NCBI GenBank assembly: GCA_043803945.1
Contig: JAZDJN010000087.1
Coordinates: 256,001 to 320,000, forward strand
Length of the DNA stretch: 64,000 nt
Direction: 5' to 3'
Source of the DNA: a bacterium
Lineage (GTDB): Bacteria > Bacteroidota > Ignavibacteria > UBA10030
A program made the translations under genes and the position numbers. The notes below the pieces were generated by a model, which searched no databases, was not told where the DNA came from, and was given only the letters and a program-made list of their open reading frames with translations. Below are positions 1-64,000 of this stretch, piece after piece. Numbering within the stretch: position 1 is the first letter of the stretch; each line of letters starts with the position of its first letter.

Positions 1-1112
1 TTCCCTTCATAGTACGGATGGAGCGTGAAGAGCGTATTGTTGGGTTTATCGGAAACGTAGGTAATATCCCATGTATGCTGCTGGATCGGTTGAAGAATCC
101 CTCCCTGCAATGAGCCAAGGATATAATTTTTTGTCATATAGGTGTACTTGTAAACCGGCGGATTTTTCTCCTTGCCGAAGCGAATAACGTTCCGGACGCG
201 TTTTGTTTCCCGGTGAACATACGGCGTCGACCGGTCGGTCGCCATCTGATAGATAATGTCCGGCACCCGATACGAACTAAGTGCGCCGAATACGGTTTCC
301 CATCCTCCACGATGACGCGGACGATAGCGGGTCTCTTCCCACTGCTCGAACTTCGGCTCTCCGAAATACAACCATGCCCACATCATCGCCGGCGCAGCGA
401 GGGGGTTGATAATGTCCTCGGGGTAATCCCGGCTGTGGCCTCCTCCATAATTACCCTTGAGATGTTCAACCGCAAAATCTGCCAGCAAGAGGTCGACCAT
501 CATTTGTGCACGCCTCTTCATGATCGGATCCTGCGCAAAATCATAGAGCACCACCATTGGGGTAAGATAGGTTGTGATGTACGTTGGCGAGTCGAATTCT
601 CCCTGGCCTATCGTTGCCGATGTTTTCATCCAGAACTCAAGCCACTCTTTCGCTTCGGAGAAATTCTCCTCTGAACTTCTGCCGTTGTACCATTCCTTCC
701 GGCCGAGGTTCGGCCACGTCTGTGCGGCAAGATAGACACCCGTGTAATACATCACCCAGTGATTTTCGGTGTCGCCACGATACATAGTCCGTTCCCGAAA
801 AACCTTTCGTACTTTTCGATGAATGGAGTCTGGAAGGAACTGCCGTGTGTGGAGATAGCAGCCGATGAGTGTATACGAATAGAACATTCCACCAATACTT
901 TCATCCGACGTCAGCGAGTCCAGCATTTGACTCGCGTAGGACTCATTATTCTTCGATGCCAACTGTGCCGTTATCGTGAAGAAACTTCGTTCATGCTCAT
1001 TGCTCGCCACTTCGACAAGCCGCCGCGTTCGCTCTTCAAATGTCGTTTGGCTGAAGCATCTGGCCATCAACAAACAGCAAGCACATCCTATGATTATCGA
1101 TATATTCTTCAT
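1..1112 (-). CDS. Secreted hypothetical protein, partial (runs off window start); probable alpha/alpha-toroid carbohydrate-active protein
   Basis: Not in the ORF track. Manual translation from ATG at 1112 (ATGA overlap with the stop of 1109..2164): MKNISIIIGCACCLLMARCFSQ...YRGDTENHWVMYYTG...GQGEFDSPTY...GNYGGGHSRDYP; frame open to the window edge. Confidence 0.8.
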   Translation of the reverse strand, partial: MKNISIIIGCACCLLMARCFSQTTFEERTRRLVEVASNEHERSFFTITAQLASKNNESYASQMLDSLTSDESIGGMFYSYTLIGCYLHTRQFLPDSIHRKVRKVFRERTMYRGDTENHWVMYYTGVYLAAQTWPNLGRKEWYNGRSSEENFSEAKEWLEFWMKTSATIGQGEFDSPTYITTYLTPMVVLYDFAQDPIMKRRAQMMVDLLLADFAVEHLKGNYGGGHSRDYPEDIINPLAAPAMMWAWLYFGEPKFEQWEETRYRPRHRGGWETVFGALSSYRVPDIIYQMATDRSTPYVHRETKRVRNVIRFGKEKNPPVYKYTYMTKNYILGSLQGGILQPIQQHTWDITYVSDKPNNTLFTLHPYYEG

Positions 1113-2164
1113 CGCACAAATAACCCCCATACCTGGCCTTCGTCCTGACTGTTGTACTTCCAGCTCGTGCCGCCATCGGTACTGCGGAAGAGCCCGCCAT
1201 TTAATGTACCCGTGAAAACAATTGATGGATTGGATGGAAGAATTGCCAGTGAATGCACCACAAGATTGGATAATCCTCCATTCATACTTTGCCATGTCTC
1301 GCCTCCATCGAGCGAACGGTACACTCCTTTGCCGAATGTTCCGACAAAGATCCGTTGAGAATTTTTCGGATCTACAGCAATAGTATAGATGGTGAAGCCG
1401 CTCAATTCTTTGCCCGCCGGCTTCCACGTCTTGCCGGCATCGACAGATTGTACAAGTCCATAATCCTCCGTACCGGCCCAAAATACATGAGCACGAATCG
1501 GGTCTTGAACAATAACACGTATTCCAGTTCCCGCCAGGGTTGCTCGCTGCCATCGGTCGCCGCCGTTTGTGCTTCGATAGATCCCTTCTTCAGTTGCTGC
1601 CAGAACATTCCTTGAGGACGATTTATCGACAACTACATCGGGTGTAAATGTTGATTGGAAGCCGTTGTTTTTTTCCTTCCAGGTTTCTCCGGCATCGGTC
1701 GATTTTAAAATTCCATAGGCTGTTGCCGCATAGACGATCGAGGGATGCTGCGGATCCGCTTTTACCTTGAGCACTTCAGTCACCTGCCAGCCGGTGGTGA
1801 TGCGCCAGCTCGCTCCCTGATCGGTCGAACGGAACACACCGTTGTTGCACCCCGACCAGAGTGTCCCGTCGTTTCCCGCTTCGGTGTAGAATGTCCGGAT
1901 ATATGTCGTCCAGTTTCGATGACACCAGGTCAAGCCCTGATCGGTGCTGACAAACAATCCGACAGTTGGATTGTCTTGCGCACCGATACGATGCTTGCGG
2001 GATGCCAGCACCGACATATAGATTGTTTCCTGCTGTGCCGAAAGAGTGACGAGATTGCCAATCGAAAGAGCGCTGAGCAACAGCCAAGCCACACATTGTG
2101 GTATGCCGCAGGTTGTTCGTGAGGGTCTCGTTCCCCTTGTCCGATTGATCGGGTTACAGTTCAA
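1109..2164 (-). CDS. BNR/Asp-box repeat beta-propeller protein (Ycf48/GH74-like fold), secreted
   Basis: Repeated S-x-D-x-G-x-T/S-W Asp-box motifs (STDQGLTW, STDQGASW, STDAGETW, SVDAGKTW, SLDGGETW, STDGGTSW); hydrophobic signal segment; exact start uncertain. Confidence 0.8.
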   Translation of the reverse strand: MNCNPINRTRGTRPSRTTCGIPQCVAWLLLSALSIGNLVTLSAQQETIYMSVLASRKHRIGAQDNPTVGLFVSTDQGLTWCHRNWTTYIRTFYTEAGNDGTLWSGCNNGVFRSTDQGASWRITTGWQVTEVLKVKADPQHPSIVYAATAYGILKSTDAGETWKEKNNGFQSTFTPDVVVDKSSSRNVLAATEEGIYRSTNGGDRWQRATLAGTGIRVIVQDPIRAHVFWAGTEDYGLVQSVDAGKTWKPAGKELSGFTIYTIAVDPKNSQRIFVGTFGKGVYRSLDGGETWQSMNGGLSNLVVHSLAILPSNPSIVFTGTLNGGLFRSTDGGTSWKYNSQDEGQVWGLFVR

Positions 2165-4547
2165 CTTGTATTCCTTTCCGCAGATCGATTTGCGATTTCA
2201 CCCCGTACGATTTTCCATTCACAATAAGTTCATAGGGCTTTTTCTCTGTCCGGTCAACTGTAATTCTGATGGAGCGTTTGAGAGCGAGATTATCCAGAAG
2301 ATCGACATCGATGACATTTCCTTTTACTCTCACTGCCGGTATCCGGCATCCGTCGATACCGACGCCCCATTGATCCTTCACGTTCACATAAGCGTCACCA
2401 TACTGTTTGGAAATGAGATGAATTGAGACGACCGAACTGCCTGTACCCCAATGAATTCCTGTTGCCCCGGCTAATCGATCCGTTGCGGAATGTGCGTAGT
2501 TCTCCGCTGTTTGCGGCGACGTTGGTGATTCAAACAGCGAGAACATTGCCCGCAAGGCAGCAATACCTCGCTCAAAATATTCTCTCCTGCCGGTGAGTTC
2601 GTAATACTTTATCAATGTTACGGCGAAGTATCCTTGACGCGAATCGCTCCATTCGGCATCGGTATTCTGCACACCGAATCCACCAAACAGCTCGCACGAC
2701 AACCATGCCGGACTCCAGGCCTGTTGATAGAGGCATAGATAATCAAGAATCTCGATGCCGCGGTTTTTATATTCCTCCTTATGTGTCAGAACATACAATT
2801 CATACCATGCTTCTGCTGCCTGGTGCATCGAGAGTGTGTTTTGAGGATGCTGCTGGGTATAAGAGTCATAAAAGCCAAGAGGTTTTCTTGAGCAGGAAAA
2901 GAATGTTTCGAAGTCGAACCATTTATGTTCTGGAAGAATCTCTGTGGCAATATAGTGCATGGCCCGTTCCGCAGCAGCGCAATATTTATGTTCCGGAGAG
3001 TGTTTGCTGTACTCGGCAAGAAAGAGAGCAGCACCTGCCGTTTCGGCGTTCTCATCCCGAAATTCAGCGGCAGGCACCAGCGTTTCTGGATGATACCATG
3101 AGGGAATGACTCCGTTCGGGCGCTGGTTGGCAAGGAGAAAGTCCGCGAACGCTCCTGTGAATTTCAGGATTTCCTGCTTTCGTTCAGGGAGATGGTCGAT
3201 CCATTTGAGCATCCAGGTACATGTCCATGCAGTATGAAACATCGGCAAGTAATCGCCTTTGGCAATCCCGCCCCATGCATGATCCGCAACCCAATGCCCG
3301 CCGGTGGAATCGAGATAAAATATCGAAGGAGCAATACCATTCTTTTGTGGAGCGAGCAGCGCCAGTGAGAGCACTCTCGATGCCTGGCTTTTGAGCTGTT
3401 CGTCATTTACATTCTTTCCGTGCTCATACATTCCATACGCCGTGCGAAGAGCGTTGAACCAGACATTGAACCAATTGTCATTGTTGGCCGCCTTGTGCAG
3501 TCCGTTGCTCCATGCAAGACGTGCCTGACGGAGCAGTGTGACAGGCGTTCCCTTATACTCTGCATCGAGCGAAATCTTCGGTAACAATTCATACCACGCC
3601 TGCCGGATATAGGTTGAGAATGGCTTGGTCTGCGGCCCTCTTGGATTTTGCATTTCGCCCGCGCCATATTCCTTCCACAGATACCGCACAATTTCCTGAA
3701 ATCCCTGCTGCGGCGTAGCCGACGGATCAAGATAGAGGAGAAAGCCATACGAGACCGTTGTATCCGCCAGTGTCACAGCCAGAGACTCGGGGGAAGCGTA
3801 GAACACATGCGTGTTTCTCAATCTGTATGGTTCCGGAATCCAGTTCTGAAGGCCGAATGAAAAGAATGGCCGGTCAGCGGTTGTAACCTGCAAATCACCT
3901 GTTGTCCTTACTCTTCGATATTTCTGATTGATCGCTGCAAGATCGGGTATGAGCCCAACAAACCGTTCGTCCTTCTGCATCATAAATGCCGGTGAACGAA
4001 AAACATGATCGGCAATCACCTGCTCGGGCTCCGGGCGTAATTGCGGTGTGTAAACAAAATCAAGTGGATGCCCGGCGCTTTTCTGCTCGCGATCGACAAT
4101 AAAAGAATATGTCGATTGCAGAGCGCTGAACCTTGCCGCGCCCTTGATCGTTGCAGTAACGGCAATACGGGCAAACCGCTCTTTTGGAGCAAGTGTGATC
4201 GTCTTTACAATTAAGAGAAGGGGAGATGAATAGGTCAGCGTGAGTATTTGATTCTTCTGTCCGTCTTTGGTTACCGCGGCTTTCTGGAATCCGTGGGATT
4301 GCAGAACCCGATTTATACTCCAAGCCGGATCGGGCCTGAGGCTGCTCCCGCTCTCCAAGAGAAGAATCGGTTTCCCTTGTCTCATACCGGAATAGGATTC
4401 GTGAGTGACCCCATTCCGCTGACCGATAACAACGTTGATCAGGGCATTTGAGATTTCGAATGTGCCTGTTGAGGATGGTTGTGCAGACAAGAACATTGGA
4501 ACGAGGAGAACGGAAAGAAATTGTATAAGAAGGACGACGGCCCGCAT
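2154..4547 (-). CDS. Secreted six-hairpin glycosidase-like / alpha-alpha toroid hypothetical protein
   Basis: 797 aa; Sec signal ending in LSA-Q; helical C-terminal half with toroid-like repeats (AALFLAEY...KYCAAAERAMHYI, YYELTGRREYFERG). Confidence 0.6.
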   Translation of the reverse strand: MRAVVLLIQFLSVLLVPMFLSAQPSSTGTFEISNALINVVIGQRNGVTHESYSGMRQGKPILLLESGSSLRPDPAWSINRVLQSHGFQKAAVTKDGQKNQILTLTYSSPLLLIVKTITLAPKERFARIAVTATIKGAARFSALQSTYSFIVDREQKSAGHPLDFVYTPQLRPEPEQVIADHVFRSPAFMMQKDERFVGLIPDLAAINQKYRRVRTTGDLQVTTADRPFFSFGLQNWIPEPYRLRNTHVFYASPESLAVTLADTTVSYGFLLYLDPSATPQQGFQEIVRYLWKEYGAGEMQNPRGPQTKPFSTYIRQAWYELLPKISLDAEYKGTPVTLLRQARLAWSNGLHKAANNDNWFNVWFNALRTAYGMYEHGKNVNDEQLKSQASRVLSLALLAPQKNGIAPSIFYLDSTGGHWVADHAWGGIAKGDYLPMFHTAWTCTWMLKWIDHLPERKQEILKFTGAFADFLLANQRPNGVIPSWYHPETLVPAAEFRDENAETAGAALFLAEYSKHSPEHKYCAAAERAMHYIATEILPEHKWFDFETFFSCSRKPLGFYDSYTQQHPQNTLSMHQAAEAWYELYVLTHKEEYKNRGIEILDYLCLYQQAWSPAWLSCELFGGFGVQNTDAEWSDSRQGYFAVTLIKYYELTGRREYFERGIAALRAMFSLFESPTSPQTAENYAHSATDRLAGATGIHWGTGSSVVSIHLISKQYGDAYVNVKDQWGVGIDGCRIPAVRVKGNVIDVDLLDNLALKRSIRITVDRTEKKPYELIVNGKSYGVKSQIDLRKGIQVEL

Positions 4548-4553
4548 GGAAAT

Positions 4554-6179
4554 CTACACCTTTACCCGCTTAATAATCTTCTGCATATTCAGGCCGAACA
4601 TTTTCTTCTTCTCGGCAGTACTGCAATGTGAATAGGCCATCCATCCGAATTGCGGCAGCGGATCGCGCATCGGCTGATCGGTGCCGAACAAGACCCGATC
4701 GGCACCAACATGATGAACCATGAATTCGATCACCCGATAGGTCACAGCGGTAAGGGTAATTTCGAGATACACATTGGGATTCTTCAACGCCATCTCTACT
4801 CCTTTGCGTGCATCCTGAAACGATCCGCCGCAGTGTGCAATGATGAAAGCAATGTTGGGAAATTTCGGTGCGATATCGTTCACCTCCGCCACCACATTGG
4901 GCGAGGGATGGATCAGGGCAAAGGCACTGATGCGATTACCGTATTCATACCATGGAGACCAGAGCTTGTCGTTATAAGGAATATTGGTGCGCGGAAAATA
5001 GGGCTTCATTCCCTTCATTTTGAATTTTCGATGGACCTTGCTCAATTCCCTGGGCCAATCCTTGATATACTGCGGTTGGAGCGAGGCATATCCAACATAG
5101 AATGAGGGATAAAGTTTCATTGCATCGCGGACGATCTTATTGCCTAATTGATAGTCAGCCCAAATTGCGAGGAAGCTGCTGACACAAAGAGTATCGATAC
5201 CCATAAGGGCAGCCCGGTCAACCATACTTTTGGCATCACTATACGGCATATGAATCGTTCCGATCCCCTCGGCGCCTTCATGAGCAATATGCGCGTGAGA
5301 ATCGATGACGAGAAGATTCTTCAACGGTTTGCCCGCTTTTGCCTGAACAAGAATCGGGTCGGTTTTGCCCGTTGCACGATTATCGGATAGTCTCCGATTT
5401 ATTCCCGCCAGCCGTATAATGTTTCCTGAAGCAATCGATTGTTTCTGTCCATCCGAGAGCGTGCAATAATCCACGAACGCCTTTGCAGCTCCGGGCGATT
5501 TTTCCAGTGCACCGGTTCCAAAGAGAATCCGATCCGCGCCATACCAGTCTGCAAAAAGTTCAACCGCCCGGTTTCCCTGATGGGTGGAAAGTTCAAAGTG
5601 AAGATTTTTATGCTTCATCATTAATCGGTGAAGATAACGGGTTGCGTCCCAGCGGGAGGCCTGAAGAAGCACTTTGAGGTTGGGAAAGCTGCTGAGCACG
5701 GCATCAAGTTCTGAGAAAAGGACCTGGTTGGCGGACTCGAGAAGATCGGGCTGGTAGAAATGCCCGCCTTCAACCATCAATAAAATTTGATGTTTCTCAA
5801 GCTCACGCAGAAGCTCGCCGCAGAAATCGATGGTAAACGGGTAGCGCTGAAGGCGCGGATACATCTTTGCTGCCGCCATACCATGATCGTTCATTTCCTT
5901 AATGGTATCAGCCGGCCTTGGAAATTCGCGTGTGTGGTGGGGCATGACGGTCCACACCCCGAAGAGGCGTTTACTCTTCTTCAGTTCCTGGACCAGCAAG
6001 CGGTTGCCATAGATCGGATCGTACTCCTTGGCAACCGAATGCGCAATGAGTGCGCCCTGGATTCCACACCATGCCATTTCTTCCAATAGTTCATTGGTTT
6101 CGCATGCAGCCTCAACATCTTTGGGGCCGCGCTTGCCAACCATGGCGTAGCTATCGATGTACAAACGGTCTGTCGTCAT
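4554..6179 (-). CDS. Tandem two-domain amidohydrolase (Amidohydro_2 family)
   Basis: C-domain has IDSHAH, IIAHCGG and RVLFGTDQP; N-domain is homologous but has IDSYAM and RILFGTG. Confidence 0.8.
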   Translation of the reverse strand: MTTDRLYIDSYAMVGKRGPKDVEAACETNELLEEMAWCGIQGALIAHSVAKEYDPIYGNRLLVQELKKSKRLFGVWTVMPHHTREFPRPADTIKEMNDHGMAAAKMYPRLQRYPFTIDFCGELLRELEKHQILLMVEGGHFYQPDLLESANQVLFSELDAVLSSFPNLKVLLQASRWDATRYLHRLMMKHKNLHFELSTHQGNRAVELFADWYGADRILFGTGALEKSPGAAKAFVDYCTLSDGQKQSIASGNIIRLAGINRRLSDNRATGKTDPILVQAKAGKPLKNLLVIDSHAHIAHEGAEGIGTIHMPYSDAKSMVDRAALMGIDTLCVSSFLAIWADYQLGNKIVRDAMKLYPSFYVGYASLQPQYIKDWPRELSKVHRKFKMKGMKPYFPRTNIPYNDKLWSPWYEYGNRISAFALIHPSPNVVAEVNDIAPKFPNIAFIIAHCGGSFQDARKGVEMALKNPNVYLEITLTAVTYRVIEFMVHHVGADRVLFGTDQPMRDPLPQFGWMAYSHCSTAEKKKMFGLNMQKIIKRVKV

Positions 6180-6188
6180 ACGTTCTTC

Positions 6189-7436
6189 TTACCAGTAAAA
6201 TGGTTTCATGCTCTCCCGTTCTTTGGGCTCTGCCTCGATTGCTCTTCTCAATGCACGCCGAGCTTTCTCGAGAGCCTCATCGATATCCGATTCCTTGTGT
6301 GAATAGCAGATGAACCAGCGCAGCATCACGAAGATTCCGTCGCGGAATAATTCACGGAACCACAAGTATTCAAGGCGTGCATTCATGTGCGGATCGGTAG
6401 TGGCAAACTTTAAATACGGGGCGGGCGGTAATCCGGCGGCGTGCCCTTCGATTCCCAGCTCCTTCGCCATAGCGGTAAATCCACCCATCAACCTTCTGCC
6501 CATAGCCCAGAGATGATCATGCACCCGCTCCCTGCGCATAATGGTCAATGTTGCTATTGCAGCGGCAATTGAGAGAGTCTCCCCCGCATAGGTCGTTGTC
6601 ATCTTAAATCTTTCCAACGATTGCAGATACTCTCTCCTGCCGACATACGCCGAGATCGGATAGCCATTCGCCATCGCTTTTGCGTAACTGATAAGATCGG
6701 CATCAACATGGAACAGTTCCTGGGCACCTCCCATCGCAAGACGAAATCCGGTTAACACCTCGTCGAGAACAAGAAGAATGCCATACTCTTTTGTCAACTC
6801 GCGTATCCGGCGAATAAACGTACCGCTGGTATCCTCATTCATATCGTAGGGAATAGCAATCACACAGGCAACCCGTTCTCCATACTGATGAATGAGTTCT
6901 TCGGCAACTTCAATGTTGCCCCACGGAATGACCTTAACATAGTCCTTCATAAATTCCGGCACGCCGTTGTTCGGGCTATCCTCGGTCGCAAACCAATCGG
7001 GGTATCCATGGTAGCCGCTCATCAGAATCATATCGCGCTTGGTGTAAGCTCGCGCGATACGGATGTTACAGAGATTTGCATCCTCGCCGGTTTTCATGAA
7101 TCGCACCATCTCCGCGTTCGGCGCTGCTTCATGGAGTATCTGAGCCAGTTCCAGCTCAATCGGACTTGCCATGCTGAAGAGCACCCCTTTATTCATTTGC
7201 TCCCGGACGGCATTGTCAACCTCCTCATAACAGTAGCCCAGGGTGACTGGACCCAGTGCCAAACGGAAGTCGATATATTCTTGTCCTTCCATATCCCAGA
7301 TGCGGCAACCTTTGCCTCGTTCGATGAACTTCGGCATCGTTTCGTCAAAGAGAGGGAACGGCCGTTTGGCGTTCGTCTGCGTTCCCCATGGAATCAGCCG
7401 CAATGCATCCTGAAAATGTTTATCGGAAGGTTTCAT
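6189..7436 (-). CDS. PLP-dependent class III aminotransferase (glutamate-1-semialdehyde aminomutase-like)
   Basis: GKGCRIWDMEGQEYID, GYHG, LDEVLTGFR, YAKAMANGYPIS (PLP lysine). Confidence 0.85.
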   Translation of the reverse strand: MKPSDKHFQDALRLIPWGTQTNAKRPFPLFDETMPKFIERGKGCRIWDMEGQEYIDFRLALGPVTLGYCYEEVDNAVREQMNKGVLFSMASPIELELAQILHEAAPNAEMVRFMKTGEDANLCNIRIARAYTKRDMILMSGYHGYPDWFATEDSPNNGVPEFMKDYVKVIPWGNIEVAEELIHQYGERVACVIAIPYDMNEDTSGTFIRRIRELTKEYGILLVLDEVLTGFRLAMGGAQELFHVDADLISYAKAMANGYPISAYVGRREYLQSLERFKMTTTYAGETLSIAAAIATLTIMRRERVHDHLWAMGRRLMGGFTAMAKELGIEGHAAGLPPAPYLKFATTDPHMNARLEYLWFRELFRDGIFVMLRWFICYSHKESDIDEALEKARRALRRAIEAEPKERESMKPFYW

Positions 7437-7446
7437 ACTCTATTCC

Positions 7447-9480
7447 TCACCGCGGGTTCACCGTTATGACAGGGAGGTCCGAGGCAGCATTAATCTCAAC
7501 AACAGCAGAGAGAGTATTATGCTTCACATCGATTACCCATGTTGAGCCTCTCCGGGTAATAACGGCAGAGCCATGCTCTTTCCCCGATGACTGAGCTGTA
7601 CATACCGTGACAATCTTATGATCGAGTGCTTGCTTATCGGAAGCTTCAATATATTGATACACACCGATTTCCTTCGGGACAGAATGGACTCCTGTTCGGA
7701 GAGATAGCTCCTGCTCTCCACGGATCATAGCGTTAAGCGAAGCAGCGGGGCGCTTGATTGAAAATTTAAGACCACCAATTTCGAGTTGAGCCTCTTTTGT
7801 GTCGCCATAGGCCTGAAAGCGTACTTGCACGCTCGCCCGTTGCGATTTCATCCGTACCTGATCAAAGAAAATGAGAACGTCAGGTTTCAAAAAAACAAGC
7901 GACCGCCGAACCAGATCCACATCGGCATTGACAAGCCGGTACGCTTCCGTGGCATCGCTCGTTACGATCATCTGCTTGTCGCTCGCTCGATACTGCACTA
8001 CATTTGCCTCCGCCCACGAGGAGTTCGTTCCCTCGTGTCCATCATGATACTGATGTCCCTTTCCGTCGATGAGAACAGCCGTATGGGCTTCGGTCTTTCG
8101 CAATATCCAATGTTCCTGCGTATAGGAATAGGCCGCTTTCAATGGGTCATGCAGCAGCCGTTCGCCGTAGGCTTTAAACACAACACTGTTGCGGTCGGCA
8201 TGTTCATGATTGCCCGGCGGCCCGCTTCGCATCGCAACCACCGAACTTTGCTCGTCCCACCCCGTTCGCGAGACCACCCAATCATCGACAAACCGCACAT
8301 CGTACAACTCTTTTCCCGGTTTGACGGACTTGATTGTACGGTCATACCAGATCAGCGCGTGATGCGATCTGATCTCACCGATCGATTCGCAGAGAAATTG
8401 CGCAACTCTATCGTTGTTTCGATGGGCAACCCATGCGGCAACGGAAACATCTCCAACAATGCTTGCATCGCCGAAGTTGACACAATCATCCTTCTTCCCG
8501 ATCGTCGGCATGGACATCTGCAGTCCGTAGCGGACGGTGCCGGGGTAGTTGATCATCGATCGCTCGTCGACTCCAAGTTTACGATAGAGCACTTCGAGGA
8601 AGAGTGTCATGTGAAGAGCGGTATAACCCCAATAGCTGACTCCTTCAATATAGCTTCCATCTGAACCAAACATGGGTGCAAAAGCACGCGCACTTTGAAG
8701 CGCCAGGTCGAGCCACTTCTTCGCCTGCGGATGCTTCTCATAGAGCAGGCATGCAGCAATACCAAGTCCTGCAATCGGGATGACTTTAAGATTTGTTGAA
8801 TTGAGGATCAGCGGCCAGCGGCTCAGATCAAACCGGAACGCATAATCGCTTTCCGGGTCGAACGACCAACCACGAACGCGGTCGGGGTATTTCATTCCAT
8901 ACAATGTTCGGTAGCATGCCGGTGCACCCTTTTCCGCAATTTGTTTTTCCATTTCATTTTTCAGCTCCGATGACAGAGCATCGTCAAGCCACTCACGAGC
9001 GCAACTCATCGCGATTGTTGTCTCCGGGGCTCGCTGCAATCCAATGGTAAACTGTCCCCCTTCGAGAAAATAATCCCACTTTGCATATTGAAGAAGCCGT
9101 TCAATGGCGATCTTGGCAACCTCAAGCTGCCTTGGATCATGGGTGAGGGCATAGACAAACGAGGTGCGCTCCAAAATTTGCCGGGCTCGCAGGAGATCAA
9201 CAACATGGTTGTTAAATCTCAACTCGTTCCGAAGGAATTGTTTATCGCTCTCCAGATTTGCCTCCGTGAGCGTTTTCCAGTACGGGGCGAAACGGGAGAG
9301 TTTTGTCGCAGCAAGAATCCGGCGAACATCCTCGGGATTAAAAAAGAGGCCCTGGCCTTTACGAACATTCTGCTGAGCCGCTCCGGCCAGTTCATGTGCT
9401 TGTAATGAAGGGATTGCCAACGCCGCTGCTGCAAGCGATGTTGTTTGCAGAAATCCACGTCGTGTTTGGTTCATAGGCAC
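7447..9480 (-). CDS. Tat-exported heparinase II/III-like polysaccharide lyase
   Basis: Twin-arginine TRRGFLQ; DGSYIEGVSYWGY; NFGDA; SRTGW; HEHADRNS; TEAHTAVLIDG. Confidence 0.75.
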   Translation of the reverse strand: MPMNQTRRGFLQTTSLAAAALAIPSLQAHELAGAAQQNVRKGQGLFFNPEDVRRILAATKLSRFAPYWKTLTEANLESDKQFLRNELRFNNHVVDLLRARQILERTSFVYALTHDPRQLEVAKIAIERLLQYAKWDYFLEGGQFTIGLQRAPETTIAMSCAREWLDDALSSELKNEMEKQIAEKGAPACYRTLYGMKYPDRVRGWSFDPESDYAFRFDLSRWPLILNSTNLKVIPIAGLGIAACLLYEKHPQAKKWLDLALQSARAFAPMFGSDGSYIEGVSYWGYTALHMTLFLEVLYRKLGVDERSMINYPGTVRYGLQMSMPTIGKKDDCVNFGDASIVGDVSVAAWVAHRNNDRVAQFLCESIGEIRSHHALIWYDRTIKSVKPGKELYDVRFVDDWVVSRTGWDEQSSVVAMRSGPPGNHEHADRNSVVFKAYGERLLHDPLKAAYSYTQEHWILRKTEAHTAVLIDGKGHQYHDGHEGTNSSWAEANVVQYRASDKQMIVTSDATEAYRLVNADVDLVRRSLVFLKPDVLIFFDQVRMKSQRASVQVRFQAYGDTKEAQLEIGGLKFSIKRPAASLNAMIRGEQELSLRTGVHSVPKEIGVYQYIEASDKQALDHKIVTVCTAQSSGKEHGSAVITRRGSTWVIDVKHNTLSAVVEINAASDLPVITVNPR

Positions 9481-9525
9481 CGTATGGTTTTAATTAGCGC
9501 GAAATGATACTGCAGTAATTGTGAT

Positions 9526-10536
9526 TTACTCTATCTTTTCCAGTTGAACCATGCATCGGTGTTCAACGGACGCTGTCATTGCTTCAATAACGGCAACAGC
9601 ACGCAACCCCTCCGGGCCGCCCGTTTCCGGCTTTTTACCATGTAAGATGCAATCACCGAATTCTTTCATCTGAAGAATATAGCTTTGTGCACCTTCTGCA
9701 TTAAACTCTTCTGTAATTGTTTCTTTTATCATTCCATTTTCAAGGAGATCGAGTTGCAGTTTTGTCGGGAAGCAATGGAGAGTACCGGCAGTGCCATAAA
9801 TGCGGAGGAAATACGTGTCTGCGGAGACGTAGTAGGAGCTTAATGTCACCGGAATTCCCGATTCCAACTGAAGCAGTGCTGTGGTTGTGTCATAGGCTGA
9901 ACCTTTCATCGCGCGGTTCGCTGCAATACAACTGACCGTCGCAATCGGGTCGAGCAGATACTCTACCGTATCGACAAGATGAATTCCCAGTTGCATCATC
10001 GGCAGCAAAGGACATGTGGCAGAATCGGCTTTCCACGCCGGCAGTCCTGCCTGCAAGCCGGCCGGCCGTGAGAGGTTTGCCTCGACCGCCACAACTGTTC
10101 CAATCCTATTCTCGTCCAGCAGTTGTTTTGCCCTGCGAAACGATTGTCTGCGGCGCGTGTTGTGCCCAACCATGAGAATGAGGTTTGCCTGTTTTGCCCA
10201 TGCGATCATCTCCCTCGACTCACGCACCGTGTTCGCAATCGGCTTATCAACAAAGAGATGTTTCTCCGCCTGAACTGCCAGGCGCAGTTGTTCATAATGC
10301 AGGTGATTCGGTGTAACCAGAACAACGGCTTCGACACCGGCATAATTGAGAGCTTCTTCATAGCTCGAGGCAGGAAAGGCATGAAACTCTTCGGCTATCT
10401 GGCGGTTTGCCTCAAGGTTGATATCAAAACAGGACATCAGTCTCAGATTTCCCGCATCACGGGCACCGTTCACAATCGTTCGCCCGTGATTGGCAATGCC
10501 AATTTGAGCATACGAAACAATTCGCTCGGTGGTCAT
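9526..10536 (-). CDS. Gfo/Idh/MocA family NAD(P)-dependent oxidoreductase
   Basis: VTPNHLH, VDKPIA, LMVGHNTRR, MQLGIHLVD. Confidence 0.85.
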   Translation of the reverse strand: MTTERIVSYAQIGIANHGRTIVNGARDAGNLRLMSCFDINLEANRQIAEEFHAFPASSYEEALNYAGVEAVVLVTPNHLHYEQLRLAVQAEKHLFVDKPIANTVRESREMIAWAKQANLILMVGHNTRRRQSFRRAKQLLDENRIGTVVAVEANLSRPAGLQAGLPAWKADSATCPLLPMMQLGIHLVDTVEYLLDPIATVSCIAANRAMKGSAYDTTTALLQLESGIPVTLSSYYVSADTYFLRIYGTAGTLHCFPTKLQLDLLENGMIKETITEEFNAEGAQSYILQMKEFGDCILHGKKPETGGPEGLRAVAVIEAMTASVEHRCMVQLEKIE

Positions 10537-11600
10537 ACGCTGTTCCTCTGGATTCTCTGATTGATTTGTTCATCCCCATCCAGAATTTCGATTTCAAGGT
10601 AGAACTCCCGTTTCTCCGCCGGCGATAAGATCTGCAGTGTTCCCCGCTCGCGTTCAATTGTCCGTCCCTCGACACCACAGTTTGCAGGTTCTATGCCGAG
10701 AACGTACATCCCCTCGCCCATCATTTTCCATTGCACGAGATTCGGCAATTCACGCTTTCGATACCGCAGGAGCAATCCGAGGTTACGATGGGGATTATGC
10801 AGCAAGACCGATGCACATCCATCGGCATCGGACAGGACATCATGATAGAACACCTGCTCCCGATATCCACCTTGGGGTGCAAGCATCTTCTTCGCCATAT
10901 CAAGACCCGGAGCGGCTTGTGCATCACGGGGCCGGCTTGAATTTGCACGGAAGATCAATTCAGCATCTTCCTCAAGGAGCGGCCAGCCGATATTGATATG
11001 ATAGAGCATCATCAATGGCACCGGGCCTGTTCCTTCGTTCACAACACTATCCAACAGCTTAATCCGGGATTTCCCCAACTCTGTTTCAATTGTACGGCAG
11101 AGCAGGAGATTTTCACCAAAGAGGTTTGACTCCCGCACAGATCCCGATACACTCATGATACACTGATCGCCATTCCATGTCGTTGTCGTTCCAACATGCT
11201 GGGCGGGAATATTCGAGAGCCTGCCATGTAAACCCAATTGTCTTCCATCATCGACACATGGAGAGCCAACGTACGTCATTCCGCACCCAGTCATCAATCC
11301 GCCAGCAAATGAACGGACCCAGTTCATACCGCTCTCATCGAAATACGCCGGATGAACATCGCCCTGTGATGATCGCCATGTCAGCGGGATTCCGCGGTAT
11401 TCGGCCTGGGAGATATCCATTCCTCGGTCAAGCGTTACCTGGAATCGAAGCCCCGAACCCGTCCGTACGTCTGCGATTCGTACACCGGCCTCAGTGCCGT
11501 CCTGCAGCGTCATCAGGCGGATGCCGCCAAGTTGACTGAGATCACCTAGGCGTTGTGTGAGTTCCTGTCTGGTATATTCCTGACCAAAGATCCTAGCCAT
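10533..11600 (-). CDS. Aldose 1-epimerase family protein (DUF4432)
   Basis: LDRGMDI, GLHGR, LYHINIGWPLL, VLGIEP. Confidence 0.8.
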   Translation of the reverse strand: MARIFGQEYTRQELTQRLGDLSQLGGIRLMTLQDGTEAGVRIADVRTGSGLRFQVTLDRGMDISQAEYRGIPLTWRSSQGDVHPAYFDESGMNWVRSFAGGLMTGCGMTYVGSPCVDDGRQLGLHGRLSNIPAQHVGTTTTWNGDQCIMSVSGSVRESNLFGENLLLCRTIETELGKSRIKLLDSVVNEGTGPVPLMMLYHINIGWPLLEEDAELIFRANSSRPRDAQAAPGLDMAKKMLAPQGGYREQVFYHDVLSDADGCASVLLHNPHRNLGLLLRYRKRELPNLVQWKMMGEGMYVLGIEPANCGVEGRTIERERGTLQILSPAEKREFYLEIEILDGDEQINQRIQRNSV

Positions 11601-11625
11601 GAAAACTGGTACTTCCCCTCTTCAA

Positions 11626-13083
11626 TTAGTGTTTTTCTAGCGCTGGAGTAGCTAATTCGATTTTTTCCTGGAGGCTTTCTTTAAATATTTTTGCATAGAT
11701 CGGGTCCCGGGGCACGCAGCCTGCAGGATATTGTCCCATCTCATTATGTTTGGAGCGCATCAGGTTTGTGCAATGACTGACGGCAATGCACACTTTCGAT
11801 GAATTCATTTTCCCCGTTGCAATGATATCTTTCGCATAATCGGGATACGCAATTGCACCGCGTCCTACGGCAACAATTCCGACACGGCCGCGGCGAATAT
11901 TCGATTCACCGGCATACGCAAGGTACTGCCGAAGCCAACTATAGCCCGTTCCAACCGTCACCACATCAGGATACGCTTTTTGGATTTGCTCGGTGATACG
12001 GAAATGACGATCAATGCCGAGCAACGGGTGTTCGGGTGTTGTATAACCGTCCATTGGAGCATGTTCAAACGGCCGCCCGAGGTGCATTGCATAGTACGGG
12101 CTTCCCATGGAAACGTTGATCAGGAGGACCCCATATTCTCTCATTATTCCCACGAGCTGAATCGGTTCGGCGAGATCTTCCAGCAATGGATTGTTTCGAT
12201 CAATGCCAAAATTGTATGGATACGGCAATGGATAAGCAATAGGTTTGCCTGCACCCGTAACCGGATCTTTTTCGTGCGGAATGCCGTCGTACGTATTAAT
12301 ACGAGAGGCTAGAATGAAGGCGCTGCCAACTTCATTGCGGGCTTTCCCAAGAACATTGCGGATGAAGCGGGTACGGTTTTCGAAGCTCCCTCCGTACTTC
12401 CCTTCGCGCGTACGGGCTCCCAACAATTCATTTAGGAGATAGGTGTGGCATTGTTTGATATCCACAAAATCGAAACCCATCTTTTGAACTTTGACAATCG
12501 CCTCGACGAAGAGGTCTTCCAACTTCTCCAACTCGTCGTCAGAAATAACCGGGTAGTCGGGCGGGATTGGGATTTTTTTCTTCCTATCAATATAAGTAAC
12601 ACAATCGACCTGAGGATGATGATACGCTATAATTGGTTTTCGGTAGCTATAGCGGCCCGAGTGGGTAAGCTGCAATCCAATGAGAAGATCACTGTCGGTG
12701 CTAAATTCATCTCGATGTGCACAACGAGAACGGCTCAGCAGCGCCTCGATTGACGACATATTTTCTTCATTCAGCAACAGCTGCCGCGAATTTGCCAGTC
12801 CTTCGGGGAGAATAGCCGTTGCTTCACCCCAGATAAGCTTTGCACCGCCCCTGCCAAATCGCTCCCAGCGACGGAACGTCAGTTCGTCCGGCTGTCCGTC
12901 AAGTGTACAATCGCACCCCTCCATCGGGTGAATACCGATCGCGTTACCGATGGTCCGATCGCCAAGTTTCACCGGCCTGGTGATCGATTCGAGCTTCTCT
13001 TCAAACGTGATGTCGACGCCAAGCCGTTCACACTCCTTGCGCAGATCATCGAGTGATTTATATGAATAGTATTTTTCCGACAA
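11626..13083 (-). CDS. NADH:flavin oxidoreductase / old yellow enzyme family
   Basis: HPMEGCD, GGAKLIWGEA, QLTHSGR, DIKQCHTYLL, YGGSFENRTRF; TTG start. Confidence 0.85.
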   Translation of the reverse strand: MSEKYYSYKSLDDLRKECERLGVDITFEEKLESITRPVKLGDRTIGNAIGIHPMEGCDCTLDGQPDELTFRRWERFGRGGAKLIWGEATAILPEGLANSRQLLLNEENMSSIEALLSRSRCAHRDEFSTDSDLLIGLQLTHSGRYSYRKPIIAYHHPQVDCVTYIDRKKKIPIPPDYPVISDDELEKLEDLFVEAIVKVQKMGFDFVDIKQCHTYLLNELLGARTREGKYGGSFENRTRFIRNVLGKARNEVGSAFILASRINTYDGIPHEKDPVTGAGKPIAYPLPYPYNFGIDRNNPLLEDLAEPIQLVGIMREYGVLLINVSMGSPYYAMHLGRPFEHAPMDGYTTPEHPLLGIDRHFRITEQIQKAYPDVVTVGTGYSWLRQYLAYAGESNIRRGRVGIVAVGRGAIAYPDYAKDIIATGKMNSSKVCIAVSHCTNLMRSKHNEMGQYPAGCVPRDPIYAKIFKESLQEKIELATPALEKH

Positions 13084-13109
13084 GGGGCCTCTGCAAGATG
13101 ATGGGAACG

Positions 13110-15299
13110 CTAACTGTGTATTTCTATTGAGAGATTCCGTTTCGGCAAAGGAAGAACTATCGCACCATCCTTGAACAAAACTGCTTTACCGTTAACGAAT
13201 GCTGTCTTCTCATTCTTCGCTCTCCGGATATCGATGTTAACCTCCCGGCCATGGACAATTACTTTTGCGCGGGCTTCCTGCATGCCGCTCAGGAGCCTCG
13301 GACGAATCATAAGATTCTTCGGATTGGGCCGGACACCGAGAAGATGATGAACAAAAAACATCACCAGTTCTGCCCATGTCCATACGACAATACCCAACGG
13401 AGGCAACGGCGGCGTGGGGCGTTCAACGAAACACTCCAGCCACGACCCTGCCTTCCCTCCCGGTACCTCGAGAAGCCAGTTTAAGGCACGCCACACTTTT
13501 TCATCGTTGTTGGCTTCGAAGTACGACCGTGCCATAAACACCGTGGCAAATGGCCACGGCCCCGGAGAATCGGGCTCAGAGGTGATATTGTACCGCGCGT
13601 ACCCTCCCATCGTCCACCGCTGATTCCAGAGAAACTCCATCGATTCCAAAGTCTTATTGCCGAGCGGGCTTTTTGCATCGACAACATCATACATCAGCGG
13701 CAAGACACTCGCTGAGTCGGGATCAGTGTAAGAGACCTGCTCAATATTAAGCGGCACACCCGGCGGCATGGACTTGCGGTTGGGCGGTTCAAACGTACGC
13801 TGGACTTCGCCATTCAACAAACGGCGTTTGATCAGCTTTCCGTCATCGACGAAGGACAACGTCGGATGGTAAAGGAAAGATTGTTTCATGCGCTCGGATG
13901 CTTGTACCCATCGCCGGGCGGACTCTGGTTCACCCATATGAACCGCCATCTCAGCGGCAAGTTTCCAGCCGATGATATTCCATGTTTGATAGGCAAGCTC
14001 ATATCCTTCCTTCACCCCAAAACCGGGATCGCGTTCCCAATACTCACGCGAGTTCTTCACCATACCGGTAGCGGGATCGAGGAATTCAGGCTTCAGCGGA
14101 TAATTGGCAACTGCTTTGATCTTCGGCCAGTGCAATTTGATCATCGAATCGTCGCCCGACCAAACCCAGTGTGTCCACAGTGCATAGAGTAACTCGCCGT
14201 TCTGGTCGAGCTCTATTGTTTGGGGTGGTCGATGACGGCTTGCATCGATCGCTCTGCCGCTCTCGTCAACAGAACGAGCCAGCATGCGCTGCAGTGACGG
14301 TTCAACGATGTCGTGATGTCCCGCAAGAACGCTTCCCACAACGATCATACTATGATCACGGACCCATTCAAGGTTGTATTGCCAGATGCCCGCATCCATC
14401 TTGCCGGAATTGGCAACGGCGGTGCGCAGTCCTGTTCGCGAGACTGCAAAGAGGTGATTGAGGTTTGTATTATCCGAGTCGAAGCGTGCCCGTTGTTCCC
14501 AGTAGAGCCGTGCTTCCTTCCGCAACCGAGCAAACCCTTTCTTTTCCAGTTTCTCCCGGGCAAGATTGAGCGTCAGTACAATCGTCGCCGATTTCGATGC
14601 ACCGGCAGCAAGCTCTCCAAAGCCAACGCTCAGATGGCGATCGCCGACCATCGTTGCCTGCGGAGAGAACATGCGAAGCGTTTGGTAGCCTGAAGCGGTC
14701 AGCATCAGATTCTCTCTGTCGACATGATATTCATCAAAATACATCAGGTTCGGATAGAGAAGAATTGTTCCAACCGGAGTGGCCGGGGCCGAGCCGGTGT
14801 TCGTCACTGTAACCGTTCGCAGCACGGCCGCATCATTGACCGGGCATATCAACTCTTCCCGGACAGAGCACGATCCTGCTTTCCACTCGATGACAATGGT
14901 TGGAATATTCTCCGAATATTCCCAGTGCATCTTCGCTAGGCCATGATCCGGAGCATATCCTTTCCCTTCGACGGCCAGCGTAAAGCGCGAATTCTGCAAT
15001 CCCCGCTCGGGGTGATAGAGATACGTGCTCATCTTTCGGCAGAAGTGCTCCGCCGACCAGAGCAGGAGCCCGCAATGCGTGCCATGATCTGGCTTTGGAG
15101 AACTCTGGAGAGCCATGATGAGTTCACCATTTCCCAGCATGAAGTATTCAAGGTCAAGAATGTTCGAGAGATAGTCCTGATGGATTTTTTGCTCGGGCCC
15201 TGACTGCGGATCGGCATCAGTGCTGAGTGACGGCCGGATCGTTGCAGCAACTGCACCCGCACCAAGGTACTTGATAAAATCTCTTCGTTCGACGTTCAT
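13110..15299 (-). CDS. Tat-exported six-hairpin glycosidase (GH15-like)
   Basis: ERRDFIK Tat motif; QYNLEWVRD, ELDQNG, REYWER, GYARY, PGPWPF; paralog of 28966..31248. Confidence 0.65.
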   Translation of the reverse strand: MNVERRDFIKYLGAGAVAATIRPSLSTDADPQSGPEQKIHQDYLSNILDLEYFMLGNGELIMALQSSPKPDHGTHCGLLLWSAEHFCRKMSTYLYHPERGLQNSRFTLAVEGKGYAPDHGLAKMHWEYSENIPTIVIEWKAGSCSVREELICPVNDAAVLRTVTVTNTGSAPATPVGTILLYPNLMYFDEYHVDRENLMLTASGYQTLRMFSPQATMVGDRHLSVGFGELAAGASKSATIVLTLNLAREKLEKKGFARLRKEARLYWEQRARFDSDNTNLNHLFAVSRTGLRTAVANSGKMDAGIWQYNLEWVRDHSMIVVGSVLAGHHDIVEPSLQRMLARSVDESGRAIDASRHRPPQTIELDQNGELLYALWTHWVWSGDDSMIKLHWPKIKAVANYPLKPEFLDPATGMVKNSREYWERDPGFGVKEGYELAYQTWNIIGWKLAAEMAVHMGEPESARRWVQASERMKQSFLYHPTLSFVDDGKLIKRRLLNGEVQRTFEPPNRKSMPPGVPLNIEQVSYTDPDSASVLPLMYDVVDAKSPLGNKTLESMEFLWNQRWTMGGYARYNITSEPDSPGPWPFATVFMARSYFEANNDEKVWRALNWLLEVPGGKAGSWLECFVERPTPPLPPLGIVVWTWAELVMFFVHHLLGVRPNPKNLMIRPRLLSGMQEARAKVIVHGREVNIDIRRAKNEKTAFVNGKAVLFKDGAIVLPLPKRNLSIEIHS

Positions 15300-15317
15300 A
15301 GTGATTATGAAAGAAGT

Positions 15318-16121
15318 TTATTGTTCGTTCATATAGCGCTGCAGTGTGTTAACGTTTCGTTTCGAATTCTCGATGAGTGGAAGGCAGTGCGTTTCCAGTG
15401 TCACATGCTGAACCACCCGATCGCGTATCAGCGCCTGGATTTGTCCCTTCCAATCAATGGCCCCTTCCCCAACGGGAACACATTGAATCAATGATCCTTT
15501 CAATGTGTCTTTGACATGAACATTTCCGATGTACGGTTTGAGTGCTTCATAGCCATCCGGATAGGGTTGTTCGCTAGTGCCAAAGCCATTACATGGATCC
15601 CAGTTTGCACGAAAGGCTTTGGATCCTACGGCTTGAATCAGCTTTGCGGTGTTGACACCGGAATCGCACCAGAAGCCGGGCTCGTTCTCGACAAGGAGGG
15701 TGAAGCCTTCCTGTTCCGCTTGTTGTGCGGCACGACGAAGCAGCCTTACGGCTTTATTAAAGTTTGAATCCGGTTCTCCTTGCTCGCGCTGGAATCCAAA
15801 CACGATCACCATGGACGCACCAAGAAATTTTGCCATAGTGAATGTTTGTGGAAGCGTTTGTGTGAGCTCGGCCTCCAGCTCGTTGTGCTTTGAAAGCTGG
15901 TGCTTGAAAATTCCTGGTGAGAGAGCGGAGATGCGGATCCGATACTGTTGGACAAGATCGAGAACTTTATTCAGTTCCGATTCTTCAATGTGGGGCACAC
16001 GTCCTGTTTTCAAAACCCTCAATTCATAGATCCGGATTCCCCAGCTTGTCCCATGGCGTACCGCTTCCGCAAAGTCGCTGGAAATCTCATCGCTGACGAT
16101 ACCGAGAGAAAGGCTCTCCAT
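15318..16121 (-). CDS. Sugar phosphate isomerase/epimerase (AP endonuclease 2 TIM barrel)
   Basis: VENE, NWDPCN, HVKD, GEGAIDW, LETH metal-binding pattern. Confidence 0.8.
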   Translation of the reverse strand: MESLSLGIVSDEISSDFAEAVRHGTSWGIRIYELRVLKTGRVPHIEESELNKVLDLVQQYRIRISALSPGIFKHQLSKHNELEAELTQTLPQTFTMAKFLGASMVIVFGFQREQGEPDSNFNKAVRLLRRAAQQAEQEGFTLLVENEPGFWCDSGVNTAKLIQAVGSKAFRANWDPCNGFGTSEQPYPDGYEALKPYIGNVHVKDTLKGSLIQCVPVGEGAIDWKGQIQALIRDRVVQHVTLETHCLPLIENSKRNVNTLQRYMNEQ

Positions 16122-16123
16122 AC

Positions 16124-16903
16124 TTAAAGTTCTCCTGCATACCCGATACGTTTGGAAATCAACACGGCGTCGCGTTTCAGCACCACGACGAGGTCGGGAA
16201 TGATCTCTTTATTCCGGTTTACCCGGTCTGAGGGCAGTGCTGTCATGAGCGAGGCAGAAATTTTACCGGAGTGATCCCGAATGGGAACCGCAACAGCGCA
16301 GAGGTCAGCTTTGAATTCTGCATCGGCAACGGCATACCCCTGCAGCCGCACTTCCTCAAGACGCTTCTTCAGTTTCTGCATCGAGGTTACGGTTTTTGAT
16401 GTGTAGCGTTTTAATCCCTGCTGATCTGCCAGGCCCGCGAGCTCTTCTTCAGTATATTCCGACACCATAACCAGGCCTGTGGCAGTACAGTGAAAGGGCG
16501 AACGGTGCCCGAGCCTCGTGACCATTTTCCACACTTCCGGAGTATCGACATGATCAATAAGGATCACCTCGTTATGATCGAGGATGGCAAGATAGAAGCT
16601 CTCCCGTGTTTCATGGGCAAGGTTAAGCAGATGGGGATGAGCGATTGTCTTTAAATCGATTTTGGAAAGCGCCGCATTTCCCCATTCGAGCAATTTCATG
16701 CCGAGTGTAAACATCTTTCGCTCAGAGTCTTCGATAATGATAGAGTTCTGATGCAGTGTATACAAAATGCGGAACATGGTACTTTTGGGTACTTTGGTCT
16801 GCGATGCGAGCTGGGCCAGCGACATTCCCTGGGGAGCGTTGGCTAATAATTCCAGTACACGGATTGCGCGATCAAGGGCGGGGACAGTATAGTTGAGTGT
16901 CAT
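16124..16903 (-). CDS. IclR family transcriptional regulator
   Basis: VPALDRAIRVLELL N-terminal HTH; HCTATG; VRLQGYAV; CAVAVPI. Confidence 0.92.
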   Translation of the reverse strand: MTLNYTVPALDRAIRVLELLANAPQGMSLAQLASQTKVPKSTMFRILYTLHQNSIIIEDSERKMFTLGMKLLEWGNAALSKIDLKTIAHPHLLNLAHETRESFYLAILDHNEVILIDHVDTPEVWKMVTRLGHRSPFHCTATGLVMVSEYTEEELAGLADQQGLKRYTSKTVTSMQKLKKRLEEVRLQGYAVADAEFKADLCAVAVPIRDHSGKISASLMTALPSDRVNRNKEIIPDLVVVLKRDAVLISKRIGYAGEL

Positions 16904-16947
16904 TGTTATTTTGCTAATTGAATGGTGTTTAATTAATGTACGAAATT

Positions 16948-16976
16948 AGTATAAGAGAATTCTCACTATTTGTCAA
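16948..16976 (-). promoter_or_regulatory. Sigma70-type promoter upstream of iclR
   Basis: Minus strand TTGACA (16976-16971), 17-nt spacer, TATACT (16953-16948). Confidence 0.75.
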
Positions 16977-16980
16977 GAAA

Positions 16981-17859
16981 TCATTTGCCGGTGGATGTCG
17001 CTTCAGGTTCAACGTTTAGGATATTCGCCACCACCCGCTCCAGAAATTGGCGGCTCTCCTGAGCTGTCTGCTCGGTTGTATCTTCCAACACAATGCTGAT
17101 GCCCGGCTTTTGTTCAACGGCAAATTGCATCACCAGATCGTGCCGCAGCATTCCAAGACCTGCCCGTGTAAATTTGAATCGGCCGTTCTCGATGACGAAA
17201 TCTTTCGCATGAATGATCGCAATCCGCTCGCCGAAGAGTTCCAGCGATTCGCCGATAATCCTCTCCTGCTCGCGATAATTGTCGAGCGATAGCAGGTTCA
17301 CGGGATCGAAGACAACCTGCAGATTATTTGATGCGACGCTCTCCAGCATTCGCCTCATTTTCTGTGGTGTCGACAAGACGTGCGATGCGACCTGCTCGAT
17401 GCCGACAATGACGCTGAATCGTTCAGCCTCCGCGACAAGCTCTGCAATGCTCACAATCGATTGGTGAAAAGCGAAATCGCTGTGATTCTCGGGATGCGGT
17501 GAGTAGTCGGCGCTGACAGAGCCGGTTTCAAGCGCAACGAGTCCATTGCCAAAATCGCGAGCATAGCTGAACAGTGTGAGAAGTAACTGTCGCATCCCGG
17601 GATCAGGGTGAATTGGATTCACGTAACAGCCGAGCACAGCGATTTGGACACCACCTCTGTGAAAGGCCTGCCCGATTTCATGCGCAAGACCGGGGTTTAA
17701 GACGCCGGGTTTTACCGTGAGCCGGGTGATGGCCTTGCTAAGCGCAAGTTGTGTACAGTTGAAGTGTTGCGCAGAAATTTTTTCGGCGAACTCACCAGCT
17801 GACAGGCAGCCGAAATCGTGAGCACGAATGCCGATGCGAATAGGGAACGGTGAAATCAA
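16981..17859 (-). CDS. Sugar phosphate isomerase/epimerase (AP endonuclease 2 TIM barrel)
   Basis: IGIRAHDFG, LGCYVNPIHPD, ETGS, FDPVNLL, HAKDF; TTG start with GAGG upstream. Confidence 0.8.
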   Translation of the reverse strand: MISPFPIRIGIRAHDFGCLSAGEFAEKISAQHFNCTQLALSKAITRLTVKPGVLNPGLAHEIGQAFHRGGVQIAVLGCYVNPIHPDPGMRQLLLTLFSYARDFGNGLVALETGSVSADYSPHPENHSDFAFHQSIVSIAELVAEAERFSVIVGIEQVASHVLSTPQKMRRMLESVASNNLQVVFDPVNLLSLDNYREQERIIGESLELFGERIAIIHAKDFVIENGRFKFTRAGLGMLRHDLVMQFAVEQKPGISIVLEDTTEQTAQESRQFLERVVANILNVEPEATSTGK

Positions 17860-18003
17860 ATCGTCGCCTCTATCTTTCCATCTGTGAAAGCGAATGCGTC
17901 AATCATTCCGGCCATTGCTTTTGCATTCATGGTCGGAGCGATGACCGGAATTGTGATCTGCTCTCCTGCAACAACTGCCATTCCTTAAAAGGACTCTTGT
18001 TGT

Positions 18004-19077
18004 TCATCGGGTTTGAAAGAGGTATTCGCTCAACATCAGAAGCGTCAACCCCTGACCATAAAGCGTCGGATAGCGAGTCAATTTGCCGTAGGCATCAATT
18101 GTCGGCATGATCGGCGTACCTCCTGATACGCCTTCCACTGCACCTTCAGGAGTGATCATCGTAATCACTCCCTCTATCGCTTTGTGAGCATTTGCCATGG
18201 TGGCGGGTTCCAGCATCTGGAGGCGTACCGCTTTCATAATACCTCCTGCATTGCCTGCGCTACCGGATGTCTCCTGATAAAAATCAGGTCTGTCCATCAC
18301 GGTGTGCCACAGTCCATTGTCTGCCTGGTATTTTAAAAGACCCTCCACCAGTCTTTTATATCTGGCATTGATTTCTTTCGGCACTTCAACCAGATCACCG
18401 ATCGTCTCAATGATGATGGGAGCGCCAATCACCACCCATGAATTTCCTCTCGTCCAGAGCGCCCCCGACATATGATGATGTTCCACAGCATGATAACCGT
18501 GATAAAGAATTCCGGTTTTCTCATCCTGTAAAAGCTGCAAATGGGAAAGCAGCTGCTTGATAACTTCACCAGCCATGTTGATATTTGCCGTGAGCTTTGC
18601 CGTACGCGATAAAAAAACCAACGCCATAAATACTGTATCAGCCCACACCTCTCCCGACACTGACGCTCCGTGATAGAATACACCATCCGTGGACCTTCCG
18701 GCATTTGCCAGTACCCAGTCAGCATACTCAACTGCTATTTCCCTATAGTACGGTTCCCTGGTTCTCACATACATATCCGGATAAATGGCCAGCGGTGCCA
18801 GGTGGTTTACCTGGTCTTTCTTCGCACACTGGTACTTGTTCCTGGCAATCCAGGTTTTCAAGAATTCCAATATTTCGGGATTTTGCGTCCTTTGATAGAA
18901 GTCGGAAATCGCAATCAGGCCTACTCCTGCGTTCCAGTCCCAATCATCAATATCCATCCCCCAACTGGCTGGATCATGGTCTACCTCATGAGCAGTTTCC
19001 CGTTTTAATCCCGCGGTTCCCCTCTTCATGTATTCATAAACTCTCATTGCTTTTTCTTGCGCAAATACTGCATTCAT
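18004..19077 (-). CDS. Unsaturated glycuronyl hydrolase, GH105/GH88 family
   Basis: WDWNAG, VWADTVFM, LYHGY, WTRGNSW, GLWHTV, ETSGSA, YGQG; start reset to ATG 19077 after AAAGGAG. Confidence 0.85.
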   Translation of the reverse strand: MNAVFAQEKAMRVYEYMKRGTAGLKRETAHEVDHDPASWGMDIDDWDWNAGVGLIAISDFYQRTQNPEILEFLKTWIARNKYQCAKKDQVNHLAPLAIYPDMYVRTREPYYREIAVEYADWVLANAGRSTDGVFYHGASVSGEVWADTVFMALVFLSRTAKLTANINMAGEVIKQLLSHLQLLQDEKTGILYHGYHAVEHHHMSGALWTRGNSWVVIGAPIIIETIGDLVEVPKEINARYKRLVEGLLKYQADNGLWHTVMDRPDFYQETSGSAGNAGGIMKAVRLQMLEPATMANAHKAIEGVITMITPEGAVEGVSGGTPIMPTIDAYGKLTRYPTLYGQGLTLLMLSEYLFQTR

Positions 19078-19153
19078 TTCATTTGCTCCTTTTCTACACA
19101 TTCTGGCTGCTGCACGATATGGATCTGAACAACCGCTGTTCGATGACAATGAC

Positions 19154-20434
19154 TTACTGTGTCTCGTTCTCCAGGTTAACCAGTGTATAAGGGCCCTTTG
19201 GAATTACAGCAACCCGGGCGCCAGCACCAAGGGCTTGAAATCCGCGTTGAAGAGCTTCCTCTACTGTGGCGGCTGATAAGATAAATAGCTTTCCAAGATT
19301 CTCGGGTGATATTCCAGTGGAAACAAGGATAACTTCCGCATGACGTACCACCTTCGCGCATTCCTCCAACTGCCACTGATCGACAACAACCGGATTGGCC
19401 ATCATCCACGACCGAAATTCGTCGGCAGTGGAATACTTAATCGCCATCGCTGTGAACTCGGGGCTTCCGAGTCCTTCGGCACATTCAGCGGCAAGAATGA
19501 TCATGCCGCCCTTCTTGACTGCCGGGAGCGATGCTGTCAATCCTTTAATAGCTTGATAGTAGGTGAGATCCAATGGGTAACCGGCACTTGTGGTGATTAC
19601 AATGTCTGCCGGTTTGTTGACTGAAGCAGCAACCATTGTTCGAACAGCCCGAATTCCTGTTTCATGGGCATGTTCCGGGTGGCCTGCAAAGATACCGGTG
19701 ATCTGACCGTTGGGATTTAACGATACGTTGACAATAAAATCGTGCCCTGCCATCCGTGCAATTTCCAGCAATTCGTGATGCAAGGGATTGTTGTCGATGG
19801 AGCCTTCGCGGCAGTCCGGATGTTCAAGAATGCCCGGGGCATGGAGCGCTTTAATCGTCTCTTCACCCGCACAGCCGGGAGCAATCAATTTGCAGCCGCC
19901 GGAAAATCCCGCCATCAAATGAGGCTCGATGAAGCCAAGTGTGATTTTCAGTCCGGCTGAACAATAGCGCTTATCGATAAAGACCGGTGTCCCGCGTTTT
20001 GTTTTCCCAAAATAGTGCTGCTCTTCGGCGACACGGGCCTTATGGCTGATGATAGTGTACTCACGAGCGATCTCTGACCCAACCATTGTTTCAATTTCTT
20101 CCAGAGTACTTGGCCTGTGCAATCCTGTGGCAATGAGGATTGTGATGGCTGATCGATCTATTCCATTCTTCTTGAGGATTTCCAGAATAGGCGGCAGGAG
20201 AATCCTGTTTGGCACCGGACGGGTAATATCGCAGATAACGATCACCGCTGATCGTTTTCCCGCAGACAATTCTCGAAGCGATGAGGAATCAATTGGACCA
20301 TCAAGCGCTGTACGCACAGTCTCTTCCGGATTTTGGACCGGCGATGCGGCGCCATGAGAAAGAATTTTGAGGAGATTGTTTTCTGGAACCTCTACCTCGA
20401 GTCCATTTTTTCCATAAGCGAGGTGGATCTTCAT
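19154..20434 (-). CDS. larA: LarA family nickel-pincer-dependent 2-hydroxyacid racemase/epimerase
   Basis: DITRPVPN, IATGLHR, EPHLMAGFSGGCK, GYPLDLTYYQAIKG; substrate not established. Confidence 0.85.
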   Translation of the reverse strand: MKIHLAYGKNGLEVEVPENNLLKILSHGAASPVQNPEETVRTALDGPIDSSSLRELSAGKRSAVIVICDITRPVPNRILLPPILEILKKNGIDRSAITILIATGLHRPSTLEEIETMVGSEIAREYTIISHKARVAEEQHYFGKTKRGTPVFIDKRYCSAGLKITLGFIEPHLMAGFSGGCKLIAPGCAGEETIKALHAPGILEHPDCREGSIDNNPLHHELLEIARMAGHDFIVNVSLNPNGQITGIFAGHPEHAHETGIRAVRTMVAASVNKPADIVITTSAGYPLDLTYYQAIKGLTASLPAVKKGGMIILAAECAEGLGSPEFTAMAIKYSTADEFRSWMMANPVVVDQWQLEECAKVVRHAEVILVSTGISPENLGKLFILSAATVEEALQRGFQALGAGARVAVIPKGPYTLVNLENETQ

Positions 20435-21741
20435 GAGTAGACAATCCCCGATGATGCACTCTGTTGTTGCGTCCGCTCCGCTGTTTTCTTTTCCCGGTAC
20501 CCGCTGCGGCGATAAACCTCAATGGGATCGATTGCACCGCCGCTATTTTGACGCGCCCTCTGAATAATCGGTGTCACATCTGTGGTAAAAGCCTGCTTCA
20601 ATGTTCTGAGCGCCATGATCGCATCGTTCTTTTGCTGATACTCGGCAAGTGCTGCTCTGTCTACCAACAGAGCTTGAGCATAGGCTCGCTGCAATTCTTC
20701 TGCACTATTCATTAATGATTCAATGGGATCGGTGACATTATGGCTTTGGTCGAGCATGTAGGATGGAACCGGGTTTTTCACCTTCTGGTCGAGTGCACCA
20801 CCAACAAGTTCATTAAAAACAAGAAAGAGTTGAAATGGTTTTATACTGCCGGCATCGAGATCGTCATCACCATATTTACTGTCGTTGAAATGAAATCCTC
20901 CCAGTTTACCAAACTGTAAAAGCCGTGCGACAATCATTTCAATATTGACATTCGGAGCATGGTGGCCAAGGTCGACAAGGCAGAGCGCCTTCGGGCCAAG
21001 CTGTGTGACGACATAATATGCTGTGCCCCAGTCGTTGATCACGGTCGAGTAGAAAGCCGGCTCGTATGGTTTATACTCAACGAAGAGTTTCCAGTCGTCT
21101 GGAATGTGTGCATAGATTTTTTCCATGCTTTCCATGTAACGATCGAGACTCTTGCGAAAATCTGCCTGGCCGGGAAAGTTCGTGCCGTCACCAATCCATA
21201 CCGTTAATGCTTTGGATCCAATCTGTTCTCCTATCTCAATGCATTCCAAGTTATGGAGCATCGCCTGGGTCCGCACGGCTGGGTCGGCATGGGTGAGGCT
21301 GCCGAATTTGTAACTGTGCTGCTGGTTGGATTGATCTTGAAACGTATTAGAGTTCATCGCATCGAACCCAATGCCGAGTGTGCGTGCAAACGCGGTAAGT
21401 TCCTTGGGATCCTGTGGTTTGTCCCATGGGATATGAAGTGAAACTCGCGGCGTGATTCGTGTCAATTGATGAATGGTAGCACAGTCAACCAGTTTATCAA
21501 AGACTGTACGCGGCTCGCCCCCGAGAGGAAACCGCGCGAACCGTGTTCCGCCTGTTCCTACACCCCACGATGGTACGGCCACTTCGAATGATTGAACCTG
21601 TTGGGTTATATGGTCTATTGAGAGCCCACGCCGCTGCAGTTGCTCGCCCAGTGCTTCAAAGTCCTTACCAAGCCGAGCTGCATGGAGAGCGTTCTGTGCT
21701 TCAAGAAGAGCCTTATCAATTAAATACCCTGTCTTGTTCAT
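20431..21741 (-). CDS. rhaI: L-rhamnose isomerase (RhaI type)
   Basis: VPSWGVGTGGTRFARF, LHIPWD, WIGDG, EYKPYEP, DLGHH, FHFNDSKYGDDDL, DQSHN; alternative start 21771. Confidence 0.88.
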   Translation of the reverse strand: MNKTGYLIDKALLEAQNALHAARLGKDFEALGEQLQRRGLSIDHITQQVQSFEVAVPSWGVGTGGTRFARFPLGGEPRTVFDKLVDCATIHQLTRITPRVSLHIPWDKPQDPKELTAFARTLGIGFDAMNSNTFQDQSNQQHSYKFGSLTHADPAVRTQAMLHNLECIEIGEQIGSKALTVWIGDGTNFPGQADFRKSLDRYMESMEKIYAHIPDDWKLFVEYKPYEPAFYSTVINDWGTAYYVVTQLGPKALCLVDLGHHAPNVNIEMIVARLLQFGKLGGFHFNDSKYGDDDLDAGSIKPFQLFLVFNELVGGALDQKVKNPVPSYMLDQSHNVTDPIESLMNSAEELQRAYAQALLVDRAALAEYQQKNDAIMALRTLKQAFTTDVTPIIQRARQNSGGAIDPIEVYRRSGYREKKTAERTQQQSASSGIVYS

Positions 21742-21767
21742 TGTTGATACCTTTCGATCACTACCCA

Positions 21768-23690
21768 TCAATGATGGGTTTGTTGTTCATATTGTGCTGC
21801 ACTGCGGATCTCTGATTTTTTTCCGAAATACCACATCGCTATTCCAAAGCCAATCATAACCGTTATCATAATACCGAGGATCGTTGACTCTTGCACGGAC
21901 AGTTCTGTGAAAAAGATCATCGACATCAGCAGGCCCATAACGATTGTTGTGCCTCCTACGAGGGGAAATGTGGAAATTTGTTTTTTGCCGGCGCCAAAGA
22001 CTTCTTTGGCAACATCGACCGGCGTATCGAGCTTCTTGAAAAATTCTTCAATAAGCTTTCGCTCTTCCTCGGACTCTAAGGCAAAGAGGCTCGCAAATCC
22101 GTAGAGGCTCGCTCCTAAAAGCACGGGGTTGAGATAGGTCAGGATGTGTTGTATGTCAGGCGCAAAATTAAATGGATTGCTGATAATCGTATTGGTGAAG
22201 AGGAACGCCGTTGCAAGGGTTACACAGATGCTTAGTGCACCCAGAAGAATCTTGTTAGTTTTATACAGCTTTCCAAGCCAATACGAACCGGCGAAAATGC
22301 CAAAACACATAATGAATGCCAGATAGACCTGCGGCCCGATATCCCAGCCGCATACATAGCGGGCAGTGAATCCAACGAGCAGGCCATAGGTGATAGAACC
22401 GACCGCACTCCATTTCGGTACGCGGCTGAACAGAAGCCCAAAGGCAAGAGGTACAACAACGGGAATATTCAAGAGTGTAAAGAACGCCTGCATCCAATTG
22501 AATATTCCGAATTCACTGTTGACAAAGATGACTGCCATCGTGGTGACAAACAACCCAAGAGCAATAGAGAATAATCTGCCGACTTTTAGCAATCCCTCGT
22601 CGGTGGTCTCCGGGCGAATCCATCCCTGATAGATATCGCGTGAAAGTATTGAGGAAACCATATTATAGACAGAACTAAGCGTGCTCATCGTGGCGGCAAG
22701 CATCGCTGCTAAAAAGACTCCTATGAGTCCGTTGGGAAGAAGTTTTAGACAGAGAGCGATGAACACAAGATCCTGGGGATTCTTTCCAACATATGGTTGG
22801 AAGAATTCGACTTGTGAGAGATCGGGCCAGATAATTTTGGCAACAAGCGGCGGCACGCCAAAGACGAAAGGAACTGTGAGAAAGAGCCCGCCCGCAAGTT
22901 TGCCCACCCGTTTCGCATCGCGTTCATCTTTCACACTGTAAAATCGCTGGGCAGCTCCGGCTGCCGTACCCAGGCACATGATAATGAAAATTGAAACGAG
23001 CCAGTGTTCTGTATAATGCACTCCATTGTAGGTATGATCGAACGAGAGTGCCGGGAGTTTTTCGATCAACGATCCAAGTCCTCCCACCAACCCCAACGAC
23101 AACGGCATGACAATAAATGTGATGCTAAGAAGAATCACTCCCTGAACAACATCGGTGATCGAGACGGCCCAGAGCCCTCCCATAAAGGTGTAGAGTAAAA
23201 TCACAACACCGGTCACCAGCGTCACCATGGTAATATCCAATCCCATGACAGGAGCAAGCATCTTACACGTTGCGGCAAGCTGAACACCGGCGGAGAGGAT
23301 AAAATTTGTAGCAATGACAATGCTTAGAAATTGCTGTGTGGTAAAGTTAAATCTGGTATTGGTGTATTCGACAGGAGAGATTGAACGGGTGCGCCTCCAC
23401 CGTGATGCTGTCAGTTGTGAACCGGTATAGTACGCAACCGACCATGTACCGAAATACATTATTGCAAACCATCCCGTGGTGTAGGCGAATCCCGCCGCTC
23501 CGGTAAACGTCCATGCGCTAAAGTTTGCCATGTAAAGCGTCATGCCCGAAACCCACCAGGGGATCATGCTGCCGCCGGCAAAATACTCTTTTCCTCCTTT
23601 GTTGATTTTCATGAAATATATTCCGATACCAAGCATAAAGAGGAAGTATGCTCCAAGCACAATAAAATCAAATATGTTTACCGCCTTCAT
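21768..23690 (-). CDS. Sodium:solute symporter (SSS) family transporter
   Basis: EYFAGG...PWW, GGLWAVSITDVVQ, AAMLAATMSTLSS; start reset to ATG 23690 after AAAGGAG. Confidence 0.9.
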   Translation of the reverse strand: MKAVNIFDFIVLGAYFLFMLGIGIYFMKINKGGKEYFAGGSMIPWWVSGMTLYMANFSAWTFTGAAGFAYTTGWFAIMYFGTWSVAYYTGSQLTASRWRRTRSISPVEYTNTRFNFTTQQFLSIVIATNFILSAGVQLAATCKMLAPVMGLDITMVTLVTGVVILLYTFMGGLWAVSITDVVQGVILLSITFIVMPLSLGLVGGLGSLIEKLPALSFDHTYNGVHYTEHWLVSIFIIMCLGTAAGAAQRFYSVKDERDAKRVGKLAGGLFLTVPFVFGVPPLVAKIIWPDLSQVEFFQPYVGKNPQDLVFIALCLKLLPNGLIGVFLAAMLAATMSTLSSVYNMVSSILSRDIYQGWIRPETTDEGLLKVGRLFSIALGLFVTTMAVIFVNSEFGIFNWMQAFFTLLNIPVVVPLAFGLLFSRVPKWSAVGSITYGLLVGFTARYVCGWDIGPQVYLAFIMCFGIFAGSYWLGKLYKTNKILLGALSICVTLATAFLFTNTIISNPFNFAPDIQHILTYLNPVLLGASLYGFASLFALESEEERKLIEEFFKKLDTPVDVAKEVFGAGKKQISTFPLVGGTTIVMGLLMSMIFFTELSVQESTILGIMITVMIGFGIAMWYFGKKSEIRSAAQYEQQTHH

Positions 23691-23727
23691 GATCACTCCT
23701 TTATTATTGAGAGCTGTAGGTTTACCA

Positions 23728-25677
23728 TTAAGGCCGTTCCGTCGGTTGCGATACACCTCGAATCTCAGACTTCTTCCCCAGATACCACAAGAAAGCTCCC
23801 AGCAGTACTAAGAACGCGATCATCAGCACCATGATTATTCTTTCCTGACCACTGATGTCGGTAAAGAACATTGTCGTCATGAGTCCACCGATAACAATCA
23901 TTGTTGCTCCAACTAAGGGAAATACCGAGATTTGCATTTTCCCCGCTCCAAACACTTCTTTTGCGACATCAACCGGGGTGTCGAGCTTTTTGAAGAGCTC
24001 GAATATCTTTTTTCTATCTTCTTCTGTGTCAAGTGTAAAGAGCTTTGCAAAACCGAACAGGCTGATACCAAAAGCGGCTGCACAGATCCAACCAAGAAGC
24101 TTAACCATTACTGCTCCTTCCATGCCAAACCAAGATGCGAAACCCTGTATCGCTGCCGGTACTTCGCCTACGATTGTGTTTGTAAACAACGCTCCCAATG
24201 CGACCGCAATAAAAAGGCCGATCGCGGCAAGGGCACCTTTACTGCTGACATAGAGTCGTCCTGTCCACAAGGATGTTGTATAAATGCTGAGGGATAACAC
24301 GATGGCAAGGTAAACCTGCGGACCGATATTCCATCCGAGAATATAGCGACCGGCCACTCCAGCCAGCAATCCCCAGGTGATCGATGCTACCGCAGACCAT
24401 TTGGGAACGCGGCGGTTTAAGAGTCCGAAACACAATGGAATATTCACCGGTACATTAAAAAGCGTAAAAAAGGCCTGCATCATATTGAAAATGCCAAACT
24501 TGCTGTTGATAAAGAGAACGGCGAGGCCTGTTACTATCAATCCCAGCGAGATGGAGGAGATCTTTCCGATTTTCAAGAGTTCTTCATCTGTTGTTTTCGG
24601 ACGGAAGACACCTTGCACCATATCGCGAGCGACAATGGAGGAGACCATATTATAGACATAGCTGAGCGTGCTCATCGTTGCAGCGAGCATGGCTGCAATG
24701 AACATTCCGATTAATCCGTTCGGCAGCAGTTTCACACAAAGTCCCAGGTAAACAAGGTCCTGCGGATTGCTTGCAAGATAGGGCTGGAAGAAATCTACTT
24801 TCGAAAGATCGGGCCAGATGACGCGAGCTACAAGCGGCGGAATACCAAACATTAACGGGCCCGCAAGCCCAAGCACAGCGGCAAAAAAACCAACTTTAAG
24901 TGCAGATTTCTCGTCTTTGACCGAATAGAACCGTTGACCTGAACCTGCCGCAAATCCGATTGTGGAAATGACGAGGATGGAGAGCAGCCAGTGTTCATCG
25001 TAATAGACCCCGTTATAGGTGTGTTCAAACGTGAGAGGGGAGAGGGATTCAAATAATTTTCCAAATCCTCCCACAAGCATAACGCTGAGCGGCATAACGA
25101 TGAACGTTGTCGCAAGAAGAATTACTCCTTGAACAACATCTGTAACGGATACAGCCCAAATGCCGCCAAGAAATGTGTAGGCAAGGATGACCCCTCCTGT
25201 TACAAGGGTCATTGTCGTTACATCAAGATTGAGAATGGGCGCCAAGAGTTTCGATGTCGCAGCAAGTTGGACACCGGCAGAAAGGGTGAAGTTGACGGCA
25301 ATAATCCACCCCAGTAGTTGTTGTGTGGTAACGTTATACCGCGTATGTGTATATTCAACCGGTGAAATTGAGCGTGATCTTCTCCAGAGCTTAGCGGTCA
25401 GCAGTGTACCAAAGAAATAGGCAATTGAACCGAGCGAGAACCATATCAACATAAAAGGCCCTGTGCTGTACGTGAATCCCGCCGCACCAGAGAATGTCCA
25501 GGCCGTAAAGTTTGCCATGTAAAGCGTCATACCCGATGCCCACCAGGGTATCATGTTACCGCCGGCGAAATATTCTTTCGCTCCTTTGTTGAACCGCATG
25601 AAGTACAGGCCAATGCCCAGCATGAAAAGAAAATAGGATCCAACCACAACATAGTCGAAGATGTTCACCGATTTCAT
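23728..25677 (-). CDS. Sodium:solute symporter (SSS) family transporter, tandem paralog
   Basis: Same motifs; co-linear with the downstream paralog along its whole length. Confidence 0.9.
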   Translation of the reverse strand: MKSVNIFDYVVVGSYFLFMLGIGLYFMRFNKGAKEYFAGGNMIPWWASGMTLYMANFTAWTFSGAAGFTYSTGPFMLIWFSLGSIAYFFGTLLTAKLWRRSRSISPVEYTHTRYNVTTQQLLGWIIAVNFTLSAGVQLAATSKLLAPILNLDVTTMTLVTGGVILAYTFLGGIWAVSVTDVVQGVILLATTFIVMPLSVMLVGGFGKLFESLSPLTFEHTYNGVYYDEHWLLSILVISTIGFAAGSGQRFYSVKDEKSALKVGFFAAVLGLAGPLMFGIPPLVARVIWPDLSKVDFFQPYLASNPQDLVYLGLCVKLLPNGLIGMFIAAMLAATMSTLSYVYNMVSSIVARDMVQGVFRPKTTDEELLKIGKISSISLGLIVTGLAVLFINSKFGIFNMMQAFFTLFNVPVNIPLCFGLLNRRVPKWSAVASITWGLLAGVAGRYILGWNIGPQVYLAIVLSLSIYTTSLWTGRLYVSSKGALAAIGLFIAVALGALFTNTIVGEVPAAIQGFASWFGMEGAVMVKLLGWICAAAFGISLFGFAKLFTLDTEEDRKKIFELFKKLDTPVDVAKEVFGAGKMQISVFPLVGATMIVIGGLMTTMFFTDISGQERIIMVLMIAFLVLLGAFLWYLGKKSEIRGVSQPTERP

Positions 25678-25840
25678 CCGCTCTGTCCTTTATCAGCTTC
25701 TGATTTATTCGTAGTGTTCTCGTTAGTAGAAGAAAAATCACTGCCGCAAGTTCGCCAGGTGTAGAAAGACGGTTAACCAAATTCTTTGACCCCCTCTTTA
25801 ATTATGAGGGTGACTAAAAAGAAAAAATAACCCTAACCCA

Positions 25841-25931
25841 AAGGCGTCCCCGCCTGCTCATTAAGAATCATTCAGGGTGGGCAGGTCGCCGAGAGAAAGA
25901 GTGAAATTATTATGCTCGGCGGAGACGCCTT
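25841..25931. repeat. REP-like inverted repeat interrupted by a GC-rich hairpin element
   Basis: aaggcgtcc[...]tcgccgag pairs with ctcggcggagacgcctt; the left arm is split by ccgcctgctcattaagaatcattcagggtgggcagg. Confidence 0.6.
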
Positions 25932-25959
25932 CGCACTAGAAAATACTTTTAGCTCAATC

Positions 25960-27456
25960 CTAGTTTCCGATCGCGGCAAGATGCATAATTGCCTCCTGGC
26001 TTGCCTCGCTGCGATTCAATTCACCTGCTATGTGCCCATCTCGCATCACATAGATCCGATCGGCAAGTGTTAACACTTCTGGTAATTCCGATGAGACCAG
26101 GAGGATTGAGATTCCGTTCTCTGCCAGTTCAAAAATCAGGCGATGGATCTCTGCCTTGGCTCCGACATCAATACCGCGTGTCGGTTCATCCAAAATCAGC
26201 AACTGCGGTTTTAACCAGAGCCATTTTGCCAGCACCACCTTTTGTTGATTTCCACCGCTCAATGTTGCCGCTTCGATATCAATTGATTCTGCCTTAATGG
26301 CAAGCTGACTCAATCCCTCCCGTGCAAGCGATGCCTCGGTGGATTTGTTAATAAAGCCAGCTTTTGAGATCTGTTTCAATCCCGCCAGTGAGATATTATG
26401 TTTGATTGAGTAAGCAAGAATCAATCCCTCTCCTTTTCGATCTTCGGGAACAAATCCAATACTCTGTGAAATCGCATGCTCGGGATTGTGTATCGTCACC
26501 TGCCTGCCGTTAAGAAAGAGCTCTCCGTTATCAATGCGATTCAACCCGAAGACGCCTTTGGCTACTTCACTTCTGCCCGAACCAACCAATCCTGCAAGGG
26601 CAACAATCTCTCCTTTCCTAACGGTCAGCGAAATAGTGCTGACCGGGATCGGAGCATTTTTCATTGATACATTCTTCAATTCCAGGCGAACGTCGGATAA
26701 GATGTTCTCTCTCGCTCCGACAGCGCTATCGGTGAGCGCCCTCCCAACCATCATGCTGATGAGATCCCTCTCGCTGATACCGGCCACCTCAGCCGTACCT
26801 GTGTAACGGCCATCGCGCAGCACGGTGACACGATGGCATAATTCATAAATTTCTTTCAACCGGTGCGAGACATAGATAATTGTCAATCCTCCGGCGTTTA
26901 ATTTTTTCAGCAGAGAAAAGAGAACGGTTGTTTCGTGTTCGGTAATTGATGCCGTTGGTTCATCGAGGATGAGGATTTTCGTAGAGAAGGCAAGCGCCCT
27001 TGCAATCTGCACTAGCTGTACCTGAGCCGGTGCGAGATCTATAAGCAGCGTTGTCGGTTTAATGTTCAATTCGAGGTTTGCTAGAATCTCTTCTGCGCGT
27101 TGATTGAGCCATCCGGAGTCGACGAACCCCAGCCGATTTGTCTTTTCATGGCCGAGAAAGATGTTTTCCGCAACCGACATGTGCGGCACCAGGTTCGGCT
27201 CCTGATAGACCGTGCTGATTCCCTCACGCTGTGCTTCAACGGGACTCAGCAGTTCTTTCACCGCTCCATAGAGTGTAATCGTGCCCGCATCTTTCCAAAT
27301 CACGCCGGAGAGAATTCTCATCAACGTCGACTTGCCGGCACCATTCTCGCCAAGCACGGCATGCACCTCGCCTTGCTTAATGCTGAAGCTTACCTGATCG
27401 AGAGCGATCGTTCCACCAAACCGTTTAGAAATATTTTGAAGCTCTATACTGTTCAT
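25960..27456 (-). CDS. Sugar ABC transporter ATP-binding protein (RbsA/MglA-type, two NBDs)
   Basis: GENGAGKST, LDEPT, PEDRKGEG, LSGGNQQKV, DEPTRGIDVGAK; start reset to 27456 (ATGA overlap with the kinase stop). Confidence 0.92.
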   Translation of the reverse strand: MNSIELQNISKRFGGTIALDQVSFSIKQGEVHAVLGENGAGKSTLMRILSGVIWKDAGTITLYGAVKELLSPVEAQREGISTVYQEPNLVPHMSVAENIFLGHEKTNRLGFVDSGWLNQRAEEILANLELNIKPTTLLIDLAPAQVQLVQIARALAFSTKILILDEPTASITEHETTVLFSLLKKLNAGGLTIIYVSHRLKEIYELCHRVTVLRDGRYTGTAEVAGISERDLISMMVGRALTDSAVGARENILSDVRLELKNVSMKNAPIPVSTISLTVRKGEIVALAGLVGSGRSEVAKGVFGLNRIDNGELFLNGRQVTIHNPEHAISQSIGFVPEDRKGEGLILAYSIKHNISLAGLKQISKAGFINKSTEASLAREGLSQLAIKAESIDIEAATLSGGNQQKVVLAKWLWLKPQLLILDEPTRGIDVGAKAEIHRLIFELAENGISILLVSSELPEVLTLADRIYVMRDGHIAGELNRSEASQEAIMHLAAIGN

Positions 27457-28943
27457 TTGGTTGACAATACCGAATTTAATATTTCCAGCCATTGCCGGTA
27501 AGCTTCTACATATGGCTCTCTTTCTTTCTCTGGCTCAATGGTCCCAATGTGTTCCAGTCCATTATAAGCATCCTCAGTCGATGAAACCAATCCAGCACCC
27601 ACCGCCGCAGCACGTGCTGCTCCCTGCGATCCATCCGTATTATAGAGCTCAATGCTTATGCCCGAGACGGAGGCAAGCGTCGAGCAAAAAACGGGACTGA
27701 GAAACATGTTCGCTTTTCCCACCCGCATCACCTGCGGTTTGATCTCCATAGATTCCATGATGCCGATACCATAGTGAAAAGAAAAGGCGACGCCTTCCTG
27801 AACGGCGCGGAGAACATCTTCCTTTGAATGAAGATTGAAATTAAGCTGTGTAAGGCGTGCACCGAGATCATTATCGCGGAACATGCGTTCGGCGCCATTG
27901 CCAAAAGGCAGCACGACAAGACCTTTCGCTCCGATTGGAGAAGCGCCGGCAAGCTCGTTCATTGCGGGATAACTGAGTGTTGAATCGGAAACCAGTTTCC
28001 GTATCCAACTGTTAGAAATCCCTGTCCCGTTAATACACAACAGTACTCCGATGTGGGGTGCCTTTTCTGTATGGTTAACATGAGCAAATGCATTCACCCT
28101 CGATTGCGGATCGCACTTCAACGAACCGCTGACAGCATAGACCACACCCGATGTTCCGGCTGTGGCGGCAATCTCCCCCGGTTCAAGTACACGTAACGAG
28201 AAGGCGTTATTCGGTTGATCGCCTGCACGATACGAAACAGGTATACCGATAGGTAATCCCAGCTCTTGCGCCATCGCTTCACGCAATTGTCCCTGTACTC
28301 CGATTGATGGCACAAGGTTCGCCAGAAGATCTTGCGGAATCTGGTAATACTTCAGCAGTTCCTCCGCAACGGCATGGCGCGGAAAATTCCAGAACATTCC
28401 TTCTGAAAGGCCCGATATCGTTGTGGTGCACTCGCCGGTCAAACGCAGCGCGATATAATCGCCGGGAAGAAGAATCTTATATATTTGTTCGAAGATCTTC
28501 GGCTCATGTTCTTTCACCCACCGCAATTTCGAAGCGGTGAAATTTCCAGGAGAATTCAGAAGCTGGTACAAACATTCTGTCTCCCCAATTTCCTGAAACG
28601 CCCGGCGTCCTATTTCTGCCGCACGGCTGTCGCACCAGATAATCGAGGGGCGTAACGGTTTACCGTTGGTATCCACCAACACCAGCCCATGCATCTGATA
28701 GGAAATGCCGATGGCTTTAACCTTTAGAAGCGCGTCAGGAGCCTGTGAGCCCAGAAGGCGTGTCACCGCTTTCACAGCCTGCCACCAATCATCGGGATGC
28801 TGTTCTGCCCAGCCCCGTGCCGGAGAATGGATCGTCATTTCCCTTTCCGGATAGCTTGCATAGGCAAGAACTGTTCCGTGTTCGAGATCAACAATCGATC
28901 CTTTCACAAACGAACTGCCAACATCATAACCGAGTGCAATCAT
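27453..28943 (-). CDS. xylB: FGGY carbohydrate kinase, xylulokinase-like
   Basis: LGYDVGSS, ISYQMHGLV, IIWCDSRA, NSPGNFTASKL, AGDQPNNA, LPFGNGAERM. Confidence 0.8.
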   Translation of the reverse strand: MIALGYDVGSSFVKGSIVDLEHGTVLAYASYPEREMTIHSPARGWAEQHPDDWWQAVKAVTRLLGSQAPDALLKVKAIGISYQMHGLVLVDTNGKPLRPSIIWCDSRAAEIGRRAFQEIGETECLYQLLNSPGNFTASKLRWVKEHEPKIFEQIYKILLPGDYIALRLTGECTTTISGLSEGMFWNFPRHAVAEELLKYYQIPQDLLANLVPSIGVQGQLREAMAQELGLPIGIPVSYRAGDQPNNAFSLRVLEPGEIAATAGTSGVVYAVSGSLKCDPQSRVNAFAHVNHTEKAPHIGVLLCINGTGISNSWIRKLVSDSTLSYPAMNELAGASPIGAKGLVVLPFGNGAERMFRDNDLGARLTQLNFNLHSKEDVLRAVQEGVAFSFHYGIGIMESMEIKPQVMRVGKANMFLSPVFCSTLASVSGISIELYNTDGSQGAARAAAVGAGLVSSTEDAYNGLEHIGTIEPEKEREPYVEAYRQWLEILNSVLSTK

Positions 28944-28965
28944 TTCACTGTCTTCCAAACATTAT

Positions 28966-31248
28966 TTATACTGTGAGAGAGAGCTCAATGTTGATCTTGC
29001 GTTGCTGAGAATATTGGATTTTCAGAATCCCATTCTTGAATTCAACTTCTTTACCATTCACCAAAGCAAGATTCTTTTCAGTTGTACGGCGAAGGAGAAT
29101 ATGCAGCTTTGATGTTCTTACCGTCAGTTGAGCGGAGATTTCATTCAATCCTGCCAGCATATGCGGTTGAATCATGATGTGATCGGTCTGCGGCTGCAGT
29201 CCGATGACATCACGCACCGCAAGCGCCAGAATCTCATACCATGTCCAGCCTACAACATTCACGGGAGGCATGGGAGGTGTAATGCTCTGGCCATAGCGCT
29301 CAAACCAGCCGCCGGATTTTCCTCCATGTATTGATGCAAGCCACTGAAGCACGCGCCAGACTTTTTCATCATCCCCCGCCCTTGCATACGCCCGCGCAAC
29401 GAGCATGGAAGCCAGCGGCCATGGAGCCGGCGGGTTGTCTTCACTGGTACTATTATAACGGGGATACCCTCCCCCTTCCCATCGATGATTCCATAACTGC
29501 TCTACCCAACGGAGAGTGTTCTGTGCAAGATCGCCTTTGGGATCAATAAAGTCATAGATAATTGGATAGATTTCAATAACATCCGGTTCTGCCGAGGGTC
29601 GTCCTTCAACTGCGAGCGGAGAATTGGCAGGCATGCGCTTCCGATCGGGAGGGATGAAGTATTGCTGCCACTCACCTGTTGCTTTCCGCCGCTTGATGAG
29701 ATGACCATCCTCAACCAGTTTGAAACGAGGATTTTTCAACATCGATTCTTTTGTTTCTGCAGACGCGCGACGCCATCGTTTAGCCTCTTCTATTTTTCCA
29801 AGCGCCTGTGCAACCTCCGCCGCCTTCTCCAGCCCGAACGAGACCCAGAATTGATACGCCATTTCATATCCTTCTTCCACACCATGGGGGTCGCTTCGCT
29901 CCCAGAACTCCCGTTTGTTTTTTACCATTTTTGTTGCCGGATCGCGGAAGACTTCGAGCAGGGGAAAATCAGCGCAGCGCTTGATGCTGCTCCAGTGCTT
30001 TCTCACAAGCTCTTCATCGCCGGTATAGCAATAGTAGACCCACAGTGCGTAGAGCAGCATGCCGTTCTGATTCAACTCGGTGTATTCATAGCCGAACCAG
30101 CGGCTGGATTCTATGGTGCGTCCATCGGGACCGATTGCACTTTGCAGGTTGCGTTCAAGCATCGTGCGGGCTTGTTCTTTCATACCGCAATGGAGCAGCG
30201 CCTCGATAGCGAGTGCCTGATCGGAAACCCATTCCATGTTGTACATCCACCAGCCGGCATCCATCTTTCCGCTCTGGGCCACGACGCCGTACATACTTGC
30301 CTTCGAAATATTCAGCAGAGAATCCAGCAGCTTGTGGTGTGTGCTGATAACGTTTTTTCCCGACCAGTACGCCGCTGTCTTTTTCCAGATTACTTTGAAC
30401 GAGGTTTTCTTGAGCAGTCGTTCTTCACCATGAAGTGCATAGACATAGACCGCCTGTTTTGCCTCTCCTGCATTCAGCAAACCAAGATTGACCTGGACAT
30501 TATAGCGGCCTGCAACGGAAACCTCTTCTGCAAGAGCAGAGAGTGTTATTCTCTCCACACCAATAGCGTGTGCCGTTTTTTCTTTTTCCTGAACGGCAAT
30601 TTCATCAAAGAGTCCGAAGTTGGCATAGAGGGAAAGTCCCAGCCCAACACTGAGCCTCTTCGAAGCCGGATTCTTGACCGTGACACGGCGAAAGAGCAGT
30701 GCGCCTGTATGCGGAGAGAAGAATTCCTCCTCAATTTCACATTCGCCGGCTGTCCAGCGAAGCGATACAACCGGCACGTTCTTGGGATATTTCCACTCAA
30801 TGGATTTGAAATTTTCCCTTGTCAGCGCATAGCCCTTTACACCGGTGAACATTCCCGATTTTGCATCCGGCCCTGACTGTTCTTCGTTGATTGTAATACC
30901 CAACTTCGTATTGGTGAAGCCGCGTTCCGGGTGATAGAGAAAGGTGCTCCACTTCCGGCAAAAGCGTTCCGGGTTCATGATCGTAAGGCCGAAATACGAC
31001 GACTCAGGATCTTTCGGCGAGAATTGGACGACACCCTGGATGCGGCCATTACCAATCAGAAAATACTCGACACCTGGAATGAACGTGATAAAGTCGGGGT
31101 GCATGCGCTGCTGAACCTCGGCTTGCGGAGCTTGACCTTGTTGGGCATTATGCAATGGTTGTGCTGTTGTTGATTCTTGAGCCAGACCGACACTGCTGCC
31201 CAGTGCAAGGCCATACGCTGGTGCTTTAAGAAAATCTCTTCGTCTCAT
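28966..31248 (-). CDS. Tat-exported six-hairpin glycosidase (GH15-like), paralog of 13110..15299
   Basis: RRRDFLK Tat motif; MYNMEWVSD, ELNQNG, REFWER, GYPRY, PAPWPL. Confidence 0.65.
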   Translation of the reverse strand: MRRRDFLKAPAYGLALGSSVGLAQESTTAQPLHNAQQGQAPQAEVQQRMHPDFITFIPGVEYFLIGNGRIQGVVQFSPKDPESSYFGLTIMNPERFCRKWSTFLYHPERGFTNTKLGITINEEQSGPDAKSGMFTGVKGYALTRENFKSIEWKYPKNVPVVSLRWTAGECEIEEEFFSPHTGALLFRRVTVKNPASKRLSVGLGLSLYANFGLFDEIAVQEKEKTAHAIGVERITLSALAEEVSVAGRYNVQVNLGLLNAGEAKQAVYVYALHGEERLLKKTSFKVIWKKTAAYWSGKNVISTHHKLLDSLLNISKASMYGVVAQSGKMDAGWWMYNMEWVSDQALAIEALLHCGMKEQARTMLERNLQSAIGPDGRTIESSRWFGYEYTELNQNGMLLYALWVYYCYTGDEELVRKHWSSIKRCADFPLLEVFRDPATKMVKNKREFWERSDPHGVEEGYEMAYQFWVSFGLEKAAEVAQALGKIEEAKRWRRASAETKESMLKNPRFKLVEDGHLIKRRKATGEWQQYFIPPDRKRMPANSPLAVEGRPSAEPDVIEIYPIIYDFIDPKGDLAQNTLRWVEQLWNHRWEGGGYPRYNSTSEDNPPAPWPLASMLVARAYARAGDDEKVWRVLQWLASIHGGKSGGWFERYGQSITPPMPPVNVVGWTWYEILALAVRDVIGLQPQTDHIMIQPHMLAGLNEISAQLTVRTSKLHILLRRTTEKNLALVNGKEVEFKNGILKIQYSQQRKINIELSLTV

Positions 31249-31257
31249 GAATTATTC

Positions 31258-32838
31258 CTATCTATATGAAATAAGAACGATTGCTTTTTTCTTCAGCGGG
31301 AAGCTTGCATCGGCATACGAACTTTTTTCCACGCTGACATTTCTGTGCTGCACCGGTTTTCCGTTCACCAGAATGGATCTGGCTTTTGTTCCTTCCGGCA
31401 GGAGGAGATGCAGGTCGACTGTTGCTTTCCCTTGAAGTTCCAACACGATATTCTTTTTCGCTTGATCATGTACATAGGAATATTCAAGAGCTGCACCCGA
31501 TGCACCATAGGTGACACAGACCGAAGCTTCATGCTGGCCCGCGGCGATCCAGCGGGGAGAGAGTTTCACATGCTGGAACAGCTTATGCTGATCGACAACG
31601 CCAGCCAATCCTTCGGTGAGAGCGGAAAGCATTGACGACGATCCCCATGCATCCCTCGGCAAAGCATCGGGGCTTGTGCTGGTTTCAAGGCTTGCCGGCT
31701 CTCCATCAGGGAAGTACCAGAGATACGATGTATTGTTTTGGGTGAGCTGCTCGTATTTCAGAAGCTGCTGTACTCCATATTCCTCAAATCCATGGTCCAG
31801 AGCGGCACGGGCAATCTCACCGCCGACAAGCGGCATAATACCTCCATTACAATATGCACCCGGTTTGATCTTTTCATCGCCATAAATGCCGGCTGGAAAC
31901 GGCGGATCGATACTGAACCATTCTGCAAAGGCCTTCGTTGTTACTGCGCGCTTTTGGTATTCACGAAGAATGCTTGCAGCCATCGCGTGGGTTGCCATAC
32001 CGCGATTGATATCCATCGGATTGCTGAGGGAGAGTTGTTCGCTCTCATCGACCCCTTCGATCTTCACAGGAACGAGAGGAACATGATGCGTATAGAACCT
32101 CCCGTTAAAACAGACTTTGTTTGCGCGTTTCCGGAATGATTCGGCAAAAAGAGCCCAGTGCTTCGCCCGTTTTCTGTTGCCAAGATGAGCGTAGAAGTGT
32201 GCCATTTGTCTGAAGGCAAGATAGTACCCCGAGTTATCGCCATGCATGATTCCCCAGAAGGTATGCTCATTGATCTGAAAATTCAGCCAGTGATGACGCC
32301 CAGCCGTATAATCGAAATCCCAGGTATCGATCGTATAACCGCGTTTAACGAGCTTGTGTTTCTTATCCCATCGCCATTCGTCAGTCAGGATGTAATTAAG
32401 TGCACGCTCCATATTCGGCAGGATTCGTTTCAGCCACTGATCATCACCGGTTGCCTGCCATGCGAGGTAGGCAGCGTTGACAAAGCGGTATTCGACATCC
32501 GCTTCTACTGGCACCCGCACATACTTTGCCCAGTTCTCTTTCTCACATGGCACTTTTTCAGGCGTCATTGAGACATAATCAAAAATCCATCCGCGGGCAG
32601 TTTGTGTCTCGGCAAAATGATTGATGAGGCTTTTCATATCGGGTTCCCAGTATTTGAAGACCCGCATCATATCGGCGTTGTCGCGCAGCCAGAGGCTTGG
32701 CGAGTCGGGCGTGCGATACCCGCGCAATGGCACACCGAGTGGATTCCAGTCGGTGATATCGGCTGTCATGAATCCTTTTATTCTCGGGAAGAGTGCATCA
32801 AGCTGTTGATGGCCACACCGCACAAATGATTCCTTCAT
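31258..32838 (-). CDS. Cytoplasmic six-hairpin glycosidase-like protein
   Basis: WLRD, EADVEY, WQATGDDQWL, YCNGG, LTEGLAGV followed by a beta-strand C-domain; no signal peptide. Confidence 0.6.
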   Translation of the reverse strand: MKESFVRCGHQQLDALFPRIKGFMTADITDWNPLGVPLRGYRTPDSPSLWLRDNADMMRVFKYWEPDMKSLINHFAETQTARGWIFDYVSMTPEKVPCEKENWAKYVRVPVEADVEYRFVNAAYLAWQATGDDQWLKRILPNMERALNYILTDEWRWDKKHKLVKRGYTIDTWDFDYTAGRHHWLNFQINEHTFWGIMHGDNSGYYLAFRQMAHFYAHLGNRKRAKHWALFAESFRKRANKVCFNGRFYTHHVPLVPVKIEGVDESEQLSLSNPMDINRGMATHAMAASILREYQKRAVTTKAFAEWFSIDPPFPAGIYGDEKIKPGAYCNGGIMPLVGGEIARAALDHGFEEYGVQQLLKYEQLTQNNTSYLWYFPDGEPASLETSTSPDALPRDAWGSSSMLSALTEGLAGVVDQHKLFQHVKLSPRWIAAGQHEASVCVTYGASGAALEYSYVHDQAKKNIVLELQGKATVDLHLLLPEGTKARSILVNGKPVQHRNVSVEKSSYADASFPLKKKAIVLISYR

Positions 32839-32866
32839 CTCAACATACCCCTTTGAATGTTATGGA

Positions 32867-33901
32867 TTACTTCGTTGGCTTCCACGATGGTAAGATCTCA
32901 CCATACGTACTCGCTGTCACTCTTCGTTGATCGGAGCCGTTCGACCGCATTACCCAAATCTCGCTTACATATTGTTTTACTTCTCGTAAATAGATAATCC
33001 ATTTTCCATCAGGAGACCAGGCCGGATAGAACCCGTTAACAGACAGCCGCGTCTCCCCTGTCAAATCCCGCCTTATCGATTTTATTCCAAGGCTGTCATG
33101 CGTCAGAAAAGATGTTCCATCGACCGACCAGGACATGTTGTCCGGGTAACATTTGCTTAAAAAATACCGTTGCTGGCTGTCGATGCTTTTTGCTTCCAAT
33201 CCTGCGTTGGTGACCTTGTAGTATACGATACGACTATCCGGTGACCAACGAGGATACAGCGCATCGTTTAGTGTGTCGGATAGTATTCGTTGATTCAATC
33301 CATCGGGGGTTACAACCACTGTTCTCCAGGTGCCTGCCTTCCTGGAAAATGCAATCTGTGTACCATCGGGCGACCATACGGGGAACCGCGAATCATGTTC
33401 CGGCCCGGTAATCTGTGTACACCCCGCTCCATCATTCGTCATAGTACAGAGAACATATCTGTTATTTACCAGTCGTCTGAAGACCAGCGATGCTCCGTCG
33501 GGCGACCAATCAAATTCCAGATCAAAACCTTCGTACCTGGTCAGATTAATTTTATTCGATCCGTCGTTGTTCATCCGGTAAATTTCCTCTGCACCATCGC
33601 GAGTAGTTCGGAAAGCAATATATTTTCCATCGGGAGAGTACTTTGGGAAATTATCAAATCCACGATGCGCGACGGCAACTTCGTGCTTCGATAAGTCTCT
33701 GAGGTTCGATCCATCAGCATTGATCTGATAGATGCTTCTACCAAATGATCCACCTGTAGCATCATAGCTTGTATCGTTTCGACAGAACAATATTTCATAG
33801 GATTTTAATTCGGTTGTATCCAAGTCGTTGATATTCGTATCATGACAACCAGAAACAATTAGACATACAATTGTTATTATAGAAGAGCTGATTTGTTTCA
33901 T
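32867..33901 (-). CDS. TolB-like PD40 beta-propeller lipoprotein
   Basis: Lipobox VSGC; repeated (Y/W)SPDG motifs. Confidence 0.8.
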   Translation of the reverse strand: MKQISSSIITIVCLIVSGCHDTNINDLDTTELKSYEILFCRNDTSYDATGGSFGRSIYQINADGSNLRDLSKHEVAVAHRGFDNFPKYSPDGKYIAFRTTRDGAEEIYRMNNDGSNKINLTRYEGFDLEFDWSPDGASLVFRRLVNNRYVLCTMTNDGAGCTQITGPEHDSRFPVWSPDGTQIAFSRKAGTWRTVVVTPDGLNQRILSDTLNDALYPRWSPDSRIVYYKVTNAGLEAKSIDSQQRYFLSKCYPDNMSWSVDGTSFLTHDSLGIKSIRRDLTGETRLSVNGFYPAWSPDGKWIIYLREVKQYVSEIWVMRSNGSDQRRVTASTYGEILPSWKPTK

Positions 33902-33945
33902 ATGGATATCCTCCCAAAAATTACTTTACCAGAAACGACAGATGC

Positions 33946-34620
33946 CTAAGGACAGGTTATATCGGAAACAGATACGCTCGATCCATTGCTTGCTGTTATT
34001 TGTCTAATTTCAGTGCAATCACCATTATGATCGCGGAAAAAAACATAGAATGTAGTCGTTCCGATGTTTGACCGAAATATGAAAAGCTGATTATTGTAAT
34101 CAAAATAGAAATCATTTTCGGTATTATCTGGGATGTATGTCCTGTAATTAGTGCTTGTGGTATCTGATGCATTCTGAGTTGACACCGCTAGGTGGGCCCA
34201 ATCCTCTTTTGAAATATATGATGTGCTTTCTATCCAATGAATTCTCCCGGATATTTGAAATGAAATTCCAGGCACCAGCAATTCACTATTTACGCTTCCG
34301 TTCCCATTCCAATCAAAGGGATCCCCCGAACCTTGATAATTATCAGGATCAAAATAATATCCTTCTTCATATGATTTTACACTTGCATTATCCTCATGCT
34401 CTGCCCATACTTTGTAGGTGCCGATACCATTTGTTGGTAAATACCAAGGTGTTCCGCTAAAATCTCCAGATCCTAATTCTCCATCGCCAGGTTTATCGGG
34501 AACTGTATACCCAAGAAATACAGGGTTTGCGTTGGGCGCCTGTCCAAATATCTTTAATCGAACACCATAGCCTGATTCTTTCAGCCATGCTTTTCCATTT
34601 ATTATTCTAATGTCAGCCAT
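33946..34620 (-). CDS. Hypothetical protein
   Basis: 224 aa ORF with AGGAG RBS; AT-richer than neighbours; no recognised motif. Confidence 0.6.
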   Translation of the reverse strand: MADIRIINGKAWLKESGYGVRLKIFGQAPNANPVFLGYTVPDKPGDGELGSGDFSGTPWYLPTNGIGTYKVWAEHEDNASVKSYEEGYYFDPDNYQGSGDPFDWNGNGSVNSELLVPGISFQISGRIHWIESTSYISKEDWAHLAVSTQNASDTTSTNYRTYIPDNTENDFYFDYNNQLFIFRSNIGTTTFYVFFRDHNGDCTEIRQITASNGSSVSVSDITCP

Positions 34621-34832
34621 GATATGTCTCCTATCGATTAGTGTAAGTTTATACTACCGGTTTAGTATTTGAACCATAAATATAAATCAGTTCATTATTA
34701 TCAGTCAATCCAAAATCTTTTGCCGCTCGAGTCGTGTCCATTCGGTTAATTTGCAACCACTCCTAAAAACAGTCATGCTCATATTGTACACACACAGATC
34801 AACGACAAATTCTTCTATTGGGCTTCAAACGC

Positions 34833-35978
34833 TTATTTACTCTGCTTCATGCCATATTCGATACTGACCCGTTGTATCGCTTCAAATTTCGAGACATCTG
34901 TTCCGGGCACAACGTTAAATCCATCGCCGAGAATAATGCCGCCGGAGGAAGCAAGCGTTGCGAGAATACGTCGCGCCTCCGTCTCAACTTCTGCAACTGA
35001 GCCCCGCTCCAGGATCATCGGATCGATATTGCCGTGCAGGATAACTTTACCCGCAAGCATGCTCATTTCTTCCGGCAGGTTTCCCGAACCGTAGCCGGTC
35101 AGCATGGTAATCTTCAAGTCGTTTAGCAGCGCTCCATGAAGATGGACGTTCCGGCCGCAGAGATGCATCGTGCGTCCGTCGGCACGGTAACAACCGAACA
35201 GGTCATAGAGCTTCTTTGCATACGGGACACAGAATTCCCGATATTGCTCAGGTGAAACCACCTGTGCCGAATCGTCGGAATAATTCAGTCCGTCGTCGAC
35301 GGGACGATCGAGCACTTTTCGGAATTCCGACTCGACCTCGATGTACCGCTTCGTCAGCATTGTCAAAAATGCATGACACTCATCCGGCGCTTCCATCATC
35401 CACTCATAAAAATTGGCGCCGGCAAGATCCACCGCCGTCATAAACGGACTGTCGGCATTAATACCCACGGTTACTTTAAGAGGAATTCTCTCACCGTTCA
35501 ACCGCACATCGACATCCTGCACCAATTCCTTCATCGTATAATACCACTCTAGTTTCTTTCCCCAGAGTGTTCGTCTCCAATCGGGTAACTTATGGTTTGT
35601 CAGGTCGTCAATTGTGCTCATGCTTTCGATCGCCTGTGGCGTCTCATTCTCCTGCCAGTAGATTTCGCACCCGCAGCCGCTGGCGTTGGTGACATTCTGA
35701 AAATCGGGGTAGACGATCAGCTTCGGATCACTAAACCAATCATCAGGGATATTCTCAATGCGCCATTTGAGGTTTTCAAGTTGATGAATGAGTTGCGTTT
35801 TGGGATCGGAGAAATATTCCGCAAAGGTGATTCCGCGGGCGTGGAGCAGATACCGTGCTTCGATGCCAAGCCAGATCGGTGTACGATCGAAGTACGCAAA
35901 CCGAAACGCATGCTCCAACCGTTTGCGGCTTTTGTCGATTTCGCTGAGAGGATAGTGAATATTCAATGAGTAGATCAT
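34833..35978 (-). CDS. Uroporphyrinogen decarboxylase / MtaA-CmuA methyltransferase superfamily protein
   Basis: SDDSAQVVSPEQYREFCVPY, MHLCG, LHGNIDP, GGIILGDG. Confidence 0.75.
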   Translation of the reverse strand: MIYSLNIHYPLSEIDKSRKRLEHAFRFAYFDRTPIWLGIEARYLLHARGITFAEYFSDPKTQLIHQLENLKWRIENIPDDWFSDPKLIVYPDFQNVTNASGCGCEIYWQENETPQAIESMSTIDDLTNHKLPDWRRTLWGKKLEWYYTMKELVQDVDVRLNGERIPLKVTVGINADSPFMTAVDLAGANFYEWMMEAPDECHAFLTMLTKRYIEVESEFRKVLDRPVDDGLNYSDDSAQVVSPEQYREFCVPYAKKLYDLFGCYRADGRTMHLCGRNVHLHGALLNDLKITMLTGYGSGNLPEEMSMLAGKVILHGNIDPMILERGSVAEVETEARRILATLASSGGIILGDGFNVVPGTDVSKFEAIQRVSIEYGMKQSK

Positions 35979-36011
35979 GGGTGTTGTAAGGGTATCGTCA
36001 CAATGGTTTTT

Positions 36012-36240
36012 ATATCACTCCTACGGAGCTCAAGTACAGATAAACCATTCGTTCTACAACTATCTCGGATCAATTAAAAAAGAATTCAAACCTGGGCGTC
36101 ATGAACCATTTCGTGACGCTAACTATGGAAAATATTCAACTATAAAGTGTCACGGTATGGACCGTGACACCCTTGGTGTACTTTTTGGATAGCCTCAGAC
36201 ATTTTCAATTGTTTTTGTTCGAGCCCCGGATGGGCGATAT
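36012..36240. repeat. Nested REP-like doublets
   Basis: Outer pair atatcactcctacggagct (36012-36030) and agccccggatgggcgatat (36222-36240); inner pair of 24-nt hairpins at 36096-36119 and 36147-36170 (the latter a perfect 10-bp stem). Confidence 0.6.
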
Positions 36241-36246
36241 TCATAT

Positions 36247-38121
36247 TCATATTTCCCGCCACCCTGCTTTCCCACCAAAGTCTTTCATTCTCCACATATA
36301 TTCCTGATCAATAAATGGCACATCGTCTTTATGACACTCCATTAATTCTATCTTTCGCTTGAGCTGCTCTCCAAATGACGCACCATAGATATGAAGCGTT
36401 TCTATTGTGCGTGCAACCGGCATCCAGGGAATGGTTGTCTCTTCCCATAATGCAAGAAGCTCCCGTGCGTTTTCCAATTCGTTGGCTACCATCGATCGGG
36501 TCTTTAACAGGAATTCTTCCCATCGAAGATAAGATGTTGCTTCAAGATATCCATGCACCGCTTCGGTCCATGCAACAGAATTTCTCATCGTCCTGTAATA
36601 GGCCTTTGCAGCACGCAATCGTACTGACAGATCTTCAAAGACATCCTTTGCCTGCTTGGTACACTGCTCATTTGCCAGAGTTTTCTTGAGATGGGAGAGT
36701 GCAAGCTCAAGCGGTGGTAACACCTGTTCATCGACGATATCTTTATATTCTTCTGCTTCTTTCACCGAAAGGAAATTCCACATCATATCGTTATTCAGAT
36801 CGACCCGTGCGGGATTGTTGAAGGTGGCGAGAAGGTACCGTTCGTAATACTCGCGATCCTGTTCAGGAATCGCTTCAATATTCGGCACAAAGGGACGAAT
36901 CCAGAGACGGAACCATGGGAAGGCAAATGTGCTGTACGGAATGCCCGCGGGATAATTTCTGAACGCCCGATCAGAGAGATCCCAGCACGTCATCAATTCC
37001 TCTGCATGCAGGGTGCCAACCATTCGTTCCGCCGCTTCCATCAAGATCGCATCAATGGTTTCCTCTCGCCCCTGCTGTAGAGAACGAAGCACTTCGCCAT
37101 TGATGTCAAACGGCGCAAGCGATTTGGGTGTGACGCTCACGAGCAGGTAATTTACTCCTGCCTTGCGAGCTGCCGTCAACCGTTCAAACACAATGCGGGG
37201 ATACGGGACGCCAAGAACAGAATTCAATCCGAGATCGATCTTATTGTGGACGAAGGCACCAACAGCGGTTAAACGGGTTCGTTCCTCCTCGCTCTCGCTT
37301 CCCTCAAACGAACCAAAAGCTCCTGCATCGATCCCGTCTCCCAAATGCGGAACAAGATATTTTCTCTCCGCGTAAAACGGCCCTAGGTCACAAATCACCC
37401 GAAAAGCGGGATTACTCATTTTACCCTCATCTCGCAGCAGCCGGTAATAGGTCAGAACATTTTCAGCGGCTTTCCGGGCAATCTCGTTGTCGCTCTTCCA
37501 CTCCCGGATGAGATAGGGCCCGCCGTTTCGTCCGGCATAAAGCGATGTTGTAAACTCAAATCCGGCTCCGCTGTCGTTTGTCCAGACATGCACAAACCCA
37601 AGCCCGGGAATTTCTCTCATGATATTCTGCATCAACTCCCGGTAGTGTTGTTGTACAACAGGGTGTGCCATTGCCAGTGTGTATCGCGGACGAAAACTTT
37701 CACGCGGATGATCGACACGTGCACCGCGGAGGAACGGAAATTTTTCCCAGAACTGTTCCGGTATGGAGCGGGGGGAATTGATGTGCAATCCCGGCACCAG
37801 GCCATGGTTCATGGAAAGCGATGCGATGGCCTTGAGGTTTTCCAGGTTCGCGGCAAGATAGTCTTTCGGATAGAGACCATCAAGGAGCTTGCTCGAAACG
37901 AATTGATCGAGGTCCGGGCTGTAATCGTAGAACCATGAGTAGACATCGCCTGGCGGCCCTGACTCATACGGCTTAGCAGTGCCGAGTCCGTTGATTGTTA
38001 CGTGCGTAAATCCCTGTTCGGCAAGTTGGCGGATGTACGCTTCCCGATCAAAACCCCGTGCGGTGCGTAAACTGCCGACCAGAAAATCGCTGATGTTCCG
38101 CAGCCAGAGAAATGGTGAAAT
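36247..38121 (-). CDS. Hypothetical protein, probable glycoside hydrolase-like TIM barrel; N-terminus extends beyond the tracked ATG at 37812
   Basis: Frame stays open 108 codons upstream of 37812 with protein-like sequence and no ATG/GTG/TTG; candidate ATT start at 38121 lies 7 nt after AGGAG. Confidence 0.6.
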   Translation of the reverse strand: MSPFLWLRNISDFLVGSLRTARGFDREAYIRQLAEQGFTHVTINGLGTAKPYESGPPGDVYSWFYDYSPDLDQFVSSKLLDGLYPKDYLAANLENLKAIASLSMNHGLVPGLHINSPRSIPEQFWEKFPFLRGARVDHPRESFRPRYTLAMAHPVVQQHYRELMQNIMREIPGLGFVHVWTNDSGAGFEFTTSLYAGRNGGPYLIREWKSDNEIARKAAENVLTYYRLLRDEGKMSNPAFRVICDLGPFYAERKYLVPHLGDGIDAGAFGSFEGSESEEERTRLTAVGAFVHNKIDLGLNSVLGVPYPRIVFERLTAARKAGVNYLLVSVTPKSLAPFDINGEVLRSLQQGREETIDAILMEAAERMVGTLHAEELMTCWDLSDRAFRNYPAGIPYSTFAFPWFRLWIRPFVPNIEAIPEQDREYYERYLLATFNNPARVDLNNDMMWNFLSVKEAEEYKDIVDEQVLPPLELALSHLKKTLANEQCTKQAKDVFEDLSVRLRAAKAYYRTMRNSVAWTEAVHGYLEATSYLRWEEFLLKTRSMVANELENARELLALWEETTIPWMPVARTIETLHIYGASFGEQLKRKIELMECHKDDVPFIDQEYMWRMKDFGGKAGWREI

Positions 38122-38370
38122 GGGTTGACTCCTGTGCTACTTTGCATTCAATAACTATTGGGAATGTGGTAATGCTCTCGATGGTCTTATCAGATTTTAT
38201 AATTACTCGGTTAGTTCTCCTCGGATGACACACCGATATTTACAGATAATGATTTTGTGTGTTAGTTCTTCGAACAAGGTTTTACACTACTTCCTTTTCT
38301 CAGTGATAATCAGTGTGCCATCAGTGGTTAATAATGACATATTTAGCTGAGTAGTTACGATGAAACAACA

Positions 38371-38434
38371 ATGGGGTAACCTCACTTGGGTGAATCCCTT
38401 TGCTCCGGGGAGACCCACAAGGAGATTACCCCAT
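38371..38434 (-). terminator. Long stem-loop downstream of the PorV-like gene (terminator or RNA-stabilising hairpin)
   Basis: atggggtaacctc...gagattaccccat enclosing a second stem; followed by tgttgtttc on the minus strand. Confidence 0.55.
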
Positions 38435-38490
38435 GGTATTGTCTCTACATCAGCCGCACTTCTTTCAACAAGAATATGCAGCTTTAATGT

Positions 38491-39519
38491 TTACTTCATG
38501 CCTACGGTCAGGGTAATGCGATGTACCGCATCAAGAATATCCATTGAAGTCATCGCATAATCCACCCGAAGGTTGTACTGATCCAAATCAAAGCGAATTC
38601 CTCCGCCAACGGACAATCCTTCGATTGACTGCTTGATGGAGCTTCGGGTGCTCGTTCCATTATCCTCGGCGCCGGAGTAATTCAATTTATACCCGCCGCG
38701 AATTGACAGGAAGCCGCGGTAAGTATACTCGCCCCCCACATAGAAAAGCTGGGGGCTATCTTGCGGTTTCACAGCATCGACGGCAAGCAAGAGTTCTCCA
38801 ATGCCCTCGCTCTTAATCGGCTTGAAGGAAGTACCTACGCTGAAGGTGATCGGAATCGGTGACTCGACATCGTAGTACTTGATTCCGGAACCCAGGTTAC
38901 TCAGGCGGGCAGAAATTTTCCAATCGTAGAGGTAATTCCCGATGGAGCCTATTGTATAGATCGATCCAAGGTCAACGGCTACGGCACTTTTCGTCTGATC
39001 GTCCAGTGCCTCGCTGATGTACTTGATTGTCGCGCCAAGCGAGAGTTGATCTGAGAATTGCCGGGCAAACGTTGCTTGGAGAGCAATATCTTGATAATCA
39101 TACGTGCCACTCGTTGCTTGATCAATTTGCTGCGATGCCAGGGCGACCGGTGCGATATCGCGGTAGGCCGGAATGCCTGTAACACCAAACATGATGGCAC
39201 CGATACCAATTGTTCCTATATCTCCGAGTTTGTACGATACTCCAAATGCATTATGCTTCAAATCAGCTATCCATTTATTGTATGAGACCGTTCCCTGTAA
39301 TTGTTCGGTCCGCAGGGCAATTCCTGCCGGGTTCCAGAACATTTGGCCGACGTCTTCAGCGACCGATGTGCTCGCTGATCCAAGCCCTACACTACGAGCC
39401 CCAACACCCACCTTTAGGAAGGCTGCAGAGTTAAGGCCGGCTTTTCGGACTTGGGCCGGGGCGCTCAGAACGATCGCAAGTATGGATAGAACGATCAAGG
39501 CAGATCTTAGTAGTTTCAT
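38491..39519 (-). CDS. PorV/PorQ-like (UPF0164) outer-membrane beta-barrel
   Basis: Signal peptide; AFLKVGVGARSVGLG, MFWNPAGIA, AVDLG, LSNLG, LSIRGGY, VDYA...HRITL. Confidence 0.85.
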   Translation of the reverse strand: MKLLRSALIVLSILAIVLSAPAQVRKAGLNSAAFLKVGVGARSVGLGSASTSVAEDVGQMFWNPAGIALRTEQLQGTVSYNKWIADLKHNAFGVSYKLGDIGTIGIGAIMFGVTGIPAYRDIAPVALASQQIDQATSGTYDYQDIALQATFARQFSDQLSLGATIKYISEALDDQTKSAVAVDLGSIYTIGSIGNYLYDWKISARLSNLGSGIKYYDVESPIPITFSVGTSFKPIKSEGIGELLLAVDAVKPQDSPQLFYVGGEYTYRGFLSIRGGYKLNYSGAEDNGTSTRSSIKQSIEGLSVGGGIRFDLDQYNLRVDYAMTSMDILDAVHRITLTVGMK

Positions 39520-39532
39520 GGTTGTTTTCCTC

Positions 39533-42088
39533 CTATCTCATGATCGCCAGATAGTTGCGTTCCACGCCACCGGGATATTCCACAATATAGATGTAGAGCC
39601 CGTTGGCAACTTCCATTCCATCCTTCGAAAAGAGATCCCAGAAGAAAGTTCCATTCGTTGGATTCATAATGGTCTGTTGAAAAATAATTTGTCCTGCAAC
39701 ATCCAGGATGGTAATTTTTGAGTCAGCCGGAATGTTGTTGAACGCCACCTTGTGTTCAATGCCAACATCAAAGAGGGCTGTTCGTTTATACGGATTGGGT
39801 TTGACAAAAATCTTAGCTTTTCCACTTGCAACATCGGATGCTGCCGGCACATCGGGTGCAAGGACAAATGCAGATCCGAGGAGTTTCTGGGATGGGAGAT
39901 CCTTCGGGTAGAATGCATTGAACGAACTATTAGCAAATGGATATGTTCCCATCCATAAGCCACTTCGGCCGTTGATATTCACCTTGTGTGATTCAAGTCT
40001 TGTGGTCGTTGCACCGCCCGGTCCTGTGAATGTTCCCTCCTTGTAAGCAGAGATATAATACCAATATGTGAATCCCTGAAGCACATCGGCATCCGTATCT
40101 TCATAGGCATACTTGAAGTTGCCGCTGGTGTTTGAATATTGAGCCAGCTGTTCTTTCGGTATAACCTTGATAAGCCGATAGGGACCCCAAGAATCTGCCT
40201 GCGTGAGAGTTTGGACTTCCGAGAATGCGTCGAACTTCGGGTTGATCGGCTTTAACAAATCCGATGACGTTTCTCCCGGAGTCATTTGTTCCTGGTATCG
40301 GTCCATTCCGCGCATGCCGCCATCGATCAATTTAAATTTCGGAAACGGCTGCGCTCGCCAGATTTTATATCCCTTAAATAATGGATCGCTTTCAGCCCGC
40401 GCATCCCATCGAAGCATCGATTTTCCTGAAGGAGCACCGGCCACGGAAATAACCGGCGCTGGTGGAGGTGTTGGGAGAACCGACTCTTTGTAACCACCGG
40501 GAGCCGCACCCCAGGCATTTTCATAGGCATAACGGGCAGCCAGCATTGAGCGTTGAACACCTTCGAGTCTATAGCCACCGCCTTCAACCCAGATAATAGT
40601 AATGGACTCATTAACACCCAGTGAGAAAGGACCGACAGAGTTCATGATATCTCCGCCGAATGTATGCTCAAAAATGAATCCCTTCGTCCAGGTGCCAAAT
40701 CCTGTCGGATAGTTTGTGTTTGCATCAGCCTTTCCAGTTTCCCAGGGACCCTGGCTGAACGCTGCAACACCAACTTCCTCTGAGTACAACTTCTTGTCTC
40801 CATTTGGTCGTAAGGGACTCGCCTTCGGCACAAATGTCAAAGGATTCCCGGCTGTTCCGCTTGCGAAGAAGTTAGGATTAGGATTGAAGTCCTGTGCCGC
40901 GGCATTGTTATCTTTACCGCCGTTTTTATACCAGTTCCCCATAAAGATCTTGTGCAGGCCTTCGGGGGTACTGGACGTTGGAGGAGAATCGCCACCATTT
41001 CCTCCGATGCCGTTTCCCTGCATGACGGCATGGTACCATCCTCTTTGCGTTCCTGCGCCAATCGGGTGCGTACCAAAGATTGTCGTCTTGTCTGCGTTAG
41101 CAGGATTGCCATCCCCCTTTTTCACTGCAAGGAACGAATTGAATGTCCAGACATCGGTGTACGCTTTCAACGCCTGGGCACCATTGACACCAAGATTATA
41201 CTTTCCTGCGGCAACTGTGCGGTCAGGATTCAAACGGGTCGGATCGACGCCGGGAAACGATACCACCATATCCCAGGGATTACCGCTCGGGTCAGGATCG
41301 CCAACGTAGCCCGTGTTCCTCCCAACATTGAAGTCGTTGCCACGACCACCCGTGTTGGTCAGGTAGTACGAAATCATCGGCGTTCCATTCCATCCGAGGC
41401 AGAGTGCGTTGATTTTGTTATCGGTTTTTTCAACGACACCGTCTTTGTTTAAGTCTAATTTGCCGGTGTTCGTGAGGGTCATCTCAACAACAACGAAATC
41501 GTTAAGATTTGCCCAGTTCACAGTAAATTGCCGGCAGACCATTTTAACATCGACACCAAGAGCCGTTGGAAATCCAACTTCATAGATTGCTTGTGTTCGA
41601 CTATTAGCATCAACCCATTTTGTCAGGCGCACATAGTCCCTGATTGGATCGCCCGCTCCCGGAATTTTTGTGCCGTATGTTCCAAAAGCATAGTTCGCTT
41701 TGTTAGTGCTGACATGGGGTGTTGATGGGAAGAATGCTGGATCCGGATTGTACTCTGCGATCCTCATGTTGTGTGACCAATACTGCCCATAATTCCAGCC
41801 GCCCGGCCACATCGTTGTTGGTACGTTCCAGAGACGATTCTGGTTTCCCATGTGGACAAAGGTGTGGTTATTTACTGCGTCAGCTCCAACTTCTCGCCAC
41901 CACCTGTTGTCTGTGTATGGCGTCAGATTATCCGGCGTGAAGGCATCCCACCAATCGCCGGCCACGAACACACCTGTGCTCGCGGGTCCTGAGCCCTGTC
42001 GAGTATCAGTCTGACTGTACATCATCGATGTGAGCAACAGTATCAGACCAAGAACGACAAGTGCTTTTATTAAGTTTCTCGAAAGCAT
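39533..42088 (-). CDS. Large secreted protein with Fn3-like segment and T9SS type A-like C-terminal sorting domain
   Basis: Start reset to ATG 42088 after AAAGGAG; signal peptide; PTPPPAP...LRWD...FKGYKIWR...YWYYISAY; C-terminal VKPNPY...ITILDVAGQII...FWDL...VANGLYIYIVE. Confidence 0.8.
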   Translation of the reverse strand: MLSRNLIKALVVLGLILLLTSMMYSQTDTRQGSGPASTGVFVAGDWWDAFTPDNLTPYTDNRWWREVGADAVNNHTFVHMGNQNRLWNVPTTMWPGGWNYGQYWSHNMRIAEYNPDPAFFPSTPHVSTNKANYAFGTYGTKIPGAGDPIRDYVRLTKWVDANSRTQAIYEVGFPTALGVDVKMVCRQFTVNWANLNDFVVVEMTLTNTGKLDLNKDGVVEKTDNKINALCLGWNGTPMISYYLTNTGGRGNDFNVGRNTGYVGDPDPSGNPWDMVVSFPGVDPTRLNPDRTVAAGKYNLGVNGAQALKAYTDVWTFNSFLAVKKGDGNPANADKTTIFGTHPIGAGTQRGWYHAVMQGNGIGGNGGDSPPTSSTPEGLHKIFMGNWYKNGGKDNNAAAQDFNPNPNFFASGTAGNPLTFVPKASPLRPNGDKKLYSEEVGVAAFSQGPWETGKADANTNYPTGFGTWTKGFIFEHTFGGDIMNSVGPFSLGVNESITIIWVEGGGYRLEGVQRSMLAARYAYENAWGAAPGGYKESVLPTPPPAPVISVAGAPSGKSMLRWDARAESDPLFKGYKIWRAQPFPKFKLIDGGMRGMDRYQEQMTPGETSSDLLKPINPKFDAFSEVQTLTQADSWGPYRLIKVIPKEQLAQYSNTSGNFKYAYEDTDADVLQGFTYWYYISAYKEGTFTGPGGATTTRLESHKVNINGRSGLWMGTYPFANSSFNAFYPKDLPSQKLLGSAFVLAPDVPAASDVASGKAKIFVKPNPYKRTALFDVGIEHKVAFNNIPADSKITILDVAGQIIFQQTIMNPTNGTFFWDLFSKDGMEVANGLYIYIVEYPGGVERNYLAIMR

Positions 42089-42125
42089 AATGTAATCTCC
42101 TTTGATTTGGTTGACACGTTGCATG

Positions 42126-45116
42126 TTAGAACTCAAAGTACGCTCCGACGTAAACTTGTCGAGGCAGGTCGTAAACGCTCGTGCCCTCCTCAAGAATAAT
42201 CCGGTTATATTCCCCTGTTGGATCACCCGTTTGATAAAACTTTAACGTGCTGGCTCCCGTTGCAGTTGCATACCCAAGGATGTTCATCTTATTGAAGAGA
42301 TTCTTCACATCCATGAAGATACCCAGACGCTTGCCGGCAAAGGTAAAGCCTTTTTCGAGCCGCACGTCGACCATACTATTCGAAGGAGCGGTCTCAAGCT
42401 GGCGGGCTGTCCGGTTGTCCACTGTGGGATTTGTATACAGGAAGCCGCTTGTGTAAGTTCCAACAACATTAAAGATGACTTCGTACGGGAACTGGAACGA
42501 GAGGACATATCCCAACCGATGTGTGCGATCAAACCCTTGACCGAGCACGGAGCTTCCACCGCCTACGTTGATCTCGTACTGCTTGAAGTACTTTGCATCA
42601 CCAAAGGGAAGCTGTGTGAAGATACTGTCGGCGGTGTTTCGTGCAAATGCCGTCTTGTTCGCAGCACCACCTGCCCCTGCTTTGATGACACTCCATGCAT
42701 AATTAACACGACCAGTCAGTCGTACGATATCCATGAGCGAGTACTGACCGATGTTCAGCGTCAACTCAACTCCTCGTGCATCAGCATATCCGGAGTTAAA
42801 GTATACATTATACGTCGTCACGGTCTGACCCTGGAGACTTTGCAGGGTATAGGCGTACCGTTGGAAATTTTCCACTTCTCTGAAATATGCGTTCGCGTTC
42901 AGGGAAATGCGCGGCAAGAACTCCCAGCTTGTTCCGAATTCATAGTTTGTCGATTTATATGGATCTTGATCGACGCGGAATTGGTTCGGCAGAGAGGGAT
43001 TGTTCACATTGGCATATCCCGTATAGATTTGAGAGAATGGAAGGGGCTGGCTTGAGTGAGAGAAGGAAAAGTACATTGTCGCTGTTTCCGTTATCGGATG
43101 ACTTACTCCAATCCTCGGTGAGAAGAACCACTTCATCTTCACGTTGCTCCCCCGATATGGCACGAAGGACGATCGTGGTCCGACATTATAGCTACCGGTA
43201 GCAGGATTCATATATGGCGTGTAGAAGTTTGCCATTTCCGCTGCGTCAGGATCGAATCCATCAACCCTGGCACCAATATTCATGATCAGGCCAGCAAACT
43301 CAATCCTGTCTTGAGCGTAGAATCCCATCTCCATCGGTTTCTTGTCGTATTGCTCAAGCAACACACCGATCGCAGGATTGATGTCCGTCGGAGAAATAAC
43401 TGTTGAGCGCCTGTCCTGCTTTACGCTGTGCAGCCGAAATTGAGCACCGGCTCGCAATTGATGGTTTGCCGTAACCTGGCTTGTGAAATCTGCTTTCAGT
43501 GTTGTTGTACTCGTCTGTAGATTCTCATAATAGTAGGTGGGACTCGCAAGAACATTGCCGCCACCAAAGATGGTGGTAATTGTCGGGTCAAGGCCTTGGG
43601 TATCATCATTGTTATTATTGAAGAACTTGCCGGTACCGATTCCACCTATGTAGAGCCTGACTTTCGTTGTGTCAAAGCCAAGAGCAAGGAAATCCGCCGA
43701 GCCATTCGTTTGGTCATACTTGTCGGGAATCCCATCTCCATTGGTATCGGTGAAAGCATCGAGGAAGCCAACACGGCTCGACTTGGAAACGTTGCTTACC
43801 TGAACCTCGTAGAAGGTTTCAGGTGCAAGGAAATGGGTAAACTTTGCACTTCCAACCAAAGAGTATCCGTCGTAGACCGGCACTCCTTCAAGGAAAAATC
43901 GAGAAGCATCATTGTACTGTCTGTTCTTCCAGCCAAAGATTTGTCCTCGATCCTGCAGCACTCCGGTAACACTAAGTTTCATGCTCTTCGTGAAATCATA
44001 ATTCGCTTTCAACGTAATATTCGCTTCCCGCGAAAATTCGTTAGGCATGAATCCATGCGTATCGAATAGTCTACCTGTAAAAAAGAGGCCAAAGTTTTCC
44101 ATAATCGATCCACCGATTGCAGCTTCAGCTTCATACGTTGGTGACTCTCCCGTGGCATACGTGTGGTCGGGCGACCAGATATATCGAGCGCCCTTCGCAT
44201 TGTTCGCGGCTAAGAGAGTCCGTTTGTTTGTGAGGTACTTTGCGGTGTCGTTCGCCGGATAGAACTGGGGCCCGAAATAACTGGCACCCTTCATGAACCG
44301 ATCAAAGCCTCCACCACCCGATCGGAAAAACACACGACCTGTCCAGTCCCCGCGTCCTTCACGGAGATTTGCACTGTATACACCCGCCGATGCTGCAGAA
44401 TACTCGGCGTTTGCAGCTCCGGCAATGACGTTGAGTTCTGACAGGCTTGATGCGTTCAAGTTAACAGACGATCCGTTGGCTTCGTAGGGCTTAGTGACCC
44501 GATTATATCGTGTAGCAGGAGTGTTATCGAGGTTGCCCGCCAGGTTGTCGGTGACGACCTGCCGAAACTGATCGGTGACATCGACTCCATCCAGCAGGGT
44601 CTTTGTCTCTTCTCGTTGACTACCTCGAATTCGACCCTTAAAGACGCTCGCCGTAGTGTTCAATAGTTCCTGAACAGAAAGAGAAGGAAGACCGGTAAGC
44701 TCGTTCGTCGAGATGACGGTTCTCGTAGAGGTAAGTGTCTTATCCACAAGCTTACGTTCAGCATCGATAACAACTTCTTTTAGTCCTACCGCTTCTGCAC
44801 GAAGAGAAAAGTCTATTGTCACTGTTTGGTCGGAGTTCACACGGACATTTCGAAAGGTTTGTGGAACGTACCCAACAGCCGACGCCTTTACTGTATACGT
44901 ACCCGGGGGTACGTTCAGGATATAATAGGCACCATTCACATCTGCAGCCGCGCCTAACAATGTCCCTTCAAGCATCACATTTGCGCCGACTACTGCTTCA
45001 CCCGTCGCGGCGTCTTTCACAACCCCGGTGATCTTACCGTTTCCTCCAGATATCAGAATCAACGGCACCATCACGAGACATATCAGTAGGAGAACTTTGC
45101 ACCAAGTGTATCGCAT
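42126..45116 (-). CDS. TonB-dependent receptor with N-terminal carboxypeptidase-regulatory-like domain
   Basis: GKITGVVKDAATGEAVVGANV, IRGS..EE...LDGV plug motif, FSPRIGVSHPI, KNLFN, C-terminal YFEF. Confidence 0.9.
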   Translation of the reverse strand: MRYTWCKVLLLICLVMVPLILISGGNGKITGVVKDAATGEAVVGANVMLEGTLLGAAADVNGAYYILNVPPGTYTVKASAVGYVPQTFRNVRVNSDQTVTIDFSLRAEAVGLKEVVIDAERKLVDKTLTSTRTVISTNELTGLPSLSVQELLNTTASVFKGRIRGSQREETKTLLDGVDVTDQFRQVVTDNLAGNLDNTPATRYNRVTKPYEANGSSVNLNASSLSELNVIAGAANAEYSAASAGVYSANLREGRGDWTGRVFFRSGGGGFDRFMKGASYFGPQFYPANDTAKYLTNKRTLLAANNAKGARYIWSPDHTYATGESPTYEAEAAIGGSIMENFGLFFTGRLFDTHGFMPNEFSREANITLKANYDFTKSMKLSVTGVLQDRGQIFGWKNRQYNDASRFFLEGVPVYDGYSLVGSAKFTHFLAPETFYEVQVSNVSKSSRVGFLDAFTDTNGDGIPDKYDQTNGSADFLALGFDTTKVRLYIGGIGTGKFFNNNNDDTQGLDPTITTIFGGGNVLASPTYYYENLQTSTTTLKADFTSQVTANHQLRAGAQFRLHSVKQDRRSTVISPTDINPAIGVLLEQYDKKPMEMGFYAQDRIEFAGLIMNIGARVDGFDPDAAEMANFYTPYMNPATGSYNVGPRSSFVPYRGSNVKMKWFFSPRIGVSHPITETATMYFSFSHSSQPLPFSQIYTGYANVNNPSLPNQFRVDQDPYKSTNYEFGTSWEFLPRISLNANAYFREVENFQRYAYTLQSLQGQTVTTYNVYFNSGYADARGVELTLNIGQYSLMDIVRLTGRVNYAWSVIKAGAGGAANKTAFARNTADSIFTQLPFGDAKYFKQYEINVGGGSSVLGQGFDRTHRLGYVLSFQFPYEVIFNVVGTYTSGFLYTNPTVDNRTARQLETAPSNSMVDVRLEKGFTFAGKRLGIFMDVKNLFNKMNILGYATATGASTLKFYQTGDPTGEYNRIILEEGTSVYDLPRQVYVGAYFEF

Positions 45117-45569
45117 GATGTTGCTCCTTGTATGAGAAATGAGTAAAGTGGATTAATAAAAACGTGTTGTCGCAGGAAAGAATCAGTATCAATGGTTGTG
45201 TTCGACACCGTAAGGCACGTCTCTCTGATACGTTGCTCATCACGTTGTCTGTTGTATCTACCCTCCTTACTCTCATGTAGAGTTTGTTCGTGGCTGTTGA
45301 TTACTGATCGTACTTTGTGCAGCACAGCGTTCCTATCGGCAAAACGCCGTTCTGCTTTATCGACATCAACTGAAATGTTGCGTGGGGCTGAATAAAGATT
45401 CACAATGGTCCGGATGCAGAGAACGAGAACTCAATTCTGTTATTCCGTGCCATGTGATTCGATGGATCATAGTACCAACGACTTCTTGTTGATTACGATT
45501 TTGTTTCTTTAGTCACCGCCACAGGGTAAGGAAGCGCACTCATATTGGAAGTCATGAATAACGAGCGGC

Positions 45570-45631
45570 TTTCATTAGTGAAACAGGGTTTAATACTGGC
45601 TCAGTATAGATTTTTTTCAGACTATTGTCAA
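45570..45631 (-). promoter_or_regulatory. Sigma70-type promoter and candidate operators for the TBDR operon
   Basis: TTGACA (45631-45626), 17 nt, TATACT (45608-45603); palindromes atactggctcagtat (45593-45607) and tttcattagtgaaa (45570-45583). Confidence 0.7.
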
Positions 45632-45755
45632 GCAGAAACTCTGAATGGGCGGGATCTTATCATCAAAAATAGGATTGTCTTATCTTTTATCCCTCATCCT
45701 TTTCCTTCAACGGGAAAATCTTGTACATTGCGATAGAGGACCGGTTGAAAAGTCC

Positions 45756-45851
45756 GCCACAGAGAAACAGAGTTCACTGAGATCGATAAATGTGTGTTAT
45801 CTCCATAATATTTCAAAACGATGACCTCTGTGTCCTCTGTGACTCGGTGGC
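45756..45851. repeat. Inverted repeat built of cacagag/ctctgtg sub-repeats
   Basis: gccacagagaaacagagttcactgag ... ctctgtgtcctctgtgactcggtggc. Confidence 0.6.
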
Positions 45852-45902
45852 AAAGTCACTTTTCGACCAGATTCTTAGAAAGAATTACTACGGCACACTT
45901 TT

Positions 45903-48353
45903 ATGAATGTTCTTCAACGTCTCTTAATCCAATTGCTCAGGTTGAGCCTCTTGCTGCCGACTCTGGCCTTCTCCCAGGAAGCTCAAACAACCGAACTTAT
46001 CATGCTCCTTACCGGCAATACCTTCGGCTATTTTGATGTAACCCCCATAGGGAACGACATCGCAGGCGGTGTTATCCGCCGGAAGACTGTCATCGATCAA
46101 CTCCGGCAGCAGATTGGTTCAAACCATATGCTTCTTCTCGATGCAGGCAATATGATGGGATATTATTATCTCCTGCGAGGCGATCGGGGGTTGTCCATGA
46201 TTCAAGCCATGCGAACGATCGGGTACGATGCAATTACTGTCGGGAATCACGAGTTCGATTATGGGAAGGAGCCGCTCCTCTCCTATACTCAACCGCCCTA
46301 TAACCTTGACATTGTCTGTGGCAATATCCTGAAGCAATCTTCTAATGAAACATTCTTGCCCTCATTTCACATCGTTCAAAAAGCCAATGGCGTCAAAGTC
46401 GCAATTCTCGGATTGACCGATCCGGAGATTGAAGCTGCAACACTGCGCCAAAACTTCGCCGGACTTTCAATGACCGACCCGGTCAGCATTGCACGAACAT
46501 TACTGCCGAAACTTAGAAATGAAGCCGATATCGTCATTGCGCTGACCTATCTCAAACCCGACGATGCCTACCGCCTTGCATCACAGGTCCCCGGATTCGA
46601 TGTCATCGTTACTCGTGCCGACAGTGCAAGCGCCTCAACTGCTGTCCGCCGTGAAGCAATAGGAGAAGGAGAGCAAACGCTGATTGTCACACCGGTCTCT
46701 CTTGGCAAGGCGCTCAGCAGGGTACATCTGAATTTCGATCATGCCCGACGCCGTTGTACGGCATCGCTGCAGACAGCCATCCCGATTACAGCAGAGTTAC
46801 CGGGCGACCCTGATTTTGCCACACAACTGACTGTAGGAGGAGAACAGGAATACTACGAATACTGCCGCAGAACGTATGGTATGAATCCCGACGATCCCGT
46901 GTTGATTGTGGATGAAGACTTCACCAATGATGATTTAATTCAGGTGATTCTGAATGTGTTTCTCCGGCAAACAGGGGCGGAAATTGCATTGCTTAACAAC
47001 TCCCTCTTCCGCTTCGACGGTATTGAATTCTCTCCCGCCGGGGATGATCTCCGGTATCGAAAAATCTCTCTTCGCCACCTGGAACAAATCCTTTGGACAG
47101 AAAATGAATTGGTAACAATGAGGTTGACCGGGCAGCAGCTTGCGGCACTCCAGGCAAGAAGTAAAAGCAATCAGAGCGCCGGCAGAAACAATTACCTTCA
47201 GCATGTTCAGGTGACCATTGCCGGCAACGATGAGTGGTTCATCCATAACGCTCCCTTGCAGCAAAAGAGTCCACCGGAATATTACCGTGTTGTCACAACA
47301 AATTTTCTTGCCGGCGGCGGCGATGGGTATCTGCCGTTCCGTGAAGGACAGGATGTCGGCCTAAAGTTTTCCGGCATGGAGATTCCTGTTCCATCGGAGA
47401 ACGGATATCCTATCAACATAAGAAAGTTTATCGTCCGTCTTCTTCGAACAACCTTTGATCTGCGGCGCCCTGTCTCGAGAAATGCCACTTCCCTTGTTGA
47501 CAATGGATACCGCTCGAGACAATTATGGCGTTTCACGCTTTCCCGTCTTCAATTGAGTTATTCTGCAGGTCAATACCGTGCCGCCGGCGGTTATAGCAAC
47601 GTTGGACTCACGGAGCTCCGCGGCAAAGACTTTTCGCGGATTGTGTATGAGGCAGATGTGCGCCTCAAGCAGGAGTCCGATCTGCTCATCTGGGATAACC
47701 GGCTCTTTGCCGCCTTCGGGCAATCGCATGTTGTGGAGCAACCAATTCAGGAAATTACCGACGACCTTTTCTTCGAATCGGTGGTAAATTTTCGTTCATC
47801 GAAAGCGACACGGGATATCACGATCTATCCTTCGGCAAGCTTACGGTATGATACCGAGATCACCAGGCAGGAAATCCGGCAAACCATCGAGGGTGAAACC
47901 CTATCGACATTCCTGCAGCGACAACAGGATATCACGCTCGGCGCCGGTGTCGCGTTTTCTGATTTCTCCGGGTTCAGCAGAACGCGGGTGACGCTGACAC
48001 AGACATTCGATCGCTCAAAGAACCCAAGGCCGGACCAGAACGGTATCAATATCCAGACGGCGTACAGCACTCAGCTCTCGACGGCATTTTTCAGAACAGA
48101 GTTTGACGGAACGTACTACATCAGGCAATCGCGGTCATCGGGCGATACACGCCGGCTGTTGATCCGCTGGAGGAGCGATCTTTCAATCCCGCTTGGACGT
48201 TTCTACCTTGCTCCATCGCTTAACATGTTTATTTTTCAAGGACAACAAAGCACAATTCCAAACCAGTCGCCGCAGGTTGCTACCGCCATTGTGCTTGGTG
48301 TAACACTCGGCTATTCATTCGACTGGAAAATGCAATATGAATCCCTGTTCTGA
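45903..48353 (+). CDS. 5'-nucleotidase/metallophosphoesterase-like domains (degenerate) fused to a C-terminal beta-barrel-like region
   Basis: LLLDAGN, GYDAITVGNHEFDYG, YRVVTTNFLAGGGDGY; last ~270 aa are amphipathic beta-strands. Confidence 0.7.
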   Translation: MNVLQRLLIQLLRLSLLLPTLAFSQEAQTTELIMLLTGNTFGYFDVTPIGNDIAGGVIRRKTVIDQLRQQIGSNHMLLLDAGNMMGYYYLLRGDRGLSMIQAMRTIGYDAITVGNHEFDYGKEPLLSYTQPPYNLDIVCGNILKQSSNETFLPSFHIVQKANGVKVAILGLTDPEIEAATLRQNFAGLSMTDPVSIARTLLPKLRNEADIVIALTYLKPDDAYRLASQVPGFDVIVTRADSASASTAVRREAIGEGEQTLIVTPVSLGKALSRVHLNFDHARRRCTASLQTAIPITAELPGDPDFATQLTVGGEQEYYEYCRRTYGMNPDDPVLIVDEDFTNDDLIQVILNVFLRQTGAEIALLNNSLFRFDGIEFSPAGDDLRYRKISLRHLEQILWTENELVTMRLTGQQLAALQARSKSNQSAGRNNYLQHVQVTIAGNDEWFIHNAPLQQKSPPEYYRVVTTNFLAGGGDGYLPFREGQDVGLKFSGMEIPVPSENGYPINIRKFIVRLLRTTFDLRRPVSRNATSLVDNGYRSRQLWRFTLSRLQLSYSAGQYRAAGGYSNVGLTELRGKDFSRIVYEADVRLKQESDLLIWDNRLFAAFGQSHVVEQPIQEITDDLFFESVVNFRSSKATRDITIYPSASLRYDTEITRQEIRQTIEGETLSTFLQRQQDITLGAGVAFSDFSGFSRTRVTLTQTFDRSKNPRPDQNGINIQTAYSTQLSTAFFRTEFDGTYYIRQSRSSGDTRRLLIRWRSDLSIPLGRFYLAPSLNMFIFQGQQSTIPNQSPQVATAIVLGVTLGYSFDWKMQYESLF

Positions 48354-48421
48354 TCCCTCCAGAACGAAACCCATCATCCGGAGGAACCGTAAGGGATACA
48401 AGCCACAGATTAATCACTGAG

Positions 48422-49150
48422 ATGAGTAATGCCATGAAAAACTGTCTTACTATGACGCTCCTTGCGCTGATGGTTCTACCGCTTTGCCAGGCTGACGCAC
48501 AAAAATTCCAGGGCGGATTGTCTTTTCTTCTTGGCGTCCCCAAAGGAGAGTTCCGCAAGAATATGAATAATACCGGCTACGGGATTTCAGGAGAGATCGG
48601 ATTTGCTCCTCAAAAAAATCCTTATATGATCGGGATCGACGTGAGTTTTATGAACTACGGCATGGAAGAACGGCAGGAGCCATTCAGCACTACAATCCCC
48701 GATGTCACCGTCAATGTCGAATCACAAAACAATATCGTTCTGAGCCATCTGTTTCTACGGCTCCAGCCAAACACCGGCTCCGTCCGGCCTTACCTTGAAG
48801 GTGCTGTCGGGCTGAAATATCTCTTTACACAAACCACCATCAAGAATCAGGGGCATGCGAATGAAGAAATTGCCAGTTCGACAAACCTCGACGATATCGC
48901 TTTCAGTTACGGAGGAGGTGCCGGCATTATGGTGAGACTCTTCCGCAGCAACGACGATGAAGATCGCAAGCTCCCCTTCCGGTTCTCGGATGCCCTTCTC
49001 GACATTCGTGTTCGCTATCTTGCCGGAGCAGAGGCGGAGTATTTGAAAGAAGGATCGATCCGCCGTGAAGCCGGCCGTGTGGTGTACGACGTGCAGACAT
49101 CGAAGACCGAGCTTATGGGGATTCACATCGGTCTGGCGGTCACTTTCTAA
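48422..49150 (+). CDS. Small outer-membrane beta-barrel protein
   Basis: Signal peptide; VRPYLEGAVG, FSYGGGAGI; C-terminal GLAVTF. Confidence 0.75.
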   Translation: MSNAMKNCLTMTLLALMVLPLCQADAQKFQGGLSFLLGVPKGEFRKNMNNTGYGISGEIGFAPQKNPYMIGIDVSFMNYGMEERQEPFSTTIPDVTVNVESQNNIVLSHLFLRLQPNTGSVRPYLEGAVGLKYLFTQTTIKNQGHANEEIASSTNLDDIAFSYGGGAGIMVRLFRSNDDEDRKLPFRFSDALLDIRVRYLAGAEAEYLKEGSIRREAGRVVYDVQTSKTELMGIHIGLAVTF

Positions 49151-49183
49151 TTCCCTGTTTCAGCGTGAACCTTCACCGGCAGA

Positions 49184-51646
49184 ATGGAAATGTTAAACTC
49201 CATGAAGCGGATTGTCGTGCATGGCCATAACGGTATATTCTCTCTTTTCCTGTTGTGTCTTGCTCTTGCCTGTTCTCTTCAGATAGCAGCCAGCCAAGCC
49301 CGGAGATGTTCCGGTGTGATCATCGATGCTTCCTCCGGGGAGGTGCTTATCCAGGCGAATATTGCGATCCGCGGTACCGGGCTGGGCACAATAAGCGATC
49401 TTTCCGGAAATTTTTCTCTCACCATTCCATTGGAAGCACATTTCCTTCTTGTTTCCCATGTCGGTTATAAATCGGAAACCGTCCACCTTGGCAAGAGCGA
49501 TACCCTCCTTGTTGTGCGGCTCATTTCCACCGATGTTTTGCTGCAGGAGGTGACCATCTATTCGGGTGCCGCAGAACAATCGAAGCAGCCCGAGATCAGC
49601 TCGCTCTCTCTTCAGAGCAAACGTATTGCAGAGATTACCTGTGTTATGCCCGATGTCCTTCGGTCGATTCAGATGCTTCCCGGTATCTCGGCAAACAATG
49701 AGTTCAGCGCAAAGTTCAATGTGCGCGGCGGAACCTACGATGAGAATCTTGTGCTTGTGAACGGAACACAGGTCTACGAGCCCTTTCACCTCAAAGAAGC
49801 TCCCAATGCAAGCATGGGAATCTTTAACACCGAGATGATGCGCCGTGTTACGCTGGTCACAGGCGGATTCAGTGCGAAGTACGGAGACAGATTAAGCTCT
49901 GTGCTGGACATCGAGTACCGTGAAGGCAGCAAGGAACGCCTTAAGGGTGCTGTCGCTCTTAGCGTAACCAACGTGGACGGCTATATCGAAGGCCCACTTG
50001 CTGGTTCAGGATCATTTATCGTCGGCGCGAGAAAAAGTTATTTCGAATATATGATGTCGGCAATCGGCGTGGCTGAAAATATTCACCCATCGTTTTATGA
50101 TGTTCAGGGTGTCGTTTCATTCCCCTTGTCCCCATCAAACAAACTCCTGTTTCAATTCATTCATGCTGGCGATAAGTACTGGCTCGATCCGACAGCGGAA
50201 CAACGGGGGCCGTCACAATACGGCGGCACTTACAAAGGAAAGAGTGCAACGTTTCAAGAAGTGTGGAACTCGTTTGACGATGAGCACGCAAAATATTACA
50301 GCAACCTGCTCGATCTTCAAAACAACCAACTGTTCTCCAGCGCGGCTCTTCTTAAAACAGAGATATCGGTCTACGAGCAGACCGAGGAAGAGTACGGGTA
50401 CCATACCGACGACTTTCGCAGAGATATCCGGCAGCAGCAAAATTATTTCTACGGCTCACATCAGGAACAGCGGTCAAGCAACAGTCTCCGGATTTATACG
50501 CTTGAGGGGAAGGCCTCCCTCGATTTCCAGTTGTCGCCTTACTACGAAATCAACGGGGGCATGAACTACCAAACAATTTTCTATCGCCAGGATCTTCTGG
50601 ACGAGCGGATCTTTGATGAAATAATGAATACCGAATCCTTCCCCGACACTGCTTCGACCCATAAGGTTGAGAACCGGATCGGCGAAGGAAACGAAAAAAT
50701 CAACGCCTCTTCTTATAAGTTCACCGGCTACATCGAGAATATTCTATTTGCCTTAGAGGATATAGTACTTAATCTCGGCGGGCGTTTTGATTATTTCGAT
50801 TTCAACCGCGAGTTCACTGCAAGCCCGCGTATCAGTGCTTCGTACCAGATCTCCAGCGAAACCACTCTGCGTGCCGCCTGGGGAATCTACACTCAATCCC
50901 CAATATACCGGCAACTTGCTTATTCTGTTGCTTCCGATACAAACACCAGGGCCCAGCGGGCGATTCATTACATCCTTGGCATCGAACACACAATTCCATT
51001 TCAAGCGGAATCGCCATCATCATTGAAGGTGAAGGTAGAGGCGTACTATAAAGACTATACCAATCTCATCTCTTCCTCTCAATCGAGTTCCGGACGAATC
51101 AGTTACTCTCATCGCAATGATGCTATTGGCGTTACAAGGGGGATTGATTGTTATGCTGTGCTGAGTCTTCCCGGCTTTTATGGCTGGATCAGCTATAGTT
51201 TGCTTGCGGCCCGTGAAAACCTTTTTACAGATAAACGGGCAGATTATCCCCGCTATACCGACCAGCGCCATACGCTCGCTCTCGTTGCCGATATCACCCT
51301 CGGCGGCGGGTGGAATTTCAACACCAGGTTTATCTACGGGAGCGGTTATGCGTATACGCCGAGTGTTCAGCAATACAACCAGAAAACAAAACGCTTCGAG
51401 TGGGTTCAAGGAGAGAAAAATTCGGACCATCTGCCTGCCTATGAAAGAGTCGATGTTCGCCTGAATAAAGCCTTTCAACTCTGGGAGTCTCAAGTCCAGG
51501 CATTTCTCGATATCAGCAATGTGTTCAATGCTGCCAATATTCAATCTTACCGCTATCGGTACAACAGCAATGGTTCTGCGTATCGTGAAGAAATAAAATT
51601 GTGGCCGTTAGTACCCACGCTGGGTATCGCCATCCGGTTTGAGTAA
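49184..51646 (+). CDS. TonB-dependent receptor with carboxypeptidase-regulatory-like domain
   Basis: DVLRSIQMLPGI, NVRGG..DENLVLVNG, GGFSAKYGDRLSSVLDI, LPAYERVD. Confidence 0.9.
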   Translation: MEMLNSMKRIVVHGHNGIFSLFLLCLALACSLQIAASQARRCSGVIIDASSGEVLIQANIAIRGTGLGTISDLSGNFSLTIPLEAHFLLVSHVGYKSETVHLGKSDTLLVVRLISTDVLLQEVTIYSGAAEQSKQPEISSLSLQSKRIAEITCVMPDVLRSIQMLPGISANNEFSAKFNVRGGTYDENLVLVNGTQVYEPFHLKEAPNASMGIFNTEMMRRVTLVTGGFSAKYGDRLSSVLDIEYREGSKERLKGAVALSVTNVDGYIEGPLAGSGSFIVGARKSYFEYMMSAIGVAENIHPSFYDVQGVVSFPLSPSNKLLFQFIHAGDKYWLDPTAEQRGPSQYGGTYKGKSATFQEVWNSFDDEHAKYYSNLLDLQNNQLFSSAALLKTEISVYEQTEEEYGYHTDDFRRDIRQQQNYFYGSHQEQRSSNSLRIYTLEGKASLDFQLSPYYEINGGMNYQTIFYRQDLLDERIFDEIMNTESFPDTASTHKVENRIGEGNEKINASSYKFTGYIENILFALEDIVLNLGGRFDYFDFNREFTASPRISASYQISSETTLRAAWGIYTQSPIYRQLAYSVASDTNTRAQRAIHYILGIEHTIPFQAESPSSLKVKVEAYYKDYTNLISSSQSSSGRISYSHRNDAIGVTRGIDCYAVLSLPGFYGWISYSLLAARENLFTDKRADYPRYTDQRHTLALVADITLGGGWNFNTRFIYGSGYAYTPSVQQYNQKTKRFEWVQGEKNSDHLPAYERVDVRLNKAFQLWESQVQAFLDISNVFNAANIQSYRYRYNSNGSAYREEIKLWPLVPTLGIAIRFE

Positions 51647-51907
51647 CTCCCATCTGATCCGATTTATTACGTTCCTGCTCTAGAATCCTGCCCGCCACCA
51701 GTTTACCTGGACCATTACCACGGTGGAGGAGACAATCTTGGCTTATCATAGGATCAGCTGACTATTCTTTTCCGTAGATTATCTCCGCGACAAACACATT
51801 CGAGGAACAGTGGTGTAGCTTGGGATGAAATAGAAAAGAAAGAATGGTGATCCCAAGGTGTCTCTGTTTGGGATCTACTATGCGGAGCTATTCTTTTCCG
51901 TTTAGTA

Positions 51908-51984
51908 GATCCCCCCGATAAAAAAACATCGGGGCAGGCCGACAGAAGCCCCGATACAAAGGCATCGGGGCAGGCATTCGGGGA
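51908..51984. repeat. Palindromic element carrying two 26-nt ccccgat...atcggggcagg insertions
   Basis: Copies at 51913-51938 and 51949-51974; removing them leaves gatccccgacagaagcattcgggga. Confidence 0.6.
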
Positions 51985-52265
51985 ACACTGGAAGGGCTGG
52001 AGAGAAACGGGAATTTTAATTGTCGTTGAAGGGAAATAATAGTTGACGTTAATCACGCCACAGCGGACCTGTCTCTTGAGAATGCTTTGGGCGGGCTGGC
52101 AAGGCATTAAGGAGAAAGCGAAATATTTTAAGTTTTTATATACCTTGGTGCCTCCGTATCCTTGTGGCGACTCTTTTCGACTAGATCTCTAGCAACAAAA
52201 CGAGCAGAAAACCGTAGTAACAAGAGGCAATCCGTATCACTTATCACCATTGCAAAGGAATTATC

Positions 52266-53981
52266 ATGAACCGAAGATTGATACCCCTTCTCTTTCTTCT
52301 TGTTGCATCCTTTAGTATTGCTGCTGCTCAACAAGATCTTCTGGCCGACATCCGAAATCTTTCTTCTGACGAAATAAAATTCGATGCCTTCAGGCTCGAT
52401 ACCGACCAGGAGGTGACTATCACCGGAACCGTTACCGGAGATCGTAACAGAAACGTCTATAACGATGTCTGGATTCTAAATACTCAAACCCGGGAAATTG
52501 TCTGGAAGTTGAAATATTCCAAGCGATCTTCGCGTTCCAGGGGATTAGTCGACTTTGACGATAAGCTCTCTCTGTCTAAGGGTGAATATGAAATCTATCT
52601 CTCAGCTTTTCCTTCCTATATTCAGGATGTTAACAACTTCGGTGATTTGATGGAACTGTTGACGGATAAGATTTTCCGCTCGAGTGATCGCGAGAGAAAC
52701 TACCGCCGCCTTGTCGTGACGGTGAAAGGAAGGGGTGTTCATTACGGTAACGAGGGGGTTGAGAAACTTCATGCCAGGCTTTGTGATGACGCCGTCGTCG
52801 CCATGACCAGGCAATCTCATGACGAGTACAGCAAACAGGGTTTCACGCTTGACAAACAGATGGAGTTGAATATCTACGCCATTGGAGAACTGCGCGACGA
52901 CGGGCAGTTCGATTTCGGCTGGATCATCAACACCAAAACGGGCGAACGTGTCTGGTCTATGGAGTACCGATCATCCAGCCATGCCGGCGGTGATAAGAAG
53001 AACAGGATGGTGAAGGAAACGATTACACTCCCGGCTGGATCCTACGCTGCACACTATGTCAGTGATGATTCCCATTCCTATGGCGATTGGAATGCGGCGC
53101 CACCGTTCGATCCGATGTTCTGGGGGTTGACCATTCACACAAAAGATCCGGCAATGAAAAAGTATACCCGCCTATTTGAATTCAATGCCTTTGAAGAAAA
53201 AAATGTCATTGCCAGCTTAACCCGTGTTCGCAGCGAGAAATTGGAATCGAAGGGGTTTACCCTGACCAAGCCCATGGATGTTCGCATCTATGCAATCGGG
53301 GAAGGATCCAACGACCGGATGGTTGATTACGGATGGATCGTCAACATGAAAACGCGTTCAAAGGTCTGGTCGATGGAGTATAACGAAACCACACATGCCG
53401 GCGGGGGCCAGAAAAACAGAATAGTCAATACCATTATCCATCTTGAGAAGGGAAGTTACATGGTGTACTATACCACGGACGACTCTCATGCCTACCGCGA
53501 TTGGAACACCGCCGCTCCGTACGATCCCGAACATTGGGGGATAACACTTTCTTCTGCCGACCCGGAATTTAATGCGACGAGTATCCGCCCGTATTCGGAG
53601 ACCGACGACCCGTCAATCCTTGCACGGCTTGTTGGTATTCGCGATGACGAGCGCCGCAAGCAATCCTTTAGCTTATCGAAGAAGAGCGATCTTCATCTCT
53701 ACGCTCTGGGTGAAGGGCGCGATGGCGACATGGTGGATTATGCATGGATTGAAGATGCCTCGACACGGAAAATTGTGTGGGAGATGACGTATCGTTCGAC
53801 TGAGCATGCTGGCGGGTCAAAAAAGAACCGTGTCTTCGATGGCACCATCACACTCCCCGCGGGCAAGTACATCCTCTTCTACGAATCGGATGGCTCGCAT
53901 TCATTCAACAACTGGAATGAAGACCCGCCTGACGATCCTTATCATTGGGGAGTAACGATTACACTCAAGAGGTCGGATTGA
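52266..53981 (+). CDS. Secreted protein with four tandem homologous beta-rich domains
   Basis: Signal peptide; repeats of F-L-K...IYA(I/L)GE...D(F/Y)(G/A)WI...VW-M-Y...HAGG--KNR...(D/G)SH---WN...P-DP--WG-T; first copy degenerate. Confidence 0.75.
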   Translation: MNRRLIPLLFLLVASFSIAAAQQDLLADIRNLSSDEIKFDAFRLDTDQEVTITGTVTGDRNRNVYNDVWILNTQTREIVWKLKYSKRSSRSRGLVDFDDKLSLSKGEYEIYLSAFPSYIQDVNNFGDLMELLTDKIFRSSDRERNYRRLVVTVKGRGVHYGNEGVEKLHARLCDDAVVAMTRQSHDEYSKQGFTLDKQMELNIYAIGELRDDGQFDFGWIINTKTGERVWSMEYRSSSHAGGDKKNRMVKETITLPAGSYAAHYVSDDSHSYGDWNAAPPFDPMFWGLTIHTKDPAMKKYTRLFEFNAFEEKNVIASLTRVRSEKLESKGFTLTKPMDVRIYAIGEGSNDRMVDYGWIVNMKTRSKVWSMEYNETTHAGGGQKNRIVNTIIHLEKGSYMVYYTTDDSHAYRDWNTAAPYDPEHWGITLSSADPEFNATSIRPYSETDDPSILARLVGIRDDERRKQSFSLSKKSDLHLYALGEGRDGDMVDYAWIEDASTRKIVWEMTYRSTEHAGGSKKNRVFDGTITLPAGKYILFYESDGSHSFNNWNEDPPDDPYHWGVTITLKRSD

Positions 53982-54008
53982 GAAAAAAGCGTTGACCTAG
54001 TCTAACGG

Positions 54009-54034
54009 CTGCTCGCTGATCACGGGCAGTTTTT
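54009..54034 (+). terminator. Rho-independent terminator
   Basis: ctgctcg-ctgatca-cgggcag followed by ttttt. Confidence 0.6.
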
Positions 54035-54075
54035 GTTATCTATAACACAAAGGGTTTTCTCTCTTTCTACATTAA

Positions 54076-56934
54076 TCATCCCACCACACACACTCCTAAC
54101 AATCGTATACGAGCTCCAACGGGATTCTCGAGGGATGTTTTTATCTGTGATAGGATAGCACCGATGGCACCTTCGTAGGATTGACGAATCTTGTCCCACG
54201 GAAAGGTGTTCTTGGAAAATTCATATGTTACATCTGATGACTTCTTCTCTAATCGATTGACTAACCACTCGTCCGGCAATACATGAGCATCACCGCTAGG
54301 ACTGACCCGTATCATTTTCAGTTCTCTATGTTGCTTGCCACCCTCTAGGTCAACAGTAACTAGTGTCGTGATAACAGTGTAAGGTTCTTGATCAACGTCT
54401 GTCCGATGGAAGAACGTTGTGTCTCCTGGAGTGATGAGTTCCTGGCCTTGAGCGAGAAGGGCATCAATTAAGGGATGACCCAATCCAAGAAGTTCTGCAG
54501 AGCGCTTTCTCATCGCAGTATTGCGGTCAAATGTAGCAAGTTGATATTTTGGCAAGACACTTGGATGTTTCTGTAATATTTTTGGCGTAATGATTTCGGA
54601 AAACTCTCCCCGGGGCAAGATGGAACCGCCCATGCGAAGTATTGCAGCTTCGGCAAACTGCCTTAGGTCGTCAAGCGAAAAACTCCCCTCAATTTTCAAA
54701 TAGTCTTGGAGATTAAATGTTGTTAAATCCATTGTCAGATTTTTTAATGCATCAATTGCTTGATATGCATTCCTCAACGCTTCTTCGATTTCTTTCGCTG
54801 TACGTTGGTAATCTGTATTAACAAGAGCATTCCGATACCATTCCAGATAGTGCGGAGCGGATCCCATATAGCCTAAGATCTCTGATCTAAAATCTTCTCT
54901 CGGTTCACCGGTGAGTTCATCAAGTTTACCAATCTGGGTGGCGATCTCTTTTAATTTATCATCCAGCATCAGGTAAATGTTTTCTTCTACCGTCCCCTCA
55001 GCAATGAGATTGTAAACCTGCACAGTATCTTTCTGTCCATAGCGGTGAATTCGACCAATGCGCTGCTCAACAGCCATTGGATTCCAGGGTAAGTCATAGT
55101 TGAAAAGAATATGGCCGATTTGGAGATTAATTCCCTCACCTCCGGCCGAGGTGCAAATGAGAAATTGTGCACCATTCTCCTCCCAAAACCGTTCTTTGGC
55201 TTCAATCTTATCGTCTAATGGACCGCCCTTGATGTGGGTTACTTTATCTGTTCCATAGATAGCCTGGAGTTTTTCTTCGAGGAAGAGCAGGGTTTCAACA
55301 TACTGCGTAAAGATGACAAACTTCTCATCTGGATTTTCTATGCGAATAGTATCAACTGCTCTTGTGAGAGTGTCAAATTTTCGATCTGTCCCGGAAGGAA
55401 CCAGATTAAGAAGGTTGGCTACTTTCGCGACTTCGTTTGGTATTGTCGCATCTGCATAAATTCCTTCATCGCCGTCTTCATCACCATCGAGCGACCACGA
55501 AGTTGTTTCATCTGGAGGAAGATAAGCTCGGCTAACTTTCTGACGGATCTGTGCAATAAACGTGTCGATATCGGCTTGTCTTGATGGAGTATTTGGTATC
55601 GCCTCAATTTCTGATGCAAGTTGACGCATTTCATCCTGCAACCGAAGGATCTCATCGGAGAGTTTAGCCGTAGAATGTCCTTTCCGACGCTTGTTTTCCA
55701 GTTCAAGCTGTTGTCGTATGAGAAGAACAAGAAGTCGTCGCCGGAGAGCTTGCCTGATAGCTCGCGTACTTGATGACATGATCTTTTGGAATGTTGTCAT
55801 CACAAAGCCAATGGCACGCTGTGCTGTTGTGGTTTTACCGCCATTTTCCCCGAGGCCTGCTCGTGTATAGCCCTCTTTTAAATACTCTGTAAGCTTGTCG
55901 TAAAAGACTTGCTCTCGCATAGCCAATTGGAAAGATTGTGTATGAACCTGGCGACGCATGAAGATAGGGTTACCATCTTTATCTGTTACATCACGCTTTG
56001 TCCGGCGTATCATCACCTTGTTTAAAAAGCCTCTATGGAGAGAAAGCGATTCCTCTGAATCGAAGAGGGTATCGTCGAGAAGCTGAATTAACGACCAAAA
56101 TTGAAAGCCATTGCCTTGATGAGGTGTTGCCGAGAGGAAGAAGAGATCTTTCGTATGATTCTTTATAGCCTCGGCAAATTTATAGTTCAACGTTGATTGA
56201 ATTTTCTTCCCATATCGAAGCCTCGTGAGATGATGAGCTTCATCGAACACAACAATATCCCACCGTGGTCCCCCTAAGAGACGTTCCATTCGCTGTATGC
56301 GCTTGAGGGCATCAATCGAAGCAATAACTCGATGGTGAGATTCCCACGAAGCAGGGGAGTGATCGGTAAAATCGATTCCGAGGATTTCAAAATCTAGCCT
56401 GAAAGCATCGCGAAGCTCACTCTGCCAGTTTTTGATGAGCCCCGCAGGAGTAATGATAAGAATTCGATTGGACTCCCTCCGTGTAATGAGTTCACGAAGG
56501 ATCATTCCCATTTCGATTGTTTTTCCCAATCCAACTTCGTCTCCGACCAGCAGGCGACGATGGGGCATCGAAACGACATCTCTTGTTATCAGTATTTGAT
56601 GGGGAAGCAGGTCGGTTCTACTGTTCGAAAGTTGCCCTCCGGCATTTTGCAGTGGAAGCTGAAATGATAGTTGTTTCAATAAAAAATCGATCGGTTTATC
56701 ATAATCCCCGATTTTCACCCGTTCCCATAAATCGGGAGCCGGCTCAAGACGTTCTATGGGGAAACTGTGAAGATGACGCCCCGTTCCATCTTCATACATA
56801 ACGTCAGCCTGGTAGCTTCCATAAATATCACTCACACGATAGACTTCCACGATGCCAAGATCTTCCCGGCCTCGAATACGTACTCTTTCGCCAACCTTTG
56901 GACGATAGAGAGTTTGATTATCTGTCAACTGCAT
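54076..56934 (-). CDS. SNF2/RapA-like SF2 helicase
   Basis: LLPHQ, GDEVGLGKT, FDEAHH, LSATPHQG, GEGINLQ, EQRIGRIHRYGQ; start reset to ATG 56934 after AGGAG because the tracked N-terminus is translated repeat. Confidence 0.9.
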   Translation of the reverse strand: MQLTDNQTLYRPKVGERVRIRGREDLGIVEVYRVSDIYGSYQADVMYEDGTGRHLHSFPIERLEPAPDLWERVKIGDYDKPIDFLLKQLSFQLPLQNAGGQLSNSRTDLLPHQILITRDVVSMPHRRLLVGDEVGLGKTIEMGMILRELITRRESNRILIITPAGLIKNWQSELRDAFRLDFEILGIDFTDHSPASWESHHRVIASIDALKRIQRMERLLGGPRWDIVVFDEAHHLTRLRYGKKIQSTLNYKFAEAIKNHTKDLFFLSATPHQGNGFQFWSLIQLLDDTLFDSEESLSLHRGFLNKVMIRRTKRDVTDKDGNPIFMRRQVHTQSFQLAMREQVFYDKLTEYLKEGYTRAGLGENGGKTTTAQRAIGFVMTTFQKIMSSSTRAIRQALRRRLLVLLIRQQLELENKRRKGHSTAKLSDEILRLQDEMRQLASEIEAIPNTPSRQADIDTFIAQIRQKVSRAYLPPDETTSWSLDGDEDGDEGIYADATIPNEVAKVANLLNLVPSGTDRKFDTLTRAVDTIRIENPDEKFVIFTQYVETLLFLEEKLQAIYGTDKVTHIKGGPLDDKIEAKERFWEENGAQFLICTSAGGEGINLQIGHILFNYDLPWNPMAVEQRIGRIHRYGQKDTVQVYNLIAEGTVEENIYLMLDDKLKEIATQIGKLDELTGEPREDFRSEILGYMGSAPHYLEWYRNALVNTDYQRTAKEIEEALRNAYQAIDALKNLTMDLTTFNLQDYLKIEGSFSLDDLRQFAEAAILRMGGSILPRGEFSEIITPKILQKHPSVLPKYQLATFDRNTAMRKRSAELLGLGHPLIDALLAQGQELITPGDTTFFHRTDVDQEPYTVITTLVTVDLEGGKQHRELKMIRVSPSGDAHVLPDEWLVNRLEKKSSDVTYEFSKNTFPWDKIRQSYEGAIGAILSQIKTSLENPVGARIRLLGVCVVG

Positions 56935-56947
56935 CTCCTGGATGATG

Positions 56948-57261
56948 GAACACTGATTACACTGATGCGACCGATTTTCACTGATGTGTGTTGATCGTGT
57001 TCTTTTCTGTGTTATCGGTGTTCTATAAAATTGGAACACTGATGACACCGATTCAACTGATTTTTACCGATCTGCCTGCCCGCCATGCCTTCGCGTTTTG
57101 TGCGTCCGCCATCTTTTTGGCGGAACCTTTTGGCGGGTGATCATCGTGTGTTTTTCTGTGTCATCTGTGTTCCATTCTTAAATCGGAACACCGATCACAC
57201 CGATGCAACTGATTTTCACAGATCTGTTTACATCGTGTGCTTTTCTGTGCTATCGGTGTTC
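56948..57261. repeat. 76-bp palindromic repeat units 1-3
   Basis: 56948-57023, 57034-57172 (76 + 63-nt insertion), 57186-57261; ends GAACAC(T/C)GAT...ATC(G/T)GTGTTC; spacers 10 and 13 nt. Confidence 0.9.
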
Positions 57262-57645
57262 TATTTCCTTGCGATCGTTTGTAAATATCTTCCGCCGTAT
57301 TTCAGGTTTCTTGCCAAAATTTAGCAGCAATCCGATTTCGATATTGGTTGCCTTGAGGTAGTTAATGAGTTGTGTTTCGTGTTCTTCAACCATTCCTTCG
57401 GCAGCCTTCAACTCCAATATCACCACATTATTAACAACAATATCGGCAAAGTAATCACCAACCAACTCTCCTCGATAATGGACTTTAATTGGTTGTTGAT
57501 TTTTCGCTACCAAACCTTCACGAGCGAGTTCTATGATCATTGACCGTTCATACACTTTTTCTAGAAATCCATATCCCAGTCTATTATAAACTTCATAGAA
57601 GCAGGCAATAATTTTCTCCGTCAATTCGTGGTGTAAATATTCCAT
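57250..57645 (-). CDS. GxxExxY protein (PD-(D/E)XK nuclease superfamily)
   Basis: LGYGFLEKVYE, ADIVV...ILELKA, QLINYLKAT...GLLLNFG; GGGAGG RBS. Confidence 0.92.
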   Translation of the reverse strand: MEYLHHELTEKIIACFYEVYNRLGYGFLEKVYERSMIIELAREGLVAKNQQPIKVHYRGELVGDYFADIVVNNVVILELKAAEGMVEEHETQLINYLKATNIEIGLLLNFGKKPEIRRKIFTNDRKEIEHR

Positions 57646-57668
57646 ACTTTCCTCCCTTAAAAGAAAGC

Positions 57669-58031
57669 GAACACTGATGACTTCAATCTAACTTATCTTT
57701 ATAGATCGGTGAACATCATGTGTTTTTCCGTGTCATCTGTGTTCTATTCTTAAATCGGAATACTGATAGCCCAGATGCAACCGATTTTCACCGATCTGTG
57801 TTGATCGTGTTCTTTTCTGTGCTATCTGTGTTCCATTTCTTTAAGATATAGAACACTGATGACACCGATGATACTGATTTTCACAGATCTGTGTACACCG
57901 TGTGCTTTTCTGTGTTATCGGTGTTCTATTTTTAGAGAACATTGATGACACTGAAAAATCTGATTTATACCGATCTGTGAAACTCATGTTCAATCTGTGT
58001 TATCAGCCTGCCTGCCGGCAGGCAGGTGTTC
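57669..58031. repeat. 76-bp palindromic repeat units 4-7
   Basis: 57669-57744, 57758-57833, 57851-57926, 57937-58031 (75 + 20-nt insertion); spacers 13, 17 and 10 nt. Confidence 0.9.
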
Positions 58032-58667
58032 TATCTTTCTGATAAGTTTATTGAGTTCTTTCTGAATCTCTTCTTTTATCGTCTTCCAGGTTACTTTCCA
58101 TACCATACGCGGCATGCGCACATTATCTGCATCATCAAAATAGCTGAGGCCGCGAAAAACAGGAAACAGGTCGGCTTCGGGAAACTTCTTGTTGTACATA
58201 CTCATCATGTGCTGCAATGAGCAATGTTTTTTTTCGAGAGCATACACGTCGATGAAGTCCTTTTTCGAGCCTCGGGATGCAATCGCAGAGAGTTTCATGC
58301 AGGCAAGATCGTCGAGGGATGCGAGTGAGCAGCCAACAGATTTCCACTCCACTAATGGACTTATTATGGTATATGGATACTCAATTATGGATATCCTGAC
58401 TCCACCGATCGTAGCATAGAACGTACCCTCATCGATATTCACGGCCAGGGGAATCATCCCTGCGCTTTTGATTTTGTTGGTCCATGAAGCCGGATCGCGA
58501 ATGCTGACCGGAGAGAACCAATCCAGATCAACAGACTTCCTATGACCAAGCATAAGCGCGATGGCTGTTCCGCCAGCGAGATAGAAACCGTGTCCTGAGA
58601 GGAATGGCCCGAGTCGTTTGAGAAGCTTGAACTGAGGTGAAGAAAGAGTCTCCTGGAAATATTTCAT
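57990..58667 (-). CDS. AbiEii/AbiGii-family nucleotidyltransferase toxin
   Basis: FYLAGGTAIALMLGHRKSVDLDWF, MKLSAIASRGSKKDFIDVY; start 58667 overlaps the upstream stop (ATGA). Confidence 0.88.
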   Translation of the reverse strand: MKYFQETLSSPQFKLLKRLGPFLSGHGFYLAGGTAIALMLGHRKSVDLDWFSPVSIRDPASWTNKIKSAGMIPLAVNIDEGTFYATIGGVRISIIEYPYTIISPLVEWKSVGCSLASLDDLACMKLSAIASRGSKKDFIDVYALEKKHCSLQHMMSMYNKKFPEADLFPVFRGLSYFDDADNVRMPRMVWKVTWKTIKEEIQKELNKLIRKIEHLPAGRQADNTD

Positions 58668-58999
58668 CGCTGTCCTCGTGCTTGCCATGGGTTAGAACTC
58701 TCCCCCGCTATCCAAACATCTACCTTATCCTTGGGCAGGTTCAATGCAAGTTGCCAGAACCGCAATCTCTTCGGATCCAGACCGGCACCCTGACGCTGGA
58801 GCATCCAACTTTTGAGCCAGGCGTTGCCTGTGGTTGCAATGAGCCACTTCACGGAATCCCATCCGCCCGCCTCAAGAACCTTCCGAATAATCAACTCAGA
58901 ATCTTGCTGCCAGGAGAGCGATTTCTTTGGATATTCCCAAAAGAGATCAAGAACATGTTTGGGGATTTTTACACGTTTTCGGATTAGAGTATTGTTCAT
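58664..58999 (-). CDS. DUF6922-like putative antitoxin
   Basis: LFWEY...L...DSELIIRKVLEAG...WL...LRFWQL pattern; directly upstream of the AbiEii gene; GGAG RBS before ATG 58999. Confidence 0.7.
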   Translation of the reverse strand: MNNTLIRKRVKIPKHVLDLFWEYPKKSLSWQQDSELIIRKVLEAGGWDSVKWLIATTGNAWLKSWMLQRQGAGLDPKRLRFWQLALNLPKDKVDVWIAGESSNPWQARGQR

Positions 59000-59019
59000 A
59001 AATCTCCGATCATTGAATA

Positions 59020-59176
59020 GCACACCCGCCTGCGTGCCTTCGGAGGGCGGGCAGATGACACCGAAAAAATTGATTTACACCCGCCATAAAGAACGGCGGG
59101 CAAGCTGATCTGCCTGCTCGCCATGCCTTACCTTTTGGCGAGTGAGTATCGTGTCCAATCAGTGTCATCAGTGTTC
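59020..59176. repeat. Repeat unit 8 with three GC-rich hairpin insertions
   Basis: Removing 59025-59051, 59080-59104 and 59113-59142 leaves a 75-nt unit aligned with units 1-7. Confidence 0.8.
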
Positions 59177-59674
59177 TAAAATATCGTTCGGTGAGTATAA
59201 AATGATGCCGCGCACGTTAGACAATTGTCGATCAGCACTGGCTATAGCCTGGATACGTAAGCGATCTGCAATCGCAATGAACAGAGCATCGTTGGTCAGC
59301 AGTCCATACTCTCGTTGAAGTCTCAGTGCAGCAGGAAAATCTTCAGCCACAAGAGACTCAAACTTGAACCCACTCGCAAGTAATCCCTTAACTATATCAG
59401 AATACCGATTCATAAGACGAACTCGATCGGGGCGCTCTGAAAGAGATCTGTCAGGATTCCCTCCAGTCGTCCATGCATTGTCCCGTGCTTCGACCATCAT
59501 CAACCTATGCATTACCTCCGCAAGTTGTTGGAGCCCAACTATTCCGATCACATCCCTTTCAGCGCAGCGCCGAAGAAGTTTTGTACATTGTTCGGACCTA
59601 TGAAGAACTCCATAGACAAGAACATTTGCATCCAGGAGGACAATATCAGACTTTTTGATTTCGTTGAGATTCAT
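59168..59674 (-). CDS. PIN-domain (VapC-like) ribonuclease toxin
   Basis: VLLDANVLVY, LAEV, GLLTNDALFIA, IASAD. Confidence 0.88.
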   Translation of the reverse strand: MNLNEIKKSDIVLLDANVLVYGVLHRSEQCTKLLRRCAERDVIGIVGLQQLAEVMHRLMMVEARDNAWTTGGNPDRSLSERPDRVRLMNRYSDIVKGLLASGFKFESLVAEDFPAALRLQREYGLLTNDALFIAIADRLRIQAIASADRQLSNVRGIILYSPNDILEH

Positions 59675-59943
59675 TGTTCGTAGTAATCCTCCTCCATTAT
59701 TTCCCTTAAGTCATCAGTTGAGATGTTGAACTTAATAGCAAGGAGGGATTCAAGCGCTTTCAATCGTAACTCCCTACCGAGTGATTCTTCCTGATCATAC
59801 TTGAGCACTGCTTCTTCAATAATTGTGCTGATCGGCTTACCGTCCCTGATTGAACGTTGTTTCAACTTATCAACAATACCTTTATCAAGGATCGTGCCAA
59901 TTTTAACTTTGGATCGTTCGGCAGTATCTCTCTTTGTTTGCAT
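59671..59943 (-). CDS. Ribbon-helix-helix antitoxin (VapB-like)
   Basis: KVKIGTILDKGIVDKLKQRS...ISTIIEEAVLKY; acidic C-terminus; 4-nt overlap with the PIN gene. Confidence 0.75.
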   Translation of the reverse strand: MQTKRDTAERSKVKIGTILDKGIVDKLKQRSIRDGKPISTIIEEAVLKYDQEESLGRELRLKALESLLAIKFNISTDDLREIMEEDYYEQ

Positions 59944-59953
59944 GACTTACTCC

Positions 59954-60928
59954 TTAATTTGAATATTGTAGTTCTATGTCTGGTGTCAACATCTCCATTA
60001 ACGACATTCCGCCATGACGAAATATTTTGCTTGCGCTAGATCCTTGTGGTCTGTTTTTAATACGCCCCCTCAGCATAGCGAGTCGTTTGTGAGTAAGAAT
60101 TTGGAGTTCTGGGTAAGTCAAATTTAAGTCTTCATTCTCCTCGAAGATCCGAAACCGATTGTTATTAATGACATCAAGAGCTTTATCTGATTTCAACTCG
60201 GATTCATATCCGGCATGGAGATATACATATCCATGATCGCTCGTTATAATGATTCGATAATCACGGGGAATACTTAATACGATGTTTTTCCAGGCAACAT
60301 CAAATTGTTTCATAATGGCATCGAAGTGGCCAGAGGACTTTGCTTCGAAGTTCATATAGGTGCCATCTGGAAAACTCGACCAAAGGAGCAGGGGTGAGTC
60401 TGTATTTGGAAATTCATAATGACGAATTAGAGTGTCGTAATGACGGGCGATAATTTGTCTATCCTTGAATTCCTTTCGAGTTCTAAGTTGCGATGGTCCA
60501 ATTCTCTTTCCCAAAAGACGTTGATCGATATATGAGACGGTATCACTTGGCAGGGCAGCGTAACCATATCGGATTGAAGCTATTGAGAAATTAGTTTTTA
60601 ATGCAAGTATTTCAAGAAGCGGAAGTTCCCTTATAGAAACACCATCAAATACCACGATGGCAGTTTTAGGAGACTGAAGTTCATCTAAAAGTGATGGTGA
60701 TGATTCAGATGCAGCTACAATTTCATCGTAGATTCCAGTGGCGGCATTCAAAATGAGATCTTCGACAGCTTTTATTTTCTTTTCTCCCGATTCCAGGTAC
60801 TCTTGTGAATCGAAGTACTCAAAGCGTTCTTTCGACCATACCTCCTGAACGAGCCATTTCTCTAAAGATGGCAATCGCTGTCCACTGGAATAGAGAATAT
60901 CATAGATATTTCGAATACTTGAATTCAT
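59954..60928 (-). CDS. Minimal PglZ-like alkaline-phosphatase-superfamily protein
   Basis: VVFDGVSIRE, ALPSDT, IIITSDHGY, RHGGMSLMEMLTP. Confidence 0.8.
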   Translation of the reverse strand: MNSSIRNIYDILYSSGQRLPSLEKWLVQEVWSKERFEYFDSQEYLESGEKKIKAVEDLILNAATGIYDEIVAASESSPSLLDELQSPKTAIVVFDGVSIRELPLLEILALKTNFSIASIRYGYAALPSDTVSYIDQRLLGKRIGPSQLRTRKEFKDRQIIARHYDTLIRHYEFPNTDSPLLLWSSFPDGTYMNFEAKSSGHFDAIMKQFDVAWKNIVLSIPRDYRIIITSDHGYVYLHAGYESELKSDKALDVINNNRFRIFEENEDLNLTYPELQILTHKRLAMLRGRIKNRPQGSSASKIFRHGGMSLMEMLTPDIELQYSN

Positions 60929-60929
60929 C

Positions 60930-63560
60930 TTAATGAACGGCCTCTTCTTTTTGTGATATTCCTTTTAGTTCTGCTTTGTAAAGTGCTTGTGTAAAAGAAG
61001 GTAGTTGTTCAACGAACTCTTCTACTTGTGCCTTGTTGTATTGGCCGGTTTTCTCAATTAGTATTTCAGCGTTCAAATTAGCGATTCCAGTAAGCGAGCC
61101 TCTAATCGCTGAGGGGTACGTGCTTAATTCTGTGCTTGATTGTTGAATAAACACAGTAAATCGGATCCACCGAGCGGCAGGATCAATCAATTCACCTAAC
61201 TTCTCTGCAACTTTTTGTCGCAGGTTATTGATGGATCCTTCATTTGTTGTCTGAATGCCAAACTCGCTTGCTGTTTCTTCCACTATTGCTGGAGGCATGG
61301 TGGTTTCAGGAATCGTTGAATCTATTACTCCTGGTTGCGGAACAACTGGTGGTTGTCCAATGGGAAGTTGAGGAGATCCACCCTCCTCCACAAATGGCTC
61401 TACCACGAGAACATCATTCCATTCAGTTCCTGCAAAAGCCGGTGTACTGCCACAGTATCTTGTTCGAGCATTCTTCAAACCAACGCGCTTGTCCTTACAC
61501 AATTGTGAGAATGCTTGAGTTAGAATAGTTTCAGCCGTGAAGACGGGGAATCCAAGAGTTTTTTTATAGGTCGCCTTGATTTCACCAACCGTCCTATCAA
61601 AAATGAGTTTACCTGGTTCCTCTTGCAGACAATCAATAATATGATCCTCAAATCTTTGACGTGGATAAATATTTTGTTGCAGTTGTGTTAGTACCTCTGT
61701 CCGATTTGTGGCGGAGCCAAGTGGTTCAAGTTCAAATTCAAGCGTTTGTTCTCCGTTTGCTTTTGTGTGGATTGACACATAATACAGACCGGCCTTCTTA
61801 AAGACCTCATCGATATATCGAACGTTCTCAATGCTGATTTTCTCGTATTGTCGTTTTCTCTCAGCATCGTTAGTGTGGCCGGCAAGATTTGAAGCTGACA
61901 TTGCGAGCTGCGCCCATTTTACTAAATCAGGATTATCCAGGGCGTTAAATGATTCGGATTTTGGCTCAAGAAGAATTATTTGATTGCGTATTTCAGCGCC
62001 ATGATAAACAAAGGCTTTCTCTGTCTTGTCTAATCGGTGGGGTGCGAGAACCCAGCGGAGGCTATTTTTATCCAGTTGGGAAAGAGAATTTCGTGCTTGT
62101 GAAGAATCTCTAAAAATAACTGCATTTGAATCACCAAATACATTTACCCGCCAACGAGTTAACGAAAACTCTCGTGCATCGTTAGGATCGATCTTCAGGG
62201 CACCATACTCCACCTTAGCATACGGTTTTTCTTGAGTGTCGAAGAAATAAGATTCTTCTGAGCGCTGGAAGTAAGCTCCAAGTTTATCAAGCGCTTGCAA
62301 TGTCGCTTGGAAGACATTAAAATCGTCTCCTGGTTTTATGACCTGACGTTGAAGCTCTGCTTCCTTTATTCCTCTAATCGAACCACTACCAGTAAGAGTC
62401 GCACTAAGCGTAGCTGAGACAACTTCAGTAGAAAATGGCAAGGAATGCAGATCTCTTAAATCTGCTTGTGCGCAATTTAAGATGTGTTGCCCGGGATCGA
62501 GATCTGTGAGTCGATTACGAATACCGTTATCGTTGATATCGATGTGAGCTGCGGTAATGATATCTGTCTTTTTATAAGTGTTACGAACGACATTTGCCAG
62601 AAGCCCAAGTGGTCCTCTGTTACCTTGAAAATTTTGTCTAAGGACTCTATGAAGAAACATATTGAGTAGCTCTGGAGAAAATGGGAAACTACTTCTCAAT
62701 TGATCGGAATATTTTTCATCTACAACAATGCCAACCTTCTTCCATTGATTGACATAACTGGAGATGACATTATCGACTTTCGCCCGATCGACGGAATTGG
62801 CATTTGAAAAAAGGCGATGGAGGATCACATTTTGTCGATCACGGGGTTCAGTGAACTTCACATTTATAGGACCAACTCGTTTTAAGGTATCTCCCGGTTC
62901 TTTGGTTGCTTCGTATACCGATGCGAACATAGTAACGGAAGTTGTATCAGTACGATTTGCTTCCTCGCTCAATTGCTGAAGAAAAAGGATATTCTGCTTT
63001 TGGTTAAAATCATGTGGCATACTTTGAATACCCATCTCGAGCTCATCGAGAATGAGGATTAATTTTTTACCCGATAAGGCAATTCTGAGCTCATCGAGAT
63101 TTGGTACTTTCTTTGGATCAATCTTTGAGGCCAATCCAAGTTTATCGAACACCATCCACCAAATCGAATCGAGAGGAAAATCTGTAAACTTATGAATTAT
63201 AACCGTGACGTCTTCCGGGAGATTGCAGGTTAGATTATGTTTAGCAAGCCAAGTTCTGGCAATTGATGGACTGGTGAAGAGGTGATAGATTAACAATTCG
63301 AGATGTGACTTACCGCTTCCTTTGAATCCTTCCAGAAGAAATAATCCTGGTGTTCGTTCACTCGAATTGAACCGCTGGTGTAAATTTTCCAATACTATCT
63401 TGACGTCAGCGGTTGGATAGGTGATATCGAAGAAGTCTTGGGGTCGGGACTCAATAGATTTCTTCTTTTGATCCCTTAGATTCTCAAGATCGATAACTCC
63501 TTCGATTCCATCTTTTTTGAGGACTTCTGGGCGGGGGGTAATGATGTCGGAAAGGCTCAT
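60930..63560 (-). CDS. DUF499 family (BrxC/PglY-related) AAA+ ATPase
   Basis: PRPEVL...FFDITYPT, Walker A GFKGSGKSH, Walker B LILILDE, FPFSPEL, FQGNRGPLGLLA. Confidence 0.85.
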   Translation of the reverse strand: MSLSDIITPRPEVLKKDGIEGVIDLENLRDQKKKSIESRPQDFFDITYPTADVKIVLENLHQRFNSSERTPGLFLLEGFKGSGKSHLELLIYHLFTSPSIARTWLAKHNLTCNLPEDVTVIIHKFTDFPLDSIWWMVFDKLGLASKIDPKKVPNLDELRIALSGKKLILILDELEMGIQSMPHDFNQKQNILFLQQLSEEANRTDTTSVTMFASVYEATKEPGDTLKRVGPINVKFTEPRDRQNVILHRLFSNANSVDRAKVDNVISSYVNQWKKVGIVVDEKYSDQLRSSFPFSPELLNMFLHRVLRQNFQGNRGPLGLLANVVRNTYKKTDIITAAHIDINDNGIRNRLTDLDPGQHILNCAQADLRDLHSLPFSTEVVSATLSATLTGSGSIRGIKEAELQRQVIKPGDDFNVFQATLQALDKLGAYFQRSEESYFFDTQEKPYAKVEYGALKIDPNDAREFSLTRWRVNVFGDSNAVIFRDSSQARNSLSQLDKNSLRWVLAPHRLDKTEKAFVYHGAEIRNQIILLEPKSESFNALDNPDLVKWAQLAMSASNLAGHTNDAERKRQYEKISIENVRYIDEVFKKAGLYYVSIHTKANGEQTLEFELEPLGSATNRTEVLTQLQQNIYPRQRFEDHIIDCLQEEPGKLIFDRTVGEIKATYKKTLGFPVFTAETILTQAFSQLCKDKRVGLKNARTRYCGSTPAFAGTEWNDVLVVEPFVEEGGSPQLPIGQPPVVPQPGVIDSTIPETTMPPAIVEETASEFGIQTTNEGSINNLRQKVAEKLGELIDPAARWIRFTVFIQQSSTELSTYPSAIRGSLTGIANLNAEILIEKTGQYNKAQVEEFVEQLPSFTQALYKAELKGISQKEEAVH

Positions 63561-63585
63561 TGTTTTCTCCTTATTTCCTAATTCA

Positions 63586-63646
63586 AATATAAAAGAAATA
63601 AGGAATTATATCAAGACGCTTTCAAGAATTCTTGAAATGTCTTGAT
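63586..63646 (-). promoter_or_regulatory. Candidate island promoter with an overlapping 37-bp palindrome
   Basis: TTGATA (63614-63609), 17 nt, TATATT (63591-63586); atcaagacgctttcaagaattcttgaaatgtcttgat (63610-63646). Confidence 0.55.
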
Positions 63647-63701
63647 TTATCCGTGTAAACCGCAACCCTTTTATAGATTAGGGACCGTTATAAATAACAC
63701 A

Positions 63702-63735
63702 AAGGGTTGTCTCTCTTGTTCGAGGGACAACCCTT
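63702..63735 (-). terminator. Terminator hairpin of the S41 peptidase-like gene
   Basis: aagggttgtctctc-ttgttc-gagggacaaccctt, 25 nt after the stop codon. Confidence 0.7.
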
Positions 63736-63760
63736 CTTGCTCTACTCTTAATGAATGGGG

Positions 63761-64000
63761 CTATTTCAAGTTGGCAAACTTCGCCGCTTCCGGCAACAGG
63801 CTTAGCGCTTTCTGGAACTGCGTATCAACCTGCAGCATGACAGGATACCAGCCGTCGTTTGCCCAGAAACTATGGGCGATATGCCCTTTGATTCTTGTCT
63901 TGATATAGGCAATATCCTTTTCAAATTCACTCTCGTTGATTGTGATCTCTTTCTTCTTGATAAAGGCTCTGAACTCTGCAAGGATCTTCTCGTCAACGGT
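63761..64000 (-). CDS. C-terminal end of a probable S41 (CtpA-like) carboxyl-terminal protease, partial
   Basis: Manual translation: ...ILAEFRAFIKKKEITINESEFEKDIAYIKTRIKGHIAHSFWANDGWYPVMLQVDTQFQKALSLLPEAAKFANLK*; resembles FCB-group S41 tails; catalytic domain is outside the window. Confidence 0.55.
   Translation of the reverse strand, partial: TVDEKILAEFRAFIKKKEITINESEFEKDIAYIKTRIKGHIAHSFWANDGWYPVMLQVDTQFQKALSLLPEAAKFANLK

Follow-up and report, generated by a model that had tools for sequence, protein, structure and literature searches.

A DUF499-PglZ-SNF2 defence island of the Type-3 BR kind that has probably lost its methyltransferase gene through deletion between palindromic repeats

Gene content and borders of the island

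The window analysed here, a stretch of 64,000 nucleotides, carries a defence island of ~9.6 kb on the minus strand at positions 54035-63716. It is bordered by a 30-nt direct repeat without strand, whose upstream copy (63687..63716) overlaps a hairpin that follows the ctp gene, in its 3' half, and whose downstream copy (54035..54064) is preceded, 12 nt before, by the stop codon of the SNF2 helicase gene; the repeat has two matches in the window versus none expected from 100 shuffles. The 20 kb examined beyond base 64000 begin with genes for an S41 Ctp protease, a TPR protein and a histidine kinase, which are housekeeping functions, and for a PLP decarboxylase. Of 19 related genomes examined, three (L131, L132 and L135, among the closest) have no island, and the two flanking genes lie 0.3-0.7 kb apart there. 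Repeats, housekeeping genes and empty sites confirm what was first noted, that the island starts and stops inside the window. We propose that the island was acquired horizontally and inserted between the gene of the Ctp protease and one of 571 aa, with the 30-nt direct repeat at its borders.

The first gene (60930..63560, minus strand) encodes an 876-aa AAA+ ATPase of the DUF499 kind (HmaC/BrxC-like), which matches Pfam DUF499 above the cut-off (3e-07; 29.1 bits versus a cut-off of 23), PADLOC HmaC (3.9e-16) and NCBIfam DUF499_antiphage (2.3e-16, far below that model's cut-off); no PADLOC BrxC model matched, the profiles matched being DUF499 and HmaC. A single base separates this frame from that of a stand-alone PglZ of 324 aa with an alkaline-phosphatase fold (59954..60928, minus strand), and in the relatives the small PglZ always lies directly downstream of the DUF499 ATPase. 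The PglZ assignment draws on PADLOC, on the labels of homologues and on the predicted fold: the Pfam scan gave no match at E <= 0.01, PADLOC PglZ matched the C-terminal third only (2.3e-07), a sequence search against solved structures returned chance-level matches only (E >= 0.35), and a precomputed label of PF08665 PglZ is attached to many of the 197 homologues. The AlphaFold model (pLDDT 91) finds as its best solved Foldseek match the PglZ domain of PorX (E 2.4e-09), and it also matches the PglZ of an Acinetobacter BREX complex (9zn5_B, 6.7e-07), with ENPP enzymes ranking next. The motifs D95-G96, P127-S128, D231-H232-G233 and H305-G306 are invariant across 61 aligned homologues; the originally predicted pair of an 876-aa ATPase and, after 1 nt, a PglZ with intact core motifs (63560..60930 and 60928..59954) was thus confirmed.

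Five further genes on the minus strand follow, which we regard as putative accessory genes lodged between core genes. They encode a 90-aa RHH-like protein (59671..59943) paired with a 168-aa PIN-domain protein (59168..59674; PIN, 1.7e-09), a 119-aa DUF6922 protein (58664..59023; DUF6922, 6.8e-09) that partners a predicted AbiEii-family nucleotidyltransferase toxin of 232 aa (57990..58688; AbiEii, 1.7e-12), and a 131-aa GxxExxY/PDDEXK_3 protein (57250..57645; PDDEXK_3, 1.3e-41; TIGR04256 GxxExxY, 2.1e-39). These frames and families match those first proposed, with the RHH label standing via homologues only: the 90-aa protein has no Pfam match of its own and is 63% identical to its homologue in the related locus L005, and the homologue in L012 matches RHH_1 at 1.2e-04. 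Of 80 related loci, 47 have a PIN homologue after PglZ. The DUF6922 gene overlaps the start of the AbiEii gene, and the two would constitute an AbiE-type TA pair of toxin gene and small upstream partner. Both the RHH-PIN and the DUF6922-AbiEii modules are also found in relatives with a methyltransferase.

The last gene encodes a SNF2 helicase (54076..56934, minus strand) of 952 aa from the ATG at 56934; the open frame 57048..54076 would give 990 aa from a GTG at 57048, which lies inside repeats. Its Pfam matches are SNF2-rel_dom, Helicase_C, ResIII and related helicase families only, with no nuclease family in the scan, so the claim of a 952-aa helicase without a nuclease domain holds from the first ATG. 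In PADLOC it matches HmaA at 1.5e-96, the match ending at position 849 of the 1176 of the model, and the BrxHI/BrxHII models at 1.7e-95 and 2e-84.

Loss of the methyltransferase and ~146-aa genes

Methyltransferase families were found on none of the island ORFs scanned with Pfam and PADLOC, tblastn of the methyltransferases of two relatives against the whole window gave no match at E <= 1e-3, and the motif [DNS]PP[YFWH] is absent from all six frames of 54000-63750, as expected from the prediction that no SAM-binding or DPPY-type enzyme is encoded in the island. A methyltransferase remnant hidden in the gaps was rejected on the same tblastn and motif searches, and a methylase just past the window edge on the genes identified at the start of the 20 kb beyond base 64000. 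The assembly is 100% complete by marker genes, and its sole DUF1156 methyltransferase, a protein of 1011 aa on contig C48, is part of a distinct Hma system that is itself complete, and is 29-38% identical to the L005 methyltransferase over partial stretches. Apart from that distinct system, searches with the L005 proteins or PF06634 revealed the missing genes on no other contig; PF01555 has 19 matches genome-wide, and apart from that of the C48 enzyme these fall in frames of 237-669 aa that do not match DUF1156. A second gene of the relatives, of ~146 aa, has no match in the window, and its 148-aa product in L005 has none in the whole genome at E <= 0.1.

The genome survey covered the best 80 of 144 loci, 53 of which have the small PglZ together with SNF2. 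A methyltransferase lies between the two at >= 80% coverage in 50 of these 53, the exceptions being two loci with a partial one (L025 and L084) and one with none (L056); its start is already visible in 21 of the 27 genome loci cut by contig ends. Among 25 metagenome loci it is present in all six complete ones, and its start in seven of those that are cut. A near full-length methyltransferase is kept in 56 of 59 complete relatives, genome and metagenome loci together, and the window is the only surveyed locus with three whole core genes and no methyltransferase trace. The ~1000-aa proteins of the relatives match Pfam DUF1156 and N6_N4_Mtase and PADLOC HmaB. The ~146-aa protein of the relatives is modelled at pLDDT 92, with weak AAA+/RecA-like matches only (Foldseek E >= 0.037, VIA Z <= 4.3). 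In L084 the methyltransferase is broken at half length and the 148-aa gene is unmatched, and the DUF499, PglZ and SNF2 frames are open. Within the same order the small PglZ occurs in five of 201 genomes, this one included; the nearest, 75% identical, apparently is that of L005, its position lying inside the L005 contig range.

L005 is sister to the window in a concatenated tree (support 1.0), and its gene order is AbiEii, methyltransferase, GxxExxY, 148-aa gene, SNF2; the GxxExxY gene lies between the methyltransferase and the ~146-aa gene in L109 as well. In L005 units of an ~88-bp palindromic repeat bracket the methyltransferase (12923-13177 and 16200-16545) and the 148-aa gene (16939-17021 and 17501-17592), and in L109 both genes are likewise bracketed by the ~88-bp repeat. 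The window holds repeat arrays only at both sites, neither with a strand: four units at 57663..58012, where the relatives have their ~1000-aa DUF1156 methyltransferase, and ~3.5 units at 56943..57266, the site of their ~146-aa, iSTAND-like gene. The arrays were found by repeat search and profile search; Tandem Repeats Finder alone, which reported five small rows, missed them. Rfam gave no match on 53500-64000 at E <= 0.1, and the ~88-bp repeat is therefore not a described RNA family. Since both genes have this repeat on either side in L005 and L109 and its arrays fill the corresponding sites here, the arrays can be read as deletion scars of a repeat-mediated loss, in keeping with the original suggestion that the methyltransferase had been displaced by the repeat array; the exact crossover is not placeable because the window copies are only 61-87% identical to each other. 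Comparison with the relatives shows that both genes were lost in this lineage through deletion between repeat copies.

The DUF499, PglZ and SNF2 frames are open over their full length and keep 81 of 81, 33 of 33 and 198 of 200 family-invariant residues, respectively; the corresponding counts in L005, taken as a control, are 81 of 82, 33 of 33 and 198 of 200. Tajima relative-rate tests with four outgroups were not significant for PglZ and SNF2 and borderline for DUF499, in which the window has 82 unique changes versus 60 in L005 (p 0.065; 0.035 to 0.28 depending on the outgroup). The window has a terminal branch of length 0.200, L005 one of 0.167. Because dS is saturated when the window is compared with its closest relatives, dN/dS values (0.04-0.10) refer to the pair L108 and L109 only. 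The original prediction had named two marks of a decayed remnant, namely a methyltransferase between PglZ and SNF2 in close homologous loci and relaxed selection on this copy; the former is what we find, and relaxed selection on the core genes was not seen. From the undamaged core genes it follows that either the deletion is recent or the core is still useful, and the intact core fits continued selection as well as recent deletion.

Relation to described systems

The Type-3 BR systems of PMC12839542 (Rakesh & Krishnan, NAR 2026) are described there as a DUF499 ATPase, an N6-methyltransferase, a nuclease-less helicase and a stand-alone active PglZ; the paper reports this PglZ in all 569 Type-3 BR taxa and iSTAND in 82%, and names N-terminal TUDOR and inactive REase domains in the helicase. 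The methyltransferase is one of three core parts of every BR system. The island is like these systems in its co-oriented operon, its DUF499-type AAA+ ATPase followed by a ~324-aa stand-alone PglZ as a separate core gene with the predicted metal-binding site intact (D95, S128, D231-H232, H305), and its SNF2 helicase without nuclease fusion in a BrxHII-like arrangement; the match extends to the relatives, which add a DUF1156 N6-methyltransferase and a small P-loop-like gene. The island differs in having repeat arrays in place of the methyltransferase and the iSTAND-position gene, and in its lodged RHH-PIN, DUF6922-AbiEii and GxxExxY genes. With no DUF1156 N6-adenine methyltransferase at the locus, and no match to the ~146-aa gene, the candidate iSTAND, it is an incomplete member by descent. 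The caution that the DUF499 core might not be new was justified, this being the published Type-3 BR system with the stand-alone PglZ as hallmark. A term search for methyltransferase-less or orphan loci found nothing in the main text of that paper, and its supplementary neighbourhoods may list other incomplete Type-3 BR loci. In the literature found there is no experimentally tested Type-3 BR system.

Hma comprises the helicase HmaA, the methylase HmaB and the ATPase HmaC (PADLOC, Payne et al. 2021, PMC8565338). Defence by the Halomonas Hma system is reported to depend on the HmaA nuclease domain (PMC11232893), and genes are reported lodged between core genes in 62.7% of 1,485 Hma systems (10.1101/2024.01.29.577857). 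HmaC and HmaA are the best PADLOC matches of the island ATPase and helicase, and the lodged genes are typical of Hma. The island differs from Hma in lacking HmaB, and with it the full HmaA-HmaB-HmaC set, in lacking a nuclease domain on the helicase, and in possessing a PglZ, which Hma lacks.

BREX types 1-6 (Goldfarb et al. 2015; summarised in PMC12839542) combine PglZ with a BrxC-kind ATPase, with a BrxHII SNF2 helicase in type 3. The island is like BREX in its BrxC/DUF499-kind ATPase and PglZ fold and like type 3 in its BrxHII-type helicase, but its PglZ is a bare 324-aa domain compared with BREX PglZ profiles of roughly 740-860 residues. BrxA, BrxB, BrxL, PglX and BrxP (PAPS reductase) gave no match on any island ORF scanned, so the BREX set of PglZ, BrxC and PglX (or BrxP in type 4) plus accessory genes is not present.

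In MANTIS (Gao_RL, a Type-2 BR system; bioRxiv 10.64898/2026.09.23.753747), deletion of the methylase is reported to be non-toxic and to abolish restriction; in the literature found, gene-by-gene knockouts among BR relatives exist for MANTIS only. A DUF499 ATPase and the helicase family are common to MANTIS and the island, whereas the DUF1156-type methyltransferase is present in MANTIS only, and its described effector is a PLD nuclease-helicase with a different small partner and no PglZ.

Interpretation and alternatives

We consider it probable that the locus is a Type-3, DUF499-centred BR island related to Hma, which lost its methyltransferase and ~146-aa gene by repeat-mediated deletion and is non-toxic but restriction-dead; most likely, then, we are dealing with the crippled remains of a known system and not with a novel type. 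In the ancestor, AbiEii was followed by a ~1000-aa DUF1156 N6-adenine methyltransferase, and the helicase was preceded by a ~146-aa P-loop-like gene. Both were removed by deletion between copies of the ~88-bp palindromic repeat, which in this island lineage occupies the spaces between genes; the event would be recent when set against a protein divergence of 20% from the sister. Of the three remaining core parts, the DUF499 ATPase, the stand-alone PglZ and the BrxHII-like SNF2 helicase, the effector would be PglZ, which is predicted to be catalytically intact. The methyltransferase of such systems would carry the target-recognition domain and be needed for restriction as well as self-marking, so that its loss should leave a system that neither harms the cell nor restricts. 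We infer a loss of restriction by analogy with the MANTIS methylase deletion, that is, from a Type-2 BR system whose effector is a PLD nuclease-helicase and not from a PglZ-based system of Type 3. The lodged TA-type modules may still act on their own.

The original prediction had offered a methylation-independent variant with the TA toxins as effectors, in which the methyltransferase-less set works without self-marking, the core sensing or attacking foreign DNA itself or triggering the lodged PIN or AbiEii toxins. All three core and five lodged genes are open, the catalytic and family-invariant residues checked are kept (198 of 200 for SNF2), PglZ and SNF2 show no rate acceleration, and L084 likewise combines a broken half-length methyltransferase and no 148-aa match with an open core. 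We nevertheless regard this reading as unlikely, and the variant with TA effectors is not supported: the window is a single such locus set beside 59 complete relatives, 56 of them with a near full-length enzyme, the sister locus has the methyltransferase and the deletion scars are visible in the window, and the RHH-PIN and DUF6922-AbiEii modules co-occur with the methyltransferase elsewhere. Restriction needs the methyltransferase in the MANTIS report, and in BREX it is stated generally to need all six proteins (BrxC paper, PMC13326643). It is similarly improbable, perhaps slightly more so, that a Type-3 BR core without methyltransferase and iSTAND is held under selection and still defends without self-marking, for example through a non-methylation DNA feature or a switch-on of PIN or AbiEii; if true, L084 with its broken methyltransferase would be a second step toward methyltransferase-less defence.

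A methyltransferase encoded elsewhere, either the DUF1156 HmaB of C48 or another N6/N4 methylase, might act in trans, given the second, complete Hma-type system and the many PF01555 matches of this genome. The low and partial identity of the C48 enzyme to the sister methyltransferase, however, speaks against it, a shared complex is unlikely because the DUF499 ATPases of the island and C48 are only 21% identical across 372 residues, the remaining PF01555 frames lack DUF1156, and the 148-aa partner is absent from the genome too; we hold this to be the least probable of the explanations. That the deletion is artefactual, through an assembler jump between arrays or a shorter form assembled from a mixed sample, is very unlikely. 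Both missing segments are repeat-flanked in the relatives, a setting in which assemblies can skip sequence, but repeat copies 61-87% alike are too divergent for k-mer graph collapse, neither missing gene is on any contig of the assembly, and the 381-kb contig is continuous through the island.

As a crippled Type-3 BR island, the locus does not extend the range of known defences, the system type being already in print. It would instead represent a natural knockout of a PglZ-based BR system, in which the methylase is cleanly lost, the ATPase, PglZ and helicase are intact and the cell is alive. Such a knockout fits a methylase that is also the targeting subunit, as known from experiment for MANTIS only, and whose loss disarms but does not kill. 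It also points to a decay route for defence islands, namely deletion between small palindromic repeats that colonise intergenic spaces. Together with its methylase-bearing sister, the island would make a ready pair with which a Type-3 BR system could be put to experiment for the first time.

Gene content of the island and its published counterpart

Eight open frames, all on the minus strand, lie within window positions 54076-63560. The 876-aa frame matches Pfam DUF499 above cut-off and PADLOC HmaC (3.9e-16). The 324-aa frame, 1 base downstream of it, gave no match in a Pfam scan at E <= 0.01 and a weak PADLOC PglZ match (2.3e-07) confined to the C-terminal third. Its family counts at least 197 proteins, almost all of them ~320 aa long, and D95-G96, P127-S128, D231-H232-G233 and H305-G306 are invariant among 61 aligned members; the AlphaFold model of the 324-aa protein (pLDDT 91) has its leading matches in the PglZ domain of PorX (E 2.4e-09) and in the PglZ of an Acinetobacter BREX complex (E 6.7e-07), with ENPP enzymes ranking behind. 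The lodged genes encode a 90-aa protein with no family match of its own (its homologue in the related locus L012 matches RHH_1), PIN (168 aa), DUF6922 (119 aa), AbiEii (232 aa) and PDDEXK_3/GxxExxY (131 aa) proteins. The SNF2 helicase matches helicase families only, no nuclease family being found in the family scan, and its PADLOC HmaA match stops at model position 849 of 1176. The frames, the family matches and the PglZ motifs and fold bear out the gene content of the original prediction, as does the absence of a methyltransferase (MTase) from the island: no MTase family matches any island ORF scanned, tblastn with the MTases of two relatives finds no match anywhere in the window, and the motif [DNS]PP[YFWH] is absent from every frame of 54000-63750.

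The prediction of a new methylase-less system is not supported by the relatives, which were surveyed as the best 80 of 144 genome loci encoding the small PglZ. In this set, a DUF499 gene lies directly upstream of PglZ wherever the contig permits, and a SNF2 helicase 51-82% identical to that of the window lies 4-8 kb downstream. The interval between PglZ and SNF2 encodes a ~1000-aa protein matching Pfam DUF1156 and N6_N4_Mtase and PADLOC HmaB, then a ~146-aa protein immediately before the helicase. PglZ and SNF2 are both present in 53 of the 80 loci; an MTase at >= 80% coverage stands between them in 50 of these, a partial one in two (L025 and L084) and none in one (L056). Among the 27 genome loci cut by a contig end, the MTase start is visible in 21, the other six being L034, L054, L057, L061, L069 and L074. 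Six of 25 metagenome loci contain PglZ and SNF2, all six with an MTase; of the 19 cut ones, seven show an MTase start and 12, for the most part short contigs, give no MTase match. Among the 12 is L127, in which ~1.8 kb follows the PIN gene.

Three DUF499-centred BREX-related (BR) types are defined by Rakesh & Krishnan (PMC12839542), where BR systems are equated with Hma. Type-3 BR, recorded there in 569 taxa, is described as comprising an ATPase, an N6-MTase and a BrxHII-like helicase that no longer has its nuclease; according to the same description, every taxon encodes a stand-alone active PglZ and 82% encode iSTAND. The relatives match this published description point by point, and the window matches it minus the MTase and the small gene; the system type is already published. 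The ~146-aa protein is likely the iSTAND of that description, judging from its position and weak P-loop-like fold matches.

In 47 of the 80 loci (L005-L084) the stretch directly after the small PglZ contains a PIN gene, accompanied by an RHH-like gene in 38; this PIN gene appears to be a standard accessory in one clade of the system rather than a chance toxin-antitoxin insertion. DUF6922-AbiEii occurs in 5/80 loci and GxxExxY in 1/80, as well as in L109 of the metagenome set. MANTIS (Type-2 BR) operons are reported to carry an Arc/CopG-type repressor in some cases (bioRxiv 10.64898/2026.09.23.753747), and lodged genes are reported in 62.7% of 1,485 Hma systems (10.1101/2024.01.29.577857).

Palindromic repeats at the sites of the missing genes

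The closest comparison is the sister locus L005 (Ignavibacteriota, same family), which groups with the window in the concatenated tree with support 1.0. Its lodged genes follow the window order with two genes more: RHH, PIN, DUF6922, AbiEii, MTase (1028 aa), GxxExxY, a 148-aa gene and SNF2. The DNA alignment is collinear to the end of AbiEii, where the window skips to the L005 region past the MTase, covers GxxExxY and skips again to just before SNF2. Arrays of a ~88-bp unit lie at both jumps, with four units at the first (57663-58012) and ~3.5 units at the second (56943-57266), and these are the repeat array of the original suggestion, whose reading of an MTase displaced by the array is supported. 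The palindromic repeat has a further window site at 59054-59081; its units all form long hairpins (z -3.8 to -6.0), and Rfam has no matching family.

In L005, a profile built from the window units places copies of the repeat at either side of the MTase (12923-13177 and 16200-16545) and at either side of the 148-aa gene (16939-17021 and 17501-17592). L109 shows the same flanking, and L107, L108 and L113 have a single copy just before the MTase. Because collinearity breaks at the arrays and the same repeat flanks these genes in L005 and L109, the simplest account is that two deletions between flanking repeat copies removed the MTase and the ~146-aa gene.

The repeat occupies intergenic spaces of the island lineage in several genomes (extent in L005, 10963-17592). 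Within the window's genome it accounts for 48 strand hits spread over 13 contigs (C65, C72, C82, C16 and others); contig C65 holds 10 of them, together with several matches to N6_N4 methylase, some of which contain internal stops.

Acquisition of the island

A 30-nt direct repeat stands at both island ends, 54035-54064 and 63687-63716; it matches twice in the window and not once in 100 shuffles. Past base 64000 the contig carries the Ctp protease, a TPR protein, a histidine kinase and further housekeeping genes; together with the repeat pair, these back the placement of both island ends inside the window. The span is 9.6 kb, with no integrase within it, and the upstream repeat copy overlaps the hairpin after ctp. 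On the other side lies a plus-strand gene (52266-53981) for a 571-aa protein with sub-threshold Pfam matches only (WDGH, DUF6786); tblastn shows repeated similarity within it, and relatives conserve it beside ctp.

In 3 of 19 related genomes whose ctp locus was examined (L131, L132 and L135, which rank among the closest), 0.3-0.7 kb separates the 571-aa gene from ctp and the island is absent. G+C is 0.40-0.46 in the island versus ~0.48-0.52 across 10 kb at its low-coordinate flank, and a search of 201 genomes from the same order finds the small PglZ in just 5. The direct repeat, the island-free relatives, the G+C and this distribution identify the island as a horizontally acquired cassette.

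Remaining genes and proposed function

All island frames are open. The residues invariant in 33-34 other family members are kept at 81/81 positions in DUF499, 33/33 in PglZ and 198/200 in SNF2, with 81/82, 33/33 and 198/200 in L005. Relative-rate tests with four outgroups reached no significance for PglZ or SNF2; for DUF499 the result was borderline. By these two tests the three core genes show no decay; dS is saturated, beyond the range of a dN/dS estimate for the window branch. On these sequence comparisons the deletion may be recent or the remaining genes may still be selected; the present data fit both.

Methylase damage has occurred elsewhere. In the Deltaproteobacteria locus L084 (11734-13429) the methylase is split into 229 aa and 383 aa, about half its length, with the DUF499, PglZ and SNF2 frames open and no match to the ~146-aa protein; it is a second and independent example of a damaged methylase beside an otherwise intact core. 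Three other loci preserve the system in decayed form: L056 (9742-14322) keeps PglZ and a shortened helicase, with DUF499 almost all lost and the methylase absent, the PglZ of L025 (10001-17869) has 15 in-frame stops, and L128 (186-676) joins the beginning of DUF499 to the end of PglZ.

A methylase acting in trans is possible but less likely. Marker genes put the assembly at 100% completeness, and its single DUF1156 MTase lies on contig C48, where it is part of a separate, complete Hma/Type-1 BR-like system (G000:C48:72391-85468; L099 4391-17468, minus strand). This second system consists of a 1155-aa SNF2 helicase with a NOV_C nuclease-like end, the 1011-aa methylase and a 931-aa DUF499 ATPase; lodged in it are a 504-aa cytidine-deaminase and HATPase_c_4 protein and an M78 peptidase/DUF4411 pair. 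The C48 MTase shares 29-38% identity with that of L005 over partial stretches, the two ATPases of the genome are 21% identical, and the 148-aa protein of L005 has no match in the genome; the lost MTase and 148-aa gene are replaced by nothing there. An assembly artefact is likewise possible but less likely.

A working methylation-independent variant, to which the intact frames could belong, is also possible but less probable. Our literature search found no experimentally tested Type-3 BR system. In MANTIS, as reported in bioRxiv 10.64898/2026.09.23.753747, knockout of the methylase gene is non-toxic despite absent methylation, and restriction is lost on deletion of any one of the ATPase, the small partner and the methylase, because target recognition resides in the methylase. 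By analogy, the window's island would have lost self-marking and targeting alike, so that it would be tolerated by the cell yet unable to restrict; the RHH-PIN and DUF6922-AbiEii pairs may retain an activity of their own.
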